Assembly (NCBI GenBank): GCA_017554455.1
Contig: JAFZIH010000142.1
Span: forward strand, 1-53,924
DNA: 53,924 bases
Direction: 5' to 3'
DNA from: Clostridia bacterium
GTDB taxonomy: Bacteria > Bacillota > Clostridia > Christensenellales > CAG-138
Program-made: the position numbers and the translations under genes
In this document: positions 1 to 53,924 of the stretch, in pieces
Numbering within the stretch: position 1 is the stretch's first letter
How the letters are laid out: every line of letters begins with the position of its first letter
Notes under the pieces: model-generated
Databases searched by the model: none
What the model was told of the DNA's origin: nothing
Seen by the model: the letters and a program-made list of their open reading frames with translations, nothing else

Positions 1-149
1 CCGAGCGCCATGGTCAGATTCGCCTGGGAGTCGAGGTCGATCAGAAGAACGTCGTAGCCCTGTCGTACAAGCCCTGCTCCCAGGTTAACGGTGGTGGAGG
101 TCTTTCCAACACCGCCTTTTTGATTCGCTATTGCGATCACTTTGGTCAT
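1..149 (-). CDS. ParA/Soj-family partition ATPase, N-terminal 49 codons only (gene runs off the left edge)
   Basis: Reverse strand from ATG (147-149) reads [49 protein letters not shown]. This carries the deviant Walker A KGGxGKT of ParA/MinD ATPases. GAGG Shine-Dalgarno at 157-160. Absent from the ORF track because it has no stop inside the window. Confidence 0.85.
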
Positions 150-439
150 TGGGTTACCTCATTTTGTGTTTATCGATGTTCTTACCAACTCGGGCCGTCG
201 TCCTCACGCATGTTCTCTCGAACCCCCGCATCCAGCCGGGCCGCCCAATGCTGTGAAGCGTTCAAGGCGGAAGTATCATTCTGGTGTTACCCGAGATTGG
301 CTATTCCGTTGTCAAGGTGGAGGGCTTTGATTTTTGCCCCTCACCTATAACCGTGGCGAGATTTGGATTTTTGAAATGAATTGAAGGAATATATTATTTT
401 CTTTCGGGAAGCGGAACGCCGCCTGCATAACAGGAATCA

Positions 440-625
440 GCGGAATTTCCGTCCAATGCTTCCGCTGGAATCCGTTGGAATCCAATGTAAATTCCAAAGA
501 AATGTGCTAAAAATGTGCTAAAACCAGGTTTTGAAGCGAATGAAACAGTGTTGAGGGCTTCGCGTTTTATGCAGAATGAGAACCAGTATGCAGCGGCTTG
601 AAAAATGTGCTACGGCATGTGCTAT
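440..625. repeat. Iteron-like short direct repeats in the ParA-tRNA spacer
   Basis: TGGAATCC at 466-473 and 476-483 (10-bp phase). TCCAATG at 452-458 and 481-487. Tandem AAATGTGCTAA at 500-510 and 511-521. Further ATGTGCTA at 605-612 and 617-624. Confidence 0.5.
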
Positions 626-631
626 ACGAGC

Positions 632-674
632 AAAAAAAGAAAACCCCCGAAAACGTAGTGTTTACGGGGGTTTT
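632..674 (-). terminator. Rho-independent terminator downstream of tRNA-Arg
   Basis: Stem AAAACCCCCG (640-649) pairs with CGGGGGTTTT (665-674). On the minus strand it is followed by a T-run (complement of 632-639). Confidence 0.7.
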
Positions 675-675
675 C

Positions 676-752
676 TGGCGTGCCTGACACGATTCGAACG
701 TGCGGCCTTTAGAGTCGGAGTCTAACGCTCTATCCAGCTGAGCTACAGGCAC
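676..752 (-). tRNA. tRNA-Arg (anticodon CCG)
   Basis: The reverse complement folds as a 77-nt cloverleaf: acceptor GTGCCTG/CAGGCAC, D arm GCTC/GAGC, anticodon stem TTAGA/TCTAA with loop CTCCGAC, T arm GCACG-TTCGAAT-CGTGT, encoded CCA. Confidence 0.9.
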
Positions 753-787
753 ATATGTGGTTTTTATGCAATTTTCAAGGACTATAG

Positions 788-835
788 GCCTTCAGCGTCG
801 GAGTCTGACGCTCTATCCAGCTGAGCTACAGGCAC
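788..835 (-). pseudogene. Truncated tRNA-Arg(CCG) paralogue (5' 48 nt, no T arm or acceptor 3' strand)
   Basis: The reverse complement GTGCCTGTAGCTCAGCTGGATAGAGCGTCAGACTCCGACGCTGAAGGCC matches the intact tRNA except at 3 anticodon-stem positions. Similarity stops after the variable loop. Confidence 0.75.
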
Positions 836-914
836 ACGGCACGGTGGTTATTATAACACAGGTTTTGACGCGTTGCAAGTATGAAAAACGGGACCGCAGG
901 ATCCCGTTTTCTTA

Positions 915-1820
915 TCAATCGTTGATCTCTTTGCAGAAATAGATCTTGCCCGGCTCCAGCGGCGTTCCGGAGCTTTCCAAAAGTTCTGAAACCGTCACGA
1001 GGTCGTAGCCCTGTTCGAGAAGCCACGGGATCATTTCGTCAAGCGCGTCGAGCGTCGGCTGATGATGGTCGTGACAGAGGATGATGGAACCGTTTTTCGT
1101 CTCCTTTTTGACGACGTCCATGATCTTCTTCACGTTCTGCGTCTTCCAGTCGTAGGTATCCACGGACCATCGGATGACCGCAAGCCCCGCCTTCTTTGCG
1201 CCGCTTGTCACGTGTCCGTTGGTTTTTCCTTTCGGCGGCCGCATCGTTCTCGGCTGATAGCCGCCCTCGACCCAGCCGGAGATCTCCTCACACGCGCTTT
1301 CGAGACGCTGCGCGTTCCTGTTGCCGGAAAACTGCGTCATTGCTTCATGCGTCAGCCCGTGCACGCCGATCTCGTGTCCGCCGTCCACCATCATCTGAAG
1401 CATGTATCCGTTCTTATCGTTGATCGCGGAACCAAGCACGAAAAACGTCGCCTTGACGTGATATTGCTCGAGCTTTTCGAGCACCGGTACGGTTATCGTC
1501 ATGTTCGGCCCGTCGTCGAACGTCAGCGCGACCATCGGCCGGTTCGGGTCCTTCGTGGGTCCCGGCGTCGGCGTCGGATCCGGCGTGGGAGTCGGTTCCG
1601 GAGTCGGCGTGGGCGTGGGCGTCGGCGGCAGCGTCGGCAGCGGCACTTCCGTCTCCGGCACGCGCGTTTCGGCGACCGCGACGATCATGTCCGATATGTC
1701 GTCATCGTTCCGGTCTGTCGGCTGTTCCGTTGCCGGCATAGCGGCGGACGGCGCGGAAGAATACTCCGCGCAGCCGAGCAGGAACAGGATGGAGAGCAGC
1801 AATACAAGGATTCGTTTCAT
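915..1820 (-). CDS. Polysaccharide deacetylase (NodB-domain) lipoprotein
   Basis: Signal peptide with lipobox (LFLLGC), Pro/Thr-rich linker, NodB motifs LTFDDGP and HGLTHE. Confidence 0.85.
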   Translation of the reverse strand: MKRILVLLLSILFLLGCAEYSSAPSAAMPATEQPTDRNDDDISDMIVAVAETRVPETEVPLPTLPPTPTPTPTPEPTPTPDPTPTPGPTKDPNRPMVALTFDDGPNMTITVPVLEKLEQYHVKATFFVLGSAINDKNGYMLQMMVDGGHEIGVHGLTHEAMTQFSGNRNAQRLESACEEISGWVEGGYQPRTMRPPKGKTNGHVTSGAKKAGLAVIRWSVDTYDWKTQNVKKIMDVVKKETKNGSIILCHDHHQPTLDALDEMIPWLLEQGYDLVTVSELLESSGTPLEPGKIYFCKEIND

Positions 1821-1887
1821 GCTTCATTTTATATCACATTTTGCCGAAAAATGCAACTTTATAAAGCACGCGCGCGAAAGAAGCGGA

Positions 1888-2352
1888 TCAGAGGCGGCAG
1901 ACGTCGATCCATTCTGCGTTCGGACATGCGCGTTCAAGCTCCGCGATCGTGAGCCGCACAGCGCTGTGATCCGTGCCCGCGGCGGGATAAACGATCTCAT
2001 GCAGCTTCAAACTTTCGTCGAGATAAACCGTGACATTTTCATTCACGCCGAACGGGCAGACGCCGCCGACCGCGTGTCCGATCAGCGGTTCGACGAGCTC
2101 CGAAGGGATCATCTTTGCCTTGCAGGAAAAGCGCGCTCTGTATTTTGCGTTGTCGATGCGCGCGCTGCCTTCCGCAAGGATCAGCACGGGCCGATCGCCC
2201 TGCAAAAACGATAGGGTTTTCGCGATCATGCCGGGTTCGCAGCCGAGCGCCTCCGCGGCTTCGGCGACCGTCGCGCTGCTTTGCGCGGGAATGATGATAC
2301 GGTCCGCAAGACCCTTTTCGAGAAGATATGCTTTTGCCCGTTCCAACGACAT
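1888..2352 (-). CDS. YbaK/EbsC-type aminoacyl-tRNA deacylase (Cys-tRNA(Pro) deacylase-like)
   Basis: The family-like sequence starts at MSLERAKAYL. GGAGGA SD lies upstream of the ATG at 2350-2352. The longer 226-aa ORF start has no SD. GGVCPFG motif present. Confidence 0.75.
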   Translation of the reverse strand: MSLERAKAYLLEKGLADRIIIPAQSSATVAEAAEALGCEPGMIAKTLSFLQGDRPVLILAEGSARIDNAKYRARFSCKAKMIPSELVEPLIGHAVGGVCPFGVNENVTVYLDESLKLHEIVYPAAGTDHSAVRLTIAELERACPNAEWIDVCRL

Positions 2353-2506
2353 GATCCGATCCTCCAGTCGCACGTTTTTATCAGTATAGCGCATTTCGGC
2401 GGCGTTGAAAAGGCACTTTTCGGTTTCCTGCCGAAACGACTTGCTTTTTCGGGCATGCGCTGATATACTTTTTGCACGCAATACAGATAATGAGGAAACA
2501 ATCGAA

Positions 2507-3865
2507 ATGATCAGTGAAAAAAAGCGAAAGGTATTGTCGCAGAACAAAATGCGGTTCCCGATCGCCATCGAAACGGCCGCAGCGAAGGAATTGTCCGAAA
2601 AAGAGCGGGACGGCGCGTTCTACGAGGAGCTTTTGGAGCTTGCGGTGTCGCTTGCGAACAAGCTGCAGGCATGCGGCGCGGAGACGTACCGCGTGGAGGA
2701 CACGATCAACCGCATCATCGAGGCGTACGGCGTCGAGCGCGTGGACGCGTTCGTCATCCCGAGCAGCATCATGGCAAGCATGGAGACCGACGACGGACAG
2801 ATCCTGACGAAGATCCGGCGGCTGAAAAGCAGCGAAACGCTGTTGGACGGCATTGAGCGCTATTCGGCGCTTTCGCGGAAGATCTGCGCGGAAAAGCCGA
2901 GCATGCGGGAAGCGCGGGCGATGCTCCGGGAGACCGAGAAAAAGGTTTGCCGCTATCCGCTTCCGATCTTCTACCTTGCTGCGTTTCTGATCGGCGTCGG
3001 CTTCGGCGTGTTCTTCGGCGGCGGGATCCTCGAAGGGCTCGCGGCGGGCTTATGCGGGCTTGCGATCGGCGCGGGCACGCGGTTCATGGGCAGATTCCAC
3101 GCGAACGCCTTCTTTACCTCTTTCGTATGCAGCTTTATCCTCGGATTCTTGGCGAACACGTTCACGGCGATCGGATTCGGCAAGAACGCGGACATCACGG
3201 TCATCGGCGCGATCATGCTGCTGGTCCCGGGCTTCCTGTTTACCAACAGTTTGAGAGACGTCATCTACGGCGATACCATGTCCGGGCTCAACCGCCTCGT
3301 GCAGGTGCTGATCATCGGCGTTGCGCTGGCGTTCGGCACGAGCTCCGGGGTCAGCTTGGCGCGGCATATCTTTCCGAACGTCGTGTTTACGCTGGAGCCG
3401 ATCGACCACCCCTTGTGGATCCAATGCATCGCGGGGCTTGTAGGCACGCTCGGTTTCGGGCTGATGTTCAACATGCACGGCCGGGGCATTCCGTTCGCGA
3501 TCCTGGGCAGCATCATTTCGTGGCCGGTCTGCGTACTCTGCATGCGCATCGGGCTTGCGGAGCCGATCGCGTATCTCATTGCGGCCGCCGTGTCCTGCTT
3601 CTATGCGGAGATCATGGCGCGCATCCGCAAGTTCCCGGCGACGAGCTACCTGCTGTGTGCGCTCGTACCGCTGATCCCCGGTTCCGGTATCTATTATACA
3701 ATGGACTTTATCCGCCGCGGCATGCTTTCGGAAGCATATGACAAAGGTATGCTCACCGCGGCGATCGCGGGTTCTATGGCGGTCGGCGTACTGCTCGTTT
3801 CCACCGGCTTCCGCATGTGGGGCGTCGGAAAAAAACGCCGCGCATCCCGGAAAGCAGCCAAATGA
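2507..3865 (+). CDS. ThrE-family (DUF1212 + DUF3815) putative threonine/serine exporter, fused form
   Basis: N-terminal soluble plus TM half (GAETYRVEDT, typical ThrE signature) followed by a second multi-TM half. GAGGA SD at 2492-2496. ATG at 2507. Confidence 0.75.
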   Translation: MISEKKRKVLSQNKMRFPIAIETAAAKELSEKERDGAFYEELLELAVSLANKLQACGAETYRVEDTINRIIEAYGVERVDAFVIPSSIMASMETDDGQILTKIRRLKSSETLLDGIERYSALSRKICAEKPSMREARAMLRETEKKVCRYPLPIFYLAAFLIGVGFGVFFGGGILEGLAAGLCGLAIGAGTRFMGRFHANAFFTSFVCSFILGFLANTFTAIGFGKNADITVIGAIMLLVPGFLFTNSLRDVIYGDTMSGLNRLVQVLIIGVALAFGTSSGVSLARHIFPNVVFTLEPIDHPLWIQCIAGLVGTLGFGLMFNMHGRGIPFAILGSIISWPVCVLCMRIGLAEPIAYLIAAAVSCFYAEIMARIRKFPATSYLLCALVPLIPGSGIYYTMDFIRRGMLSEAYDKGMLTAAIAGSMAVGVLLVSTGFRMWGVGKKRRASRKAAK

Positions 3866-3905
3866 TACGCGCGCAGCGATTAAATGCGCAGAGGGGAGAA
3901 AACAG

Positions 3906-6596
3906 TTGAAAGGGTCTTATGCAATATCGGTCGTAACGGCGGTGTACAACGCCGCGCCGTTTCTTCCGGAAACCTATGAGAGCTTGCTGAAACAGGACAT
4001 CGGGTTCTCCGAGATCCAGTGGATTTTATGCGACGACGGCTCGACAGACGAAAGTCCGGCGATGTGCGACGAATATGCAAAGAAGCATCCGGACAACGTG
4101 GTCGTGATCCACAAGGAGAACGGCGGCGTATCCTCGGCGCGAAACGCCTGCCTTCCGCACGTGCGCGGCAAGTACGTGAGCTTTCTCGACGCGGACGACT
4201 GTCTTTCCGAAAGCGCGATAAGAGAGGTCTGCACGTTCTTTGAAGAGCATCCCGAAACGGACGTCGTTTCACTGCCCATGATCTTCTTCGACGGCGCGAG
4301 CGGCAAACACCCGTTAAATTACAAGTACAATAAAGGGTCGCGCGTCATCGATCTGAAGCTGGAACCGTTCAATCCCCAGCTGGCCGTTACGTCCGCGTTC
4401 GTTCGGGCGGACGCGCTTCGCGGCAAATCATTCGATACAAACCTCAGCTATGCGGAGGACGCGAAGCTTCTGCAATCCATCCTGATCGAGAAGATGACCC
4501 TCGGCGTATATGCCGACGCAGAACACCTGTATCGCCGCCGTTCGACCGGACAGCTCAGCGCGATCCAGAATTCCGGCAACAACAAGGCGTGGTATATCCC
4601 GTACCTGACGCATTTCTGCAAGGAAACGTTTGACGCGTGCGAAGAGCGCTTCGGCTCGATCCCGCGGTTTATTCAGAATACCGTCGCGTACGATCTGCAA
4701 TGGCGCGTCAAGCAAAACAAGATCCCCACCGCAGTCCTGACGCCGGAAGAAAAAGAGGAATACCGGGCACTGCTGTTTTCGCTGGTGAAGCGGATCGACG
4801 ACGATATTCTTGCGCGCCAGTCTGCGCTGAATGCGATGCAGCGGGCGTTCCTCCTCAATAAAAAGCACGACGCCGTTCCTGTCAGCGCTTCGGTTCAGTC
4901 GTTGGGCCGGCTGTGTTATTATCCCGGCGGAAAGCCGTTCAAGCTGGATTTTGATCCGCTGTACGTCGATTTCTGCTCGATCGAAGACGGGATCGTCACG
5001 ATCGAGTGCATGATGCAGATGGTTACCGGTCTGGACACGGAGCCGCCGATGATCGTTGCGGAGGCAAGAAAAGACAACTACACCTGCGAACCGATCGACC
5101 GGCATCAGGACGAGCTTTCGATGGACCTCCCGATCGCAAGACGCTTCGGTTACACGTTCAGGATCCCGCTTCCGGACGACCCGAACGAAACGCTGCGGAT
5201 CCGCTTTAAGCTGCGCACACCGGAAGGCGACATTCCGTGGAACGGACTGTATCTCAAACAGTTTTTCCCCATTTCGGGAAAATACCGGAACGCTTACGCG
5301 CAGATCGGGGACAGGATCCTGAAAAAAGAAAAATCCGAACTGGTCATCTGCAAGGCGAAGGGCAATCGCTTAAAGAGCGAGCTGAAGTTCCAAAGGGAAC
5401 TGCTCGGCAGAAAGAACCGTCTCGATCTTCACGCACTGATCGGAAGGATCGTTTATACGCTGGCAAAGCCGTTCAAAAGAAAGCCGATCTGGCTGATCTC
5501 CGACCGCATGGAGGTCGCGGGCGACAACGGCGAAGCGCTGTTCCGCTATCTTTCGGATCTGCATCTCAAAGACGTGAAACTGTATTTCGCGCTGTCCGAC
5601 AAATGCCCGACGTTCGCCGAATTGAAAAAGATCGGCAAGGTCGTGAAAGCGCGTTCGGCGTTCCATAAAATGCTGTTCCTTCTGTGCGATATGAACATCT
5701 CCTCGCAGGCGGACGACGATATCATTACGCAGTTTTCGAAATACGATTCGGCATACCGCGACATTCAGAACCGGATCCGGTTTGTATTTTTGCAGCACGG
5801 CGTCATCAAGGACGATCTGTCCGGATGGCTGAACCGCTACAACCGCAACATCGACGGATTCGTCACGTCGGCAAAGGCGGAAGCGGATTCGATCCGCGAT
5901 TATGCATACTTCTATTCGGACGATGCGATCTGGCTGACGGGACTTCCGCGCTTTGACCGCCTGTATCACGATGAAAAGCGCTGCATCACGATCATGCCGA
6001 CGTGGCGGCATATGTGGGTCTCGCATACCGATCCGGGCACGGGCGTGCGCATGCTCAAGAACGGATTCGAGGAAGGCAGCTTCTATCGTTTCTACAACGC
6101 GCTGCTGAACGACGAACGGCTGCTGAACGCCGCGAAAAAGAACGGCTACACGGTGCGGTTTCTGCCGCATCCGCTGCTGCAGCCGCATATGGGCCGCTTC
6201 ACGAAGAATGCGGACGTTACGTTCCTCCCGGCGGATACGCCGTACCGGCAGGTGTTTGCCGAGAGCGATCTCGTGCTGACCGATTATTCCTCGGTCGTGT
6301 TCGATTTCGTATATCTCAGAAAGCCCGTCGTCTATACCCAGTTCGATCGCGAAGAATTCTATTCCGGCGATCACATGTACGTACCTGGTTATTTCGATTA
6401 CGACCGCGACGGCTTCGGCGAAGTCGAAACGGAATACGAAGCGACCGTCGACCGGCTGATCGAATACATGGAAAACGACTGCAGACTGAAGGACGAATAC
6501 CGCGCGCGCATCGACGGCTTCTTTGCCTACAACGACCGTGAAAACTGCCGCCGCGTCTACGAAAAGATCCGCGAACTCGAAGCGAAAACGAAATGA
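3906..6596 (+). CDS. Bifunctional GT2 glycosyltransferase / CDP-glycerol glycerophosphotransferase (TagF-like)
   Basis: N-terminus ISVVTAVYNAAPFL...CDDGSTDES...DADD (GT-A fold, GT2). The C-terminal ~380 aa resemble the TagF/TarF Glyphos_transf domain (WLISDR...GDNGEALF...FLQHG). In-frame TTG at 3906 is preceded by GAGGGGAG. The ORF-track start at 3738 overlaps the upstream gene. Confidence 0.8.
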   Translation: MKGSYAISVVTAVYNAAPFLPETYESLLKQDIGFSEIQWILCDDGSTDESPAMCDEYAKKHPDNVVVIHKENGGVSSARNACLPHVRGKYVSFLDADDCLSESAIREVCTFFEEHPETDVVSLPMIFFDGASGKHPLNYKYNKGSRVIDLKLEPFNPQLAVTSAFVRADALRGKSFDTNLSYAEDAKLLQSILIEKMTLGVYADAEHLYRRRSTGQLSAIQNSGNNKAWYIPYLTHFCKETFDACEERFGSIPRFIQNTVAYDLQWRVKQNKIPTAVLTPEEKEEYRALLFSLVKRIDDDILARQSALNAMQRAFLLNKKHDAVPVSASVQSLGRLCYYPGGKPFKLDFDPLYVDFCSIEDGIVTIECMMQMVTGLDTEPPMIVAEARKDNYTCEPIDRHQDELSMDLPIARRFGYTFRIPLPDDPNETLRIRFKLRTPEGDIPWNGLYLKQFFPISGKYRNAYAQIGDRILKKEKSELVICKAKGNRLKSELKFQRELLGRKNRLDLHALIGRIVYTLAKPFKRKPIWLISDRMEVAGDNGEALFRYLSDLHLKDVKLYFALSDKCPTFAELKKIGKVVKARSAFHKMLFLLCDMNISSQADDDIITQFSKYDSAYRDIQNRIRFVFLQHGVIKDDLSGWLNRYNRNIDGFVTSAKAEADSIRDYAYFYSDDAIWLTGLPRFDRLYHDEKRCITIMPTWRHMWVSHTDPGTGVRMLKNGFEEGSFYRFYNALLNDERLLNAAKKNGYTVRFLPHPLLQPHMGRFTKNADVTFLPADTPYRQVFAESDLVLTDYSSVVFDFVYLRKPVVYTQFDREEFYSGDHMYVPGYFDYDRDGFGEVETEYEATVDRLIEYMENDCRLKDEYRARIDGFFAYNDRENCRRVYEKIRELEAKTK

Positions 6597-6610
6597 AGAT
6601 CGCATATCAA

Positions 6611-6644
6611 AAGCCGCCCGGGTTTTCCGGACGGCTTGTTTGTT
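6611..6644. terminator. Bidirectional hairpin terminator between convergent tagF-like and hypA genes
   Basis: AAGCCGCCCGG / CCGGACGGCTT stem with T-rich tracts on both strands. Confidence 0.6.
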
Positions 6645-6726
6645 CTATGGAGCCCTCCTTGTGTAAAGGAGGGTGGCGGGCGAAGCCCGTCGGGAGGATT
6701 GTTCGAACTCTCCGAGCATCGGCAAA

Positions 6727-7074
6727 CTAATCCTCGACTTCTATTTCCTTGATGACACACTCGCTGCCCTTCAGAAGCCACGTTTCGCCGCTGCCGCAGT
6801 AGGGACATGTGCGCCCGTACTGCACCGTGGGATAGGTCCTTTTGCACGCGTCGCACCATGTCACCGCGGGAATTGTCTCCAAAACCAGCTCGGCGGTGTC
6901 GAGCACGGGATGACGCTTTTTAAAATAGTTCCAGCAGTCGACAAAATAGTCCGTCATGATGCCGGAGACCTCGCCGACTTCGAGCGTCACCCGCGTGATC
7001 TTTTTGATGTCCTGCTCCGCCGCGGTCTCCTCAAGGGATTTCGCAAGGTGCAGGATGATGCCCATCTCGTGCAT
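6727..7074 (-). CDS. hypA: Hydrogenase/urease nickel incorporation metallochaperone HypA
   Basis: N-terminal MHE Ni-binding motif. Two CxxC pairs (CDAC...CPYC) form the Zn site. Length 115 aa. Confidence 0.9.
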   Translation of the reverse strand: MHEMGIILHLAKSLEETAAEQDIKKITRVTLEVGEVSGIMTDYFVDCWNYFKKRHPVLDTAELVLETIPAVTWCDACKRTYPTVQYGRTCPYCGSGETWLLKGSECVIKEIEVED

Positions 7075-7077
7075 GGC

Positions 7078-9882
7078 TTATTCGGCGAAATGCTCGGTCG
7101 GACCCTTGTCGCCCGCAAGGATCTTTGCCGCGCGCTTGATCGCGTACTTGCCGACCTTCCCCATCTTGTCCTCGCAGCGCACCATCTCGGACGCCTCGGG
7201 CAGATCGCGGTGCAAATGGATCGCGTCAAACTCGCAGCGCGTGGTGCACAGACCGCAGCCAATGCAGCGATTGAGATCGACGACCGACGCGCCGCAGCCG
7301 AGGCAGCGGTTCGCTTCGGCTTTCACCTGTTCCTCGGTGAACGCGAGCCGCGTGTCGGAGAACGTCGCCTTCGGGTTCACACCGGTCGTACCGGGGATCT
7401 GGCGCTTTGCGTCGTCGTAGCCCGGCAGCGTGATATTCTCTTTGTCGAGTTCCTTGAACTCCCGGAGGTCTCTCGCAATGGTCTGCGATTGACCGGGATG
7501 CACGGAACGGTGCATGGATTCGCACGCCTTCTTGCCGTCCGCGATCGCGTCGATCGCAAACCGCGCGCCGTGCTCGATGTCGCCGCCGGCAAAGATATCC
7601 GGCTCGGCGGTTTGGAACGTGACGGGATCGACGACGACCGTGCCGTTTCTGCGGATCTCGACCTTGGTGTCCTTTAAGAGATCGCCCCAGATCGCGCTTT
7701 GACCGATCGCCTGCAGCACCGCGCTGCACGGGATCGTGATCGTGTCGTTCTCGTCATATTCGGGGCTGAAGCGGTGCTCGGCGTCGTACACGCGCGTGCA
7801 GCGCTTGAAGACGATGCCCGTAACCTTGCCGTTCTCGGTGAGAACCTCCTTGGGACCCCAGCCGTTCTTGACCTCGATCCCTTCTTCCTTCGCTTCCTTG
7901 ACCTCGTCGTCCGCGGCGGGCATCTCGTAATCCTGTTCGAGACAGAGCATCGTGACCTTGCCCGAGGTGCAGCGCGCGGCGGTTCTTGCCACGTCGACCG
8001 CGACGTTGCCGCCGCCCACGACCACCGTGTCGCCGGGAAGCTTGACGGTGTTGTCCAAGCTCACGCGGCGCAAAAACGCCACGCCGGATTCGACGCCTTC
8101 CGCGTCCTCGCCGGGCACGCCGGCTTTCCGTCCGCCCTGCAGACCGATCGCAAGGTAGAACGCCTTATAGCCCTCGTCGCGAAGCCCCCGGATCGTCACG
8201 TCTTTGCCGACCTCGACGCCGCAGCGGAACTCGACGCCCATTTCACGGAGCACGTCGATCTCGGCGTTCAAAACGTCCTTTTCGAGCCGGAAGTTCGGAA
8301 TGCCGTTCAGCAGCATACCGCCGGGACGGGATTCCTTTTCGAACACGGTCACGTCGTAGCCGCGGGTGCGAAGATAGTACGCGCACGAAAGTCCCGCGGG
8401 ACCCGCGCCGATGACCGCCATCTTATAGTCCGGACCCCACATGCCGCCGTCGTCCTTCTCGCAGATCGGGATGAAGCGTTTTTCTGCATGCAGTTCCTGC
8501 GCGGCAATGAATTTCTTGATCTCGTCGATCGCGAGCGGCGCGTCGACCGTGCCGCGCGTGCACGCGTCCTCGCAGCGGCGGTTGCAGATCGCGCCGCAGA
8601 CCGCGGGCAGCGGATTGTCCTGCTTGATGAGTTTCAGCGCGTCCATATAGCGGCCTTCCTTGGCCATCTTGATGTAGCCCTGGATCGCCAGATGCGCGGG
8701 GCACGCGGTCTTGCACGGCGCCGTGCCGGTGTCGTAGCAGTTGATCTTCGCGTCCTCACGGTAGCTCGGATTCCATTGGTCCGCGCCCCATTTGCGCGCG
8801 TCGGGAAGCGGAGAGAGCGGATACGCGACCTTGCTGCCGTCCTTTTTACAGAGCTTCTGCCCGAGCTTTGCCGCGCCGACGGGACAGACCTCGACGCACT
8901 TGCCGCAGGCGACGCACTTTTCGGTCTCGACGTGCGCGCGGTACGCGGAGCGCGACATGTTCGGCGTGTTGTAGAGCTGCGAGGTGCGGATCGCGTTGCA
9001 CACACCCGGCGCGCAGTTGCAGATCGCGACGATCTTGTTCTCGCCGTCGATGTTCGTGATCTGATGCACGAAACCGTGGCGCTCGGCGCGTTCGAGGATC
9101 TCGAGAACCTCTTCATAGCTGATGTAGCGGCCCATGCCGCGGTCGACGCAGTATTCCGCCATGTCGCCGACACCGACGCAGAACTCGCCGTTGATCTCGC
9201 CGCTGCCTTCGCCGCGCATGCTCTGCTGCTTCCGGCAGGTGCACTGCCCGACGCTGTACTTGTCGTACTTATTCAGCCAATGCGTGATGTGCTCGACGTC
9301 CGCGCTTTGATTCTCATGCTCGATCGCCTTTTCGACCGGGATGACGTGCATGCCCACGCCGCTGCCGCCGAGCGGGATCATCTGCGTGATGTTTTCGAGC
9401 GGCATCTGCGTCATGAGATTGAAGAACGTCGCAAGCTCCGGATGCTCCTCCGTGAGCTTGTCGTTCATCATCATGAACTCGGCGCTGCCCGGTACGAAGA
9501 TCGGCACGTTGTAGGTCTTGCCGTGATTTTCGCCCTCGCGCGTCATTTCGAGAAGCCCGACCCAAAGGAGGTGGTCGATCATCTTCTGCGCGTCTTCGAC
9601 GGACATGTTGTTGCGCTTTGCGATCTCTTCTGTCGAATACGGTACGCGCGTCTTTTTGAAGCTCAGCAGGAACTTACATTCCTCCTTCGTGATGACCGCG
9701 TCGAGCGCCCAGTATTCGGGATCGTCGATCTTCAGGGTATGCGTATACTTCTGCAGGTATCGGTCGGTGATCATCGTGCCGAGCTTTAAGATCAGCTTTT
9801 TCTTCTCCTCGTCAACGACCTTGCGGTTCGGATCGGCGCGAAAATCGCGCTCGTTTACCATGCGGTTCTTTTGCTCTTTCAT
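7078..9882 (-). CDS. 934-aa multidomain Fe-S flavoprotein: Cys-rich N-terminal module + GltD/NfnB-like NAD(P)H oxidoreductase + C-terminal 2x[4Fe-4S] ferredoxin
   Basis: CVACGKCVEVCP (4Fe-4S). GltD-type N-terminus (CPAHLAIQGYI...NPLPAVCGAICNRRCEDAC). Dinucleotide fold VIGAGPAGL...GGGNVAVD. C-terminal CLGCG...CIGCGLCTTRCE. The N-terminal 330 aa with CTC / CNCAPGVC motifs is not assignable by eye. Confidence 0.8.
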   Translation of the reverse strand: MKEQKNRMVNERDFRADPNRKVVDEEKKKLILKLGTMITDRYLQKYTHTLKIDDPEYWALDAVITKEECKFLLSFKKTRVPYSTEEIAKRNNMSVEDAQKMIDHLLWVGLLEMTREGENHGKTYNVPIFVPGSAEFMMMNDKLTEEHPELATFFNLMTQMPLENITQMIPLGGSGVGMHVIPVEKAIEHENQSADVEHITHWLNKYDKYSVGQCTCRKQQSMRGEGSGEINGEFCVGVGDMAEYCVDRGMGRYISYEEVLEILERAERHGFVHQITNIDGENKIVAICNCAPGVCNAIRTSQLYNTPNMSRSAYRAHVETEKCVACGKCVEVCPVGAAKLGQKLCKKDGSKVAYPLSPLPDARKWGADQWNPSYREDAKINCYDTGTAPCKTACPAHLAIQGYIKMAKEGRYMDALKLIKQDNPLPAVCGAICNRRCEDACTRGTVDAPLAIDEIKKFIAAQELHAEKRFIPICEKDDGGMWGPDYKMAVIGAGPAGLSCAYYLRTRGYDVTVFEKESRPGGMLLNGIPNFRLEKDVLNAEIDVLREMGVEFRCGVEVGKDVTIRGLRDEGYKAFYLAIGLQGGRKAGVPGEDAEGVESGVAFLRRVSLDNTVKLPGDTVVVGGGNVAVDVARTAARCTSGKVTMLCLEQDYEMPAADDEVKEAKEEGIEVKNGWGPKEVLTENGKVTGIVFKRCTRVYDAEHRFSPEYDENDTITIPCSAVLQAIGQSAIWGDLLKDTKVEIRRNGTVVVDPVTFQTAEPDIFAGGDIEHGARFAIDAIADGKKACESMHRSVHPGQSQTIARDLREFKELDKENITLPGYDDAKRQIPGTTGVNPKATFSDTRLAFTEEQVKAEANRCLGCGASVVDLNRCIGCGLCTTRCEFDAIHLHRDLPEASEMVRCEDKMGKVGKYAIKRAAKILAGDKGPTEHFAE

Positions 9883-9895
9883 ATGCTCCTCCCGA

Positions 9896-10555
9896 TCAGT
9901 ATTTCCATGTTTCGACCTGTTCGCTTACCCACTCTTCCCATGCTTCGAAGCCCTCGCCGGTCTTTGCGGAGACCGCGAACACGCGGATGGTTGGATTCAG
10001 CTTCCTTGCCCTCGAAACGCACGCGTCGACGTCGAAATCGAAGTACGGTGCGACGTCGGTCTTCGTGATGATAAGCACGTCGCTTTTGCTGAACATCAGC
10101 GGGTACTTCAGCGGCTTGTCGTCGCCCTCGGGCACGGAGAGCAGCATCACGCAGCGGCCCGCGCCGGTATCGAACTCCGCGGGGCAGATGAGATTGCCGA
10201 CGTTCTCCAGAAAGACGAGATCGAATGGCTCGTCTCCGAGCCCCTCCAGCGCGCGGCGCGTCATGCCCGCGTCCATGTGGCACATGCCGTCGGTGTGCGC
10301 CTGCACGGCTTTCGCGCCGATCTTTTCGATGCGGACCGCGTCCACGTCGGAATCGACGTCCGCCTCCATGACCGCAATGCGCAGCTCGTCCTTCATGTCG
10401 CGGATCGTGCGCTCCAGAAGCGTCGTTTTGCCTGCGCCGGGCGACGCCATCAGGTTGATCAGCAGCGTGCCCTTCTGTTTCAGCTCGCCGCGTAGCACCT
10501 CCGCGTCACGGTCGTTCGACGCCGTGACCGTTTCTTTGAGTTCGATGATTTTCAT
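9896..10555 (-). CDS. hypB: Nickel-dependent GTPase HypB
   Basis: P-loop SPGAGKTTLL, metal site CH (GMCHMD), ENVGNLICP motif. 219 aa. No His-rich or CxxCGC N-terminus. Confidence 0.9.
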   Translation of the reverse strand: MKIIELKETVTASNDRDAEVLRGELKQKGTLLINLMASPGAGKTTLLERTIRDMKDELRIAVMEADVDSDVDAVRIEKIGAKAVQAHTDGMCHMDAGMTRRALEGLGDEPFDLVFLENVGNLICPAEFDTGAGRCVMLLSVPEGDDKPLKYPLMFSKSDVLIITKTDVAPYFDFDVDACVSRARKLNPTIRVFAVSAKTGEGFEAWEEWVSEQVETWKY

Positions 10556-10585
10556 GCAAAAACTCCTTTATATGTCGTATATTTT

Positions 10586-10614
10586 ATTATATCAGCACAC
10601 GCCGCCGAACGCAA
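10586..10614 (-). promoter_or_regulatory. Putative sigma-A promoter of the hypB operon
   Basis: Minus strand reads TTGCGT-17 nt-TATAAT, about 30 nt upstream of the hypB start. Confidence 0.45.
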
Positions 10615-10646
10615 GAAAAACCGTACAAAACCCATGACTGCATTTA

Positions 10647-10776
10647 CCCCCCTGTGTGTAGCAGTGTAGCAAATGTAGCAAATGTAGTCAGATGATTGTT
10701 ATCTTATATTATTTCATATAATATGACTCCAAAAGCTACAAATGCTACAAATGCTACATTGCTACACACACCCCCC
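10647..10776. repeat. MITE-like element: 118-bp unit with ~36-bp imperfect terminal inverted repeats built from TGTAGCA units, flanked by CCCCCC direct repeats
   Basis: Left arm TGTGTGTAGCAGTGTAGCAAATGTAGCAAATGTAG (10653 onward). The right arm reverse complement is TGTGTGTAGCAATGTAGCATTTGTAGCATTTGTAG (ending at 10770). AT-rich core with ATATTAT/ATAATAT hairpin. CCCCCC at 10647-10652 and 10771-10776. Confidence 0.6.
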
Positions 10777-10826
10777 GAATGTAGTCAAGGTGAGCGTTGC
10801 CCATAAACAGCTTGCGGCGTTTCTGC

Positions 10827-10854
10827 GCAAAACAAAAAAGCGCCTTACGGCGCT
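10827..10854 (-). terminator. Rho-independent terminator of the LTD-ogt operon
   Basis: AGCGCC-TTAC-GGCGCT hairpin overlapping the ogt stop, followed on the minus strand by TTTTTTGTTTT. Confidence 0.75.
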
Positions 10855-11318
10855 CATTTGTTGTGCTGTTGTTCGATTTTCAACAATGCTTCTTTCCGTT
10901 CGATCCCGCCGGCAAAGCCGGTCAAGCTGCCGCCCTCTCCCAGCACCCGATGGCAGGGAATAAACAGGATCAAAGGATTGCGGTGCAGCGCGCCGCCGAC
11001 CGCGCGGGCATGGCGGGCGGTGAGCCCCATCGAAACGGCAAGCTCGCCATAGGTCCTCGTTTCACCGTACGGAACGGCGGAAAGCGCCGTCCACACCGCC
11101 TTTTGAAACGGCGTGCCCTTCGGATCGCACGGCGGGACCGGTCCCGGATCGCGTCCTTCGAAATACCGGTCGAGCCACGCCTTTGCCTCAGTCAGTACGG
11201 GCGAAGTCGGCGCGGTTTCGGGCGTGTCGTCAACAAACGCCGAGATCACGAGCGCGCCGGAATCTTCCTCGATGCGCAGCGAGCCAAGCGGCGAATTGTA
11301 ATAAAACGCGTTATTCAA
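10854..11318 (-). CDS. ogt: Methylated-DNA--protein-cysteine methyltransferase
   Basis: Active-site IPCHRV motif and the surrounding helix-turn-helix region (TYGELA...). 154 aa. Confidence 0.9.
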   Translation of the reverse strand: MNNAFYYNSPLGSLRIEEDSGALVISAFVDDTPETAPTSPVLTEAKAWLDRYFEGRDPGPVPPCDPKGTPFQKAVWTALSAVPYGETRTYGELAVSMGLTARHARAVGGALHRNPLILFIPCHRVLGEGGSLTGFAGGIERKEALLKIEQQHNK

Positions 11319-11919
11319 AGCGGTTGCTCTCCCCCGGCGTCGGGTGTTCGGTCACGGCAAAATCGCCCGCTTCCGTTCTCGCGTAGGCGGCGTCCGTTTC
11401 GAGCATCGGCACCACAAGCTCGTCCGCCTCGACCTTCATCGGCGTGACGAGAAAGAGCTTTTCACCCTCTTTGGACAGATTGAAGCCGGTGCAGAACGGA
11501 TCACTGTCACTTTGCTCCGTTCCGCCGGTGCAGTACAGCACGAGATACGCGCCGGGCTTTAAGATCACGCCGTCCGGGAAGCGGTAGCGGAACTGGTGGT
11601 GCTTCAGATCATTCGTAAACCCGTAGCCGGATAGGTCGATATCCGCGTCGGTGGGGTTGTAGATCTCGACCCAGTCGACCGAGCCGTACTGCGGGTGCAG
11701 ATACGCTTCGCGGTTCGAGGTCATGACCTCGGAAAACTTCGGCAGTCCCGTGGGCTTCGGCAAAAGCCATACCGCCGCCGCGGTGATCGCGGCGATCACA
11801 ACGACGAGCACGGCGACGAGGATCAGCGCACGCTTCCGCGTGAGCCCGATGCGTTCCTTCTGAAATTCGTTCTCAAACGAGAGATCTTCAAAATTATCTT
11901 CCATACCCGTATTATACAT
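11311..11919 (-). CDS. Membrane-anchored lamin-tail-domain (LTD) protein
   Basis: One TM helix (ALILVAVLVVVIAAITAAAVWLL), then an LTD-like beta-sandwich (VDWVEIYNPTDADIDLSGYGFTND...PGAYLVLY). Start is ambiguous: GTG 11937, ATG 11919 or ATG 11904, none with a good SD. The stop overlaps the ogt start by 8 nt. Confidence 0.65.
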   Translation of the reverse strand: MYNTGMEDNFEDLSFENEFQKERIGLTRKRALILVAVLVVVIAAITAAAVWLLPKPTGLPKFSEVMTSNREAYLHPQYGSVDWVEIYNPTDADIDLSGYGFTNDLKHHQFRYRFPDGVILKPGAYLVLYCTGGTEQSDSDPFCTGFNLSKEGEKLFLVTPMKVEADELVVPMLETDAAYARTEAGDFAVTEHPTPGESNRFE

Positions 11920-11932
11920 GAAAAAAACTGTT

Positions 11933-11959
11933 TTCACAAGTGAAACTATATGGTATAAT
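11933..11959 (+). promoter_or_regulatory. Putative glpK promoter
   Basis: TTCACA (11933-11938), 15-nt spacer, TATAAT (11954-11959). The spacer is short, so this is weak. Confidence 0.3.
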
Positions 11960-11986
11960 AAATTATTCCGGAAAGGGGTCCATGGT

Positions 11987-13483
11987 ATGCAGAAATATTT
12001 ATTGTCGCTGGATCAGGGCACGACGAGCTCGCGCGCGATCCTGTTCGATCTTCAAGGGAAGATCATCACCTCCGCGCAGTTCGAGTTCACGCAGCATTAT
12101 CCGATGCCCGGCTACGTCGAGCACGACGCGAACGAGATCTTAAAGACCGAGCTGGACGCGGTCCGCGAGGTCCTGAAAAAAGCGAACGTGCAGAAGGGCG
12201 AGGTCGCCGCGATCGGCGTCACGAACCAGCGCGAAACGACGATCGTGTGGGAAAAGGCGACGGGCAAGCCCGTGCATCCGGCGATCGTGTGGCAGTGCCG
12301 CCGCACCGCGCCGCTGTGCGAACAGCTGATCCGCGAAGGCATGCGGGACTATATCGCGCAGTCGACGGGACTTCTGATCGACGCGTACTTCTCCGCGACA
12401 AAGCTCCGCTACATTCTCGACGCGGTCCCGAACGGACAGATGCTGGCGGAAGCGGGCAATCTCCTGTTCGGTACGGTCGACACGTGGCTCATCTGGAACC
12501 TCACCGGCGCGCACGTCACCGATTACAGCAACGCGTCGCGCACCATGCTCTATAACATCCATACGCTCTCCTACGATCCGGTCATCATGCGGCGGCTCAA
12601 CATCCCCGCGTGCATCCTGCCGGAGGTCAAGCCGTCCGCGTGCGTCTACGGGTACGTGAAGGACGGCATCGAAGGGCTTGAAGTCCTTGCGGGCGTTCCG
12701 ATCGCGGGCGACGCGGGCGACCAGCAGGCAGCGCTGTTCGGACAGGCGTGCTTTGAACCGGGACAGGCGAAATGCACCTACGGCACCGGCGGCTTTTTAA
12801 TGATGCAGACGGGCGAAACGCCGGTCGCGAGCAAGAACCGTCTTCTCACCACGATCGCGTGGGGCGTCGGAAATAAGGTCCGCTATGCGCTCGAGGGCAG
12901 CATCTTCAACGCGGGCAGTTCGATCAAGTGGTTAAGAGACGAGGTCGGGCTGATCTCCTCCGCGCACGAGATCGACACGCTTGCCGAATCCGTGCCCGAC
13001 GCGGGCGGGGCGTACTTCGTCTCCGCGTTCACGGGTCTCGGCGCGCCGCATTGGGACATGTACGCGCGCGGCGCATTGGTCGGCGTGACCCGCGCCACGA
13101 ACCGTGCGCACATTGCGCGCGCAGTGCTCGAAGGCATCGTCTATCAGGTGGGCGATCTTGCCCGCACGATGGAGTTCGACAGCGGCAGAAAGCTTGAGGA
13201 ATTGAAGGTCGACGGCGGCGCGTCCGTATCGAACGTGATGATGCAGTTCCAGGCAGACATGCTCGACGTGCCGGTCAACCGTCCGAAGTGCGTCGAATCC
13301 ACGGCGCTCGGCGCGGCGTACCTCGCGGCGATCGGGGTGGGCTTATATCACGACGAAAGCGACGTTCTGCACTACTGGCAGAGCGAAAAGATCTTTACGC
13401 CCGCGATGAGCGAGGTCGAGCGCGCAAAGCGGCAGCGCGGCTGGACGAAGGCGGTCGAAAAGGCAAAGAACTGGGAAGACTGA
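11987..13483 (+). CDS. glpK: Glycerol kinase
   Basis: MQKYLLSLDQGTTSSRAILFD... is the canonical FGGY/GlpK N-terminus. AAAGGGG SD lies upstream of ATG 11987. Matches GlpK full length by eye. Confidence 0.92.
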   Translation: MQKYLLSLDQGTTSSRAILFDLQGKIITSAQFEFTQHYPMPGYVEHDANEILKTELDAVREVLKKANVQKGEVAAIGVTNQRETTIVWEKATGKPVHPAIVWQCRRTAPLCEQLIREGMRDYIAQSTGLLIDAYFSATKLRYILDAVPNGQMLAEAGNLLFGTVDTWLIWNLTGAHVTDYSNASRTMLYNIHTLSYDPVIMRRLNIPACILPEVKPSACVYGYVKDGIEGLEVLAGVPIAGDAGDQQAALFGQACFEPGQAKCTYGTGGFLMMQTGETPVASKNRLLTTIAWGVGNKVRYALEGSIFNAGSSIKWLRDEVGLISSAHEIDTLAESVPDAGGAYFVSAFTGLGAPHWDMYARGALVGVTRATNRAHIARAVLEGIVYQVGDLARTMEFDSGRKLEELKVDGGASVSNVMMQFQADMLDVPVNRPKCVESTALGAAYLAAIGVGLYHDESDVLHYWQSEKIFTPAMSEVERAKRQRGWTKAVEKAKNWED

Positions 13484-13513
13484 GAGAGTTTATAATCCGA
13501 AGGGAGAAAAAAT

Positions 13514-14632
13514 ATGGCAATCAAAGAAACAAGACCTTATGTGGACTGGGAAACCATCGGAAACTTCATTGTGGACGCGTTCGTTGCGTACGGCGTGCCG
13601 CGTGAGGACGCATTGGTGTGCGCGGACGTTCTGATGGAGAGCGACCGCCGCGGCATCGAAAGCCACGGCGTCAACCGCTTCAAGCCGATCTATCTGGATC
13701 GCATCAAGGCGGGCATCTTAAACCCCGTCACCGAGTACGAAGTGCTCAAGGAGACCCCGACGACCGCGGTGGTCGACGGACATGACGGCATGGGCATGGT
13801 GATCAGTAAGCGCGCCATGCAGACCGCGATCGACAAGGCGAAGCAGTACGGCATGGGCATGGTCGCGGTACGCAATTCCTCGCACTACGGCATCGCGGGC
13901 TACTGGACCACGATGGCGACGAAGCAGGGACTCATCGGCATCACGGGCACGAACGCGCGTCCGTCCATCGCCCCGACCTTCGGCGTCGAGAACATGCTCG
14001 GCACGAACCCGCTGACGATCGCGCTTCCGACCGACGAGGAATTCCCGTTCTGCATCGACTGCGCGACCTCCATCACGCAGCGCGGCAAGATCGAGTACTA
14101 TGCGAGAAACGATAAGGACACGCCCGCGGGCATGGTCATCGGCCGCGACGGCAGCGCCATGACCGACAGTAAGCAGATCCTCATCGACCTCACCAAGGGT
14201 GAAGCGGCGCTCGCTCCGCTCGGCGGCATCGGCGAGGAGCTTGCGGGCTACAAGGGCTACGGCTACGCGACGGTTGTGGAGATCCTCTCCGCGGCGCTGC
14301 AGGCGGGCAGTTACATGAAGATGCTGACCGGCATGGACGAGAACGGCAACAAGCGCCCGTATCATCTCGGTCACTTCTTCATCGCGATCGATCCCGAGGC
14401 GTTCATGGGTCTCGACACGTTCAAGAAAACCTGCGGCGACATCCTCCGCGCGCTGCGCAATTCCGAAAAGGCGCCGGGTCAGGAGCGCATCTACACCGCG
14501 GGCGAAAAGGAATGGCTCGTGTGGCAGGACCGCAAGGACAAGGGCGTTCCCGTCAACGAGGCGGTGCAGAAGGAACTGGTCGCCGTACGCGACGAGAAGC
14601 ATCTCGATTATCATTTCTCCTTCGAGAAATAA
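13514..14632 (+). CDS. Ldh_2-family (malate/L-lactate/ureidoglycolate-type) NAD(P)H-dependent dehydrogenase
   Basis: ESHGVNRF, VRNSSHYGIAGYW and the following Ldh_2 hallmarks. 372 aa. Confidence 0.8.
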   Translation: MAIKETRPYVDWETIGNFIVDAFVAYGVPREDALVCADVLMESDRRGIESHGVNRFKPIYLDRIKAGILNPVTEYEVLKETPTTAVVDGHDGMGMVISKRAMQTAIDKAKQYGMGMVAVRNSSHYGIAGYWTTMATKQGLIGITGTNARPSIAPTFGVENMLGTNPLTIALPTDEEFPFCIDCATSITQRGKIEYYARNDKDTPAGMVIGRDGSAMTDSKQILIDLTKGEAALAPLGGIGEELAGYKGYGYATVVEILSAALQAGSYMKMLTGMDENGNKRPYHLGHFFIAIDPEAFMGLDTFKKTCGDILRALRNSEKAPGQERIYTAGEKEWLVWQDRKDKGVPVNEAVQKELVAVRDEKHLDYHFSFEK

Positions 14633-14644
14633 AAAGCATTGTGA

Positions 14645-14677
14645 AAAAACAGGCACATTACCGTGCCTGTTTTTTTC
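14645..14677 (+). terminator. Rho-independent terminator after the glpK-ldh2 pair
   Basis: ACAGGCAC-ATTACC-GTGCCTGT followed by TTTTTTT. Confidence 0.8.
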
Positions 14678-14740
14678 GTGACTGCGCAATGGGATCCGCG
14701 GCAACCGCAAATGAAGTTTGTCCGATTTTTGGGAAAAATG

Positions 14741-14769
14741 TTGATTCACAGATTAAAAAGCGTTATAAT
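14741..14769 (+). promoter_or_regulatory. Near-consensus sigma-A promoter heading the lipid cluster
   Basis: TTGATT (14741-14746), 17 nt, TATAAT (14764-14769), 35 nt upstream of ATG 14804. Confidence 0.55.
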
Positions 14770-14803
14770 GGCAAAAGTGATTTAATTTGGACGAGTGTTG
14801 TTT

Positions 14804-16738
14804 ATGACGGATTATCATATCGGTTCCTACCGCTCCATCGACGCCTTTGTGCGGGATAAACTCGACGCGTTCCGCGCCGCCGGGTTTTCTTTCGATGCGC
14901 TGTTCGAGCTGATGTTCCGCGAGACGGAAAACGTCCTCTACGAGCAAAGCGAGGGCTTTCGGATCCGCAAAACGACCTACGGCGAAGCGAAAGCGCAGAT
15001 CCTTTCGCGTGCCGCCGCATTGAAAACGGCTCTCGGAACGTTTCCGAAGGACGCCGTCGTCGGATTGTACCTTGATAATGGGCTCGATTGGATCGAGCTT
15101 TTCTGGGCGATCCTTGCCGCGGGCTTCCGTCCGCTTCTGATGAACCTGCGTCTGCCGGCGCCGCTGCTTGCTGGCGCATTGAAGATCGCGGACTGCCGGG
15201 CGGTCATTGCGGAACAGGGCGATTTTTCCTGCCCTGTGCTGCATCCGGATGAGATCCCGCCCTCCGGCGAACCGATCGCGGCGCAGCCGTTCGGCACGGA
15301 GCTGCTCGTCATGTCCTCCGGCACGACCGAGAACGTCAAGGTCTGCGCGTACGGAGCGGAGGAGTTCTTTTACCAGATCTGCGATAGTTACGGGATCATC
15401 CGGGAACAGCCGCTGATCAAAAAGCACTTTGAAGGCAATCTCAAGCTTCTGACCTTCCTCCCCTTCTATCACGTGTTCGGCCTGATCGCGATGTATATCT
15501 GGTTCGGGTTCTTTTCGCGTACGTTCGTACATTTGAACGACCTCTCCCCGTCCACCATCGTCAACACGATCCGCCGGCACAAGGTCACGCACATCTTTGC
15601 CGTGCCGCTCTTTTGGGAAAAGGTTTTTGAACAGGCAAATAAAGAGATCAAAAACCGCGGCGAACAGACCGCGGCGAAGTTCGACCGCGCGCTCGCTCTG
15701 ACGCAGAAGCTGCCCCGCCCGCTTTCCGCGGCGTTTTCGAAGCTTGCGTTCCGCGAGGTGTGCGACAATCTGTTCGGGGATTCCGTCGTCTATATGATCT
15801 CGGGCGGGAGCTTTCTGGATCCCGCCGTGCAGGCGTTTTTCAACGGCATCGGATACCCGCTCGCAAACGGCTACGGCATGACCGAGATCGGGATCACGTC
15901 GGTCGAGCTGTCCGCAAAGCAGAAATACCTGCGCCTCGGCTGCGTCGGAAAACCGATGCAGAACGTCGAATACCGCATCGATGAAACGGGCGAGCTGCTC
16001 GTTCGCGGGCTTGTGACCGCAAAATACGTGCTGACCGAAACGGGGCGGACGGATCGCTCCGGATGGTTCAATACGCACGATCTTGCGGAATGCGTCGACG
16101 GGCATTACCGCATCCTCGGCCGCGCGGACGATCTCATCGTCGGCGCGAACGGAGAAAACCTGAATCCGAACGCCGTGGAGCCGCTTCTTCGGACGGACGG
16201 GACGGAGATCTGTCTCATCCCCGTCGGCGACGGCGGAAGATCCTCCGCCGTGCTGCTCGTCGGCATGAACCGCATGACCGCCGCGGAAGCGGCAAAAAAG
16301 CTTTTGGACGCGGTGAAAAAGCGGGTCGACCGCTCCGGTCTTTCCGCCGCGATCTCGCGCATCGTTCCGGTTGAAGGTCCTCTGATGGCGGCGAACGAAT
16401 TCAAGCTGAACCGGATCCGTCTCCGCCGCGACTTTGCTTCCGGCGCGCTGCGTCCGCTCGATCTCTCGCAAAAACGCGACGATACGGAAGCCGACGCGCT
16501 TCTAAACCGCATCCGCGCCGTCGTCGCCGCCGCCGTGAACCGCAGCGAGGACGAAGTCGCCTTCGACGCCGATTTCTTCCTTGATCTCGGCGGCACGAGC
16601 TTGGATTATTTTGCCATGCTGACGAAGCTTCGGGACGAGTTCGACGCGCCGTTCCCCCTGGAGGAGACCGGGCTGAAGACCGTCCGCAGCATTGCGGACT
16701 ACGTTCGCAGAGAGAAAGGCGGCGATCTTCGGGTATGA
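14804..16738 (+). CDS. Adenylate-forming enzyme fused to a C-terminal carrier (PP-binding) domain (A-T didomain)
   Basis: ANL-superfamily cores: MSSGTTENVKV (degenerate A3), GYGMTE (A5), WFNTHDL (A7 with H for G), GRADDLIV (A8). The C-terminal ~75 aa carry LDLGGTSLDYFAML (phosphopantetheine Ser). Confidence 0.8.
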   Translation: MTDYHIGSYRSIDAFVRDKLDAFRAAGFSFDALFELMFRETENVLYEQSEGFRIRKTTYGEAKAQILSRAAALKTALGTFPKDAVVGLYLDNGLDWIELFWAILAAGFRPLLMNLRLPAPLLAGALKIADCRAVIAEQGDFSCPVLHPDEIPPSGEPIAAQPFGTELLVMSSGTTENVKVCAYGAEEFFYQICDSYGIIREQPLIKKHFEGNLKLLTFLPFYHVFGLIAMYIWFGFFSRTFVHLNDLSPSTIVNTIRRHKVTHIFAVPLFWEKVFEQANKEIKNRGEQTAAKFDRALALTQKLPRPLSAAFSKLAFREVCDNLFGDSVVYMISGGSFLDPAVQAFFNGIGYPLANGYGMTEIGITSVELSAKQKYLRLGCVGKPMQNVEYRIDETGELLVRGLVTAKYVLTETGRTDRSGWFNTHDLAECVDGHYRILGRADDLIVGANGENLNPNAVEPLLRTDGTEICLIPVGDGGRSSAVLLVGMNRMTAAEAAKKLLDAVKKRVDRSGLSAAISRIVPVEGPLMAANEFKLNRIRLRRDFASGALRPLDLSQKRDDTEADALLNRIRAVVAAAVNRSEDEVAFDADFFLDLGGTSLDYFAMLTKLRDEFDAPFPLEETGLKTVRSIADYVRREKGGDLRV

Positions 16739-17379
16739 TCGGGCTGTTCAACTGGTTTGTGAAGATCACCGGCTGGCCCGTACAGTTTCTGTGCTTTCGG
16801 ACAAAGATCCTCTACGAGGACAGAAAGGTGCAGGGACGGCACATCGAAAAGGATGCGATCGTGATCTCGAATCATACGTCGATCTTCGACTACGCGGTCT
16901 ATCTGTTCGTGTTCTGTACGCGCACGCTGCGCTTTCAGATGGCGGAGGTGCTGTATGAAAAGCCGCTGCTCGCGCTGCTTCTGCGGTGTCTCGGCGGGAT
17001 CCGCGTCGACCGGAACGCGCATGATTTCGGGTTCATGCCGAAATCGCTTTCGATCCTTTCGCGCGGGGGCGTGGTCGGGATCTTTCCGGAAAGCCGTCTG
17101 CCCCGCCCGGGCGAAGCGCGTCCGTTGCCGTTCAAGGTGAGCGCGGCGTATCTCGCGCTTACAAGCGGGTCGAAGATCATACCCGTCGTGACGAACGGAT
17201 CGTATTTTTGCCGCAAACGCGCCCGCGTTCTGATCGGAAAGCCGATCCTCGCCTCCGATCTTCTGGAAGAGGGCGTCGGCGAAACGGAGAATCTTGCCAT
17301 CGTTTCCGAACGGCTTCGGGAACGGATCATCGCATTGGAGAAACTGCTGTATGGAACAGAAACGACCGAATCGCGCTAA
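16735..17379 (+). CDS. PlsC/LPLAT-family acyltransferase 1
   Basis: HX4D block ISNHTSIFD and FPESRL block. ATGA overlap with the upstream stop. Confidence 0.85.
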   Translation: MIGLFNWFVKITGWPVQFLCFRTKILYEDRKVQGRHIEKDAIVISNHTSIFDYAVYLFVFCTRTLRFQMAEVLYEKPLLALLLRCLGGIRVDRNAHDFGFMPKSLSILSRGGVVGIFPESRLPRPGEARPLPFKVSAAYLALTSGSKIIPVVTNGSYFCRKRARVLIGKPILASDLLEEGVGETENLAIVSERLRERIIALEKLLYGTETTESR

Positions 17380-18031
17380 GCTGTTTTCGCTGAAATACCT
17401 TGTCTACGACTTCGTCAAGCTGTCCGCCGCGCTTCCCGGGATGATCTGGCTGCGCCCGCGCTGGCGGTTTGAATCGGAAGCCGCAAAAAAGCCGATCCGC
17501 GGCGGCGCGCTGGTGATTTCGAACCATGACGGATTCTTCGATCCGGTCAACGTGATGTTTGCGGTCTGGTACCGGCGGCACCATTTCGTCTGCGGCAAAG
17601 AGTTCTTTGAATCAAAGGCGAAATGGTGGTTCGAACGGTTTCTCTGCATTCCGATCGACCGGCAGAATTTTAATTTCGGTTCGCTTCGGGAGATCACCGA
17701 CGAACTCAAAAGCGGTTCGCTCGTGTCCATCTTTCCGGAGGGACACATCAACGACGGCAGCGGCGACCTTTCCGTATTCAAGTCCGGTCCCGTGCTCATT
17801 GCGCTGCAGGGCAAGGCGCCGATCGTGCCGGTCTACGTGAAGCCGAGAGCGCATTTCTATAACCGTATGACCTTTGTCATCGGAGAACCGATCGACCTCT
17901 ACGCGCGGTACGGCAAGCGCCCGCCGATGTCCGAGATCGACGCCGTCGCCGAAGAGCTTCGGCGAAAAGAAGAAGAATTAAAACAAATTGCATATAGGAA
18001 CAGGAGGAAAACCGATGCAGACACCAAGTAA
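17351..18031 (+). CDS. PlsC/LPLAT-family acyltransferase 2
   Basis: ISNHDGFFD and IFPEGHI blocks. GGAGAA SD upstream of ATG 17351. Overlaps the upstream gene by 29 nt. Confidence 0.85.
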   Translation: MEQKRPNRAKLFSLKYLVYDFVKLSAALPGMIWLRPRWRFESEAAKKPIRGGALVISNHDGFFDPVNVMFAVWYRRHHFVCGKEFFESKAKWWFERFLCIPIDRQNFNFGSLREITDELKSGSLVSIFPEGHINDGSGDLSVFKSGPVLIALQGKAPIVPVYVKPRAHFYNRMTFVIGEPIDLYARYGKRPPMSEIDAVAEELRRKEEELKQIAYRNRRKTDADTK

Positions 18032-19529
18032 AGAGATCTTTCGCAAATACACGGACGAAAAGACGTTTGAACGCATCCGTGAATTCACGACCGTTTCCGC
18101 GATGTGGGAACACTGCGTAAACGAATATCCCGACGCGCCGGCGATCGTCGACGAAGGGAAAGCCAGAAGCTTTGCGGAGCTGGAAGCGGACGTCGCGGGC
18201 TTCCGCACACTTTTGAAGGACTGCCCGGTCGGCACGCGCGTTGCGATCTTTGCCGCGAACTCCTATGATTTCGTCAAGGCATACCTTGCCGTCGTGACCT
18301 CGGGCGCGACCGCCGCAATCTTCCCGGCGCATCTTCCCGCGGAAGCCGTGTTCGGCTGCTGCATGATGTTCGGCATCAAAAAGCTCGTCTATCAGGCGGA
18401 TTTCGAGCCGCGTCTTGCGATCGTCAAGGCAAAGCGGCCCGACATCGCGCTGATCCCCGCCGACGCCGTTTCCGACGAAAAGACGCCGCTCGTGCCGTGC
18501 GAGCCGAAAACGCCGTGCGCGATCGTCTTTACGGGCGGCACGACCGGCAAGAGCAAGGGCGCGCTGCTTTCGAACGACGCGGTGATGCAGGGCACGATCA
18601 ACGGCTGCTACGGTTACCCGGACGTGTTCGGTCAGCGCTACCTTCTGGTGCTGCCGCTTTCGCACGTGTTCGGCCTGATCCGCAACCTCATGACCTCGCT
18701 CTATACCGGCAGCGCGCTGTACATCTGCCGCAACAATAAAGATATGTTCCGCGACGTGGCGGTCTTTAAGCCGACGATCATGGTCATCGTGCCGGCGCTT
18801 GCGGAAATGGCGCTGACGCTTTCCAAGAAATTCGGACGCAACATGCTCGGTACGGACCTCAAAACCATCATCTGCGGCGCGGCGCCGGTGTCGCCGTTCC
18901 TCGTCAAAGAATACGACAAGCTCGGCATCAAGCTGCTGCCCGGCTACGGTCTCACCGAGTCCGCAAATCTCGTCTCCGGCAATCCGGAAAGTCTTAGTAA
19001 ACCCGAATCCGTCGGTCTGCCGTTCCCGAATCAACAGATCCGGATCGAAAACGGCGAGCTGTGGCTGAAGGGCCGCAACATGATGGAGGGCTACGTCGGC
19101 GTGGAAGAACCCGGCGCGTACGAGGACGGCTGGTTCCGTACCGGCGATCTCGTGCGGTTCGATGAGGACGGCTATCTCTACATCACCGGCCGCATCAAGG
19201 AGATCATCGTTCTGCCGAACGGCGAAAACGTCTCCCCCGCCGAGGTCGAAGTCCATTTCAACGCGCTCCCGTTCATCCAGGATTCGCAGGTCTTTGAAGC
19301 CCGCAGCGCGCTGGGCGAGCCGATCCTCGCGCTGGAGGTGGTTCTGCGTCCGACCGAGCTCACGGATATGGACGACGCGGCGCGCAAGGCGTACGCCGTC
19401 GCGGAGCTTGAAAAGATCAACCGCACGCTGCCCGGCTTCCAGCAGGTCAGCCGCATCACCGTCCGGGATACCGACTTTGAACGGTCTCCCGCCATGAAGA
19501 TCGTGAGGTACAAGAATGTCCAGAACTGA
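18015..19529 (+). CDS. Fatty-acid--CoA/ACP ligase-like AMP-binding enzyme
   Basis: Canonical cores FTGGTTGKSKGA, GYGLTES, WFRTGDL, GRIKEIIVLPNGENV. AGGAGGA SD upstream of ATG 18015. Confidence 0.85.
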   Translation: MQTPSKEIFRKYTDEKTFERIREFTTVSAMWEHCVNEYPDAPAIVDEGKARSFAELEADVAGFRTLLKDCPVGTRVAIFAANSYDFVKAYLAVVTSGATAAIFPAHLPAEAVFGCCMMFGIKKLVYQADFEPRLAIVKAKRPDIALIPADAVSDEKTPLVPCEPKTPCAIVFTGGTTGKSKGALLSNDAVMQGTINGCYGYPDVFGQRYLLVLPLSHVFGLIRNLMTSLYTGSALYICRNNKDMFRDVAVFKPTIMVIVPALAEMALTLSKKFGRNMLGTDLKTIICGAAPVSPFLVKEYDKLGIKLLPGYGLTESANLVSGNPESLSKPESVGLPFPNQQIRIENGELWLKGRNMMEGYVGVEEPGAYEDGWFRTGDLVRFDEDGYLYITGRIKEIIVLPNGENVSPAEVEVHFNALPFIQDSQVFEARSALGEPILALEVVLRPTELTDMDDAARKAYAVAELEKINRTLPGFQQVSRITVRDTDFERSPAMKIVRYKNVQN

Positions 19530-19767
19530 GATCATCGAAAAGCTCAGAGAGATCCTGATCGCCGCGGACGACCGCAGCCGCGACAAAGTCGCCGCCTGCA
19601 CGGAGGAATCCCGGCTGGTCGCGGACCTCGGCTTCTCCTCCGTGAGCATGCTCTATATGGTCATTGCGATCGAGGAGGAGATGGGGATCCGCTTCGACAA
19701 CGTCGGCGCGTCCGATTTTGAGACGCTCGGCGACGTCGTCAGCTTCATCGAGGCGAAGCTGAAATGA
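19516..19767 (+). CDS. Stand-alone acyl carrier protein
   Basis: 83 aa, four-helix ACP pattern with DLGFSSVSML attachment-site motif. Start overlaps the ligase stop by 14 nt. Confidence 0.8.
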   Translation: MSRTEIIEKLREILIAADDRSRDKVAACTEESRLVADLGFSSVSMLYMVIAIEEEMGIRFDNVGASDFETLGDVVSFIEAKLK

Positions 19768-20801
19768 AATGGCGGCCCGGCGAGCCCGCTCCGGGCGATA
19801 TGGTGCGGGTGCAGATCGGTTCGATCTTCCATTACGGGATCTATGCGGGCGACGACAGGATCATCGCGTTCGGTCTTCCGCCCGTCCCGCAATACGCCGA
19901 CGCGCCGGATCGGTTTCTCGTCGTGGAGACGGATATGGACGTGTTCTGTGTAGGACGCATTCCGGAGATCGCGATCCTCGACCGCGCGGAGCGCAAAAAG
20001 CGCATCCCTCCGGATAAAACGGTGCGGCTTGCGAAGGAACGCCTTGGCACGGACGGATACCATCTGATCCGCAACAACTGCGAGCACTTCGCCTACGAAT
20101 GCGTTTTCGGCGAAAAAAAGAGCGAGCAGGAGGAAGCGGTATTCCGAATGTGGAACGCTCGTCCGGTCCTGAACGTGTATCTTGGAGAAGCCGATCGCTT
20201 CACGCTCGATTTCCCCGTCCCGCCGGAACGGGAACGCGAGATCAACGCCTGCTCCGATCCTGCAATGCGGCAGGCGCGGATCGCAAACTGGGCGCTTCTC
20301 CGGCGCGCCGCGAAGCATTGTTTCTCGCTCGACGCGGACGAACTCCGCTTCGTCCGGCAAAAGAACGGCGGATGGTCGTGCGACCGCTTCCCGTTTTCGT
20401 TTTCGCATGCGGACGGGCTTTGCTGCGTCGCGGTCTCGAACGCGCCGGTCGGCGTCGATCTGGAAACGCTCGAAGGGTTTTCCCGCAGGTCAGCTGCGGA
20501 AAAGCTCGATAAGCTTCGTAAAAGGTGCTTTTCGGCTGCCGAGCAAAGCGCGTATCCGGAAACGGTCGAGGGCTTCCTCGCCTGTTGGACGCGGAAGGAA
20601 GCGATCTTCAAGGCGTCGAAAAAGCGCGCGTTTTTCCCTGCCGGGACGGATTCGCTCACGGATTCCGTCGTGACGTTTCAGCTTTCCGAACCGCGCGCGC
20701 CGATCGTCTCCGTTTTCGGTCCCAATACCGCGTTTACGCGATTCTTCGTCGCGGACGAAAACGGGATAAGGCCGATCGGCGGCGAACCAATGAAATTCTG
20801 A
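19764..20801 (+). CDS. LRAT/PLAAT-like (NlpC/P60 superfamily) domain fused to Sfp-type 4'-phosphopantetheinyl transferase
   Basis: N-terminus: FHYGIY (His) ... LIRNNCEHFAYEC (NCEHF catalytic Cys signature of the LRAT/H-Rev107 family). C-terminus: FSFSHADG...PVGVDLE and WTRKEAIFKA (PPTase motifs). Confidence 0.75.
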   Translation: MKWRPGEPAPGDMVRVQIGSIFHYGIYAGDDRIIAFGLPPVPQYADAPDRFLVVETDMDVFCVGRIPEIAILDRAERKKRIPPDKTVRLAKERLGTDGYHLIRNNCEHFAYECVFGEKKSEQEEAVFRMWNARPVLNVYLGEADRFTLDFPVPPEREREINACSDPAMRQARIANWALLRRAAKHCFSLDADELRFVRQKNGGWSCDRFPFSFSHADGLCCVAVSNAPVGVDLETLEGFSRRSAAEKLDKLRKRCFSAAEQSAYPETVEGFLACWTRKEAIFKASKKRAFFPAGTDSLTDSVVTFQLSEPRAPIVSVFGPNTAFTRFFVADENGIRPIGGEPMKF

Positions 20802-20811
20802 GGAGGACGGT

Positions 20812-21753
20812 ATGCTCTGGATCCTTGCGGCTTTGATCGGATGCTACGCGATCTTTGTTTTCGCGCCGGCGGTCGTTGCCGTCTGCACGATCTTCCGGGC
20901 AAAACCGGGCGACCCTCTCGAACGGCTGATCGCGCCCGACGGACAGTTCGCAAGATTTGCAGACCGCATGCTGAAAGCGCGCAGCCGGCTTTCCGCGCTT
21001 CAAAAGACGCACGTCTCGATTTCCGCGCGGGACGGAGTCACGCTTTCGGGCGACTATTACGATCTCGGAAGCGGCAGGACTGCGATCTTCGTGCACGGCT
21101 ACCGCACCGATCCGGAGGTCAATTTCGTCGTACAGGCGGACGTCTTTGCCCGCCGCGGATACAATCTTCTGATCATCCGCCAGCGCGGGCACGGCGACGG
21201 ATCCCGCGCGCGCTGCGGGCTCGGTCTCAATGAGCAGCACGACGTCGCCGCGTGGAACGAATGGGCGCTCGGGCAGAAAGGCGTCGCCGAAACGGTGATT
21301 TACGGCGTTTCGATGGGCGCTGCGGCGATCGGCTTTGCCGCCTGCGATCTCGACCCGAAAAAGACGCGCGCGCTCGTGCTCGACTGCGGGTTTCGCTCCC
21401 CGTATGAGCAGATCCGCCTTGACTGCAAGCGGCGGAACGTCCCCGGTTTCCTCATCATGCCGCCCATCCGCCTGCTTGCGAAGCTGTTTCTGCGGCTTTC
21501 GATCAAAAAGCGCACGGACGACGTGCTGAAACGAACGACGATCCCCTGCTTCTTCCTGCACGGAACGGCGGACGAGACCGTTCCCTACGAAACGGGGCGG
21601 GAAGTTTATGAAGCATGCGGTGCAAAAAAGGCGTTCTATACCGCGGAAGGCGCGGGGCACGCCGAGGCGTTCGTTTCCGATCCCGAACGTTCGGAAGCCG
21701 CGCTGTTTGCGTTTCTGGAACAATCAATCGAACCTTACAAAAAAGGGTATTGA
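20812..21753 (+). CDS. Membrane-anchored alpha/beta hydrolase (paralogue 1)
   Basis: N-terminal TM helix, nucleophile elbow GVSMG, later D and GAGHAE His region. GAGGAGGA SD. Confidence 0.8.
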   Translation: MLWILAALIGCYAIFVFAPAVVAVCTIFRAKPGDPLERLIAPDGQFARFADRMLKARSRLSALQKTHVSISARDGVTLSGDYYDLGSGRTAIFVHGYRTDPEVNFVVQADVFARRGYNLLIIRQRGHGDGSRARCGLGLNEQHDVAAWNEWALGQKGVAETVIYGVSMGAAAIGFAACDLDPKKTRALVLDCGFRSPYEQIRLDCKRRNVPGFLIMPPIRLLAKLFLRLSIKKRTDDVLKRTTIPCFFLHGTADETVPYETGREVYEACGAKKAFYTAEGAGHAEAFVSDPERSEAALFAFLEQSIEPYKKGY

Positions 21754-21766
21754 ATAGGAGGATAAC

Positions 21767-22702
21767 ATGAAATCATTTGCAATTCTTGCCGACGGTACCT
21801 GCGATCTCAATGAATCGTTCAGCACGGAGTACGATATCCGGGTCCTGCCCGGACACGTCGTTCTGCCGGATAAGTCGGATATCCCCGGTCCGCGCGCGTG
21901 GGATCGTTTCTCGCGCGACGAGTTTTATGCCGATCTTCGGAAAAATCCGAACGGCTACGCCACCTCGCCCGCGAACGTCGAGGAGTTCCGCCGCGCAATG
22001 GAAGAGATCGTAAAGGACGGCACGCCGCTTCTGGTCATGACGATCTCCAGCGGGATGTCCGGCACGTTCGACTTTGCCTGCACCGCAGCAGGTCTCGTGA
22101 AAGAGACTTATCCGGACGCCGAGATCCGCTGCATCGACACGCTGCGCTTCGGTCCCGGCTTCGGGCTGATGGCGGTCCGCGCCGCGATGCTGCGCGCCGA
22201 GGGCAAGACGATGGAAGAGGTCGCGGACTGGCTTGAGGAAAACAAGAACCGGTTCCATCAGGCGGGCTGGCTCGACGATCTGAGCTTCGTCGCAAAGAAG
22301 GGCCGTCTGACCAACGCGAAGGCGTTCTTCGGCACGCTCGCGGGCATCAAGCCGATCGGCGAATTCGACTACAACGGCATGACCACGGTCATCGGCAAGG
22401 CAAAGGGCGCGAAAGCAGCGTACGCCGCGCTGCTCGAATACATCGGGCAGACCGCGGAAAACCTGTCCGACCAGATCGTCTTTATCGCGCAGACCAACCG
22501 TCTCAATCAAGCGGAAACGTTCAAGCAGCTCATCGTGGAACGCTTCCATCCGAAAGCGATCTATATCAACGACGTCTTCCCGTCCTGCGGGATCAACATC
22601 GGACCCGGCCTCATGGCGGCGTATTACGTGGGCAAGCCCATTTCCAAAGATCTCTCGGAAGAACGCGCGATCATCGAAAAAGCGCTTTCCTCCGGCAAAT
22701 AA
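21767..22702 (+). CDS. DegV-family fatty-acid-binding protein (FakB-like)
   Basis: ILADGTCDL start, TSPANVEEF and ISSGMSGTF blocks typical of the DegV/EDD fold. Confidence 0.85.
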   Translation: MKSFAILADGTCDLNESFSTEYDIRVLPGHVVLPDKSDIPGPRAWDRFSRDEFYADLRKNPNGYATSPANVEEFRRAMEEIVKDGTPLLVMTISSGMSGTFDFACTAAGLVKETYPDAEIRCIDTLRFGPGFGLMAVRAAMLRAEGKTMEEVADWLEENKNRFHQAGWLDDLSFVAKKGRLTNAKAFFGTLAGIKPIGEFDYNGMTTVIGKAKGAKAAYAALLEYIGQTAENLSDQIVFIAQTNRLNQAETFKQLIVERFHPKAIYINDVFPSCGINIGPGLMAAYYVGKPISKDLSEERAIIEKALSSGK

Positions 22703-22735
22703 CGGTCCCTTTTACGGGGTAAGAAAGGAATCCTT

Positions 22736-24073
22736 ATGAGAAAACTCACCAAAAAATGGCAGATGTTCCTGTACGCCATCGGCGGTATGGGCGTCAACAT
22801 GCTCAACCTGATGGTCAACTCGTACCTGTGCAGCGCGCTCATCGCTTCGGGCTTCAACCCGAGCGTCGTCCCGTTCCAGACGTTCCTCGGACGCGATCTC
22901 GTCATCGCGGGCGTATGGGCGGTGTTCGGCGTCATCGCGAAAATCATCGACGGCGTCATCGACGTCCCGATGGCGTCGTTTACGGACAATCTGAAAACCA
23001 GATTCGGCCGCAGACGTCCGGCGCTCATCATCGGTCTTGTTCCGATGCTCCTTGCGTACGTCCTGTTTACGCTCGTCACGCCGAATCCGGCGGGCGCAAC
23101 GCTTTTGAATACGGTCTTCTACGGCGTGACGCTCTGCGTGTTCTACAGCTTCTACACGCTGACCATGGTCACGTATTACGCGACGTTCACCGAGATCGTC
23201 GACACGCAGGAGGAGCGGAACTTCATGTCGAACGTGAAATCCGTCTGCGACATCCTGTACTTCATCCTCGGCTATGTCGTGGTCCGCGCGCTGCTGAACG
23301 GCATGAACGTCCGTCCGGTGTCCATGATCGTGCTTCCGATCGTGCTGACGATGCTGATCCCGCTGCTTCTCATCAAGGAAAGCTCCACCAAGGACGGCGT
23401 GATCAGCCGCGACGGCGAGGAAACGTCCGTTTCGGTCAATCTCTTCAAGTCGATCGCGTATACGTTCAAAAACAAGGACTATATCCTGTGGATGGTCGTG
23501 TACTCCTTCATGACGTTCGGCGTACAGCTCTTCCTTTCCGGCATCAACGAGTACTTCTCCGTCGCGGGGATGAACATGATGTTCGTCATGATGGCGGCGT
23601 TTGCGCCCGTGCCGTTCACCCTGCTCATCTATAACAAGCTGACGAAAAAGCTCGGCTTCGGCTTCTCCTACCGCTATACGCTCGTGATCTTTGCCGTCGG
23701 CATGGCGGCCATGTTCGCGGTCTCCTATCTCGAGGCGGGAACGCTGAAAACGATCCTTGCGATCGTCACGGGTCTCATTTCCTCGTTCGGCATCGGCGCC
23801 ATGTTCTCCGTTGCGTACTCCGTGCCTTCGGAGCTTGCCGCGGAGGAGGAAAAGCGCACCGGGATCTCGAACGCCGCGATGTACTTTGCGGTGCAGGGGC
23901 TCTTTGCGGGCGTCGCCTCCGGCATCGGCGGACAGGCGGTGCTGACGCTGATGAAAACGAACAACGTCGTGAAATATCTGACGCTGGTCTGCGCGATCGC
24001 CGTGCTTGTCGCGTTCGCGCTGTCCTTCCTGCTGCCGAAGTCCGTCACGCTGATGGGCAAGAAAGACGAATAA
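22736..24073 (+). CDS. MFS transporter of the GPH/MFS_2 type
   Basis: 12 predicted TM segments. Loop 2-3 signature DGVIDVPMASFTDNLKTRFGRRRP resembles the GPH D-x-x-D...GRRRP motif. Confidence 0.8.
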   Translation: MRKLTKKWQMFLYAIGGMGVNMLNLMVNSYLCSALIASGFNPSVVPFQTFLGRDLVIAGVWAVFGVIAKIIDGVIDVPMASFTDNLKTRFGRRRPALIIGLVPMLLAYVLFTLVTPNPAGATLLNTVFYGVTLCVFYSFYTLTMVTYYATFTEIVDTQEERNFMSNVKSVCDILYFILGYVVVRALLNGMNVRPVSMIVLPIVLTMLIPLLLIKESSTKDGVISRDGEETSVSVNLFKSIAYTFKNKDYILWMVVYSFMTFGVQLFLSGINEYFSVAGMNMMFVMMAAFAPVPFTLLIYNKLTKKLGFGFSYRYTLVIFAVGMAAMFAVSYLEAGTLKTILAIVTGLISSFGIGAMFSVAYSVPSELAAEEEKRTGISNAAMYFAVQGLFAGVASGIGGQAVLTLMKTNNVVKYLTLVCAIAVLVAFALSFLLPKSVTLMGKKDE

Positions 24074-24119
24074 CACGGCTTTTGCCGCATCGGAACGATT
24101 TGCGGCGAGATGTAAAAGT

Positions 24120-25757
24120 ATGGCAATCAAACGAATCAACGGGATCGAACTGGAACAGATGTTGAGAAACGGGCTCGCGAACCTTCGCGCAAGCGAGGAT
24201 GAGATCAACCGCCTGAACGTCTTCCCCGTCCCCGACGGCGATACCGGCACCAATATGGTCAAAACGCTGGAGCACGGGCTCTCTCTCGCAGAGCGCAGCA
24301 GCGACGTCAGTGTATTTACGAAGTCCCTGTCCTCCGGCACGCTGCTCGGCGCAAGAGGCAACTCCGGCGTCATCCTGTCGCAGTTCTTCTACGGCTTTGC
24401 GCAGGCGCTTTCCCGCGCGGTCCTGATCGGACCGGGCGAGCTTCGCAACGCGCTGGTGCGCGGATATCGCGTCGCCTACGGCGCGGTCCGCAAGCCGGTG
24501 GAAGGCACGATGCTGACGGTCTCGCGCGAGGGGATCGAACACATCCGTTCCCAGATCACGCGAAACTCCTCGATCGACTTCATTCTCTCCGCCTACGCCG
24601 CCGAGATGCGGAAAACACTGATCCTTACGCCCGAAATGCTTCCCGTGCTCAAGGACGCCGGCGTAGTTGATTCCGGCGCAACGGGGTTTATCCTGATCTT
24701 TGAAGGCATGGTGAAGTATCTGCGCGGCGAGGTCCTTGAGGATACGGCGAAGCAAACCGAATCAAAGGGAACCGATCCGGATTTCAGCCGGTTCAATGAG
24801 GACAGTCTCTTTATCGACGGCTACTGCATGGAATTCATTCTGCAGCGCATGAGAAACCCCGCCTATGAGCAGGATTTCAGTATCGAGGCGTTTCTCGGCG
24901 CGCTCGACCGGCTCGGCAACTCCATTGTCTGCGTGCAGGACGGAAAGCGCGTGAAGGTGCACATCCACACGAAAGCGCCCGCCGTCATCATTGAGCTGGC
25001 GCAGCGGTACGGCGAGTTTCTCACCTTCAAGCTCGAGAACATGCAGATCCAGCACAACGAGCACGACCGGCTCGCAAAGCCGAAGGCGCACAAGCCGCTG
25101 TCCATCGTCGCCGTCGTCAACGGCGCGGGCATGCGCAAGCTGTTTGAGGGACTCGGCGCGGACTGTGTGATCGAGGGGAACGCGACCATGAACACCTCCT
25201 CGCAGGAATTCGTCTCCACGTTCGAATCCATCGACGCCGACGCGATCGTCGTACTGCCGAACAACAAGAACGTGATCCTTGCCGCCGAGCAGGCGGCGTC
25301 GCTCGTGCCTGACAAACACGTGACCGTACTGCCGTCCAAGAGCTTCGTCGAGGGCTACTACGCGATCGCAATGGACATCCCGGACGAAAAGAACCTCGAA
25401 AAGCGGATCGCCGGAATGCGCTCCGGCATCGACAACATCATTACCCTGCGGGAAACGACCGCCTCGCGCGATTACACGTACCACGAGATCCGCTGCCGCC
25501 GCGGCGAGGATATCGCCTTCCTGGGCGGCGAACTCGTCTGTGTCGACAGCGATTGGAGATCCGCGATCCTCGGCGCGCTCGCGATGATCGACGATATCGA
25601 AGACCGCGAGACCGGCATCGTTCTGCGCGGCAGGGATGCGTCCGCTTCCGACGAGGAGCGGCTCACGGAGGCGATCGCCGAACGGTATCCGATGCTCGAG
25701 TTGGAGTTTGTGGACGCCGGTCAGGAGATCTATCACTGGGAAATCGGGATCATGTGA
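24120..25757 (+). CDS. DAK2-domain protein (YloV/FakA-like fatty acid kinase catalytic subunit)
   Basis: N-terminus LNVFPVPDGDTGTNM (DhaL/Dak2 motif), ~545 aa, with a C-terminal DegV-like/FakA_C region. Confidence 0.85.
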   Translation: MAIKRINGIELEQMLRNGLANLRASEDEINRLNVFPVPDGDTGTNMVKTLEHGLSLAERSSDVSVFTKSLSSGTLLGARGNSGVILSQFFYGFAQALSRAVLIGPGELRNALVRGYRVAYGAVRKPVEGTMLTVSREGIEHIRSQITRNSSIDFILSAYAAEMRKTLILTPEMLPVLKDAGVVDSGATGFILIFEGMVKYLRGEVLEDTAKQTESKGTDPDFSRFNEDSLFIDGYCMEFILQRMRNPAYEQDFSIEAFLGALDRLGNSIVCVQDGKRVKVHIHTKAPAVIIELAQRYGEFLTFKLENMQIQHNEHDRLAKPKAHKPLSIVAVVNGAGMRKLFEGLGADCVIEGNATMNTSSQEFVSTFESIDADAIVVLPNNKNVILAAEQAASLVPDKHVTVLPSKSFVEGYYAIAMDIPDEKNLEKRIAGMRSGIDNIITLRETTASRDYTYHEIRCRRGEDIAFLGGELVCVDSDWRSAILGALAMIDDIEDRETGIVLRGRDASASDEERLTEAIAERYPMLELEFVDAGQEIYHWEIGIM

Positions 25758-25767
25758 GGAAAACGGT

Positions 25768-26730
25768 ATGGTTTGGTTCTGGATTCTGATCGCGCTCGGC
25801 GCGCTGCTCCTTTCTTTCATCGTGTTCACGATGATCATTGCGTGGATCATCTATTCCACGCTGCTAAGGCGCAACAAGCCCGGCAAATGGGACCGCGGCT
25901 GCAGCTTCCCAGAGGATCCCGAATACTGCAGAATGCACGACATCGGGATCGAATGGGGAAAACGGTACGCCGATCGCAAGCGCGACGTCGAGATCAAAAG
26001 CGACGGGCTCCGGCTCGTCGGCGAATACTTCGATTTCGGCGGCAGCTCCGCCGCGCTGATCATCGCGGGACGGACGGAAAGCGTGCTGTACTCCTATTAT
26101 TTCGCGGAGCCGTTCCGCCGCGCGGGACGCAACGTGCTGGTCATCGACAACCGCGCGCACGGGCTTTCCGAAGGAAAAGCGAGCTGCCTCGGATACTGCG
26201 AATACCGCGATATCCTCGAATGGTGCCGTCTGCTGCACGACGACCTCGGCAACGAACGCGTGTTTCTGCACGGGATCTGCATCGGCTCCTCCACCGCCCT
26301 GTTTGCGCTGACTGCGCCGCAGTGCCCGGACTATATCGAAGGCATGTCGTGCGAGGGGATGTACTATTCCTTCTACCGTTCCTTCGACAACCACATGAAG
26401 ATCGACCGTCCCGAAAAGAAGCGCTTCCCCGTACAGCAGGAGGTCATGCTCTGGATCCGGCTCTGTTCACACGCAAACGTCGTGACCGACGGGCCCTTCA
26501 AGCGCATCGGAAAGCTCAATAAGCCCATTCTGTTCCTGCACAGCCGCGAGGATCCCTATTCAACGCCGGACCAGGCGGAATACCTCTATGCGCACTGCAC
26601 CGCGCCGATGAAAAAGCTCGCGTGGTTCGAACACGGCGCGCACTCGCGCATCCGCATCAACGACACCGAAAAGTACGACGACACCATTGTGGACTATCTC
26701 AAGGCGCTCGACGAACAGGCCGCGCACTGA
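25768..26730 (+). CDS. Membrane-anchored alpha/beta hydrolase (paralogue 2) with Cys at the nucleophile position
   Basis: N-terminal TM helix. The elbow reads HGICIGSS (G-x-C-x-G, codon TGC). Downstream SREDPY (Asp) and EHGAHS (His). GAGGA SD upstream of ATG 25768. Confidence 0.8.
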   Translation: MVWFWILIALGALLLSFIVFTMIIAWIIYSTLLRRNKPGKWDRGCSFPEDPEYCRMHDIGIEWGKRYADRKRDVEIKSDGLRLVGEYFDFGGSSAALIIAGRTESVLYSYYFAEPFRRAGRNVLVIDNRAHGLSEGKASCLGYCEYRDILEWCRLLHDDLGNERVFLHGICIGSSTALFALTAPQCPDYIEGMSCEGMYYSFYRSFDNHMKIDRPEKKRFPVQQEVMLWIRLCSHANVVTDGPFKRIGKLNKPILFLHSREDPYSTPDQAEYLYAHCTAPMKKLAWFEHGAHSRIRINDTEKYDDTIVDYLKALDEQAAH

Positions 26731-26767
26731 CCCCGGCGCCGCGTTTATAAACAAATTATGTCAATTG

Positions 26768-26796
26768 TTGATTTTTGACGAAGTGCGCGGTATAAT
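26768..26796 (+). promoter_or_regulatory. Putative sigma-A promoter
   Basis: TTGATT, 17 nt, TATAAT, 30 nt upstream of ATG 26827 (SD GAAGGAGGG). Confidence 0.45.
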
Positions 26797-26826
26797 GTAT
26801 CGAACCCAAAGAAGGAGGGTAATACA

Positions 26827-27108
26827 ATGGAATATAACAATCAAAACAATCTGCAGCAGCCGAATACGCTCGTATTTGGTATTTTGAGCTTGGTCCTCGG
26901 TCCGGTCCTCGCCATCATCTTCGGCGCGATCGGCAAGAAAAAGGGCAAGGAATTTGTTGAGCAGGGCGGTCAGCTCGTCGGCGCATCCAAGGTCGGCGTC
27001 ATTCTCAGCAAGATCGGCTTTATCCTCGGCATCATCGGCACGATCTTCCTGGTGATCTACATCATCCTGGTCGCAGTCGGCGCAGCAAACGGCGCATTCA
27101 ACTTTTGA
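26827..27108 (+). CDS. Small two-TM membrane protein (DUF4190-like)
   Basis: Strong SD. 93 aa. Two hydrophobic helices separated by GKKKGKEFVEQGG. Confidence 0.7.
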   Translation: MEYNNQNNLQQPNTLVFGILSLVLGPVLAIIFGAIGKKKGKEFVEQGGQLVGASKVGVILSKIGFILGIIGTIFLVIYIILVAVGAANGAFNF

Positions 27109-27136
27109 TCATCCGAGGATCGGGGTATGATCCATG

Positions 27137-27170
27137 CGTGACGTCGATTTCCGGCGTCACGTTTTTCTTT
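27137..27170 (+). terminator. Rho-independent terminator
   Basis: CGTGACG...CGTCACG stem followed by TTTTTCTTTT. Confidence 0.6.
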
Positions 27171-27183
27171 TGAAAGGAAGCTT

Positions 27184-28194
27184 ATGAAATCCGCCGCACG
27201 AAAACCGCATCCGATCAAGCGAGCGCTCTGCATCCTTCTCGCTGCGCTCATCTTGTACTGCGCGCTTTCGATGCTTGCGACCGCAGTCGTGTTCCGTGTG
27301 ATCTTTGCGCGAAGGAACGGACTGTCGCCGCTGCGCTATACGTACGCGGAGCTTCAGCCGGACTGCGAACGGACGCGCTTTACCTTCCCCTCCGGCCGCA
27401 ATACCCTGTCCGGTTGGCGGTACGACGCCGACGACCCGAAGGGGCTCATCGTGATCGTCAACGGCATCGGCGACGGCGCGGACGCGCACCTACCTGAGAT
27501 CGTCGCGTTCGTTCATGCCGGATGGTCCGCTGCAACGTGGGACGCGACCGGCGTGGGCGACAGCGAAGGCCGCGGCGTCATCGGACTTCAACAGATCCGG
27601 GAGGATCTTGCCGCTTTCCTCGATTATCGGACGCAGTCGGACGTATGGGACGGGCTTCCCGTCGTGCTCTACGGGCACAGCGCAGGCGCGTATGCCGCCA
27701 CGACGGAGCTTTCCGCGCATCCGGAGGTCAGGGCCGCCGTCTGCATTTCCGGGTTTGACCGCCCCGCTGCGCTGATGCACGCGCACGCAAAAACGCGCGT
27801 CGGCATTCTTGCCGATCTCGAATATCCGTTTCTGTACCTCGAATGTGCGTTTTTGTTCGGTAAAAACGCGGACGATTCCGCGCGCGCCGCGATCGACGCG
27901 GTCACAACGCCGGTGCTGATCGTGGGCGGAGATTCGGACGACCTCGTGCCGTACGACAACAGCCAGATCCGCGATCCGGAATCGTATGCGAATCCGAACG
28001 TCCGCTGTGTCGAGATCACCTCGGCCTATCGCAACGAGCACTCGACCCCGTGGCTTTCCGTCGGCGCCGCGCGCTACCGCGCCGAGCTTTCCGACACGGA
28101 CCCCATCGACAAAGCGCTTGCGAACGAGCTCGATCCCACATTTATGGAAACCGTGCTGCAATTCTTTGAAGACGCGCTCCGCCCGTCCGAGTGA
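27184..28194 (+). CDS. Membrane-anchored alpha/beta hydrolase (paralogue 3)
   Basis: N-terminal TM helix, nucleophile elbow GHSAG, GGDSDDLVP (Asp) and NEHSTP (His). Confidence 0.8.
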   Translation: MKSAARKPHPIKRALCILLAALILYCALSMLATAVVFRVIFARRNGLSPLRYTYAELQPDCERTRFTFPSGRNTLSGWRYDADDPKGLIVIVNGIGDGADAHLPEIVAFVHAGWSAATWDATGVGDSEGRGVIGLQQIREDLAAFLDYRTQSDVWDGLPVVLYGHSAGAYAATTELSAHPEVRAAVCISGFDRPAALMHAHAKTRVGILADLEYPFLYLECAFLFGKNADDSARAAIDAVTTPVLIVGGDSDDLVPYDNSQIRDPESYANPNVRCVEITSAYRNEHSTPWLSVGAARYRAELSDTDPIDKALANELDPTFMETVLQFFEDALRPSE

Positions 28195-28231
28195 TCCGCA
28201 GGCGTTCGGTTCTCTTTCTTTTGATACAGGA

Positions 28232-28257
28232 AACAGCCGCCGATTTCGGCGGCTGTT
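28232..28257. terminator. GC-rich hairpin downstream of hydrolase 3 (possible terminator)
   Basis: AACAGCCGCCG-ATTT-CGGCGGCTGTT. There is no clean T-run on the plus strand. Confidence 0.4.
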
Positions 28258-28546
28258 GCGGTTGCAGTCGCGCGGCTTCCGTCGGGACGGGTCCAAGCGA
28301 GACCTCCGCCGCCTCCGTCTCTTTTGTCGGCGTAGGTGTTATAGGCACGGACTGCGCTGTCTGCGGCTGCACACAGCCAATCAGCAAGGTACCCTTTTCA
28401 TCCTCCGGTAAACAACATCCATACAACAGTAAGGACGCCTCAAATTCGAAGCGTCCTCTGTATTGAATATTTGTTTCCTATTGCAGCGCTTTACAGCCCT
28501 CATCGAACCGGGCGCTGACATGCCCGATCCGATGGGGAATAACATC

Positions 28547-28578
28547 ACCAAAAACAAAAGCACCCGCTTCGGGGTGCT
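28547..28578 (-). terminator. Rho-independent terminator ending the pyrG...guaA operon
   Basis: The minus strand reads AGCACCC-CGAAGC-GGGTGCT followed by TTTGTTTTT, about 90 nt after the guaA stop. Confidence 0.7.
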
Positions 28579-28665
28579 GGTATTCTCTCAGCGCTTCTCA
28601 CCGCGGGCTCGGTCACGGTTCGGCTCTGAAGCGTGAATGATGTATGCCCTTGCCGACTCTCTTAA

Positions 28666-30213
28666 TTATTCGAGTTCGATCGTCGCGGGGGGCTTGCTGG
28701 TGATGTCGTAGAGCACGCGGTTCACGCCGGGAACCTCGTTGACGATGCGGTTCATGCAGGTCTCTAAGAGTTCATAGGGCAGGCGGGCCGCTGTCGCCGT
28801 CATGAAATCGGAGGTCAGCACGGCACGCAGAACGATCGCGCAGTCATAGGTGCGGTGATCGCCCATGACGCCCACGGAACGCATATCGGAAAGCGCGGCA
28901 AAGAACTGCCCCTTGCCGGTGTCGATCCCGAAACGCACAAGCTCCTCCTGAAAGATCGCGTCCGCTTCCTGCACGATACGCACCTTTTCGGGCGTGATCG
29001 CGCCCATGATGCGAACGCCGAGACCCGGACCCGGGAACGGCTGCCGGTACACCAGCGCGCGCGGGAGCCCGAGCTCCGTTCCGAGCGCGCGCACCTCGTC
29101 CTTGAACAGTGTCCGCAGCGGTTCCACGATCCCGGAAAATCCGACGTTTGCGGGCAGACCGCCCACGTTGTGATGCGACTTGATGGTGGCGCCGCCGCTG
29201 CCCGCGCCGCTTTCCACCACGTCCGGGTAGATGGTCCCCTGCGCCAGATAATCCACCGCGCCGAGACCGCGCGCCGTTTCTTCAAACACGCGGATGAACT
29301 GCTCGCCGATGATCCGCCGTTTCCGTTCGGGATCGGCGACGTCCTTCAAGGCGGCATAGAACCGGTCCTTTGCGTCGACGTGCACGTAATTGAGATCGAA
29401 CCCGCCTTCCGGACCGAAGATCGCTTTCACTTGTTCGCCTTCGTTCTTGCGCATCAACCCGTGATCCACGAACACGCAGACGAGCTGCTTGCCGATCGCT
29501 TTCGACAGCAGCGCCGCCGTGACCGAGGAATCCACGCCGCCGGACAGTGCCAGAAGCACGCGTCCGCTTCCGACCCGTTCTTGGATCGCGGGGATCTGCT
29601 CCTCGATGAAGGACGACATGCGCCAGTCGCCGCGGCAGCCGCAGACGTCCCGGACGAAATGCCGCAGCATCTCCGTCCCCTCGGGCGTATGCTCCACCTC
29701 GGGATGAAACTGCACGGCGTAGAGCCGCCTTGCAGCGTCTTCCATGGCGGCGACGGGGCAATTTTCGGAGTGCGCGGTGACCCGGAACCCGTCCGGGACG
29801 GTTGTGATCCGGTCGGTGTGGCTCATCCAGCAGACTGTGCGCGCGGGAACGTCCTTGAAAAGCGGAGAATCCGGCGCGTCGATAAATAGCTCCGTCCGAC
29901 CGTATTCGGAAACGCCCGCAGGCCGCACCGCGCCGCCCAACAGATGCGCCATAAGCTGCGAGCCGTAGCAGATGCCGAGGATCGGGATCCCGAGCGAGAA
30001 CAGCGCGGCGTCATAGGTCGGCGACGCCGGATCGTAGACGCTGTTGGGTCCGCCGGTCAGGATGAACCCCTTCGGGTTCATGCTTATGAGCTTTTCCAGC
30101 GGCGTCGTGTACGGCAGGATCTCGCAGTACACCTGACATTCCCGCACGCGGCGGGCGATCAGCTGTTTGTACTGCCCGCCGAAATCAAGGATCAGTATGG
30201 TATCCCGTTCCAT
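28666..30213 (-). CDS. guaA: GMP synthase (glutamine-hydrolysing)
   Basis: GATase-1 N-terminus ([13 protein letters not shown]), ATP-PPase SGGVDSS, conserved C-terminus ...KPPATIELE. Confidence 0.95.
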
Positions 30214-30225
30214 CGTTCCTCCTGT

Positions 30226-32094
30226 TTATTCCACGGTAACGCTCTTTGCGAGGTTTCTGGGTTTGTCAACGTCGAGTCCCTTTGCGACGCTCGTGTAGTA
30301 GGCCAATAGCTGCAGAGGAATGATCGCGATGCTGCCGATAAAATGCGGGTCGGCTTTCGGCACATAGACCGTGAAGTTCACCGTCTCCTCGACGTTGTAG
30401 TTGCCGTAACCGGTCAGCCCCATGAGATACGCGCCGCGCGCCTTGCACTCCGCCATGTTGCTGACGGTCTTTTCGATGCGGTCCTGCTGCGTCAGCACGC
30501 CGATGACGAGCGTGCCGTTTTCGACAAGCGAGATTGTGCCGTGCTTCAATTCCCCCGCGGCGTACGCTTCGCTGTGGATGTAGGAGATCTCCTTCATCTT
30601 CAGGCTGCCCTCGAGACAGATCGCGTAATCGAGCCCGCGTCCGATGAAAAAGATGTCCCGCGCGTTTGCGTGCTTCGAAGCAAACCACTGGATGCGCTCC
30701 TTGTTTTCGAGCGCGCGCGCCATCTTGTCCGGCAGGGCGGTAAGCTCCTCGATCAGCGCGTCATACCGTTCCGCGTCAAGCTTTCCGCGCACGTCTGAGA
30801 GAGCGATCGCAAGCGCGTACATGGCCGCAAGCTGCGCGCTGTACGCCTTGGTCGTGGCGACCGCGATCTCCGGTCCGGCAAGCGTGTACAGCACGCGATC
30901 CGCTTCGCGCGCGATGGTCGAGCCGACGACGTTGACGATCGCGAGCGTCGGCACGCCCTTTGCCTTTGCCGCGCGCAGCGCCGCAAGAGAATCCGCGGTC
31001 TCGCCCGACTGCGAAACGACGATCACCAGCGCGTGTTCACTCAGCAGCAGCTTCCGGTAGCGGAACTCCGACGCGAGCTCCACGCGCACGGGGATCTCGG
31101 CAAGATCCTCGAGCACGTACTGCGCGAGCATTCCGACGTGCCACGCCGAGCCGCACGCGACGATGTGGATCTGATCGATCGCGCTTAAGAAATCCCGGTC
31201 GAGACCCGCTGCCGAAAGGTCGATCCGTCCGTTTTTGACGATGCTCGAAAGTGTGTCTTTGACCGCCCGCGGCTGCTCGTGGATCTCCTTGATCATGAAA
31301 TGCTCGTAGCCGCCCTTTTCCGCGGCTTCGGCGTTCCACGTGATGCGTGTAAGCGGCAATTCGATCTCGTCGCCGTTCAGGTCGAAGAAATGCGCTTCGC
31401 CCGGAAGCAGCCGTGCCGACTGCAGATTGTCGATATAGTAGACGTCGCGGGTGTGCTTTAAGATCGCGGGGACGTCGGACGCAAGGAAGCTCTCGCCGTC
31501 GGCGACGCCGATGATCAGCGGGCTGTCCTTTCTCGCGCAGTAGAGTTCGCCGGGGTAATCCTTGAACATCAGCGCAAGCGCGTAGCTGCCGCGCACGCGG
31601 ACCATCATACGGTTGATCGCGTCGATCGGGCCGATCTTGTATTTCTTGTAGTAATAATCAACCAGCTTGATGACGACCTCGGTGTCCGTGCCGCTGTAGA
31701 AGCGGTAGCCGTTGTTCAGAAGCTTCTGCTTGAGCTCCTCGAAATTCTCGATGATCCCGTTGTGTACGCCGACGACGTCCGATTCCACGGGACCGGACGC
31801 GGAACCCGTCGCGTTGCCGGAAACGTGCGGATGCGCGTTCGCGCGGCTCGGTTCGCCGTGCGTCGCCCAGCGCGTATGCCCGATGCCGCAAAAGCCGGGC
31901 ATCGTTCGCCCTTCGTCCGTCATTTCGATCAGGTTCTTGAGCTTGCCGGTCGCCTTCACGACCTCCGCAAGCGCGTCGCCGCTGCGCACCGCAAGCCCCG
32001 CGGAGTCATAGCCGCGGTATTCGAGTTTCTTGAGCCCTTCGAGAAGGATCGGCGCAGCCGGTCGGCTGCCGGTATATCCGACGATTCCGCACAT
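30226..32094 (-). CDS. glmS: Glutamine--fructose-6-phosphate aminotransferase
   Basis: Starts MCGIVGY (Ntn Cys). AAGGAG SD upstream of the ATG at 32092-32094. Two SIS domains. C-terminus ...LAKSVTVE. Confidence 0.95.
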   Translation of the reverse strand: MCGIVGYTGSRPAAPILLEGLKKLEYRGYDSAGLAVRSGDALAEVVKATGKLKNLIEMTDEGRTMPGFCGIGHTRWATHGEPSRANAHPHVSGNATGSASGPVESDVVGVHNGIIENFEELKQKLLNNGYRFYSGTDTEVVIKLVDYYYKKYKIGPIDAINRMMVRVRGSYALALMFKDYPGELYCARKDSPLIIGVADGESFLASDVPAILKHTRDVYYIDNLQSARLLPGEAHFFDLNGDEIELPLTRITWNAEAAEKGGYEHFMIKEIHEQPRAVKDTLSSIVKNGRIDLSAAGLDRDFLSAIDQIHIVACGSAWHVGMLAQYVLEDLAEIPVRVELASEFRYRKLLLSEHALVIVVSQSGETADSLAALRAAKAKGVPTLAIVNVVGSTIAREADRVLYTLAGPEIAVATTKAYSAQLAAMYALAIALSDVRGKLDAERYDALIEELTALPDKMARALENKERIQWFASKHANARDIFFIGRGLDYAICLEGSLKMKEISYIHSEAYAAGELKHGTISLVENGTLVIGVLTQQDRIEKTVSNMAECKARGAYLMGLTGYGNYNVEETVNFTVYVPKADPHFIGSIAIIPLQLLAYYTSVAKGLDVDKPRNLAKSVTVE

Positions 32095-32148
32095 ATCGTA
32101 AACTCCTTTTTGTTCTGTCTGCATTATACACGGTTTTGCCCGGAAAAT

Positions 32149-33330
32149 CTACAGGATCTGTATCAAACGCCGCGCAGCTTCTTCGGTATCCGCACGGCTT
32201 CCGAAGCATGACAGCCGCACGTACCCTTCGCCGCCGTTGCCGAAGCCCTCTCCCGGCGTGACAACGATCTGCGCCGTTTTCAGAAGATGATCAAAGAACG
32301 CCCAGCCCGTCATGCCGTCCGGGCAGCGAAGCCACAGATACGGCGCGTTGCGCCCGCCGGTAAAGAACTGTTCGGTCTTTCTGAGCGCGTCGGAAAGGAT
32401 CCGCCCGTTTTCCTGATAAAAACCGATCGCCTGCCGGCTCTGCACAACGCCTTCTGCCGACAGCGCCGCTTCCCCCGCTCTCTGCAGGATATAGCTGACG
32501 CCGTTGGTACGCGTTGTCCGGTCCTGCGTCCACATATCCCTGAGGGACATGCCTTCCCGCACAAGCGCGCCCGGCACGACCGTGTAGCCGAGCCGCGTGC
32601 CGGTAAACCCCGTCGTTTTGGACAGGGAACTGATCTCGATCGCGCAGCTCTTTGCGCCCGGCAGCTCATAGATGCTTTTCGGCACGTCCTCGTCCTGCAC
32701 GAACGCTTCGTATGCGGCGTCAAAGACGATGACCGCCCGCCGGTCGTTCGCCCAGTCCACCCACTTCTTAAGCTGCACTTTGGTGTACGCCGTTCCCGTC
32801 GGATTGTTCGGCGAGCATAAAAAGACGAGATCCGCGTCCGTTTCGTCCGTCGGCAGCGGCAGAAAACCGTTTTCCGCATTTCCGGTCAGGGAGACGATCC
32901 TTCTGCCCGCCATCCGGTTGGTATCCACATAGGCGGGATAGGCGGGCTCCGTCACCAAAACCGTCGCGTCGCGGGAAAAGAGATTCCCGATCGCACCGAG
33001 ATCATCGGCCGCGCCGGACGAGATAAAGACGTCCTCCTTTTTAAGGATCACGTTCCGCCGCGCGTAATAATCCGCGACGGCCGCTTTCATGAAATCGGTC
33101 CCGACTTCGGGGAGATACCCGTGAAACGTCGCCGCCCGCGCCTGTTCTTCGACCGCCGCGTGCATCGCTTCGATGACCGCGGGCGCCAAGGGTCCCGTTA
33201 CGTCGCCGACGCCGAGCCGGAGAAGATGACGGTCGGGATTTGCCGCCGCATAGTTTGCGACGGTTTCGCCGATCCGGGTAAAGAAGAATGCCGGCGGCAG
33301 CTGCCCGTAGGCCGTATTGATCTTCGTCAC
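32149..33330 (-). CDS. dapL: LL-diaminopimelate aminotransferase (DapL-type class I aminotransferase)
   Basis: ~393 aa PLP aminotransferase. The N-terminal N..Y..L...YLF-like region and the adjacent dapF support DapL. Assignment is by family resemblance and context. Confidence 0.7.
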   Translation of the reverse strand: MTKINTAYGQLPPAFFFTRIGETVANYAAANPDRHLLRLGVGDVTGPLAPAVIEAMHAAVEEQARAATFHGYLPEVGTDFMKAAVADYYARRNVILKKEDVFISSGAADDLGAIGNLFSRDATVLVTEPAYPAYVDTNRMAGRRIVSLTGNAENGFLPLPTDETDADLVFLCSPNNPTGTAYTKVQLKKWVDWANDRRAVIVFDAAYEAFVQDEDVPKSIYELPGAKSCAIEISSLSKTTGFTGTRLGYTVVPGALVREGMSLRDMWTQDRTTRTNGVSYILQRAGEAALSAEGVVQSRQAIGFYQENGRILSDALRKTEQFFTGGRNAPYLWLRCPDGMTGWAFFDHLLKTAQIVVTPGEGFGNGGEGYVRLSCFGSRADTEEAARRLIQIL

Positions 33331-34115
33331 AGCGCCACCTCCCCGGAAAAGACGGCCACGGCGGGTCCTTCCATTGTGATATTGTCCGTTTTGTCCGCGG
33401 TGATGAACAGACTCCCGCCGTCCAGTTTCACTTCAATAGGTTCGCCGACAGGACAAAGCCCCTGCTTCACCGCCGCGAAGACCGACGCGCATGCGCCGGT
33501 GCCGCATGCCATGGTGATCCCGCAGCCGCGTTCCCAGACGCGCATGCGAAGTTTTTGCGGCGAAAGGATCTGCACGAACTCAACGTTCACGCCGCCGGGG
33601 AAGCGTTCGTCCCATTCGATGCGCGGTCCGAAAACGGAAACCGGCACGGCGTCCGCGTCTTCTGTAAAGAGCACCAGATGCGGATTGCCGACCGAGACCG
33701 CCGTCCCGACGCCCATTCCGTCGGGGAGCGTCACGCCCTTCTGCGAAATAATGGCGCGTCCCATGTCTACGGTCACACTTTGAACCGTGCCGCTTTCGAT
33801 CCTGAGCGTCAGTTTTTTCACGCCGGAACGGGTCTCTATTGTCATCTGTTCCTTTCGGACAAAATCGTTTTCATAGAGAAATTTGCCCGCGCAGCGGATG
33901 CCGTTGCCGCACATGTTCGCTTCGCTTCCGTCGGCGTTGAAGATCCGCATTTCACAGTCGGCGACGGAAGACGCGCAGAGGAAGATCACGCCGTCTGCCC
34001 CGACACCGAAACGGCGGTCGCACAGCGCCGCGCACAGCGATTCGGCGTTTTCCGGGACCTGTCCGTAAACGAGCAGAAAATCGTTGCCCAGTCCGTGCAT
34101 TTTGGTAAACCGCAT
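33327..34115 (-). CDS. dapF: Diaminopimelate epimerase
   Basis: MRFTKMHGLGNDF start with GGAGGA SD. Catalytic Cys motifs NADGSEANMCGNG and ACGTGA. Confidence 0.9.
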   Translation of the reverse strand: MRFTKMHGLGNDFLLVYGQVPENAESLCAALCDRRFGVGADGVIFLCASSVADCEMRIFNADGSEANMCGNGIRCAGKFLYENDFVRKEQMTIETRSGVKKLTLRIESGTVQSVTVDMGRAIISQKGVTLPDGMGVGTAVSVGNPHLVLFTEDADAVPVSVFGPRIEWDERFPGGVNVEFVQILSPQKLRMRVWERGCGITMACGTGACASVFAAVKQGLCPVGEPIEVKLDGGSLFITADKTDNITMEGPAVAVFSGEVAL

Positions 34116-34143
34116 GACGCTTCCTCCTTTCCGCTTCCTTCCG

Positions 34144-35475
34144 TCAGTAGACAAGCATGTATTTTTTGATCTCCCAGTCGGTAACGCGCGTGCGGTACTC
34201 ATCCCACTCGCGGCGCTTGCCTTCCACGTAGCTTCTTGAGACGTGCTCGCCGAGCGTTTCCATGATCAGCGGATTCTGTTCCAGCAGCTCCACCGCCTCC
34301 AAAAGATTGCCCGGTAAGCTGTCGATGCCGTGCGCCTTGCGCTCCCTGTCGGTCATGGTATAAATGTTTTCGGTGATCTCCGCAGGCGGCGTCATGCCCT
34401 TTTCAATGCCGTCCAGTCCCGCCGCAAGGCAGACCGCGATCGCAAGATACGGGTTGCAGGCGGGGTCCGGGCAGCGCAGCTCCACGCGCGTGGAACTCCC
34501 ACGCGCGGCGGGGATGCGAATGAGCGCCGAACGGTTCGACGCGCTCCACGCAAGATAGCACGGCGCTTCATAGCCGGGCACGAGGCGCTTGTAGGAATTG
34601 ACGAGCGGATTGGTGATCGCCGTCATGCCGCGCACGTGGGTCAGGATACCCGCGATAAAGCTGTACGCTTCCTTTGAGAGCTGCTTTTCGCCGTTCGGAT
34701 CGAAAAAGATGTTTTTCCCGTCGCGGAACAGGGACATGTTCGTGTGCATGCCGCTGCCGTTGATCCCGAACACGGGCTTCGGCATGAACGTCGCGTGCAG
34801 TCCGTGCATCTGCGAAATCGTCTTGACCGCCATGCGGAACGTCAGGATGTTGTCGGCGGCCGTCAGCGCGTTTTCATACTTGAAGTCGATCTCGTGCTGT
34901 CCCTCGGCGACCTCGTGATGGCTCGCCTCGATCTCGAAGCCCATATCCTCAAGCATCAGGCAGATCTCGCGGCGCACGTTGCCGCCGTGATCGATCGGCG
35001 CCATGTCGAAATAACCCGCCGCATCCGCGGTACGCGTGGTCGGCAGCCCCTTTTCGTCCGCTTCGAAGAGGAAGAATTCCATCTCTGGTCCGACGTTGAA
35101 GGTATAGCCCAGCTCTTCCGCGCGCTTCAGCGTGCGCTTTAAGACGTAGCGCGGATCGCCGACGAACGGCGTGCCGTCCGGGTTGTAGACGTCGCAGATC
35201 AGCCGCGCCGTCCTGTGCGTTGCAGGCGCCCAGGGAAGGATCGCAAAGGTGTCGAGATCGGGACGGAGATACTGGTCGGATTCGTGGATGCGCGTGAAAC
35301 CCTCGATGGAGCTGCCGTCGATCATGATCTGGTTGTTCAGGACCTTTTCGATCTGCGAGCGCGTGACCGCCACGTTCTTGAGCTGTCCGAAAATATCGGA
35401 AAACTGCAGGCGGATAAATTCGATATCTTCTTCTTCGGCAATGCGAACGATGTCTTCTCTTGTATAATGTTTCAT
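34144..35475 (-). CDS. glnA: Glutamine synthetase, type I
   Basis: 443 aa. The GS beta-grasp N-terminus ([11 protein letters not shown]) and catalytic-domain motifs (HHEVA.GQHEI, NGSGMH) match GlnA. Confidence 0.92.
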
Positions 35476-37079
35476 GGCTTTTCTCCTTTGTTATGATATT
35501 GTTGTGCCGCTCCGATGAAACCGAGGAACAGCGGATGAGGTTTGTTCGGTCTGCTCTTGAATTCCGGATGATACTGCACGCCGAGATAAAACGGCATGTT
35601 TGTGAGCTCTGCGGCCTCGACCAGGCGCCCGTCCGGGGAAACGCCCGAAAACGTCAGGCCGGCGTCCGAAAGTCGCTGTCGGAATTCGTTGTTGAGCTCG
35701 TAGCGGTGTCTGTGGCGCTCCGCGATCGCGTCAAGCGCATAGCAGCGATCCATCGTCGTACCCGGTTGTATGACGCACGGATAGCTGCCGAGCCGCAGCG
35801 TGCCGCCCTTGTCGACCTCGTCGCTCTGTCCGGGCATAAAATCAATGACCTTGTGCGCGCTATCGGGATCGAATTCGCCGGAGTTCGCGTCCGCCCAGCC
35901 GAGTACGCTCCGTGCATACTCGATGCACAGGATTTGCATGCCGAGGCAGATGCCGAAGTACGGGAGCGCGTGCGTCCGTGCATACCGCGCCGCGTCGATC
36001 ATGCCCTCGATCCCGCGGTTTCCGAACCCGCCCGGTACCAGAACGCCGTCGACGCCTTCAAGGTCTTCCGGCGTAAACTGTTCCGAATCGATCCAGCGGA
36101 TCTTTACCTCCACGCCGCGCGCGTAGCCCGCGTGTTTCAGCGCTTCGACGATCGAAAGATACGCGTCGTGCAGCTGCGTGTATTTGCCGACCAGCGCGAC
36201 CGTCACGCTGCCCTGCGGGTGCTTCACGCGCTCGACCATCTCCCGCCATTCGGAAAGGTCCGGCGCAGGCGCGTCAAGATGCAGTTTTTTACAGACAATC
36301 TCGGAGAAATGCGCCTGTTCCAGATACAGCGGCGCTTCGTACAGCGTGTCGAGCGTCAGGTTTTCGATCACACAGTCGCGGTCCACATTGCAGAAATGCG
36401 CGATCTTTTCGAAGATGCCGTCGTCGGTGATCGGTTCGTCCACGCGCAGCACGAGGATGTCCGGCGTGATGCCCATGCCCTGCAGTTCCTTGACGGAATG
36501 CTGCGTCGGTTTGGATTTGTGCTCGCCGCTCGCGCGAAGATACGGCACGAGCGTGACGTGGATATAGATCGCGTTGTCGCGTCCGACCTCGCGCCCGACC
36601 TGCCGGATCGCCTCCAAAAACGGCTGCCCCTCGATGTCGCCGATCGTGCCGCCGACCTCGGTGATCACGATGTCCGCGTCCGACTTTTCGCCGACGCGAT
36701 AGATGAACCGCTTGATCTCGTCGGTGATGTGCGGGATCGTCTGCACCGTCTTGCCGAGGTAGCCGCCCTGCCGCTCACGTGCGAGCACGTTCGCGTAGAC
36801 CTTGCCGGTCGTCAGGTTCGAATACCGGTTCAGATCCTCGTCGATGAAGCGTTCATAGTGCCCGAGGTCGAGGTCCGTCTCCGCGCCGTCCTCGGTCACG
36901 TAGACCTCACCGTGCTGATATGGGCTCATCGTACCGGGATCGACGTTGATGTACGGATCGAGCTTCTGTGCTGCGACCTTGAAGCCCCTTGCCTTCAGAA
37001 GCCGTCCGAGCGACGCCGCCGTAATGCCCTTGCCGAGACCGGAAACCACCCCGCCGGTCACAAAAATGTACTTTTTCAT
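35472..37079 (-). CDS. pyrG: CTP synthase
   Basis: [20 protein letters not shown]-terminus. GATase domain GICLGMQ. 535 aa. Stop overlaps the glnA start. Confidence 0.95.
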
Positions 37080-37099
37080 ACTATACCCCCGTTCTTTTT

Positions 37100-37151
37100 A
37101 CAAAAAGAGAGGCGCCCGCCCGAGGGGAGGTTTCCCCGCGGATGGACGCCT
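37100..37151 (-). terminator. Leader hairpin + T-run upstream of pyrG (putative transcription attenuator)
   Basis: Minus strand: AGGCGTCCATCCGCGGGGA-loop-TCCCCTCGGGCGGGCGCCT followed by CTCTTTTTGT, 20 nt upstream of the pyrG SD. Confidence 0.5.
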
Positions 37152-37252
37152 GTCGTTCATCTTGCTTCGTGTTGTTGATACACCGTTTATTCGGTTCTGT
37201 TCGCCTCGCGGTTCGCGTCAGCGATATATGATATATAAAAAACACGAGAGTC

Positions 37253-37281
37253 ATAATATCACTTTCGTTTTTCCCTGTCAA
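37253..37281 (-). promoter_or_regulatory. Consensus-like sigma-A promoter of the pyrG operon
   Basis: Minus strand reads TTGACA, 17 nt, TATTAT, giving a leader of about 170 nt. Confidence 0.6.
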
Positions 37282-37505
37282 GAACTTTTTTCACATCGAG
37301 CAAACGATTTGCCGAAAGATGCCGGCGACATGCGGACTATGCAGCCCGCGCGTATACGGAGATTCTTTGATTGCTTTGTCAGCGGTAGAATCTCCGCGAA
37401 CGCGCTAATCTGCGCCGAAGGCGCGGGCGCGGGCGCCGACGCACCCGTTCGAAAGAAGGGGCAACGCTAATCATTTACTTTGAAAGCCCGGTTATCAGGA
37501 CTCCC

Positions 37506-37795
37506 GTGCTGAAGCACAGCCTTCAAATCAACTTCCGCGTGGATGCGGAGGAACAACGATTATTGCAGCAAAATGCGAAGAAATACGGACTGTCCATTGC
37601 AAAGCATCTGCGTTTTTGGTTCGCGGATACGTCCCGAAAAAGCAGCCGCCGATGGATTACAAAACATGGATCCGCGAGCCGCATGCGATCGGAAACAGCA
37701 TGAATCAGATCGCGGCACGGGCGAATACCACGGGATACGCATGGTTTCAAAGCGCTAATAACATCTTGGAGAAACATATCTTTGAAATAATTGTG
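37506..37795 (+). pseudogene. MobC-family relaxosome accessory protein, frameshifted
   Basis: Frame 1: LQINFRVDAEEQRLLQQNAKKYGLSIAKHLRF (RHH part). Frame 2 after the T5 run at 37613-37617: VRGYVPKK...IGNSMNQIAARANTTG (the MobC IGxNLNQIA signature). Confidence 0.65.
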
Positions 37796-37841
37796 CCCAC
37801 TTTGTGTCTGGCTTGGCGAATGAGCACAAGGCGGAATAAAA

Positions 37842-37876
37842 AAGCCCCAAAACACCGATGTTTTTGGGGCTTCTTC
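37842..37876. terminator. Hairpin terminator (T-tracts on both strands)
   Basis: AGCCCCAAAA-loop-TTTTTGGGGCT, followed by TCTTCT. Confidence 0.6.
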
Positions 37877-37899
37877 TGGAGGCGCCACCCGGAATCGAA
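37877..37899 (-). other. Orphan tRNA 3'-end fragment (T loop to CCA), att-site-like
   Basis: The reverse complement is TTCGATTCCGGGTGGCGCCTCCA: T loop, T-stem 3' strand, acceptor 3' strand, U73, CCA. The 5' partner sequences are absent. The ending ...GCGCCTCCA resembles tRNA-Cys. Confidence 0.6.
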
Positions 37900-38104
37900 T
37901 TCACGATTTGAATGCTAAACCACCATATATTGTTATATTCAGTACATTATCATACTACATATAGTACTCTATAATCTATTCTGTCCATTCTGTTTTTACG
38001 AGCTGCTCCCAAAATCCTCCCACGATTTTCGGGAGCAACCACCCGGATTTTGACAGGTGGCGATCTCTGCAAATAATTGGCGGCGAACAATCGGCAGCAA
38101 AAGG

Positions 38105-38141
38105 CAAGCAAAAAGCCGGGGCAACGACTTGCTCCGGCTTT
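38105..38141 (-). terminator. Rho-independent terminator after the sugar ABC ATPase gene
   Basis: The minus strand reads AAGCCGGAGC-loop-GCCCCGGCTT followed by TTTTGCTTG. Confidence 0.65.
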
Positions 38142-38156
38142 CTGAATAGGAAGGAA

Positions 38157-39344
38157 TCAGAATTCCAGGTTCTTGTCGGTCTCTTTACTGAAGACGTGCG
38201 CAACCTTGCCGCTGAAGGTGAAGCGGACTTCGTCGCCCATCGCGAAGTTGCCCGTCATGTCGACGGTCGGAACGATGATGATCACGTCGCGGCCTTCCGC
38301 GGTGATATGCAGATGCACCGAGGAACCCATCATTTCAGCAACGTCGACCTTGCCTACAACGCCGCCGTTTTCATCGAGATCGGTATGCTCCGGACGTACG
38401 CCGAGCGTGACTTCCTGCGATTCGACGTTGTTGTTTAAAAGACGCTCTTCCTTATCGGGCGAAAGCTCGACTCTCGCGCCTGCGAGTTCCACGAAATACT
38501 TGTTGCCCTCACGGACGAGCTTTGCGTCGAAGAAGTTCATGACAGGCATACCGATGAAGCCCGCGACGAACAGATTCGCCGGATGGTTGAACACTTCCTG
38601 CGGCGTGCCGATCTGCTGCACATAACCGTCGCGCATGATGACGATGCGATCGCCCAAGGTCATTGCCTCGGTCTGGTCGTGCGTGACATAGATGAACGTG
38701 GTGTCGATGCGTTCGCGGAGCTTGATGATCTCTGCGCGCATTTCGTTTCTGAGCTTTGCGTCGAGGTTCGAAAGCGGTTCGTCCATCAGCATGACTTTCG
38801 GTGCGCGAACGATGGCGCGGCCGATCGCAACGCGCTGACGCTGACCGCCGGACAGCGCCTTCGGCTTACGGTCGAGATACTGCGTGATGTCGAGGATCTC
38901 CGCCGCCTGACGAACCTTCTTTTCGATCTCATCTTTGGGAACATGGCGAAGTTTCAGCGCGAACGCCATGTTCTCGCGCACGGTCATGTGCGGATACAGC
39001 GCGTAGCTCTGGAAGACCATCGCGATGTCTCGATCTTTCGGCGCGACGTCGTTAACGAGCTTGCCGTCGATATACAGCTGACCGTCGGAGATGTCCTCGA
39101 GCCCCGCGACCATGCGGAGCGTTGTGGACTTGCCGCAGCCGGACGGGCCGACGAGTACGATGAACTCCTTGTCCTTGATGTCCAGGTTGAACTCCTGCAC
39201 TGCAACGACGCCTTCATCCGTGATCTGCAGATTGATCTTCTTCTTTTCGGGTTCGTTCGCCTTCTTTTTCTTGCTCGACTTCTTTTGTTCGCCGGAAACG
39301 AAGGGATATACCTTCTTGAGATTAACGAGTTTGACTTCTGACAT
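38157..39344 (-). CDS. Sugar ABC transporter ATP-binding protein (MsmX/MalK/UgpC type) with a Lys-rich N-terminal insertion
   Basis: Walker A GPSGCGKST, signature LSGGQRQR, Walker B LMDEPLS, C-terminal TOBE-like domain. A ~25-aa insert (GEQKKSSKKKKANEPEKKKINLQ) precedes the P-loop. Confidence 0.9.
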   Translation of the reverse strand: MSEVKLVNLKKVYPFVSGEQKKSSKKKKANEPEKKKINLQITDEGVVAVQEFNLDIKDKEFIVLVGPSGCGKSTTLRMVAGLEDISDGQLYIDGKLVNDVAPKDRDIAMVFQSYALYPHMTVRENMAFALKLRHVPKDEIEKKVRQAAEILDITQYLDRKPKALSGGQRQRVAIGRAIVRAPKVMLMDEPLSNLDAKLRNEMRAEIIKLRERIDTTFIYVTHDQTEAMTLGDRIVIMRDGYVQQIGTPQEVFNHPANLFVAGFIGMPVMNFFDAKLVREGNKYFVELAGARVELSPDKEERLLNNNVESQEVTLGVRPEHTDLDENGGVVGKVDVAEMMGSSVHLHITAEGRDVIIIVPTVDMTGNFAMGDEVRFTFSGKVAHVFSKETDKNLEF

Positions 39345-39528
39345 ATGCTTTGGCTCAGGACGTTTGACATCCGCCCGAAACGTCCTCGCAGCCGCCGAAA
39401 ACTATGCGGCCTGCATTACGGCAGGTCTCCACACTGCCGCACCCCGAGCCGGGGGAATGAATCTCCTTTCTTGATATGGAACGGAACGAGAAAAAGTGGA
39501 GTCGTGCCGTCCCATCGGGATGATATTA

Positions 39529-41895
39529 TCAGTCGAAAATGCTGCTCATGGATGCCACATACAGTTCGGTGATGGTCACGTCACCGGTGGCAAACAGTTC
39601 AATCGCTTTGGAGTCTTTTTGTTCGGGATAGGCACGGATCGAGATCACTTTGTAATCATTGAAGAACCCTTCCACAAGGGAGCGGTCGATATAGATCTCC
39701 ATCGTAATCGTGCCGTTTTCGTTCGGCAACACGCCGGAAACAGCTTTCGCCTTGGCGCCTTCGCCCTTATTCTCAGTCGAGCCGTTGATCAGCTCGTTTG
39801 CAACGTCGTAATAGAGTTTCGTTTCATCCCACTTGCCGCCTTTGAGCATGGTAATGCCGAACTCCTGTGCGTTTGAGACGTCCGCAACGATGCGGATATA
39901 CAGCATATCGTCTGTGACATTGTTCAATGCCGCGTTGGCGTCTGCAAGAGAGATGTTCTTTTGATCGATCCAGACCTTGTCCTCGAGCGTGTGGAGCGTT
40001 TCGATCGGTTCGATGCAGAGATCGGTACCGTCGTCATTCAACCAGATATGACGGGCAAGACCCACCGTATGTGCCCAACCGGACGCACCCTGCTCGGCAG
40101 CGCCTCGCTGATCCTGCATGATGGAGAACATATAGATCTCACCGCTTTGCGGATCGACGATGCAGCTCGGTCCCGTGAACACATTCGCGCCGTAATCGAG
40201 CAGATGCGGTTCGCCTTGGAACGCTTCGTCCGGCGTGAATTTGCCCGTTTCAAGATCAAAATCGCCAAGCCAGTAATAGACCTTGTTGTCCGCAATGCTC
40301 GCAGGCGCAGGGGAGATCTCAAAGAAGTACTTTGTGATCGTGCCCGCTTCGTTGGTTACCGGCAGAATGATCGGCAGCTCCCAGGACGTGCCGTACAGCG
40401 CGCTTTGGTTCTGCATCTCATAGACCGGACCGCGATACTGCCAGTTCATCTCGACGTGATCGCCCTTAAGTTCCAGTGTATCGGTCGTGTACAGCAGCGC
40501 CGTACCGCCCTTCGATGACGTCGAGCCGGAGCAGACGAGCATACACCAGGTGTCGCCCTCTTTCCAGATGTGCGGATCGCGGAATTCGCCGGGTCTGCCT
40601 TGTCCCTGCTGCTGAATCAGCGCAAGCTCTTTGCCAACGACCCATTCAGTCAGTTCCGGATCGTTTGTGTCTGCAGGCCATGCGACGCCGATGTTCTGAT
40701 TCGAGATCAGACCCGGCGTATCACGGAAGCTGTCGTTGCCCGCCGTGAAGAACAGCAGCGGAATTCCGTTTTTATCGAGCGTTGCGCCGCCGGACCAGAC
40801 GCCGTCAGGAACGACGGAATCCTCGGTGGGCGTGATCGCTTCCTTTACGGGCTTCCAGTTGACCATATCGGGACTCACAAGATGTCCCCAGCAAATGTTG
40901 CGCCAGTAGGAACCGGTCATGTTCGCCTGGTAGAACAGGTGGTACACGCCGTTGTAATATACCGGTGCGTGCGGTTCATTCATCCAGAACTGATATGGAC
41001 CGCCGTGGAACTGTGTACGGGTATAGTCGTCACCGAGAATGTTCTGAAGCCAGATCTCGGAGAATTCGATCTCCGGCACGTTGACGCTCTTATAGTAGTC
41101 TGCGATCTCCTGTTCGGAAAGCGCGACGCCGTAGAGCTTGACCTCGTCGATGTAGCCGCTTGCAACATTCAGAAAGCCCGCAGTAAGCCGTTCCGCATCC
41201 GTGTTGCGTCCGACGACCAGCGCTGTCCGCTTGGCGGGAGAAATCTCTGCATCCTTCGGCACGGAGCGCGAACCGATCATTTCTCCGTTCAGATAGAGCG
41301 CCATTTCGCCTGCTTCCGCATCAAACGTTGCGGTCACAAGGTTCCATGCGTATTTTTGCAGATTGTCGCCGTTCGACCATACAGTCAGCCAGTCGTCTCC
41401 GATGCCAACCTGAAACGTCAAACGTCCAAAGCGTTCATAACCGAGCAGGAAGCCCTGCTTATTCGCCTTGTTCGCCTGGCTGATGATGCCGGTCGGGGAA
41501 TCGTTGCCGTTGTCGGCGCCGTTCGGATCGTCCCACTCGAAAGTGCGCGGTGCGATCCATGCCTGCACAGTCAGCGCTTTGCCGGAAACGGTGATGTCGT
41601 TGCGGTTGTACTGCACATAGGTGGATGTACCGTCCAATAGCAGGCAGCCGCCGCTGATGCCGTCTTGCCGCCATTGCGGGTCCTGATCGTCCATGTACGC
41701 CGCACCATGAAATGCGTAGTTCATATCGGTATCGGGAACATTGCCTGCGGCATCCTTCACCGTCAGACCTTCACCTTCATCGAATTTGAGATAAAGGAGC
41801 AGATCCTTTTGATGCTTGTCTTTGCCCCCGCCGGCGCAGGCGGTCAATAAGACCGCCGCCAGCAGGATCGTACAAATGGTAAGGAACTTTTTCAT
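39529..41895 (-). CDS. Extracellular GH32-family fructanase lipoprotein with N-terminal LamG-like domain
   Basis: Lipobox LLTAC. LamG-like region (LLLDGTSTYVQY...VQAWIAP). GH32 blocks WMNEPHAPVYYNGVYHLFYQ, FRDPHIW, SWELP. GGGAGGG SD. Confidence 0.85.
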   Translation of the reverse strand: MKKFLTICTILLAAVLLTACAGGGKDKHQKDLLLYLKFDEGEGLTVKDAAGNVPDTDMNYAFHGAAYMDDQDPQWRQDGISGGCLLLDGTSTYVQYNRNDITVSGKALTVQAWIAPRTFEWDDPNGADNGNDSPTGIISQANKANKQGFLLGYERFGRLTFQVGIGDDWLTVWSNGDNLQKYAWNLVTATFDAEAGEMALYLNGEMIGSRSVPKDAEISPAKRTALVVGRNTDAERLTAGFLNVASGYIDEVKLYGVALSEQEIADYYKSVNVPEIEFSEIWLQNILGDDYTRTQFHGGPYQFWMNEPHAPVYYNGVYHLFYQANMTGSYWRNICWGHLVSPDMVNWKPVKEAITPTEDSVVPDGVWSGGATLDKNGIPLLFFTAGNDSFRDTPGLISNQNIGVAWPADTNDPELTEWVVGKELALIQQQGQGRPGEFRDPHIWKEGDTWCMLVCSGSTSSKGGTALLYTTDTLELKGDHVEMNWQYRGPVYEMQNQSALYGTSWELPIILPVTNEAGTITKYFFEISPAPASIADNKVYYWLGDFDLETGKFTPDEAFQGEPHLLDYGANVFTGPSCIVDPQSGEIYMFSIMQDQRGAAEQGASGWAHTVGLARHIWLNDDGTDLCIEPIETLHTLEDKVWIDQKNISLADANAALNNVTDDMLYIRIVADVSNAQEFGITMLKGGKWDETKLYYDVANELINGSTENKGEGAKAKAVSGVLPNENGTITMEIYIDRSLVEGFFNDYKVISIRAYPEQKDSKAIELFATGDVTITELYVASMSSIFD

Positions 41896-41919
41896 AAGCC
41901 CTCCCTGGGGGTTCAGTGT

Positions 41920-44106
41920 TTATGCGAGATTCTCCGCAAGCTGCCACGGAATCTGGACTTCGCCCGCCTGATTGCCGTCCATGACGGTTTCAAAGTTGTT
42001 TGCGTAGTCCGGTGCTTCCTCATAGAAGGTCACGATTTCATCGAAGAAGGCATGCGCCCAGCCGCCCTCAATCACTTCGTCGTGTAGCTCGATGTACAGC
42101 TCCTCGCCGATGTATGCGGAAAGATCCATGACATAGGTGCCCATGTCAGCCCAGTGACCGCCCTGTGCGAGGGACGGGAAGTTCTGGTCCGCAAAGCGGT
42201 TCTGCTTATAGTAGCCGATCAGCGTGCCGTCCGCTTTGAAGACCTTGACCGCGGCCGCCGCTGCGCCCATACGGACGGAGATGAATCCGGAGCCGGAGAG
42301 CGTGAAGTTCGTCGAGCGAATCGCCCACGGATCAGGTTCGTCGATACCGGTGCTCCAGCCGTCGAGGTGGAATTCGCCCGCCTGGTTGTACGGAAGCGCT
42401 TCGTCCCAGTAGGTTTCTTTGGAAATGACGCCAGGATACTGACCTTCGACTTTCTGCCATGCGTCGGTCAGGATCGTCCAGCCCGCAAGGTTTCCGCTCT
42501 CAAAGCCGCCGTTAGCGATTTCATTATGATCCGCCATCGCGACCACGGTAATCTTAGCTTCCACCGTCTTGCCGTCCTTCTCAGCGCCGTAGAATACATT
42601 GTAGAAACCCGGCGCGCTCATGTCGAACGCATCGAATCCCTCGGTCGTTTCATTTCCTTCAAACTCGACCTTGGTAATCGCAACCGGAACATCCTCGCTG
42701 CCGAACGCTGCCTTCGCGTCCGCAACGTATGCGGTGAGGTCGACTGTGCCGCAGTCGACGACTTGATTGTCCGCATACGCAGTCATCGTCAGGGATTGAA
42801 GCGGTACGGGGTACGGATAGTTGGTGTAGTAGTTTCTGAGCGAGGTCAGATCGTCGTAGGAAGCGGAGGTGTAGGTCTCGTTTTGGATCTTCTCCATCTG
42901 CTCGACTTCGAGCGCCGCGACTTCGTCCTTCGTGAGCGAAACGCGGAAGTCATCGACGTTGATGAACGCGAATCCGCCGTTACTGCCGTCATTTGCGTCA
43001 ACGACCTTAAGGTAGCACACTCTGCCGATGTATTCGCTCGCATCCATGTAGAACCGGAGCAGCGTCAGCGCAAGCGCCGGATCGGAGAAGTACGTGTTTT
43101 CCTGCTTGATCAGCTCTTCGTCCGTGTTGCCGTCACACAGTGCAACATAGGAGCCGCCGTTGCCGGAGCCCATCATGAAGGTGATGAAGCCGTCGCCGCC
43201 GAGCGTAAACTTGGTGGAACGGATCGCGCCGGTCAGAGATTCCTGAATCGCGCCGTTGTTGGAGCCATCGAGGTAGTATTCACCTTCGCCGTATACCATA
43301 CGGTCGGTCCAGTAGTACTGCGAGGTCGGAACGATCGCCGCACGGGTAAGTGCGGTACCGTCCAAGAGCAGCCAGCCGGTAAGGTCTCCGGTCTCAAAGC
43401 CGCCGTTGACAATTGCGTTGGAGGTCTCATCCTCTTCGAACGGTCTCGGACCGTAGTCTGCAAATTGACGGTCATGCTCCGCCTTTGCGGCGTCAACTTC
43501 CGCCGCATCCTTGCAGACCTTGAATGCATCGAGGTTCAGCCAGGAAATGTCGTTTCCGTCGTCGTTGTCTGTGACGACGATGTAGATTGTCTTTCCGACA
43601 TAGGCAGAAAGGTCGACGACCTTGGTCAAAAGATGATCGGTAATGAACACGCCGTCACATTCGTCGTTGACCACCTTTGCGATCGCCTTGTCATTGCCCT
43701 GCTCAAAGAATTCAACATAACACTTTTCAGTGTCCTTGCCGCCGCCCATCTTAAAGGTGATGAAGCCGTTGCCGCCGAGTTTGAACGGATCGGAGGTCAG
43801 CGTGCCGCGCATCGCGGGGTTGCCGCCGACCGTGCCGGCAAAGAAGTACGTGCCGCTCTTTTCGATCGGCGCACCGCTGATTTTTTCCGCATCGGTGACG
43901 CCGCGGAAGTTGAACGCAGCATCCTTGCGCGTCCAACCGACCCACTGGCCGGATGCAACGTCTTCAAAATCGCCGTTTACAATGTCGTCCGCAACAGCAA
44001 CTTCGGGCTTGTCATTGCCGCCGGCATTACCGGAGCACGCGAACACGCTGAAGACCATCAGGACAACAAGCAAAACAGCAAACAAACGATGAAGTTTTGT
44101 TTTCAT
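41920..44106 (-). CDS. Surface lipoprotein with three tandem ~160-aa CBM-like beta-sandwich repeats plus an Ig-like spacer
   Basis: Start MKTKLHRLFAVLLVVLMVFSVFAC (lipobox) with GAGAGGGA SD. Repeats at aa 42-197, 232-389 and 529-695 share NGxFExGxLxGW, RSxxFxLxGxGFIxF.MG and DxSxYxG...D.F blocks. Confidence 0.8.
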   Translation of the reverse strand: MKTKLHRLFAVLLVVLMVFSVFACSGNAGGNDKPEVAVADDIVNGDFEDVASGQWVGWTRKDAAFNFRGVTDAEKISGAPIEKSGTYFFAGTVGGNPAMRGTLTSDPFKLGGNGFITFKMGGGKDTEKCYVEFFEQGNDKAIAKVVNDECDGVFITDHLLTKVVDLSAYVGKTIYIVVTDNDDGNDISWLNLDAFKVCKDAAEVDAAKAEHDRQFADYGPRPFEEDETSNAIVNGGFETGDLTGWLLLDGTALTRAAIVPTSQYYWTDRMVYGEGEYYLDGSNNGAIQESLTGAIRSTKFTLGGDGFITFMMGSGNGGSYVALCDGNTDEELIKQENTYFSDPALALTLLRFYMDASEYIGRVCYLKVVDANDGSNGGFAFINVDDFRVSLTKDEVAALEVEQMEKIQNETYTSASYDDLTSLRNYYTNYPYPVPLQSLTMTAYADNQVVDCGTVDLTAYVADAKAAFGSEDVPVAITKVEFEGNETTEGFDAFDMSAPGFYNVFYGAEKDGKTVEAKITVVAMADHNEIANGGFESGNLAGWTILTDAWQKVEGQYPGVISKETYWDEALPYNQAGEFHLDGWSTGIDEPDPWAIRSTNFTLSGSGFISVRMGAAAAAVKVFKADGTLIGYYKQNRFADQNFPSLAQGGHWADMGTYVMDLSAYIGEELYIELHDEVIEGGWAHAFFDEIVTFYEEAPDYANNFETVMDGNQAGEVQIPWQLAENLA

Positions 44107-44189
44107 AAATAGTCCCTCTCTATTGATTTCGCTTAAAATGGTACGATTCCGCATTTTTGGTGAGTATGCGGGGCAACGGATGGTTTAGA

Positions 44190-44226
44190 ATGGTTTTAGA
44201 CGCGTGTAACGTTTCACGGTTATCAC
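44190..44226. promoter_or_regulatory. Putative LacI-family operator box (copy A)
   Basis: ATGGTTTTAGA-cgcgtg-TAACGTTTCACGGTTATC. It contains the near-palindrome TGTAACGTTTCA, lies just downstream of the -10 box, and shares its sequence with 48102-48130. Confidence 0.5.
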
Positions 44227-44232
44227 GTTTTC

Positions 44233-44261
44233 AGTATAGCAAGTACACCAATGTCTGTCAA
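44233..44261 (-). promoter_or_regulatory. Sigma-A promoter of the CBM-lipoprotein / GH32 / ATPase operon
   Basis: Minus strand reads TTGACA, 17 nt, TATACT. Confidence 0.55.
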
Positions 44262-44311
44262 TACTGATTTTATAATAATACATAGAAGAAACTGACAATA
44301 CGCGTATTTTA

Positions 44312-44344
44312 CATAAAAATAACACCCGAGTTGCTGCTCGGGTG
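44312..44344 (-). terminator. Rho-independent terminator after the lacI-linked membrane-protein operon
   Basis: CACCCGAG-loop-CTCGGGTG followed on the minus strand by TTATTTTTAT. Confidence 0.7.
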
Positions 44345-44367
44345 TGACAAAAAAGGTATGAAACGTT

Positions 44368-44871
44368 TTACCGATTTACGCTAGAAAGGACGTTTTCCTC
44401 CGATCCAGTCGTAAAGCTGTCGCGTTTTACGAGGATCCCCTTGTTCGCGGACGTGATGAAGATCAGAAGCCGGTCTGTGTTCAGCATTTTTGTGATATCG
44501 GAATAAGCGACGGTAATTTTTCGGCCTTCGGGATTGACCACCAGCCGATCCGCAAAAAACACTGTCGTACGTTCCGGGTCTTCTCCGTACAGCTCCAAAA
44601 ACGCATTGTACGCTTTTTTGCGCTTTCTCCACGGCGTATAGACCGCAACCCAGAGCGAGGCAAGGATCAGCACGAGCGCTTCGACGACCAGAAAGACGAT
44701 GCTCGGCTTGGTAAACAGTGTGATTGCAGCGATGACGATCCATGCGCCGGTCATGATCAGCACCATGCGGAGCGCAAAGTGTGAATAGGTCTCCTTGCTC
44801 GTGCGTTTGTTGCCCTCATAAAAGAGCTCTTTTGTCAGCGTAAACTGATTGACTGCGATCGGTTCGTTCAC
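44368..44871 (-). CDS. YcxB-like membrane protein (two TM helices + bPH-like C-terminal domain)
   Basis: GTG start at 44871 overlaps the upstream stop (GTGA) and is preceded by GGAGGAGGAG. The longer 332-aa ORF-track version runs through the upstream gene. Confidence 0.65.
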   Translation of the reverse strand: MNEPIAVNQFTLTKELFYEGNKRTSKETYSHFALRMVLIMTGAWIVIAAITLFTKPSIVFLVVEALVLILASLWVAVYTPWRKRKKAYNAFLELYGEDPERTTVFFADRLVVNPEGRKITVAYSDITKMLNTDRLLIFITSANKGILVKRDSFTTGSEENVLSSVNR

Positions 44872-45668
44872 GGAATGTACTCCTCCTCCGGCAGATTGTC
44901 GGGAAATGCCTCGCGGATCTGATCCTCGACCTTGAAATCCTTGTTCAGCGGACGGTAGATGAAGAACACCGCAAGGAAGATGACGTACCAGTCGCCGAGA
45001 ATGGGCACGACGAACGCCGTCCACGGCAGAAAGAGGAGCATAATCAACCAGTAAACGACCTGCAGCACCGCGGCGCCGAAGATCCTGCCGGGATGGAACA
45101 GGATGAAAAACAGCGTGTTCTTCAAACGAATGCCGACCTTTTGCGTAAACAGCACCGCCTGTGGCCACCAGACCGTCAGGATCGCGGCAAGAAAAATCGA
45201 ACCGACGAGCAGGATTGCGATCGTGCCGAGCGAGGGCTTCGTCGCGCCCCAGAGCATCAGCGCGGCGGAAAAGACGACCAGCCCCATGAACACGCACTGC
45301 ACGACGCCGGTGAGGATCGAAATCACAAGGTTCTGCCGGAACGCTTTCTTCCAGCAAACCCACCACTCGCTCTTGTCGTTCCGCAAGCGGCGAAGGATCA
45401 GATCATACAGGCAGCCGAGCCCAGGACCCGCAAAGACCCCGCCGACAACACCAGCAAGCAGCGCGATCAGTATGCTTTTGGAAAGGATCGCATAAACCAT
45501 GCCGCCCGCGAAAGGAATGAACAAAACCAACGAAATGAACCCGACCAGAAAGAGCTGTTTCCAGCTACCTTCCAGAACCTCGCGATAGCGGGCGAATCCG
45601 AGCGACCGGACGCCTTCGATTTTATGATCGTCATCCCGAAAAAACAACCCCATGTCGTCCTCCGTCAA
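44868..45668 (-). CDS. YesL/DUF624-family integral membrane protein
   Basis: Multi-TM protein with the DUF624-like N-terminus (F..Y...L...WK...L). This family is usually found in sugar ABC loci. Start overlaps the upstream stop by 4 nt. Confidence 0.65.
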   Translation of the reverse strand: MTEDDMGLFFRDDDHKIEGVRSLGFARYREVLEGSWKQLFLVGFISLVLFIPFAGGMVYAILSKSILIALLAGVVGGVFAGPGLGCLYDLILRRLRNDKSEWWVCWKKAFRQNLVISILTGVVQCVFMGLVVFSAALMLWGATKPSLGTIAILLVGSIFLAAILTVWWPQAVLFTQKVGIRLKNTLFFILFHPGRIFGAAVLQVVYWLIMLLFLPWTAFVVPILGDWYVIFLAVFFIYRPLNKDFKVEDQIREAFPDNLPEEEYIP

Positions 45669-46234
45669 AAATGCAAATGCTCTAAAAACCTCTGCAGGAT
45701 CTCCTCCGTATCTCCCGCAAAGTCCTCTTTTGCAAGGACCTCGACGGTGACGGCGTTCGCGCCGAACACAAGAAATGCCGCAGCCCCGCGGTGATACGGA
45801 TTGTCCTCGCTGCCGCTTAAAAGACGCAGAACACGGTACTCCCTTCCAGCAACGGTCAAGGTCGTTTCCGTCGTTTCATATCGGCCCTGTTCACGCTCGA
45901 TCCAGTCCAGAACGTCGTTTTCCGTGCCCTTTTCCGTCTGCCCTTCCTTGAGAAGCAGATAGATCTGCGCGTCATAGACCGTCGCGTCCTTATCCTGCGC
46001 GTTTTTGATCGTGACGCCCTCGCCCGCTGTCCATGTCGCGTACCAGAGCCCCGCGATCGACAGCACGTCATTGCTCTCGTTCAGGGTAAAACCGTCGATC
46101 GTTTCTGCAGCCAGCACGTCGTCGAAGCGGATCGGATAGTCGTTCCATTCCGGATGCGCGTCCACAGCAGGCTCTTTTGCACAAGCGCAAAGCAATAGCA
46201 AGATCAGAAAAAGAATGCTCGCTCGTCGCTTCAT
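45665..46234 (-). CDS. Hypothetical lipoprotein
   Basis: MKRRASILFLILLLLCAC lipobox. No recognisable domain. 4-nt overlaps at both ends. Confidence 0.65.
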   Translation of the reverse strand: MKRRASILFLILLLLCACAKEPAVDAHPEWNDYPIRFDDVLAAETIDGFTLNESNDVLSIAGLWYATWTAGEGVTIKNAQDKDATVYDAQIYLLLKEGQTEKGTENDVLDWIEREQGRYETTETTLTVAGREYRVLRLLSGSEDNPYHRGAAAFLVFGANAVTVEVLAKEDFAGDTEEILQRFLEHLHF

Positions 46235-46929
46235 TGTGCTGCTCCTTTCGTTAAAAGATTCCAAAACGCTTCGTCCGCTTCATGTCCGTCTGCTGCCTTA
46301 CCGGAAAACCAGCGTCTGCCGAGCGAAAGACCGGAAAACGCCGCCCGATCAAGGTCCAGCCCCATAAGCGTCGGACAGTTTTCCCATAAAAATACCTTTT
46401 CGGACACGTTACGATCGTCCTCGTCCGGCTCGGAACCGTCCGTGTTTGCAAGGATCCAATAGGAACGCTGCAGCCCCTTGGGATCGTCCGTCAAAAAGAA
46501 ATAGCTGTCGCCTTTTGTGATGTCTGCAAGAAGCTTTGCGTCCGCTGCCTGGTTATAAAAGAGCGCTGTTTCCGCGTCTCCAGTACGTTTCATCAGGTAT
46601 TGACGAAGCTCGACCTTTACCGTGCCGTCACCGTTGACATCCGCGCCGAGCAGCGCAAGCGCTTCTTCGAACGCCTCCGTCTGTTCGTTCGATATTGATT
46701 CCTTTCCGACGTAGGCAAACACATAATCAGGTCTGACTTTTCCGATACCGAGCACGTTCCAGAGCATCGTGCCTACAACGATCAGGATTACCGCGCCGAT
46801 CGCGATCCAATACCAATGGTAGTGCAGCCAATTCATGATCTTCTCTCTGCGCGTGTAAACGATCGGCTTTTCGGGCGCTTCCGCCTCGATTTCTTTTTGT
46901 GCTTTCTGCTTTAAATACTCGCTTGCCAT
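46231..46929 (-). CDS. Hypothetical single-pass membrane protein
   Basis: MASEYLKQ... then a TM helix (WYWIAIGAVILIVVGTMLW) and a ~170-aa extracytoplasmic domain of unknown family. Confidence 0.6.
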   Translation of the reverse strand: MASEYLKQKAQKEIEAEAPEKPIVYTRREKIMNWLHYHWYWIAIGAVILIVVGTMLWNVLGIGKVRPDYVFAYVGKESISNEQTEAFEEALALLGADVNGDGTVKVELRQYLMKRTGDAETALFYNQAADAKLLADITKGDSYFFLTDDPKGLQRSYWILANTDGSEPDEDDRNVSEKVFLWENCPTLMGLDLDRAAFSGLSLGRRWFSGKAADGHEADEAFWNLLTKGAAQ

Positions 46930-46933
46930 CGGT

Positions 46934-47923
46934 TCACTTCCGCGTCGTTCCGCCGAACGCATATTCCACCGGCAGACAGAGAAGCGACGGCGCTTTGGAT
47001 TGGTCGGTGTTCAGGATCAGATTGACGGCGGATTCCGCGATTGCATCCACCGGTTGCACGATGGTCGAGCAGGTCAGCTCGAGATCTCCGAAGTTCCGGC
47101 AGCCGTCAAAGCCGATGATCTGCACGTCCTCGGGAACGGAGAGCCCCATTTCTTTAAGCGTACCTCGGATCTGATGCACCAGCGAGTCCGTGACGCAAAA
47201 CAGCCCGTCAAAGTCCAATTTACCGTCATGAAAATGTTCGTATAAAAAGTCAACAAACTCCTGATACGGCGCGCCGTCGCTCAGGATCTTCTGATCATAG
47301 GAGAGCCCGATCGCTTCGCACGCGGCGATAAAGCCGTCGCGTCTCTTGGACGGCTCGTGCGGAAGTTTGCTGGCGATTCTCAGCATCGCCACATGTTTGC
47401 AGCCGTTTTCCCTGAGCTTTTTCGCTGCAAGCCAGCCGCCGCCGTAGTTGTCGGACGCGACGCAGGGAATCTTTGCGCCGAAATAGCGGTCGATTGACAC
47501 GAGCGGGATTTCATCGGACACATTGAGCTTCGGATTGTAGCTTAAGCAGATGATACCGTCCACCTTCTGCTGCTCCGCGAGACGGACATATTCCTGCTCC
47601 TGATCGGGATCGTAATCGGTGCCGAAGAACACCATGTAGTGCTTTTTCAGCGCAAGCGTCTTACCGATGCTGTTGACCAGCGACGCGAAATAAGGGCTGA
47701 CGAGGTTCGGCATAATGACCGCGATTGCACGTGTCTTGCCGCTTTTTAACCCCTGCGCATAATTATTGATATGATAATTCAATTTCTTGATCGCCTTTTC
47801 CACCCGCACGCGGTAGTCTTCGCCGACGGGGATGCCGTTGACAACTTTAGAGACCGTGCCAAGCGCAACGCCTGCTTCGCGTGCAACGTCGTTCATGGTC
47901 GGATTGTTGCTTTTCTTTGCCAT
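46934..47923 (-). CDS. LacI-family transcriptional regulator
   Basis: HTH TMNDVAREAGVALGTVSKVVNG, periplasmic-binding-fold C-terminus. GGAGAA SD upstream of the ATG at 47921-47923. Confidence 0.9.
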   Translation of the reverse strand: MAKKSNNPTMNDVAREAGVALGTVSKVVNGIPVGEDYRVRVEKAIKKLNYHINNYAQGLKSGKTRAIAVIMPNLVSPYFASLVNSIGKTLALKKHYMVFFGTDYDPDQEQEYVRLAEQQKVDGIICLSYNPKLNVSDEIPLVSIDRYFGAKIPCVASDNYGGGWLAAKKLRENGCKHVAMLRIASKLPHEPSKRRDGFIAACEAIGLSYDQKILSDGAPYQEFVDFLYEHFHDGKLDFDGLFCVTDSLVHQIRGTLKEMGLSVPEDVQIIGFDGCRNFGDLELTCSTIVQPVDAIAESAVNLILNTDQSKAPSLLCLPVEYAFGGTTRK

Positions 47924-47965
47924 AGGATTCTCCGTTTCGTGAAATTTCATGAAATCTTCATGAAC

Positions 47966-47994
47966 ACTATATCGCATCCTTTCACAGTTGTAAA
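47966..47994 (-). promoter_or_regulatory. Putative promoter of the lacI operon
   Basis: Minus strand reads TTTACA, 17 nt, TATAGT. An operator-like half-site AACCGTGAAA lies at 48010-48019. Confidence 0.4.
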
Positions 47995-48067
47995 GAGTAA
48001 AAATACGAAAACCGTGAAAATTCTTGTAGATTATCGATAAATATTGTATTTTTTTGCAGATCTCCCG

Positions 48068-48097
48068 TTGACAAGGATCATGTCTGCGTGCTATGAT
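48068..48097 (+). promoter_or_regulatory. Sigma-A promoter of the ABC transporter / GH32 / fructokinase operon
   Basis: TTGACA (48068-48073), 18 nt, TATGAT (48092-48097). Confidence 0.5.
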
Positions 48098-48101
48098 AAG
48101 C

Positions 48102-48130
48102 ATGGTTTTAGATATAACGTTTCACGATTA
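48102..48130. promoter_or_regulatory. Putative LacI-family operator box (copy B)
   Basis: ATGGTTTTAGA-ta-TAACGTTTCACGATTACC immediately downstream of the -10 box. Matches copy A at 44190-44226. Confidence 0.5.
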
Positions 48131-48232
48131 CCCGCAATTCGCCGCACAGGTTGGTGACCCGACGGCAGAGCTGCGGGCATTGACAGTCACTTCTCATTTA
48201 TCCTTGCACAAATGAATAAGGAGGGATCCCCT

Positions 48233-49177
48233 GTGAGCACAGTCACAAAAGCTGAGGGGAAGAAAGTCAAACCGTTGAAGCACGGAAAGTCGCTCGGTCG
48301 CCGCATTGCGGAGAACTGGCAGTTGTATCTGATGCTTTTGATCCCCATTGTTATCACGATCATATACAAGTACATCCCGATGTACGGTATTCAGATCGCG
48401 TTCCGCAACTACAAGCCCGCGCAGGGCTTCTTCGGAAGCAAATGGGTCGGTCTCGATTGGTTTGAACGGTTCTTTACAGCGCCCACGTTCGGCAGAATGA
48501 TCAAAAATACCGTTCTGCTTTCCACGCTGTCGCTGCTGTTCAGCTTCCCCGTACCGATTCTGTTGGCGCTTGCCATCAACCAGCTTCGTTTCAAGCGCTA
48601 TAAGAGAGTGGTCCAGACCGTTCTCTATGCGCCGCACTTCATCTCCATCATGGTCGTTTGCGGTATGATCCGCATCTTCCTCTCCCCGTACGGCGGTCTC
48701 ATCAACCTGATCTTCGGCAACCAGATCGATTACATGACGCTGCCTGAGGCATTCCGCCCCATCTACATCATATCCGGCATCTGGCAGGACGCAGGCTGGG
48801 GCACGATCATCTACCTCGCGACGTTGTCCGCGGTCGACCCGGGTCTTTATGAGGCGGCGAAGATCGACGGCGCGTCCATGTTCCAGCGCATCCGTGTGAT
48901 CGACGTTCCGGAATTGATCCCGATGGTCATTCTGCAGCTCATCATGGCGGTATCCGGCATCATGAGCGTCGGGTTTGAAAAGGTCTTCCTTCTCCAGACC
49001 CAGCTCAACAAAGCGACGAGCGACGTCATCGCGGTCTATGTTTACGAGCAAGGTATCGTAGACCATGCGTACAGCTACTCCACGGCAATCGGTCTCTTCA
49101 ATACGGTCATCAATATCATCCTCTTGGTGGTCGTCAACAAGATCGCAAAGAAAGCCGCGGACGTCAGCTTCGTATAA
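48233..49177 (+). CDS. Sugar ABC transporter permease (LplB-like)
   Basis: Six TM helices and an EAA loop (YEAAKIDGAS). The GTG at 48233 sits 8 nt after AAGGAGGG. The ATG at 48212 has no SD. Confidence 0.85.
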   Translation: MSTVTKAEGKKVKPLKHGKSLGRRIAENWQLYLMLLIPIVITIIYKYIPMYGIQIAFRNYKPAQGFFGSKWVGLDWFERFFTAPTFGRMIKNTVLLSTLSLLFSFPVPILLALAINQLRFKRYKRVVQTVLYAPHFISIMVVCGMIRIFLSPYGGLINLIFGNQIDYMTLPEAFRPIYIISGIWQDAGWGTIIYLATLSAVDPGLYEAAKIDGASMFQRIRVIDVPELIPMVILQLIMAVSGIMSVGFEKVFLLQTQLNKATSDVIAVYVYEQGIVDHAYSYSTAIGLFNTVINIILLVVVNKIAKKAADVSFV

Positions 49178-49189
49178 GGAGGGATCGAC

Positions 49190-50080
49190 ATGAAGAGAAA
49201 ACAAGGTATGCACACCATGTCAGATAAGGCCAGCGATATCGTTCTGGTCGTCCTCACCGCTTTGATCATGCTGATCATCGCTTATCCTCTCTATTACGTC
49301 ATTGTCGCATCGGTCTCCGATCCGTATGACGTTTATGCGGGCAAGACGTTCTTGCTTCCGAGCCAGTTCACGCTCGAAGGCTACAAGATGGTCTTCAAAA
49401 ATTCCAGCTTGTTCAGTGGCTTTCTGCATTCCATTCTGTACACCGTGGTCGGTACGGTCTTCTCCGTCGCAATGGTGTATCTGACGGCATATCCCCTGAG
49501 CAGAAAGAACCTACCGGGCAGAAAATGGATCTCCATCTTCTTCATCATCACGATGTACTTCGGCGGCGGTCTGATCCCCACGTATTTGGTCGTACGCGAT
49601 ACGGGTCTCTTAAATACGATGTGGGCACTGTTCCTACCGGGCGGCGTTGCGATGGGCAATGTCATCATCGTGCGAAACTTCTTCGAGAACAACATTCCGA
49701 AGGAGCTCTACGAAGCGGCGGAGATCGACGGCGCAAACAACTTCACAACGTTCTGGCGCATCGTCATTCCGCTTTCCCGTTCCATCATGGCGGTTATCGT
49801 TGTCTTCTCGATGGTTGCCTACTGGAACGACTGGTTTACGGCGCTCATCTACCTCCAGAAAGATCAGTATCCCTTCCCGCTCGTTCTGCGCGGCATTCTG
49901 ATCACATCCGAGGCAATGACGCAAATGACCGGCGGTATGAGCTACGCCGAATCCAACCGTATCTCCGAGCTCGTCAAGTTCGCTTCCATGATCGTGGCGG
50001 CGGCGCCGATGCTCATCCTCTACCCGTTTGTACAGAAATACTTCGAGCAGGGCTTTATGTCCGGCGCGGTCAAGGGCTAA
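49190..50080 (+). CDS. Sugar ABC transporter permease (LplC-like)
   Basis: EAA loop YEAAEIDGAN. AAGGAGGG SD. Confidence 0.88.
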   Translation: MKRKQGMHTMSDKASDIVLVVLTALIMLIIAYPLYYVIVASVSDPYDVYAGKTFLLPSQFTLEGYKMVFKNSSLFSGFLHSILYTVVGTVFSVAMVYLTAYPLSRKNLPGRKWISIFFIITMYFGGGLIPTYLVVRDTGLLNTMWALFLPGGVAMGNVIIVRNFFENNIPKELYEAAEIDGANNFTTFWRIVIPLSRSIMAVIVVFSMVAYWNDWFTALIYLQKDQYPFPLVLRGILITSEAMTQMTGGMSYAESNRISELVKFASMIVAAAPMLILYPFVQKYFEQGFMSGAVKG

Positions 50081-50102
50081 TCAACTTATAAGGAGAAAAC
50101 AT

Positions 50103-51743
50103 ATGAAAAAAGCTATTGCAATTCTTCTCGCGCTCACCTTTGTCATCGGCATGGTGGGCTGCGGCGGCGGAAAGGTCAAGACAGGCGATCCCGATCAGAC
50201 AGACTTTCTGATCGTCGGCGGCATGTCCGTACTTTCCAGCGGCAACGACTCGAACCCGGTTCTGGTGAAGCTTGCAGAGGATGCGGGCGTCGAGATCGAA
50301 TGGGACCTCATGAGCGACTCGCTCGGTGAAAAGGTCGGCGTTCTGATCGGCGGCAACCAGCTTCCCGATGCGTTCATCGCTGTGGGCTTCTCTCAGAACG
50401 ACATCATGGAATACGGCGGTGACGGCACGTTCATTGACCTGACCCCGTACATCACGCCGGAGATCATGCCGAAGCTTTCCGCGATCCTCGAAAAGCATCC
50501 GGACATCAAAGCCGGCATCACGCAGGCAGACGGCAAGATCTACGGTCTGCCCTCCGGCGAGCTCATGGGCACCGCTGCGATCGGCGCAACTGACGACCTT
50601 TCGATCTATGCGGTTCCGGAATTCTCCATGATCAACAAGACATGGCTCGACGAACTCGGTCTTGCGGTTCCCACGAACCTCACCGAGCTCCATGACGCGC
50701 TCGTCGCGTTCAAGGAGAACGATATGGCGACCCGCAACGGCAACGGCGCCGGCTCCACCATCCCGATGTCCACCGGTTACGACCAGTGGTGCTGGGGTCA
50801 GGAGATCTTCTACGCGGGCTTCGGCTTCACGAACTTCACCAGCGACATCTGCTTTGACCTGCGAGCAAAGGGAGACGGCACCGTGGAGTTTGTCAGCGCT
50901 ACGCAGGCGTATCGCGATGCCGTGACCTACTTCCATGACTGGTATGCGGAGGGTCTCATGGACCTCGAAATGTTCTCCCAGTCCACTTCTCAGCTGATCG
51001 CGAAGGTCTCTCAGGGCCGCGTCGGCGTCACCACCTGGTGGGAGATCAAAGAGATCGCAGGCGAGCATACCGACGATTTCGTGTTCCTGCCGCCGCTGTA
51101 CGGTCCGAGGGGCACGCAGTATGAGAACACCCGCAACCTGACGATCCGCTCGGGCCCGGGCGTAACCTCCGGCAACTTCAACATCACCTCTGCCTGCGGC
51201 AATCCCGAACTGCTTCTGAAGTACTTCGATCAGTGGTATGACCCCGAAGTCGTCATGCAGCTCCAGTACGGTCCGATCGGCATCTATTACACCGAGAAGG
51301 ACGCAAACGGCGTCTGGCAAACCATCACGGACGACGCTGCAAAGGCGCAGTTCGGCAAGAGCGCAGGCGAGCTGAAGGCACAGTACGAAGTCTACGGTCC
51401 GCGTCTGATCCTTGCGGAATACTACAACAGCGTGTTCTACATGGAGGACCGCGCAACGCAGCGTCTGCATGACATCGAAGAGATCTGGATGCCCTATGTG
51501 CAGGATGTCGTCGCATATCCGAACGACGTCACCTTCACCGAGGAAGAACTCGAAGTGATCAGCCGCTACAAGGCGGACTTCGTCTCCCAGGTCGCGGAAT
51601 ATGAGGGCACCTGGCTGAAGAACGGCGGCCCAACCGACACGGAGTGGGAAGCGTACCTCAAGGTGCTTCGCGACAACTGCGGCATGGATCGTCTGCTTGA
51701 CGTCTATCAGACAGCATATACCCGTTATCTGCAGAGTCGGTAA
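50103..51743 (+). CDS. Large extracellular solute-binding lipoprotein (LplA-like, ~546 aa)
   Basis: MKKAIAILLALTFVIGMVGC lipobox. AAGGAGAA SD. Its size and position after LplB/C-type permeases support the call. Confidence 0.85.
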   Translation: MKKAIAILLALTFVIGMVGCGGGKVKTGDPDQTDFLIVGGMSVLSSGNDSNPVLVKLAEDAGVEIEWDLMSDSLGEKVGVLIGGNQLPDAFIAVGFSQNDIMEYGGDGTFIDLTPYITPEIMPKLSAILEKHPDIKAGITQADGKIYGLPSGELMGTAAIGATDDLSIYAVPEFSMINKTWLDELGLAVPTNLTELHDALVAFKENDMATRNGNGAGSTIPMSTGYDQWCWGQEIFYAGFGFTNFTSDICFDLRAKGDGTVEFVSATQAYRDAVTYFHDWYAEGLMDLEMFSQSTSQLIAKVSQGRVGVTTWWEIKEIAGEHTDDFVFLPPLYGPRGTQYENTRNLTIRSGPGVTSGNFNITSACGNPELLLKYFDQWYDPEVVMQLQYGPIGIYYTEKDANGVWQTITDDAAKAQFGKSAGELKAQYEVYGPRLILAEYYNSVFYMEDRATQRLHDIEEIWMPYVQDVVAYPNDVTFTEEELEVISRYKADFVSQVAEYEGTWLKNGGPTDTEWEAYLKVLRDNCGMDRLLDVYQTAYTRYLQSR

Positions 51744-51765
51744 CATAATCCACACCCCCATAGAA

Positions 51766-51804
51766 CAAGGCGGCCGCACCCAAGCGGTGCGACCGCCTTG
51801 TTTC
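51766..51804 (+). terminator. Strong hairpin between SBP and GH32 genes (partial terminator / processing site)
   Basis: CAAGGCGGCCGCACC-loop-GGTGCGACCGCCTTG followed by TTTC. Confidence 0.5.
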
Positions 51805-51826
51805 AAAAGTCAAAAAGGAGCGAACC

Positions 51827-53305
51827 ATGAAAGATAAACTGCAAAGAGCAAGGACTTTTGAACAACGGTACCATCCGCATCTGTCCGAAACGGAGCAGCC
51901 GCGGTTCCATGTGACCGGCGGCGTCGGTTGGATTAACGATCCGAATGGCTTTTCCGTCTATCGGGGCGAATATCACCTTTTCTATCAATATAATCCCTAC
52001 GATACCAAGTGGGGTCCGATGCACTGGGGCCATGTCAAAACGCGCGACTTCCTGCATTGGGATCGGCTCCCGTGCGCGCTTGCGCCCGATGAGAGCTACG
52101 ACAAGGACGGCTGCTTCTCCGGCAGTGCCTTGGAGCTGCCCGACGGAAGACACCTCCTGCTGTATACGAGCGTTCGCAACGTACGGCGCAGTAACGGCGT
52201 GGTCGACGGGTATCAGACGCAGAGCGTTGCCGTCGGCGACGGCATCGATTATCAAAAGTTTGAAGGAAATCCGATTCTGGACGCCGATGATTTGCCGGAA
52301 GGCAACAGCCGGATCGATTTCCGCGATCCGAAGATCTGGTTTGAAGAAGGCAAGTTCTGGGCGGTCGTCGGCAACCGCTCCGCCGACAAGAGCGGTTCCA
52401 TCCTGTTGTTCGAAAGCGACGACACGTTTCACTGGCGGTTCTGTTCCGTGCTCGCGTCGTGCCACAATCAATACGGCAAGATGTGGGAGTGTCCCGACTT
52501 CTTCGAGCTTGACGGCAAACAGGTGCTTTTGATTAGCACGCAGAACATGACCTCGATGGGGCTCGAATTCCATCCGGGTAACGCCACGCTCTGCATCCTC
52601 GGACGCTACGACCGCGAAAAGCGGCATATGCTGCGCGACAATACGCACGCGGTCGATTACGGCACGGATTTCTATGCCATGCAGACGCTGAAAGCGCTCG
52701 ACGGCAGACGCGTGATGATCGCGTGGATGCAAAGCTGGGAATCCTCCGGCTGCAAGCTCAAGGGGCTTCCGTTTTGCGGACAAATGACGCTCCCGCGCGA
52801 GCTCTCCGTGCGCGACGGACGGCTGATCCAAAATCCCGTGCGCGAGATCGAGCAGTACCGTGCCGTCAAGGTCAGCTATCAGAATATGATGATCACCGAC
52901 GAAACAAGCTTACAGGGCGTGTGCGGTCGGTTTTTGGATATGACGGTCACGGTGCGTCCGGGCAACCGCGACCATATGTACCGCTATTTCAAGGTCAACG
53001 TCGCAAAGGACGGCGAGCGGGTCACCATGATCCGTCACAAGCCCGAAAACAACACGATCCGCGTCGACCGCAGCCGTTCTGGTTTCCCGCACGACATCGT
53101 GAACGTCCGCGATTTCCCGATCTTCCCGCATGACGAGCTGAAGCTTCGCATCATCATGGACCGGTACAGTTTGGAATTGTTCGTCAACGATGGCGAACAG
53201 GCGGCGTCGTTCGTGATCTACACGCCGATCTCGGCGGATTCGATCTCCTTCTCCTGCGACGGTTCCGCGATCATCGATGTGGTGAAATATGACATTGAGG
53301 TGTAA
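51827..53305 (+). CDS. Intracellular GH32 beta-fructofuranosidase / sucrose-6-phosphate hydrolase-like
   Basis: Canonical GWINDPNG, FRDPKIW and MWECPDFF blocks. No signal peptide. Confidence 0.9.
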   Translation: MKDKLQRARTFEQRYHPHLSETEQPRFHVTGGVGWINDPNGFSVYRGEYHLFYQYNPYDTKWGPMHWGHVKTRDFLHWDRLPCALAPDESYDKDGCFSGSALELPDGRHLLLYTSVRNVRRSNGVVDGYQTQSVAVGDGIDYQKFEGNPILDADDLPEGNSRIDFRDPKIWFEEGKFWAVVGNRSADKSGSILLFESDDTFHWRFCSVLASCHNQYGKMWECPDFFELDGKQVLLISTQNMTSMGLEFHPGNATLCILGRYDREKRHMLRDNTHAVDYGTDFYAMQTLKALDGRRVMIAWMQSWESSGCKLKGLPFCGQMTLPRELSVRDGRLIQNPVREIEQYRAVKVSYQNMMITDETSLQGVCGRFLDMTVTVRPGNRDHMYRYFKVNVAKDGERVTMIRHKPENNTIRVDRSRSGFPHDIVNVRDFPIFPHDELKLRIIMDRYSLELFVNDGEQAASFVIYTPISADSISFSCDGSAIIDVVKYDIEV

Positions 53306-53306
53306 G

Positions 53307-53924
53307 ATGGGAAAATCATTTGATGTAGTCGCCCTCGGCGAACTTCTCATTGACTTTACCGAGCACGGCACGAGCGAACAGGGGAATCCCTTATGGGAAG
53401 CCAATCCCGGCGGCGCGCCGTGCAATGTGCTCGCAATGCTTTCAAAACTCGACAGAAAGACTGCCTTCATCGGCAAAGTCGGAAACGACGTCTACGGGCG
53501 TCAGCTTCGCGCTGTCGTGTCCGAAGCGGGCATCGATACGTCCGCACTCTTAGACGATCCTTCGGTGCATACGACGCTTGCGGTCGTGCACACGTTTCCT
53601 AACGGCGATCGCGACTTCTCGTTCTACCGCAATCCCGGCGCGGATATGATGCTGACCGCGAACGATTTACCGATATCCATGTTGCAAAACTGCCGCATTT
53701 TTCATTTCGGTACGCTTTCCATGACGCATGAAGGCGTCCGCGAAGCGACCGTACAGGCGGTGCAGTATGCGAAAGCATGCGGCGCGATCATTTCGTTCGA
53801 CCCGAACCTGCGCCCTCCGCTGTGGTGCTCTCTTGCCGACGCAAGAACGCAGATCGGTTGGGGACTTAAACACAGCGACATTGTGAAGATCGCCGATAAC
53901 GAACTGGAGTTCTTGACCGGCGAA
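53307..53924 (+). CDS. PfkB-family fructokinase, N-terminal 206 codons (runs off the right edge)
   Basis: My own translation from ATG 53307 (SD GAGGTG) gives MGKSFDVVALGELLIDFTEHG...NPGGAPCNVLAMLSKL...GKVGNDVYG. It is open to the end of the window, so it is not in the ORF track. Confidence 0.85.
   Translation, partial: MGKSFDVVALGELLIDFTEHGTSEQGNPLWEANPGGAPCNVLAMLSKLDRKTAFIGKVGNDVYGRQLRAVVSEAGIDTSALLDDPSVHTTLAVVHTFPNGDRDFSFYRNPGADMMLTANDLPISMLQNCRIFHFGTLSMTHEGVREATVQAVQYAKACGAIISFDPNLRPPLWCSLADARTQIGWGLKHSDIVKIADNELEFLTGE

Follow-up and report, generated by a model that had tools for sequence, protein, structure and literature searches.

On the minus strand of the window (the whole 53.9-kb stretch of DNA that was analyzed), three genes form a single operon: hypB (positions 9896 to 10555), an isrA-like gene encoding a multicluster Fe-S flavoprotein of 934 amino acids (positions 7078 to 9882), and hypA (positions 6727 to 7074). 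The gap between hypB and the large gene is 13 nt (9883 to 9895), and that between the large gene and hypA is 3 nt (7075 to 7077); the coordinates and spacings given for these genes in a first-pass annotation of the DNA were all correct on rechecking. The single shared promoter claimed there is plausible, as a putative promoter and terminator-like hairpins both upstream and downstream can be read from the sequence. The putative promoter and ribosome binding site (minus strand, 10563 to 10614) comprise TTGCGT (10614 to 10609), a 17-nt spacer, TGaTATAAT (10594 to 10586), and AAAGGAG (10569 to 10563) ahead of hypB. A consensus scan made no call here because the −35 element matches at only three of six positions. 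A terminator hairpin at 10838 to 10855 follows the gene upstream of the operon, and a terminator-like hairpin with a T tract (minus strand, 6606 to 6636; GCCGTCCGG-AAAACC-CCGGGCGGC, then TTTTGAT) is visible 90 nt downstream of hypA on inspection of the sequence; the scan had missed it because its stem has one mismatch. Upstream of the promoter lies a 35-nt inverted repeat (10653 to 10770; arms at 10653 to 10687 and 10736 to 10770, 86% complementary) in which 9-nt units of TGTAGCAAA surround a core rich in A and T. It is a possible operator array, and no such repeat was found in 84 related loci.

HypB, a G3E-family nickel GTPase of 219 aa, was recognized by PF02492 and by the HypB-specific model TIGR00073, which it passed with 249.5 bits (cutoff, 121.2). 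Its translation contains the P-loop ASPGAGKT (residues 37 to 44) and a metal site formed by C92-H93 and C124, and it is of "type 1," having neither an N-terminal CxxCGC motif nor a His-rich tail. HypA, a nickel metallochaperone of 115 aa, scored 107.7 bits on PF01155 (cutoff, 28.9), and its translation exhibits the N-terminal MHE nickel site and a zinc site of C74-x2-C77 and C90-x2-C93. Its score on the NCBIfam equivalog TIGR00100 was below the cutoff (73.8 versus 88.1 bits); HypA therefore represents a divergent subfamily, the metal specificity of which is assumed. With the PF01155 match, the TIGR00073 score above cutoff, and the metal ligands present, the earlier identification of both chaperones was confirmed. 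Among copies linked to isrA-like genes across the family, the MHE site is kept in 38 of 39 HypA proteins and the zinc site in all 39; 44 of 44 HypB proteins keep both their P-loop and their CH motif.

Architecture of the 934-aa flavoprotein

The protein encoded between the two chaperone genes has, in addition to an NfnB/GltD-like NAD(P)H-FAD-[4Fe-4S] core, two further ferredoxin motifs and an N-terminal module of 312 aa, and about 30 of its cysteines are invariant. Pfam assigned Fer4 (residues 316 to 337), Fer4_20 (381 to 465), Pyr_redox_2 (486 to 783), and a C-terminal Fer4 (about 867 to 891). On the minus strand, the first ferredoxin motif (8848 to 8943; C323-x2-C326-x2-C329-x3-C333-P, plus C345; PF00037/PF12837) has invariant cysteines, as does the C-terminal motif (7210 to 7305; C860-x2-C863, then C873-x2-C876-x2-C879-x3-C883), which was recognized by a weak PF13459 match and a second stretch of PF00037. 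Between them, also on the minus strand, the Fer4_20 domain (8488 to 8742; PF14691, 78.4 bits) is of the dihydropyrimidine dehydrogenase (DPD) domain II type with two [4Fe-4S] clusters and aligns to 9bov_A, 8oh5_C, and NfnB chains, and the FAD/NAD(P)H-binding domain (7534 to 8427; PF07992, 100.9 bits) matches NfnB, DPD, and the GltD small chain in the PDB. The GltD/NfnB-like core and ferredoxin domains of the first-pass annotation are thus borne out by Pfam and PDB matches. Overall, residues 362 to 865 align with modules of the NfnB, GltD, DPD N-terminal-half, and StnC types (E values of 1E−89 to 1E−51; PDB 5jca_L, 4ylf_B, 1gt8_A, 6s6s_G, 8oh5_C, and 9bov_A), and have in common with them the binding sites for FAD and NAD(P)H as well as the cysteines that bind the clusters. 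None of these modules has the N-terminal module, however, and the catalytic partner domain differs. Assignment as a glutamate synthase small subunit or NfnB equivalog was rejected, since all 139 NCBIfam matches were under their cutoffs (the best, PRK12771, at 417.9 versus 516); judging from the sequence, only the core domain is common to these proteins.

The N-terminal module (residues 1 to 312; minus strand, 8947 to 9882) had been described as Cys rich and without an assignable family, and this description holds: residues 1 to 312 have no sequence relatives in Pfam, NCBIfam, or the PDB, and searching an AlphaFold2 model (pLDDT of 77.6, pTM of 0.80) with Foldseek related only a winged-helix-like subdomain (about residues 55 to 125; minus strand, 9508 to 9720) to known structures. 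That subdomain matched only MarR/ArsR/CzrA-type winged helix-turn-helix proteins, with high probability but E values of at least 0.02. The module forms a family of its own comprising 2,078 clusters at 50% identity. Its most conserved motif, PLGGSGVGMHVIPVEKAI (residues 170 to 187; minus strand, 9301 to 9384), includes the invariant H179 and E184 and sits within the only low-confidence loop of the model (residues 167 to 194). Next follows the Cys6 subdomain (residues 195 to 312; minus strand, 8947 to 9300), in which C214, C216, R217, E225, C235, D240, H273, C288, N289, C290, and C295 are invariant in 77 sequences. The six invariant cysteines of the module include two Cys-x-Cys motifs, and the two stretches quoted in the first-pass annotation, GQCTCRKQ (C214 and C216) and AICNCAPGVCNA (C288, C290, and C295), are both present and invariant across the family. 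No structural relative of the Cys6 subdomain was found with Foldseek (best E value, 0.79).

The IsrA family and its linkage to hyp genes

Kronen et al. (2023) described the IsrA "clade 9" family, with its Cys6 site, its HypA, HypB, and DUF5692 neighbors, and the proposal of a nickel client (PMC10134865). The family and the nickel-client idea are therefore not new, and the operon in the window adds a member. We assigned membership from a feature fingerprint compared with the published description of IsrA (VUZ27132.1), the putative reductase for isoprene in Acetobacterium wieringae ISORED-2, and consider it very probable that the 934-aa protein belongs to this family and has its dedicated hyp linkage. 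Both proteins are about 900 aa long and have an N terminus of about 270 to 310 aa without a recognized domain, followed by Fer4, Fer4_20, NfnB-like Pyr_redox_2, and, at the C terminus, a further ferredoxin motif. The two CxC motifs lie 74 residues apart in both (C180/C182 to C254/C256 in IsrA and C214/C216 to C288/C290 in the window protein), and the distance from the second CxC to the first ferredoxin motif is 35 residues in both (254 to the motif at 289 to 300 in IsrA and 288 to C323 in the window protein). The same spacing was observed in 16 distant representatives. Their neighbors are also alike, namely, HypA and "type 1" HypB, with DUF5692 in some lineages. In IsrA the Cys6 residues are the proposed site of "cluster V" (PMC10134865), and in the window protein the Cys6 subdomain is likewise proposed as the site of cluster V and of nickel.

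The two operons differ in that the isr operon has five genes, including two hypA genes and a ferredoxin carrying the N-terminal module, whereas that of the window has three genes, one hypA, and no such ferredoxin; tblastn found no second copy of the module in the window. A 26-aa insertion at IsrA residues 756 to 782 marks the isoprene-reducing subclade of A. wieringae ISORED-2, strain Y, and Pelotomaculum (PMC10134865). The window protein is 33 aa longer than IsrA, and length arithmetic, as opposed to a direct alignment, suggests that it is without this insertion. With the insertion absent by this arithmetic, a three-gene operon, and no second module, placement in the isoprene-reducing subclade was rejected. 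The hosts also differ, that of IsrA being an acetogen and that of the window belonging to a high-GC gut or rumen lineage of Clostridia. By analogy with other Acetobacterium homologs, which do not reduce isoprene, the substrate of the window enzyme probably differs from isoprene.

The adjacency of hypAB and isrA-like genes is far beyond chance, because 39 of the 74 species-level loci, whose flanks are unrelated, have hypA and/or hypB within 10 kb. In 30 of those loci hypA lies within 500 nt (median distance, 42 nt), and gene orders vary, for example, hypB-hypB-X-hypA in locus L001 and X-hypA-DUF5692-hypB in L004, again with unrelated flanks. Tandem duplication of hypB is frequent. Across the 74 loci, hypA is found in 37, hypB in 26, and DUF5692 in 8; the published co-occurrence values for 988 homologs are 0.73, 0.56, and 0.4, respectively (PMC10134865). 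A lack of conserved synteny, a possibility set out beforehand, was excluded, as the linkage persists across Bacillota families with changing gene order. The reciprocal comparison gave the same picture: four of four sampled relatives of the window HypA abut an isrA-like gene and hypB, with no hydrogenase or hypCDEF genes nearby. No hyp genes were present within 10 kb in the remaining 35 loci (about 47%), including four of four cultured Butyrivibrio loci, and the candidate ligands there are identical. No recurrent third partner was found, the next most common neighbors occurring in at most 15 of the 74 loci.

Pfam scans of the 37 other predicted genes in the window, 5 of which had no Pfam hit, revealed no hydrogenase, urease, CO dehydrogenase (CODH)/acetyl-CoA synthase (ACS), or nickel transporter, and to that extent the earlier claim that the 53.9 kb holds no conventional nickel client is upheld. 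LarA and HypCDEF families, which were not searched for by name, were absent from the window Pfam hits, and the gene tables of six sampled contexts of homologs or HypA relatives contained neither [NiFe]-hydrogenase subunits nor hypCDEF.

Candidate clients of HypA and HypB

HypA and HypB are known for nickel delivery to [NiFe]-hydrogenase large subunits and, in Helicobacter pylori, to urease. The chaperones of the window belong to the same families and keep the MHE, Zn-Cys4, P-loop, and CH...C features, whereas the putative client has no similarity to a hydrogenase large subunit or urease. Alternatively, a conventional nickel enzyme encoded elsewhere in the genome ([NiFe]-hydrogenase, urease, or CODH) might depend on them for its maturation, their position around the flavoprotein gene being incidental or only coregulatory. 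The visible part of the genome is just 53.9 kb, and Pelotomaculum species with IsrA homologs also have [NiFe]-hydrogenases according to the literature. We nevertheless regard this explanation as quite improbable, given the adjacency kept in 39 of 74 species with shuffled orders and unrelated flanks, the four of four HypA relatives beside isrA-like genes rather than hydrogenase or hypCDEF genes, and the absence of HypCDEF-type families among the window Pfam hits. A. wieringae ISORED-2, moreover, has the operon and no [NiFe]-hydrogenase or hypCDEF, and separate maturases serve its other nickel enzymes (PMC10134865). Isoprene induces IsrA, HypB, and HypA in this strain, IsrA being the only isoprene-induced redox protein (PMC10134865), and in a Pelotomaculum enrichment exposed to isoprene hypA was up 373-fold and hypB 585-fold. 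That IsrA is the sole induced redox protein also argues against an auxiliary role for the flavoprotein, in which it would not be the client but would provide the chaperones with electrons, for example, to handle nickel or to serve some third client. In favor of such a role, the core is an electron input module of a generic kind, leading from NAD(P)H to Fe-S clusters, and the winged-helix part could dock protein or DNA, but a third conserved partner is absent, and a protein of 934 aa in which about 30 cysteines are invariant seems out of proportion to it; we consider this role highly improbable.

A rather unlikely explanation is that the protein is a nickel-free Fe-S flavoprotein and that HypA and HypB either bring zinc or iron or serve in assembly of, or docking for, the unusual Cys6 Fe-S cluster. 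An Fe-S cluster lacking nickel, whether ordinary or unusual, can account for the six cysteines, and they resemble the unusual ligation of ferredoxin:thioredoxin reductase (CxC), the P-cluster, and double-cubane proteins (PMC10134865). G3E GTPases include zinc and cobalt chaperones, with weak matches here to cobW, MeaB, and ZigA; HypA is under the NCBIfam equivalog cutoff; and about half of the loci are without adjacent hyp genes. Against this, HypB scored well above a HypB-specific cutoff, and the nickel-specific MHE N terminus is kept in all but one of the 39 linked HypA proteins. Furthermore, we know of no HypA/HypB pair that delivers anything other than nickel.

The first-pass annotation had offered two roles for the flavoprotein, that of a conserved electron transfer partner and that of a client newly found to receive a metal from HypAB. 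Of the two, the client role is favored by the evidence, with nickel itself being the part that we infer and the idea being one already published (PMC10134865). This reading is favored because of the conserved synteny, the reciprocal HypA-IsrA adjacency, the intact chaperone ligands, and the invariant constellation of six cysteines with His, Glu, and Asp residues. From these sequence features we lean slightly toward the 934-aa protein being the nickel client of HypAB. The best reading of the operon as a whole is a Ni-dependent reductase acting on C=C bonds in hydrophobic substrates; overall we hold this explanation to be reasonably likely, its substrate part being the more speculative.

The NfnB/GltD-type core of the protein passes electrons from NAD(P)H via FAD into the [4Fe-4S] chain, which leads to the N-terminal module unique to the family. 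In such an enzyme, HypB would transfer Ni(II) to HypA at its MHE site in a GTP-dependent step, and HypA would dock on the module and deliver nickel to or beside an Fe-S site with C214, C216, C235, C288, C290, and C295 as candidate ligands and H179, H273, E197, E225, and D240 nearby, so that the electron chain would terminate in a Ni-Fe-S active site. A Cys-x-Cys motif beside an Fe-S site in which an electron chain ends, as here, also occurs in the ACS A-cluster (a Cys-Gly-Cys nickel site), CODH, and acetylene-reducing double-cubane proteins, a conceptual resemblance raised by Kronen et al. (PMC10134865). None of them has sequence or fold similarity to the window Cys6 subdomain (best Foldseek E value, 0.79), however, and ACS and CODH are matured by CooC/AcsF-type maturases, not by HypAB. 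The enzyme would then act on a hydrophobic substrate by reducing an unactivated or conjugated C=C bond in it, as has been suggested for isoprene in Acetobacterium, and in a gut or rumen lineage an unsaturated acyl chain or polyene may be the likelier substrate.

Hints of the substrate come from gene context. In locus L001 the isrA-like gene is in a tight operon with genes for an acyl-AMP ligase, an acyl carrier protein (ACP), and an acyl-ACP thioesterase, adjoining CrtI/carotenoid isomerase-like flavoproteins; A. woodii homologs adjoin an oleate hydratase (PMC10134865); and in the window lipid-handling genes form a block 1.4 kb away from the operon, though they are on the other strand and two unrelated genes intervene. 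Reduction of a C=C bond in a lipid-like substrate is a tentative suggestion of low confidence. More speculative still, and on balance doubtful, is the full proposal that the N-terminal module holds a Ni-Fe-S cofactor not seen before that is installed by HypA and HypB without HypCDEF, the family being a new class of C=C-hydrogenating nickel enzymes whose substrates in gut and rumen Bacillota are unsaturated fatty acyl chains or polyenes. If this is true, the long search for the reductases behind microbial biohydrogenation would have a candidate in this enzyme, and the IsrA family may be a new class of nickel enzymes common in gut and rumen bacteria.

The hyp operon of the window and its surroundings

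The three genes hypB (9896-10555, minus strand, 219 aa), an open reading frame (ORF) resembling that of the putative isoprene reductase IsrA (7078-9882, minus strand, 934 aa) and hypA (6727-7074, minus strand, 115 aa) were separated by 13 nt and 3 nt, respectively, and the arrangement and distances described in the first-pass annotation were thus borne out at the sequence level. The 300-nt AT-rich leader of hypB starts past the terminator (10838-10855) of the preceding MGMT (O6-methylguanine-DNA methyltransferase) gene. A promoter-like TTGCGT-17 nt-TGaTATAAT and an AAAGGAG ribosome binding site were read by eye within this leader, as were a hairpin and T-tract 3' of hypA; the operon's own signals were not called by a consensus promoter/terminator scan. 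Given the tight gaps, the leader signals and the hairpin past hypA, the natural reading is a predicted three-gene operon. Directly upstream of the putative promoter, the leader also contains an inverted repeat with two 35-nt arms (10653-10687 and 10736-10770) that are 86% complementary and have an AT-rich core of 48 nt between them. Each arm is made up of three or four TGTAGCAAA units of 9 nt in tandem, and the array looks like a putative operator. The TGTAGCAAA repeat was absent upstream of the homologous operons in 84 related loci.

With 249.5 bits, the window HypB passed the cutoff (121.2) of TIGR00073, an NCBIfam model specific for HypB, and it has the P-loop and the CH...C metal site of the G domain, with neither an N-terminal CxxCGC nor a His-rich tail. 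HypA passed the Pfam model (PF01155, 107.7 bits against a cutoff of 28.9), fell under the NCBIfam equivalog cutoff (73.8 against 88.1), and has the N-terminal MHE nickel-binding motif and two CxxC zinc motifs. Among the HypA proteins linked to homologues of the 934-aa protein, MHE was kept in 38 of 39 and the zinc site in all 39; the P-loop and CH motif were kept in all 44 linked HypB proteins. Tandem pairs of hypB paralogues, both copies with P-loop and CH motif, were observed in 14 loci (L001, 8635-10004; L008, L010, L011, L029, L044, L045, L057, L059, L067, L074, L079 and others), which suggests a heterodimeric HypB. The single window hypB is orthologous to the promoter-distal copy of these pairs.

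Pfam scans of 37 further predicted genes in the 53.9-kb window revealed no hydrogenase, urease, CODH/ACS or nickel transporter, in agreement with the earlier observation that no conventional nickel client is present there. Nor did the LarA or HypCDEF families turn up among the Pfam matches of these genes. Five ORFs had no Pfam match at E values of 1e-6 to 1e-8, depending on the scan; these ORFs (744, 266, 199, 243 and 571 aa; 41920-44154, 44868-46962 and 50028-51743) have good coding signal and lie in the sugar-utilization region. Here, a fructan-utilization locus with GH32, LacI and ABC-permease genes (38-53 kb) includes a MalK-like ABC ATPase gene and, upstream of it, a malK-I RNA (39339-39519, minus strand; Rfam, 130.6 bits). 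Rfam also identified one tRNA gene (679-752, minus strand).

Domain structure of the 934-aa protein

With E values of 1e-89 to 1e-51, residues 362 to 865 aligned to NfnB, to the small chain of glutamate synthase, to dihydropyrimidine dehydrogenase over its N-terminal half, and to those parts of StnC (8oh5_C) and 9bov_A that resemble NfnB. Pfam placed Fer4_20 at residues 381 to 465, Pyr_redox_2 at 486 to 783, and extra ferredoxin motifs at 316 to 337 and approximately 867 to 891, while all 139 NCBIfam matches of the protein were below full-length cutoffs. The GltD/NfnB-like core and ferredoxin domains proposed in the first-pass annotation therefore held, as did its unassigned N-terminal module, now delimited as residues 1 to 312 (N-module).

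The N-module matched no Pfam or NCBIfam family and, by sequence, nothing in the PDB (best E value of 0.78). The structure prediction that had been proposed as a check gave an AlphaFold2 model with a pLDDT of 77.6 and a pTM of 0.80, for which Foldseek returned only generic winged-helix proteins over approximately residues 55 to 125. A separate model of residues 190 to 312 (pLDDT 69.6), which contain a six-cysteine site (Cys6), had no structural neighbor in Foldseek (best E value of 0.79). Structural kinship to ACS, CODH, nitrogenase or double-cubane proteins was unsupported by these searches with apo models of moderate confidence.

Across 77 full-length homologues, the Cys6 residues (C214, C216, C235, C288, C290 and C295) were invariant, as were H179, H273, E197, E225, R217 and W202; D240 and R299 each differed in a single sequence. 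The whole protein has about 30 invariant cysteines, a number that would suffice for four or more canonical [4Fe-4S] clusters in addition to the Cys6 site. Within the N-module, conservation is highest in the motif PLGGSGVGMHVIPVEKAI, in which H179 and E184 are invariant. The motif lies in the sole low-confidence loop of the model (residues 167 to 194; 9301-9384; pLDDT < 50), which may act as a mobile lid, bind metal or dock a chaperone.

Distribution of the family and linkage to hyp genes

More than 120 cluster representatives had at least 77% identity to the full-length protein, all of them labeled just "FAD-dependent oxidoreductase." Searching with an N-module profile gave 2,078 clusters at the 50% identity level with an E value of ≤0.001 and 960 with ≤1e-10, and the architecture was unchanged in distant full-length members. 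At least 573 genomes of a species-dereplicated collection encode the N-module. From these searches, 80 loci were fetched, mainly from Lachnospiraceae, Oscillospiraceae, Erysipelotrichaceae, Anaerovoracaceae, Mogibacterium, Butyrivibrio, Roseburia and Lachnospira, and many of them from rumen or gut metagenome-assembled genomes. Cultured carriers include Roseburia hominis, Lachnospira hominis and Brotomerdimonas butyrica. P0210, a 542-aa database protein considered as a HypB-module fusion (a Rosetta-stone link), proved to be an assembly artifact, since its alignment shows read-through and frameshifted tails; many "partial" N-module matches with scrambled C termini are artifacts of the same kind. 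Two IsrA-like paralogues (approximately 937 and 973 aa) share one hypB/hypA set in L086 (1-4987) and L088 (1-4999), and second copies are also suggested in L056, L069 and L079.

Synteny was counted at the species level, on the 74 loci in which the gene is near-complete. hypA lay within 10 kb in 37 of these and within 500 nt in 30, at a median distance of 42 nt; the 10-kb count was 26 for hypB and 39 (53%) for either gene. The fraction was the same when at least 5 kb of flank was required on both sides (21/39). In an unbiased clustering of all neighboring ORFs, HypA and HypB were far ahead of all other genuine neighbors. The 81%-identical homologue (L001) lies in the order hypB-hypB-X-hypA, X being the IsrA-like gene, on a 1.15-Mb contig with flanks entirely unlike those of the window, and a more distant one (L004) in the order X-hypA-DUF5692-hypB. 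The orders BB-X-A, X-A-B and X-BB-A and divergent arrangements were all seen, and this variety argues for selection over shared ancestry of a block. Reciprocally, all four sampled HypA relatives on long contigs, at 73 to 82% identity and thus all in the close-relative range, abut an IsrA-like gene and hypB, and no hydrogenase genes were found near them. The linkage to hyp genes is real, and the synteny that the first-pass annotation had proposed checking is conserved.

Counting against the linkage, hyp genes were absent from the 10-kb surroundings in the remaining 35 loci, including all four from cultured Butyrivibrio. Loci with and without hyp genes showed equal conservation at all 17 candidate ligand positions, ruling out that the hyp-less loci are a divergent, nickel-independent subfamily. 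In eight loci a gene for a polytopic DUF5692 membrane protein (PF18948, E value of 5e-131) directly follows hypA (L004, 11134-12180; L047, L048, L049, L050, L066, L070, L073); hypB comes next in L004, L066, L073 and one other of the eight. This protein could be a nickel or substrate transporter.

A putative metal client related to IsrA

Kronen et al. (2023, mSystems, PMC10134865) described an operon of five genes, "isr," which isoprene induces in Acetobacterium wieringae ISORED-2 and which encodes IsrA (VUZ27132.1, 901 aa), two HypA proteins, a single HypB and a ferredoxin sharing the N-terminal region of IsrA. In their description, IsrA has a site for FAD and NAD(P)H, canonical [4Fe-4S] clusters numbering four, and a "cluster V" whose Cys6 environment includes the CxC motifs C180/C182 and C254/C256, while no domain could be predicted in the N-terminal region of approximately 270 aa; its "clade 9" homologues occur across Firmicutes and other phyla (PMC10134865). 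In their neighborhood network of 988 homologues, HypA scored 0.73, HypB 0.56, DUF5692 0.4 and TetR 0.21, and IsrA was proposed to be a nickel client that would carry the metal at cluster V (PMC10134865). Two 2026 preprints report that isoprene induces hypA 373-fold and hypB 585-fold in a Pelotomaculum enrichment. The literature searched yielded nothing beyond these three sources on IsrA biochemistry, DUF5692 or a biohydrogenation link, and no metal analysis or enzymology of the family was found in it, these sources included.

The window protein shares the core and neighbors of IsrA and, compared with its published description, has the same spacing of 74 residues from CxC to CxC and of 35 more to ferredoxin motif 1. 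Unlike the isr operon, the window operon has neither a second hypA nor a companion ferredoxin, and length arithmetic suggests that the protein lacks the 26-aa insertion of the isoprene-reducing subclade. By this fingerprint, the window adds a new and minimal member to the IsrA-type family.

Of the two options left by the first-pass annotation, a conserved electron-transfer partner or a new metal client of HypAB, the client reading is the best supported, though unproven; it does not stand as new, both the association and the client proposal having been published in 2023 (PMC10134865). NAD(P)H would reduce FAD, and electrons would run down the [4Fe-4S] chain to the Cys6 site of the N-module. HypB-GTP would load Ni(II) onto HypA, which would dock on the N-module and install nickel at or beside this site; speculatively, the enzyme would reduce C=C bonds that are unactivated or conjugated.

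We consider it unlikely that the enzyme instead contains only Fe-S centers, with HypAB delivering another metal or just aiding cluster assembly. That hypAB serve a conventional nickel enzyme elsewhere in the genome is improbable, since the synteny is conserved, reshuffled and reciprocal, and since A. wieringae ISORED-2 has no [NiFe]-hydrogenase or hypCDEF and encodes separate maturases for its other nickel enzymes (PMC10134865). Least credible is an accessory role of the flavoprotein in support of HypAB.

The substrate of the window enzyme likely differs from isoprene, given the absent second hypA and ferredoxin, the probably missing insertion, and the lack of isoprene reduction by Acetobacterium homologues other than IsrA (PMC10134865). 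In L001 a tight operon (1934-13129) encodes an acyl-AMP ligase, an 81-aa ACP, an acyl-ACP thioesterase, two HypB, the IsrA-like protein and HypA. It is divergent from amine-oxidase-like, CrtI/carotenoid-isomerase-like and FNR-like (Fer2) genes, a flavoprotein set that recurs in 9 to 15 fetched loci. An oleate hydratase gene adjoins the A. woodii homologues (PMC10134865). Such gene context is only suggestive of a lipid substrate, and so is that of the window, where a lipid-handling block (11918-25757, plus strand) lies 1.4 kb from the operon and comprises genes for glycerol kinase, an Ldh_2-family dehydrogenase, an acyl-AMP ligase fused to an ACP domain, two acyltransferases, a second acyl-AMP/fatty-acid-CoA-ligase-like protein, an LRAT-PPTase fusion, alpha/beta hydrolases, DegV, an MFS transporter and FakA.

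The window locus by itself adds an example and some comparative support rather than a discovery. Beyond the published work are the ligand set that is invariant with or without adjacent hyp genes, the reciprocal tie of HypA relatives to IsrA-like genes, and the fatty-acyl gene context recurring in several lineages; the clean, minimal three-gene version would also lend itself to heterologous expression. Nickel enzymes of only a handful of classes are known, and the established clients of HypA/HypB are limited to [NiFe]-hydrogenase and the urease of Helicobacter. If true, the existence of a third client bearing a new Ni-Fe-S site would widen nickel biochemistry and account for "orphan" hypAB genes. 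The family occurs chiefly in Lachnospiraceae, Oscillospiraceae and Erysipelotrichaceae of the gut and rumen, so that its substrate could be relevant to the lipid or terpenoid metabolism of the host. The IsrA-type family, which is abundant in gut and rumen bacteria, may be a new class of nickel enzyme.

Follow-up and report, generated by a model that had tools for sequence, protein, structure and literature searches.

A conserved operon of gut and rumen Clostridia with a proposed role in carrier-protein-dependent acyl-chain salvage

A stretch of 53,924 nucleotides from an uncultured Clostridia bacterium of the rumen, analysed here at its full length (the window), contains a run of eleven genes, g01 to g11, that encode adenylating enzymes, acyl carriers, acyltransferases and a fatty acid kinase, and the question raised by this locus is whether these genes form one functional unit and, if so, what kind of acyl chemistry they might perform. 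The initial annotation had called the system undescribed, and the open literature that we searched indeed yielded no published description of it. With respect to the domain assignments, Pfam and NCBIfam agreed with every call; as the same annotation had noted, the ORFs of the operon gave no Pfam or NCBIfam match to the KS, KR, DH, condensation or thioesterase families.

The 11 ORFs lie co-directionally on the plus strand (14804-26730), and all their starts are identical in independent gene calls on near-identical metagenome contigs; the ATG of g01 is at 14804, with an in-frame GTG also at 14795, and the coordinate 14741, previously taken as the start of the unit, is that of the promoter. The coupling of the 11 genes described in the initial annotation is borne out: there are five start/stop overlaps, at precisely the positions that it listed (16735/16738 and 19764/19767, both ATGA; 17351/17379; 18015/18031; 19516/19529), and the remaining gaps are 10, 13, 33, 46 and 10 nt, so that the full range is -29 to +46 nt, the upper limit having been counted earlier as +47. 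The claim of a clean terminator followed by a near-consensus promoter also stands. The 5' boundary of the unit is formed by an intrinsic terminator of the upstream Ldh_2 gene (14644..14676, + strand), with a stem at 14650-14656/14663-14669 (CAGGCAC/GTGCCTG), a subsequent T7 run and a folding energy of -20.5 kcal/mol (z = -4.66); a pattern scan overlooked it because the flanking A and T runs lengthen the stem. Then comes a sigma-70-type promoter, P1 (TTGATT-17-TATAAT, 14741..14769, + strand), which matches the consensus at 10/12 positions and in which both hexamers are kept in close relatives. Directly 5' of the -35 hexamer is the box GTCCGATTTTTGGGAAA (14720..14736, + strand), which is found at the same offset, approximately 84 nt before the g01 ATG, in six loci (L003, L006, L007, L009, L010 and L039), among which the sequence further upstream diverges; the box may act as an UP element or as the site of a regulator. 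The pattern scan detected no credible plus-strand terminator between 14.8 and 26.7 kb, the two matches on this strand having 5-bp stems and poor T tails, and the GC content of the locus is the same as that of the remainder of the window.

The first two genes comprise what we designate module 1. The product of g01 (14804..16738, + strand; 644 aa) is an acyl-adenylating enzyme fused to a carrier domain (AMP-binding, 6e-38; PP-binding, 4e-10). Full-length orthologues with 39-94% identity are present in nearly all loci, the A5, A8 and A10 (Lys534) motifs are invariant in 69 of them, and so is Ser599 of the carrier motif LGGTSL. The second gene, g02 (16735..17379, + strand; 214 aa), which starts within the last 4 nt of g01, encodes a PlsC/AGPAT-type acyltransferase (PF01553, 1.8e-15). 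Module 2 consists of a second PlsC/AGPAT-type acyltransferase, g03 (17351..18031, + strand; 226 aa; PF01553, 3e-18), with T. maritima PlsC (5kym) as its sole PDB match; a canonical acyl-AMP ligase, g04 (18015..19529, + strand; 504 aa; AMP-binding, 2e-56); and a free-standing, dedicated acyl carrier protein, g05 (19516..19767, + strand; 83 aa). That both acyltransferases, with their motifs HTSIFD and HDGFFD, retain intact HX4D blocks, as reported initially, is confirmed by the alignments, in which H47x4D52 and FPE of g02 are conserved in 77-78 of 78 sequences and H59x4D64 and FPEG of g03 are invariant in all 79. In g04, the TGGTTGKSKG, GYGLTE, TGD and GRxKE motifs and the A10 Lys495 are all invariant; the nearest solved structures are acyl-CoA ligases (approximately 1e-32), and g04 is equally close to ordinary CoA ligases and to known acyl-ACP synthetases, so that it could make acyl-CoA, although by context it is a putative acyl-carrier-protein synthetase. 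The carrier g05 matches NCBIfam ACP models at E = 1.8e-11, which is below the model cut-offs, and falls just under the threshold of Pfam PP-binding; Ser42 of its DLGFSS motif is invariant in 80/80 sequences. g01 contains the acyl-CoA-synthetase-type PFYHVFG motif, not the amino-acid FDxS motif, and both adenylating enzymes are of the carboxylic-acid type (PxxHVFG) rather than the amino-acid type.

The next gene, g06 (19764..20801, + strand), encodes an LRAT-like::Sfp-PPTase fusion, exactly as initially described (LRAT, 6e-16; ACPS, 2e-9), for which no paper was found in the open literature searched. Residues 1-125 form a PLAAT/LRAT-like Cys acyltransferase domain, and residues ~135-345 a complete Sfp-type 4'-phosphopantetheinyl transferase (PPTase). 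His23 and NNCEHF, with Cys106, are invariant in 82/82 sequences, and the GxDxE and WxxKExxxK motifs of the PPTase are conserved. The AF2 model (pLDDT 88) supports both assignments, with Foldseek matches to PLAAT2/3 at TM 0.72-0.79 and to Sfp/AASDHPPT at E ~1e-9; neither a signal peptide nor a TM segment was found in g06.

Downstream are the genes for a fatty acid kinase pair and a transporter. The DegV/FakB-type fatty-acid-binding protein g08 (21767..22702, + strand; 311 aa; PF02645, 4e-56), in which Thr66, Ser94, Ser98 and Arg180 are invariant, has a TIGR00762 score of 197 bits (cut-off 99.7), and the FakA-type catalytic subunit g10 (24120..25757, + strand; 545 aa; Dak2, FakA-like_M and FakA-like_C), with invariant DGDTGTNM and GARGNSG, scores 490 bits against a TIGR03599 cut-off of 396, so the earlier identification of a DegV protein and a DAK2/FakA-like kinase holds. 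Between them, g09 (22736..24073, + strand; 445 aa) encodes an MFS_2 (GPH-type) transporter with ~12 TM helices (MFS_2, 1e-26). It has no PDB relative by sequence and no detectable relative with a known substrate, and we consider it a candidate lysolipid or lipid-precursor transporter or flippase.

Two more genes of the operon encode membrane-anchored alpha/beta-fold enzymes. In g07 (20812..21753, + strand; 313 aa; Hydrolase_4, Abhydrolase_1), the catalytic Ser167, Asp254 and His283 are invariant in 69/69 sequences. In contrast, g11 (25768..26730, + strand; 320 aa), originally listed as a second hydrolase, has the alpha/beta fold with a Cys nucleophile: the invariant G-I-C171-I-G motif, which along with Asp262 and His292 is found in 57/57 sequences, places Cys171 in alignment with the nucleophilic Ser of the esterase 5g59, and the AF2 model (pLDDT 87) is nearest to the Pf2001 esterase and monoacylglycerol lipases. 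The invariance of this Cys-Asp-His triad implies that g11 may well be a transferase, and it is a candidate acyl-thioester transferase. The eleven-gene unit was correctly identified, but its extent has to be revised, because two conserved neighbors lie beyond its former end, at 26827-28194. A second promoter-like site, P2 (TTGATT-17-TATAAT, 10/12 match, 26768..26796, + strand), conserved in L039, L009 and L010, precedes g12 (26827..27108, + strand), which encodes a small membrane protein (93 aa, 2-3 TM helices) with a weak DUF4190 match; syntenic orthologues of g12 are present in 31 loci, and in 11 loci its position is taken by longer zinc-ribbon + DUF4190 versions. The third alpha/beta hydrolase, g13 (27184..28194, + strand; 336 aa; Hydrolase_4, 1.4e-17), syntenic in 43 loci, has Ser166, Asp252 and His286 invariant in 44/44 sequences. 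Between these two genes is a conserved, terminator-like hairpin, CGTGACGYCG-loop-CGGCGTCACG with a T-run (27136..27172, + strand), that has an 11-bp stem with 7 GC pairs (-18.8 kcal/mol, z = -3.85) and a stem sequence shared by 8 loci, the distant L012 and L013 among them. Within our best explanation, in which we have middling confidence, g01-g11 are read as one functional operon and g12 and g13 as two conserved satellite genes.

By the positive-inside rule, the predicted topology of the three alpha/beta-fold enzymes is uniform over all orthologues: the N-terminal TM helix of g07 is preceded by no K/R and followed by a median of 4, and the catalytic domain of g07, like that of g11, is predicted to face the cytoplasm, whereas the signal-anchor of g13, whose helix is preceded by a median of 6 K/R and followed by 2, would place the catalytic domain outside the cell. 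An outward-facing g13, the other membrane-anchored alpha/beta-fold enzymes and the pairing of an adenylating enzyme with a small carrier bring to mind a Dlt-like system in which membrane proteins pass carrier-bound acyl groups to a wall polymer, lipoteichoic acid or a lipoprotein outside the cell; a TagF-like polymerase is encoded elsewhere in the window, two Saccharofermentans loci encode a Wzy_C protein after g06, and LnsA provides a precedent for lipoprotein N-acylation by an LRAT-like enzyme (PMC13559823). Nevertheless, such a role appears highly improbable: there is no MBOAT or DltB-like channel, g06 lacks an export signal or membrane segment, g07 and g11 apparently face the cytoplasm, PlsC-type enzymes act at the inner leaflet, and the Wzy_C and TagF links are not conserved among the loci.

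Relatives of the LRAT::PPTase fusion were detected in 361 species-level genomes, all labelled Clostridia except for a few evident mislabels, and 80 loci were fetched from this set for a comparison of synteny. The order of g01-g06 is constant in these loci wherever the contig reaches, with an MFS gene inserted between g01 and g02 in a minority; g07-g11 come next in most of them. At every g01-g11 junction (~50-79 genomes), the median intergenic distance is between -26 and +18 nt, whereas the flanking genes differ and are unrelated between loci; the median identities are 50-63% for most genes, over family- and order-level divergence. A subset of genomes has only g01-g06 and the MFS gene, without the Fak block; in these loci, the MFS_2 gene lies between g01 and g02, and therefore the transporter accompanies the acyltransferase core. 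Chance adjacency does not account for the recurrence, in dozens of species-level genomes, of one gene set in a fixed order and with consistently tight spacing, and the genes, catalytic motifs, order and spacing are conserved across hundreds of Clostridia species. Non-syntenic homologues had been named in advance as evidence against the proposed system; the comparison decisively points the other way, and few features of the locus are as strong as its synteny.

Such identity levels and operon rigidity are housekeeping-like, and the operon is located among housekeeping genes, guaA, glmS, glnA and pyrG for instance, which raises the possibility that its hosts have lost FASII and/or PlsX and the canonical ACP and use the operon as their main or only route from scavenged fatty acids to phosphatidic acid. 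Under this scenario, AcpP and AcpS would be supplanted by g05 and g06, and PlsX by g04, with g02 and g03 serving as the sn-1 and sn-2 acyltransferases; the bona fide FakA and FakB of the operon, together with its ACP, its PPTase and its pair of PlsC-type enzymes, are nearly all that a fatty-acid auxotroph needs, and all hosts inhabit the lipid-rich rumen or gut. We nevertheless consider it quite unlikely, considering the absence of the Fak block from a subset of genomes, the scores of the ACP and both PlsC-like proteins, well under those of curated housekeeping models, and the labelling of some loci as Ruminococcus, a genus that has FASII.

The conserved gene order bears also on another reading, in which the operon is a biosynthetic gene cluster and its product a specialised lipid that might be secreted or serve as a signal. 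Candidate products include N-acyl amines or amino acids, N-acyl-phospholipids and acylated small molecules; the carriers would present acyl groups, the Cys domain of g06 or g11 would off-load them onto an amine or hydroxyl, and the MFS protein would export the product. Secondary metabolism typically involves dedicated carriers and a dedicated Sfp-type PPTase, several MAGs carry the NCBI name 'non-ribosomal peptide synthetase' for g01, and in natural-product pathways acyl groups are transferred from carriers by enzymes with a Cys-nucleophile alpha/beta fold (SyrC, CmaE) or a papain fold (BtrH, AdmF). Moreover, PLAAT enzymes make N-acyl-PE and LnsA N-acylates lipoproteins (PMC13559823), and gut Clostridia are known for an NRPS-like fatty acid amide route (PMC13310621). 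This reading seems rather unlikely to us all the same: the operon has no condensation domain, OaaC belonging to the known amide pathway, and encodes neither a tailoring nor an amine-supplying enzyme; an amide product would make it difficult to explain the two PlsC-type O-acyltransferases and the complete fatty acid kinase; and the almost invariant gene order and content resemble core metabolism rather than a patchy, fast-evolving cluster. The initial annotation had inferred a specialised membrane or secreted lipid as the product, but the housekeeping-like evolutionary rates and the rigid gene order fit core salvage or remodelling better than a secreted natural product.

Accounting for the genes as a whole, we propose that the operon salvages acyl chains by means of carrier proteins and uses exogenous fatty acids to re-acylate (lyso)glycerolipids, an interpretation to which we give an even chance. 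The PPTase half of g06 would generate the holo forms of the g01 carrier domain and of g05, and the two fatty-acid-type adenylating enzymes would load these carriers, with g01 charging its own domain in cis and g04 charging g05 in trans. Subsequently, g02 and g03 would pass the carrier-bound acyl groups to hydroxyl acceptors, most likely lyso-glycerolipids or glycerol-3-phosphate derivatives, at the cytoplasmic face of the membrane. The outward-facing g13 would free fatty acids and lysolipids from dietary or host lipids, FakB and FakA would capture the free fatty acids and convert them to acyl-phosphate, and g09, in an LplT-like role, would bring lysolipid or another acceptor to the inner leaflet. 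Deacylation, transacylation or editing via acyl-enzyme intermediates might be performed by the Ser hydrolase g07 and by two Cys enzymes, g11 and the PLAAT-like half of g06; the scheme is least certain with respect to these roles and to which acceptor is used. The active sites of the enzymes are intact and invariant in the orthologue alignments. The salvage scheme leaves unexplained the need for two ATP-dependent loaders in addition to the Fak system and assigns only loose roles to the N-terminal domain of g06, g07, g11 and g12; furthermore, the acceptors of PF01553 enzymes are not all glycerolipids, lyso-ornithine lipid being one exception, which counts against it. Several hundred related gut species likewise have this operon, whose products apparently charge dedicated carriers with fatty acids for transfer to membrane lipids.

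Several known systems offer partial parallels. The NRPS-like pathway by which gut Clostridia make fatty acid amides shares with the operon the host group, exogenous fatty acids, and the combination of adenylation with a carrier protein, but it includes a free-standing C domain, OaaC (PMC13310621), and has no PlsC, Fak, PLAAT or MFS genes. The N-terminal domain of g06 resembles PLAAT/HRASLS/LRAT proteins in its permuted papain fold and in the invariant His and NCEHF Cys; however, Ala/Gln-Phe occupies the place of the second His in the PLAAT triad, and, unlike PLAAT and LnsA, the domain has no membrane anchor or signal peptide and is fused to a complete Sfp-type PPTase. LnsA, a bacterial LRAT-like enzyme that takes the sn-1 acyl chain of phosphatidylglycerol using only a Cys/His dyad, is a precedent showing that such a dyad suffices and that a phospholipid can be the acyl donor (PMC13559823). 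In the case of the FakA/FakB of Firmicutes, g10 and g08 exceed the curated YloV and DegV cut-offs, with catalytic and ligand-binding motifs intact, but are under the Staphylococcus-specific equivalog cut-offs for FakA_VfrB or FakB1 and sit in an operon with carrier-dependent acyltransferases.

For the acyltransferase modules, the relevant comparisons are with ElbD and Aas. ElbD, of the Myxococcus ether-lipid operon, contains ACS, ACP and AGPAT-like acyltransferase domains, and FAR1-less ElbD-like homologues have been reported in anaerobes (PMC9131029). By domain content, g01 and g02 have the same ACS, ACP and AGPAT complement split over two polypeptides; accordingly in our scheme module 1 would be a split version of this core, with g01 best read, by analogy, as the ACS-ACP half. 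The operon encodes no FAR1-like reductase domain and no ElbB, ElbC or ElbE partner, so nothing indicates ether-bond chemistry. The initial annotation had likened the system as a whole to Aas; the domains are as described, but the FAR1-less ElbD-like ACS-ACP-AGPAT proteins appear to be the nearer counterpart of module 1. Aas combines an acyltransferase with an acyl-ACP synthetase and, together with the transporter LplT, performs ATP-dependent re-acylation of lysolipids, with free fatty acid as the acyl source (PMC11416262). This pair had been put forward as the nearest paradigm, and in part the parallel persists: the best partial NCBIfam match of g03 is the LplT-Aas fusion model PRK08633, an LplT-Aas fusion model is also second-best for g02, and g04 matches the C-terminal synthetase part of another such model, PRK06814. 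Like Aas, g03-g04 present a PlsC-type acyltransferase followed by an ANL synthetase-type enzyme, in the same order, with apparently ACP-dependent acyl transfer and an MFS transporter encoded alongside. Family membership is another matter, as the Aas/PlsC equivalog scores are far under the cut-offs (18-72 bits versus 886-1349; TIGR00530, 48-64 bits versus 103), and therefore the relationship with Aas and LplT is one of analogy. Module 2 may then be viewed as an Aas whose components are encoded separately instead of being fused and which has acquired an ACP. In the operon, the adenylase, carrier and acyltransferase are each duplicated, g09 is MFS_2/GPH-type, not LplT-type, and the operon encodes its own ACP and PPTase whereas Aas uses the housekeeping ACP. 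In addition, LplT/Aas is described as Gram-negative, whereas the present operon belongs to Gram-positive Clostridia and is linked to FakAB and three alpha/beta hydrolases.

A compact array of genes spans 14.6-28.2 kb of the window on the plus strand. The Ldh_2-family gene upstream of it stops at 14632 and is followed, on the plus strand, by a terminator hairpin (stem 14650-14656/14663-14669 plus a T7 run; -20.5 kcal/mol, z = -4.7) that escaped the pattern scan only because its stem is lengthened by A and T runs on both sides. The promoter P1 (TTGATT-17-TATAAT, with 10 of 12 positions matching; 14741-14769, plus strand) lies ahead of g01-g11, eleven plus-strand genes whose starts are the same as those called independently on near-identical contigs from metagenomes. 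The five start/stop overlaps that the initial annotation had described proved exact on recount, the remaining gaps within g01-g11 are of 10, 13, 33, 46 and 10 nt, and a Shine-Dalgarno sequence is recognisable ahead of most of the genes. The terminator pattern scan found no credible plus-strand terminator inside the g01-g11 array, and no Rfam riboswitch or leader family matched the 13-29 kb portion of the window at E <= 0.1. A 17-nt box, GTCCGAWTTTKGSSAAA (14720-14736), abuts the -35 hexamer of P1 and is kept in six related loci, among which the sequence further upstream is unrelated; to our knowledge, it is unlike the operators of FapR, FabT or FadR. No regulator gene linked to the operon was found among the flanking genes of the fetched loci.

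The unit had been taken to end at g11; its eleven genes stand, but it is larger, with two further conserved genes. Between g11 and g12 lies a second promoter-like site (TTGATT-17-TATAAT; 26768-26796, plus strand), followed by g12 (26827-27108, plus strand), which encodes a DUF4190-like protein of 93 aa with 2-3 TM segments, a plus-strand hairpin with a T-run (27136-27162, with the T-run to 27172) and g13 (27184-28194, plus strand), which encodes a third alpha/beta hydrolase. Orthologues follow g11 in 31 loci in the case of g12 and in 43 in the case of g13, at median gaps of ~115 and ~126 nt, and this recurrence makes them conserved neighbours, probably under their own control. In 11 loci, the place of g12 is taken by a longer protein that combines a zinc ribbon with DUF4190. 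The stem of the g12-g13 hairpin (CGTGACGYCG ... CGGCGTCACG), which in the window ends 22 nt ahead of the g13 start codon, also occurs in other loci, among them L005, L006, L009, L012, L013 and L039, and is retained in sequence even where g06 is just 45-47% identical. Such conservation at the sequence level is unusual for a plain terminator, and the hairpin may serve in regulation or in the binding of a protein, or may control g13 as an attenuator.

The distribution of the array was traced through g06, a fusion of LRAT-like and phosphopantetheinyl transferase (PPTase) domains. A word-indexed search yielded 161 relatives at E <= 1e-5, and 124 cluster representatives among 1.84 billion were matched at E <= 1e-30, most of them full-length fusions (320-355 aa), with a few split forms; in a scan with one genome per species, relatives were present in 361 genomes. 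Among the matches listed, the hosts are Clostridia (Oscillospiraceae, Christensenellales, Ruminococcus, Acutalibacteraceae and Saccharofermentans), apart from a few evidently wrong labels, and nearly all of the genomes are MAGs that derive from the rumen, the hindgut or the human gut; a sheep-rumen Clostridia MAG carries the nearest relative, at 94% identity. Cultured hosts and informative names were sought via cluster members and match lists, which contained only MAG or metagenome sources with generic names. The initial annotation had proposed a gene-neighbourhood check with the fusion as query, and this check bore out the linkage: in 80 loci compared by tblastn with the window proteins, the g01-g06 order is kept wherever the contig reaches, and g07-g08-g09-g10-g11 come after g06 in most. 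Full-length g01 is present in nearly all of the 80 loci at 39-94% identity; the median identity is 50-63% for g01-g05 and g08-g11 and 37-40% for g06 and g07, and the median gap lies between -26 and +18 nt at every junction from g01 to g11 (47-79 genomes). The genes flanking the array, by contrast, differ and are unrelated from locus to locus. Neither clustering of 452 flanking ORFs nor a scan of 69 upstream neighbours with Pfam revealed a recurrent regulator or lipid gene beside the operon, the only recurrent flanking genes being those of the g12-like zinc-ribbon/DUF4190 proteins; TMEM164-family neighbours are present in just 2 loci. Chance adjacency does not account for the array, which is a conserved unit.

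Several variants of the array were observed. The MFS gene is missing from several Ruminococcus-labelled loci, and about nine loci carry the g01-g06 core alone; in several of these core-only loci, an MFS_2 protein of 613-658 aa is encoded between g01 and g02. Two core-only loci from Saccharofermentans MAGs encode a Wzy_C (O-antigen-ligase-like) membrane protein of 590 aa that starts 5 nt after g06 and replaces the hydrolase/Fak block, g07-g11 (L070, 11019-12791; L084, 11019-12794). The locus L003 (ERZ28019272 k141_1387468) matches the window at 98-100% at the protein level over g04-g11, and its g01-g03 are of the type found in another locus, L007 (77-86% identity), together with the L007 upstream region and its divergent TMEM164-family gene; either two lineages have recombined within g04 to give this mosaic, or it is a chimera of metagenome assembly.

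Recent horizontal transfer of the operon was considered and rejected; its GC content is the same as that of the surrounding genes. Elsewhere in the window, a plus-strand gene (3738-6596) encodes a protein of 952 aa in which a GT2 domain is combined with a CDP-glycerol glycerophosphotransferase (TagF-like) domain, which suggests synthesis of a teichoic-acid-type polymer; a ThrE-family exporter is encoded directly upstream (2405-3865). At the thresholds used, no Pfam match was obtained for the long minus-strand ORFs at 41920-44154, 44368-45366, 46231-46962, 48194-49213 and 50070-51806 (243-744 aa), which lie near genes for a GH32 fructanase, a MalK-like ATPase and a LacI regulator; some of them face long ORFs on the opposite strand, and their coding strand is tentative.

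Every domain call of the initial annotation was upheld by Pfam and NCBIfam, as was its statement that KS, KR, DH, condensation and TE domains are lacking, none of these families being matched in the 13 genes; an ER domain is likewise absent from the Pfam and NCBIfam matches. The first gene, g01 (14804-16738), combines AMP-binding and PP-binding domains, g02 (16735-17379) and g03 (17351-18031) encode PF01553 acyltransferases, g04 (18015-19529) a canonical ANL ligase and g05 (19516-19767) an ACP of 83 aa. The two adenylases, g01 and g04, are distant paralogues (23% identity), as are the two acyltransferases (27%). In both adenylases the motif is P-x-x-H-V-F-G, as in acyl-CoA synthetases, in place of FDxS, which binds amino acids. 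Across orthologues, Ser599 (LGGTSL) and the A10 Lys534 of g01, motifs A3, A5, A7, A8 and A10 of g04, and Ser42 of g05 are invariant; the HX4D motifs of the acyltransferases (HTSIFD in g02, HDGFFD in g03), which also carry FPE(S/G), are invariant or nearly so over 78-79 orthologues. The array could possibly be a biosynthetic gene cluster (BGC) for a secreted acyl-amide or another specialised lipid, and the naming of g01 as an NRPS by automatic annotation in several MAGs would fit such a cluster; against this, the condensation domain, a component of the known clostridial fatty-acid-amide (FAA) route, is absent, and the rigid, slowly evolving architecture resembles core metabolism. An attractive but tentative alternative would be a housekeeping phosphatidate pathway in scavengers that lack FASII.

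In the fusion protein g06 (19764-20801), Pfam recognises LRAT (6e-16) and ACPS (2e-9). Its AF2 model (pLDDT 88) divides into two parts: Foldseek matches the N-domain to PLAAT2/3/4 (TM 0.71-0.79) and the C-terminal part to a complete two-lobed Sfp/AASDHPPT-type PPTase (E ~1e-9 over 213-261 alignment columns), an assignment that is also backed by sequence search. The PPTase motifs GxDxE and WxxKE(S/A)xxK are conserved across orthologues and, in the permuted papain fold of the N-domain, the dyad of His23 and Cys106 (NNCEHF) is invariant in 82/82 sequences. At the position aligned to His35 of PLAAT3, the second His of the triad, g06 has Ala or Gln, followed by an invariant Phe. The S. aureus LRAT-like protein LnsA, and LRAT itself, function with a Cys/His dyad, the third residue being dispensable, and the acyl donor of LnsA is the sn-1 chain of phosphatidylglycerol (PMC13559823). 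The C-terminal membrane anchor of the PLAATs is missing from g06, the PPTase domain standing in its place, and no signal peptide or TM segment was found in the protein. Judged by sequence and predicted structure, membership of g06 in the Sfp-PPTase and PLAAT/LRAT-like groups holds at the family level. We found no paper on LRAT combined with a phosphopantetheinyl transferase in bacteria in the literature searched. Some relatives from the cluster-representative search stand alone as PPTase-only or LRAT-only proteins (for example, P0372, P0374 and P0386, ~210 aa; P0370, P0384 and P0387, ~140 aa), so both halves of g06 also exist as separate proteins, which could show which partner each half requires.

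Downstream of the core, g08 (21767-22702) encodes a DegV protein (TIGR00762, 197 bits vs a cut-off of 99.7) and g10 (24120-25757) a Dak2 + FakA-like_M + FakA-like_C protein (TIGR03599, 490 bits vs 396) in which DGDTGTNM and GARGNSG are invariant across orthologues; by domains, curated cut-offs and invariant motifs, the assignment of g10 and g08 to the FakA and FakB families holds. Residue 277 of g08, within a G-I-N-I-G-P-G motif, is Asn in 66/69 orthologues at what we take to be the position of the carboxylate-binding His of staphylococcal FakBs; this may indicate that the ligand head-group or the mode of binding differs. Between them, g09 (22736-24073) encodes an MFS_2/GPH-type transporter. 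In a minority of loci an MFS gene lies beside the acyltransferases, and the MFS_2 gene goes with the acyltransferase core even in loci without the Fak block. No LplT-specific match for g09 was obtained with Pfam or NCBIfam. Sequence search found no PDB relative, an outcome that speaks neither for nor against an MFSD2A-, LplT- or MelB-like substrate.

The three alpha/beta-fold enzymes differ in active site and predicted topology. The triads of g07 (20812-21753; Ser167, Asp254, His283) and g13 (Ser166, Asp252, His286) are invariant across orthologues. The third enzyme, g11 (25768-26730), had been described as a second hydrolase, and the fold is correct, its model (pLDDT 87) being nearest to esterase 5g59 and monoacylglycerol lipases; the nucleophile assumed with it does not stand, the elbow being G-I-C-I-G, in which Cys171 is aligned to the nucleophile Ser of 5g59 and, with Asp262 and His292, is invariant in 57/57 sequences. 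The N-terminal helices of g07 and g11, which are distant paralogues (25% identity), are preceded by 0 and followed by 4-5 K/R residues in 100% of orthologues, so the positive-inside rule predicts a cytoplasmic catalytic domain; that of g13 is preceded by ~6 and followed by 2, again in 100% of orthologues, which by the same rule places the catalytic domain outside the cell. A Dlt-like modification of the cell wall, which we reject as a membership, is at odds with the predicted cytoplasmic topology, and the MBOAT-type channel is absent.

Taken as a whole, the array reads as two putative parallel modules for acyl loading and transfer plus a priming enzyme. By domain content, module 1 would comprise g01 (ACS-ACP) and g02 (AGPAT), as in the core of ElbD, and module 2, by its domain order, which is that of Aas, g03 (acyltransferase), g04 (synthetase) and g05 (ACP). 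The conservation, intact active sites, folds and topology signals of the operon are demonstrated; its flow, in five steps, is our inference. In this flow, g13, outside the cell, would free fatty acids and lysolipids, g09 would import lysolipid, the fatty acids would be captured by FakAB together with the two adenylases, g02 and g03 would re-esterify, and acyl-enzyme intermediates formed by g07, g11 and the PLAAT-like domain would serve for deacylation, transacylation or editing. A much bolder reading, which we consider improbable, is that the operon constitutes a carrier-protein-based Lands cycle in Gram-positive anaerobes, in which free CoA esters would play no part and acyl chains would pass among phospholipids, acyl-phosphate and the dedicated carriers. 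With a carrier-binding PPTase tethered to it, the PLAAT-like domain would then strip phospholipid acyl chains directly onto the phosphopantetheine arm or edit them off, and g11, which is encoded 10 nt after the FakA gene g10, would be a new PlsX-like acyl-phosphate:carrier transacylase through which the PlsC-type acyltransferases would be connected with the Fak branch.

The textbook route in Gram-positive bacteria consists of FakAB, PlsX, PlsY and PlsC with the housekeeping ACP, and lysophospholipid repair by LplT/Aas is regarded as Gram-negative. The operon, of 11-13 genes and rigidly conserved in hundreds of uncultured species, unites Fak with dedicated carriers, a PPTase of its own, two PlsC-type enzymes, a PLAAT-like domain and a Cys alpha/beta-fold enzyme, which suggests that fatty acids may be incorporated, or membranes repaired, by a second route with carriers dedicated to it. 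The operon bears on the poorly known uptake and use of dietary and host lipids by gut and rumen Clostridia and, possibly, on lipid metabolism in the rumen (lipolysis and what becomes of unsaturated fatty acids) and on how gut anaerobes withstand bile and host phospholipases. It could also be relevant to BGC mining because g01 is automatically annotated as an NRPS, and it presents two new enzyme architectures, one the PLAAT::PPTase fusion, the other the Cys hydrolase linked to FakA.

Among known systems, Aas and the MFS flippase LplT form a complex that re-acylates lysophospholipids (PMC11416262). The PlsC-type HX4D acyltransferase domain of Aas is also found in g02 and g03, and the domain order of Aas is that of g03 and g04, with g05 completing module 2; however, Aas joins acyltransferase and ANL synthetase in one protein, whereas here they are separate, with a 17-nt overlap of the genes. 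Partial matches of g03 and g04 to LplT-Aas fusion models were obtained with NCBIfam, and the Aas-type models PRK08043, PRK08633 and PRK06814 reach only 18-99 bits vs cut-offs of 886-1349. The ACS, ACP and AGPAT content of ElbD (PMC9131029) is matched, in a comparison limited to domain content, by g01 and g02 as two genes with an ATGA overlap; unlike ElbD with its N-terminal FAR1-like reductase, none of the 13 genes has a reductase or NAD-binding family, and FAR1-less ElbD-like homologues, uncharacterised, have been reported in anaerobes (PMC9131029). The clostridial FAA (Oaa) pathway includes a free-standing condensation enzyme, OaaC (PMC13310621), whereas the locus has no condensation domain, which rules out membership; Dlt-like, ether-lipid (ElbD with FAR1) and NRPS memberships were likewise rejected, their defining parts being missing. 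Membership in the Aas, ElbD (ether lipid), NRPS and FAA systems fails on defining features, that of g09 in the LplT type is doubtful, and no described system with this cluster or fusion was found in the literature searched. Each of the domain families is already known; what appears new against the literature searched is their combination in one operon, in which duplicated and split Aas/ElbD-like chemistry with dedicated carriers is joined by a Fak system, a PLAAT::PPTase fusion and a Cys alpha/beta-fold enzyme.
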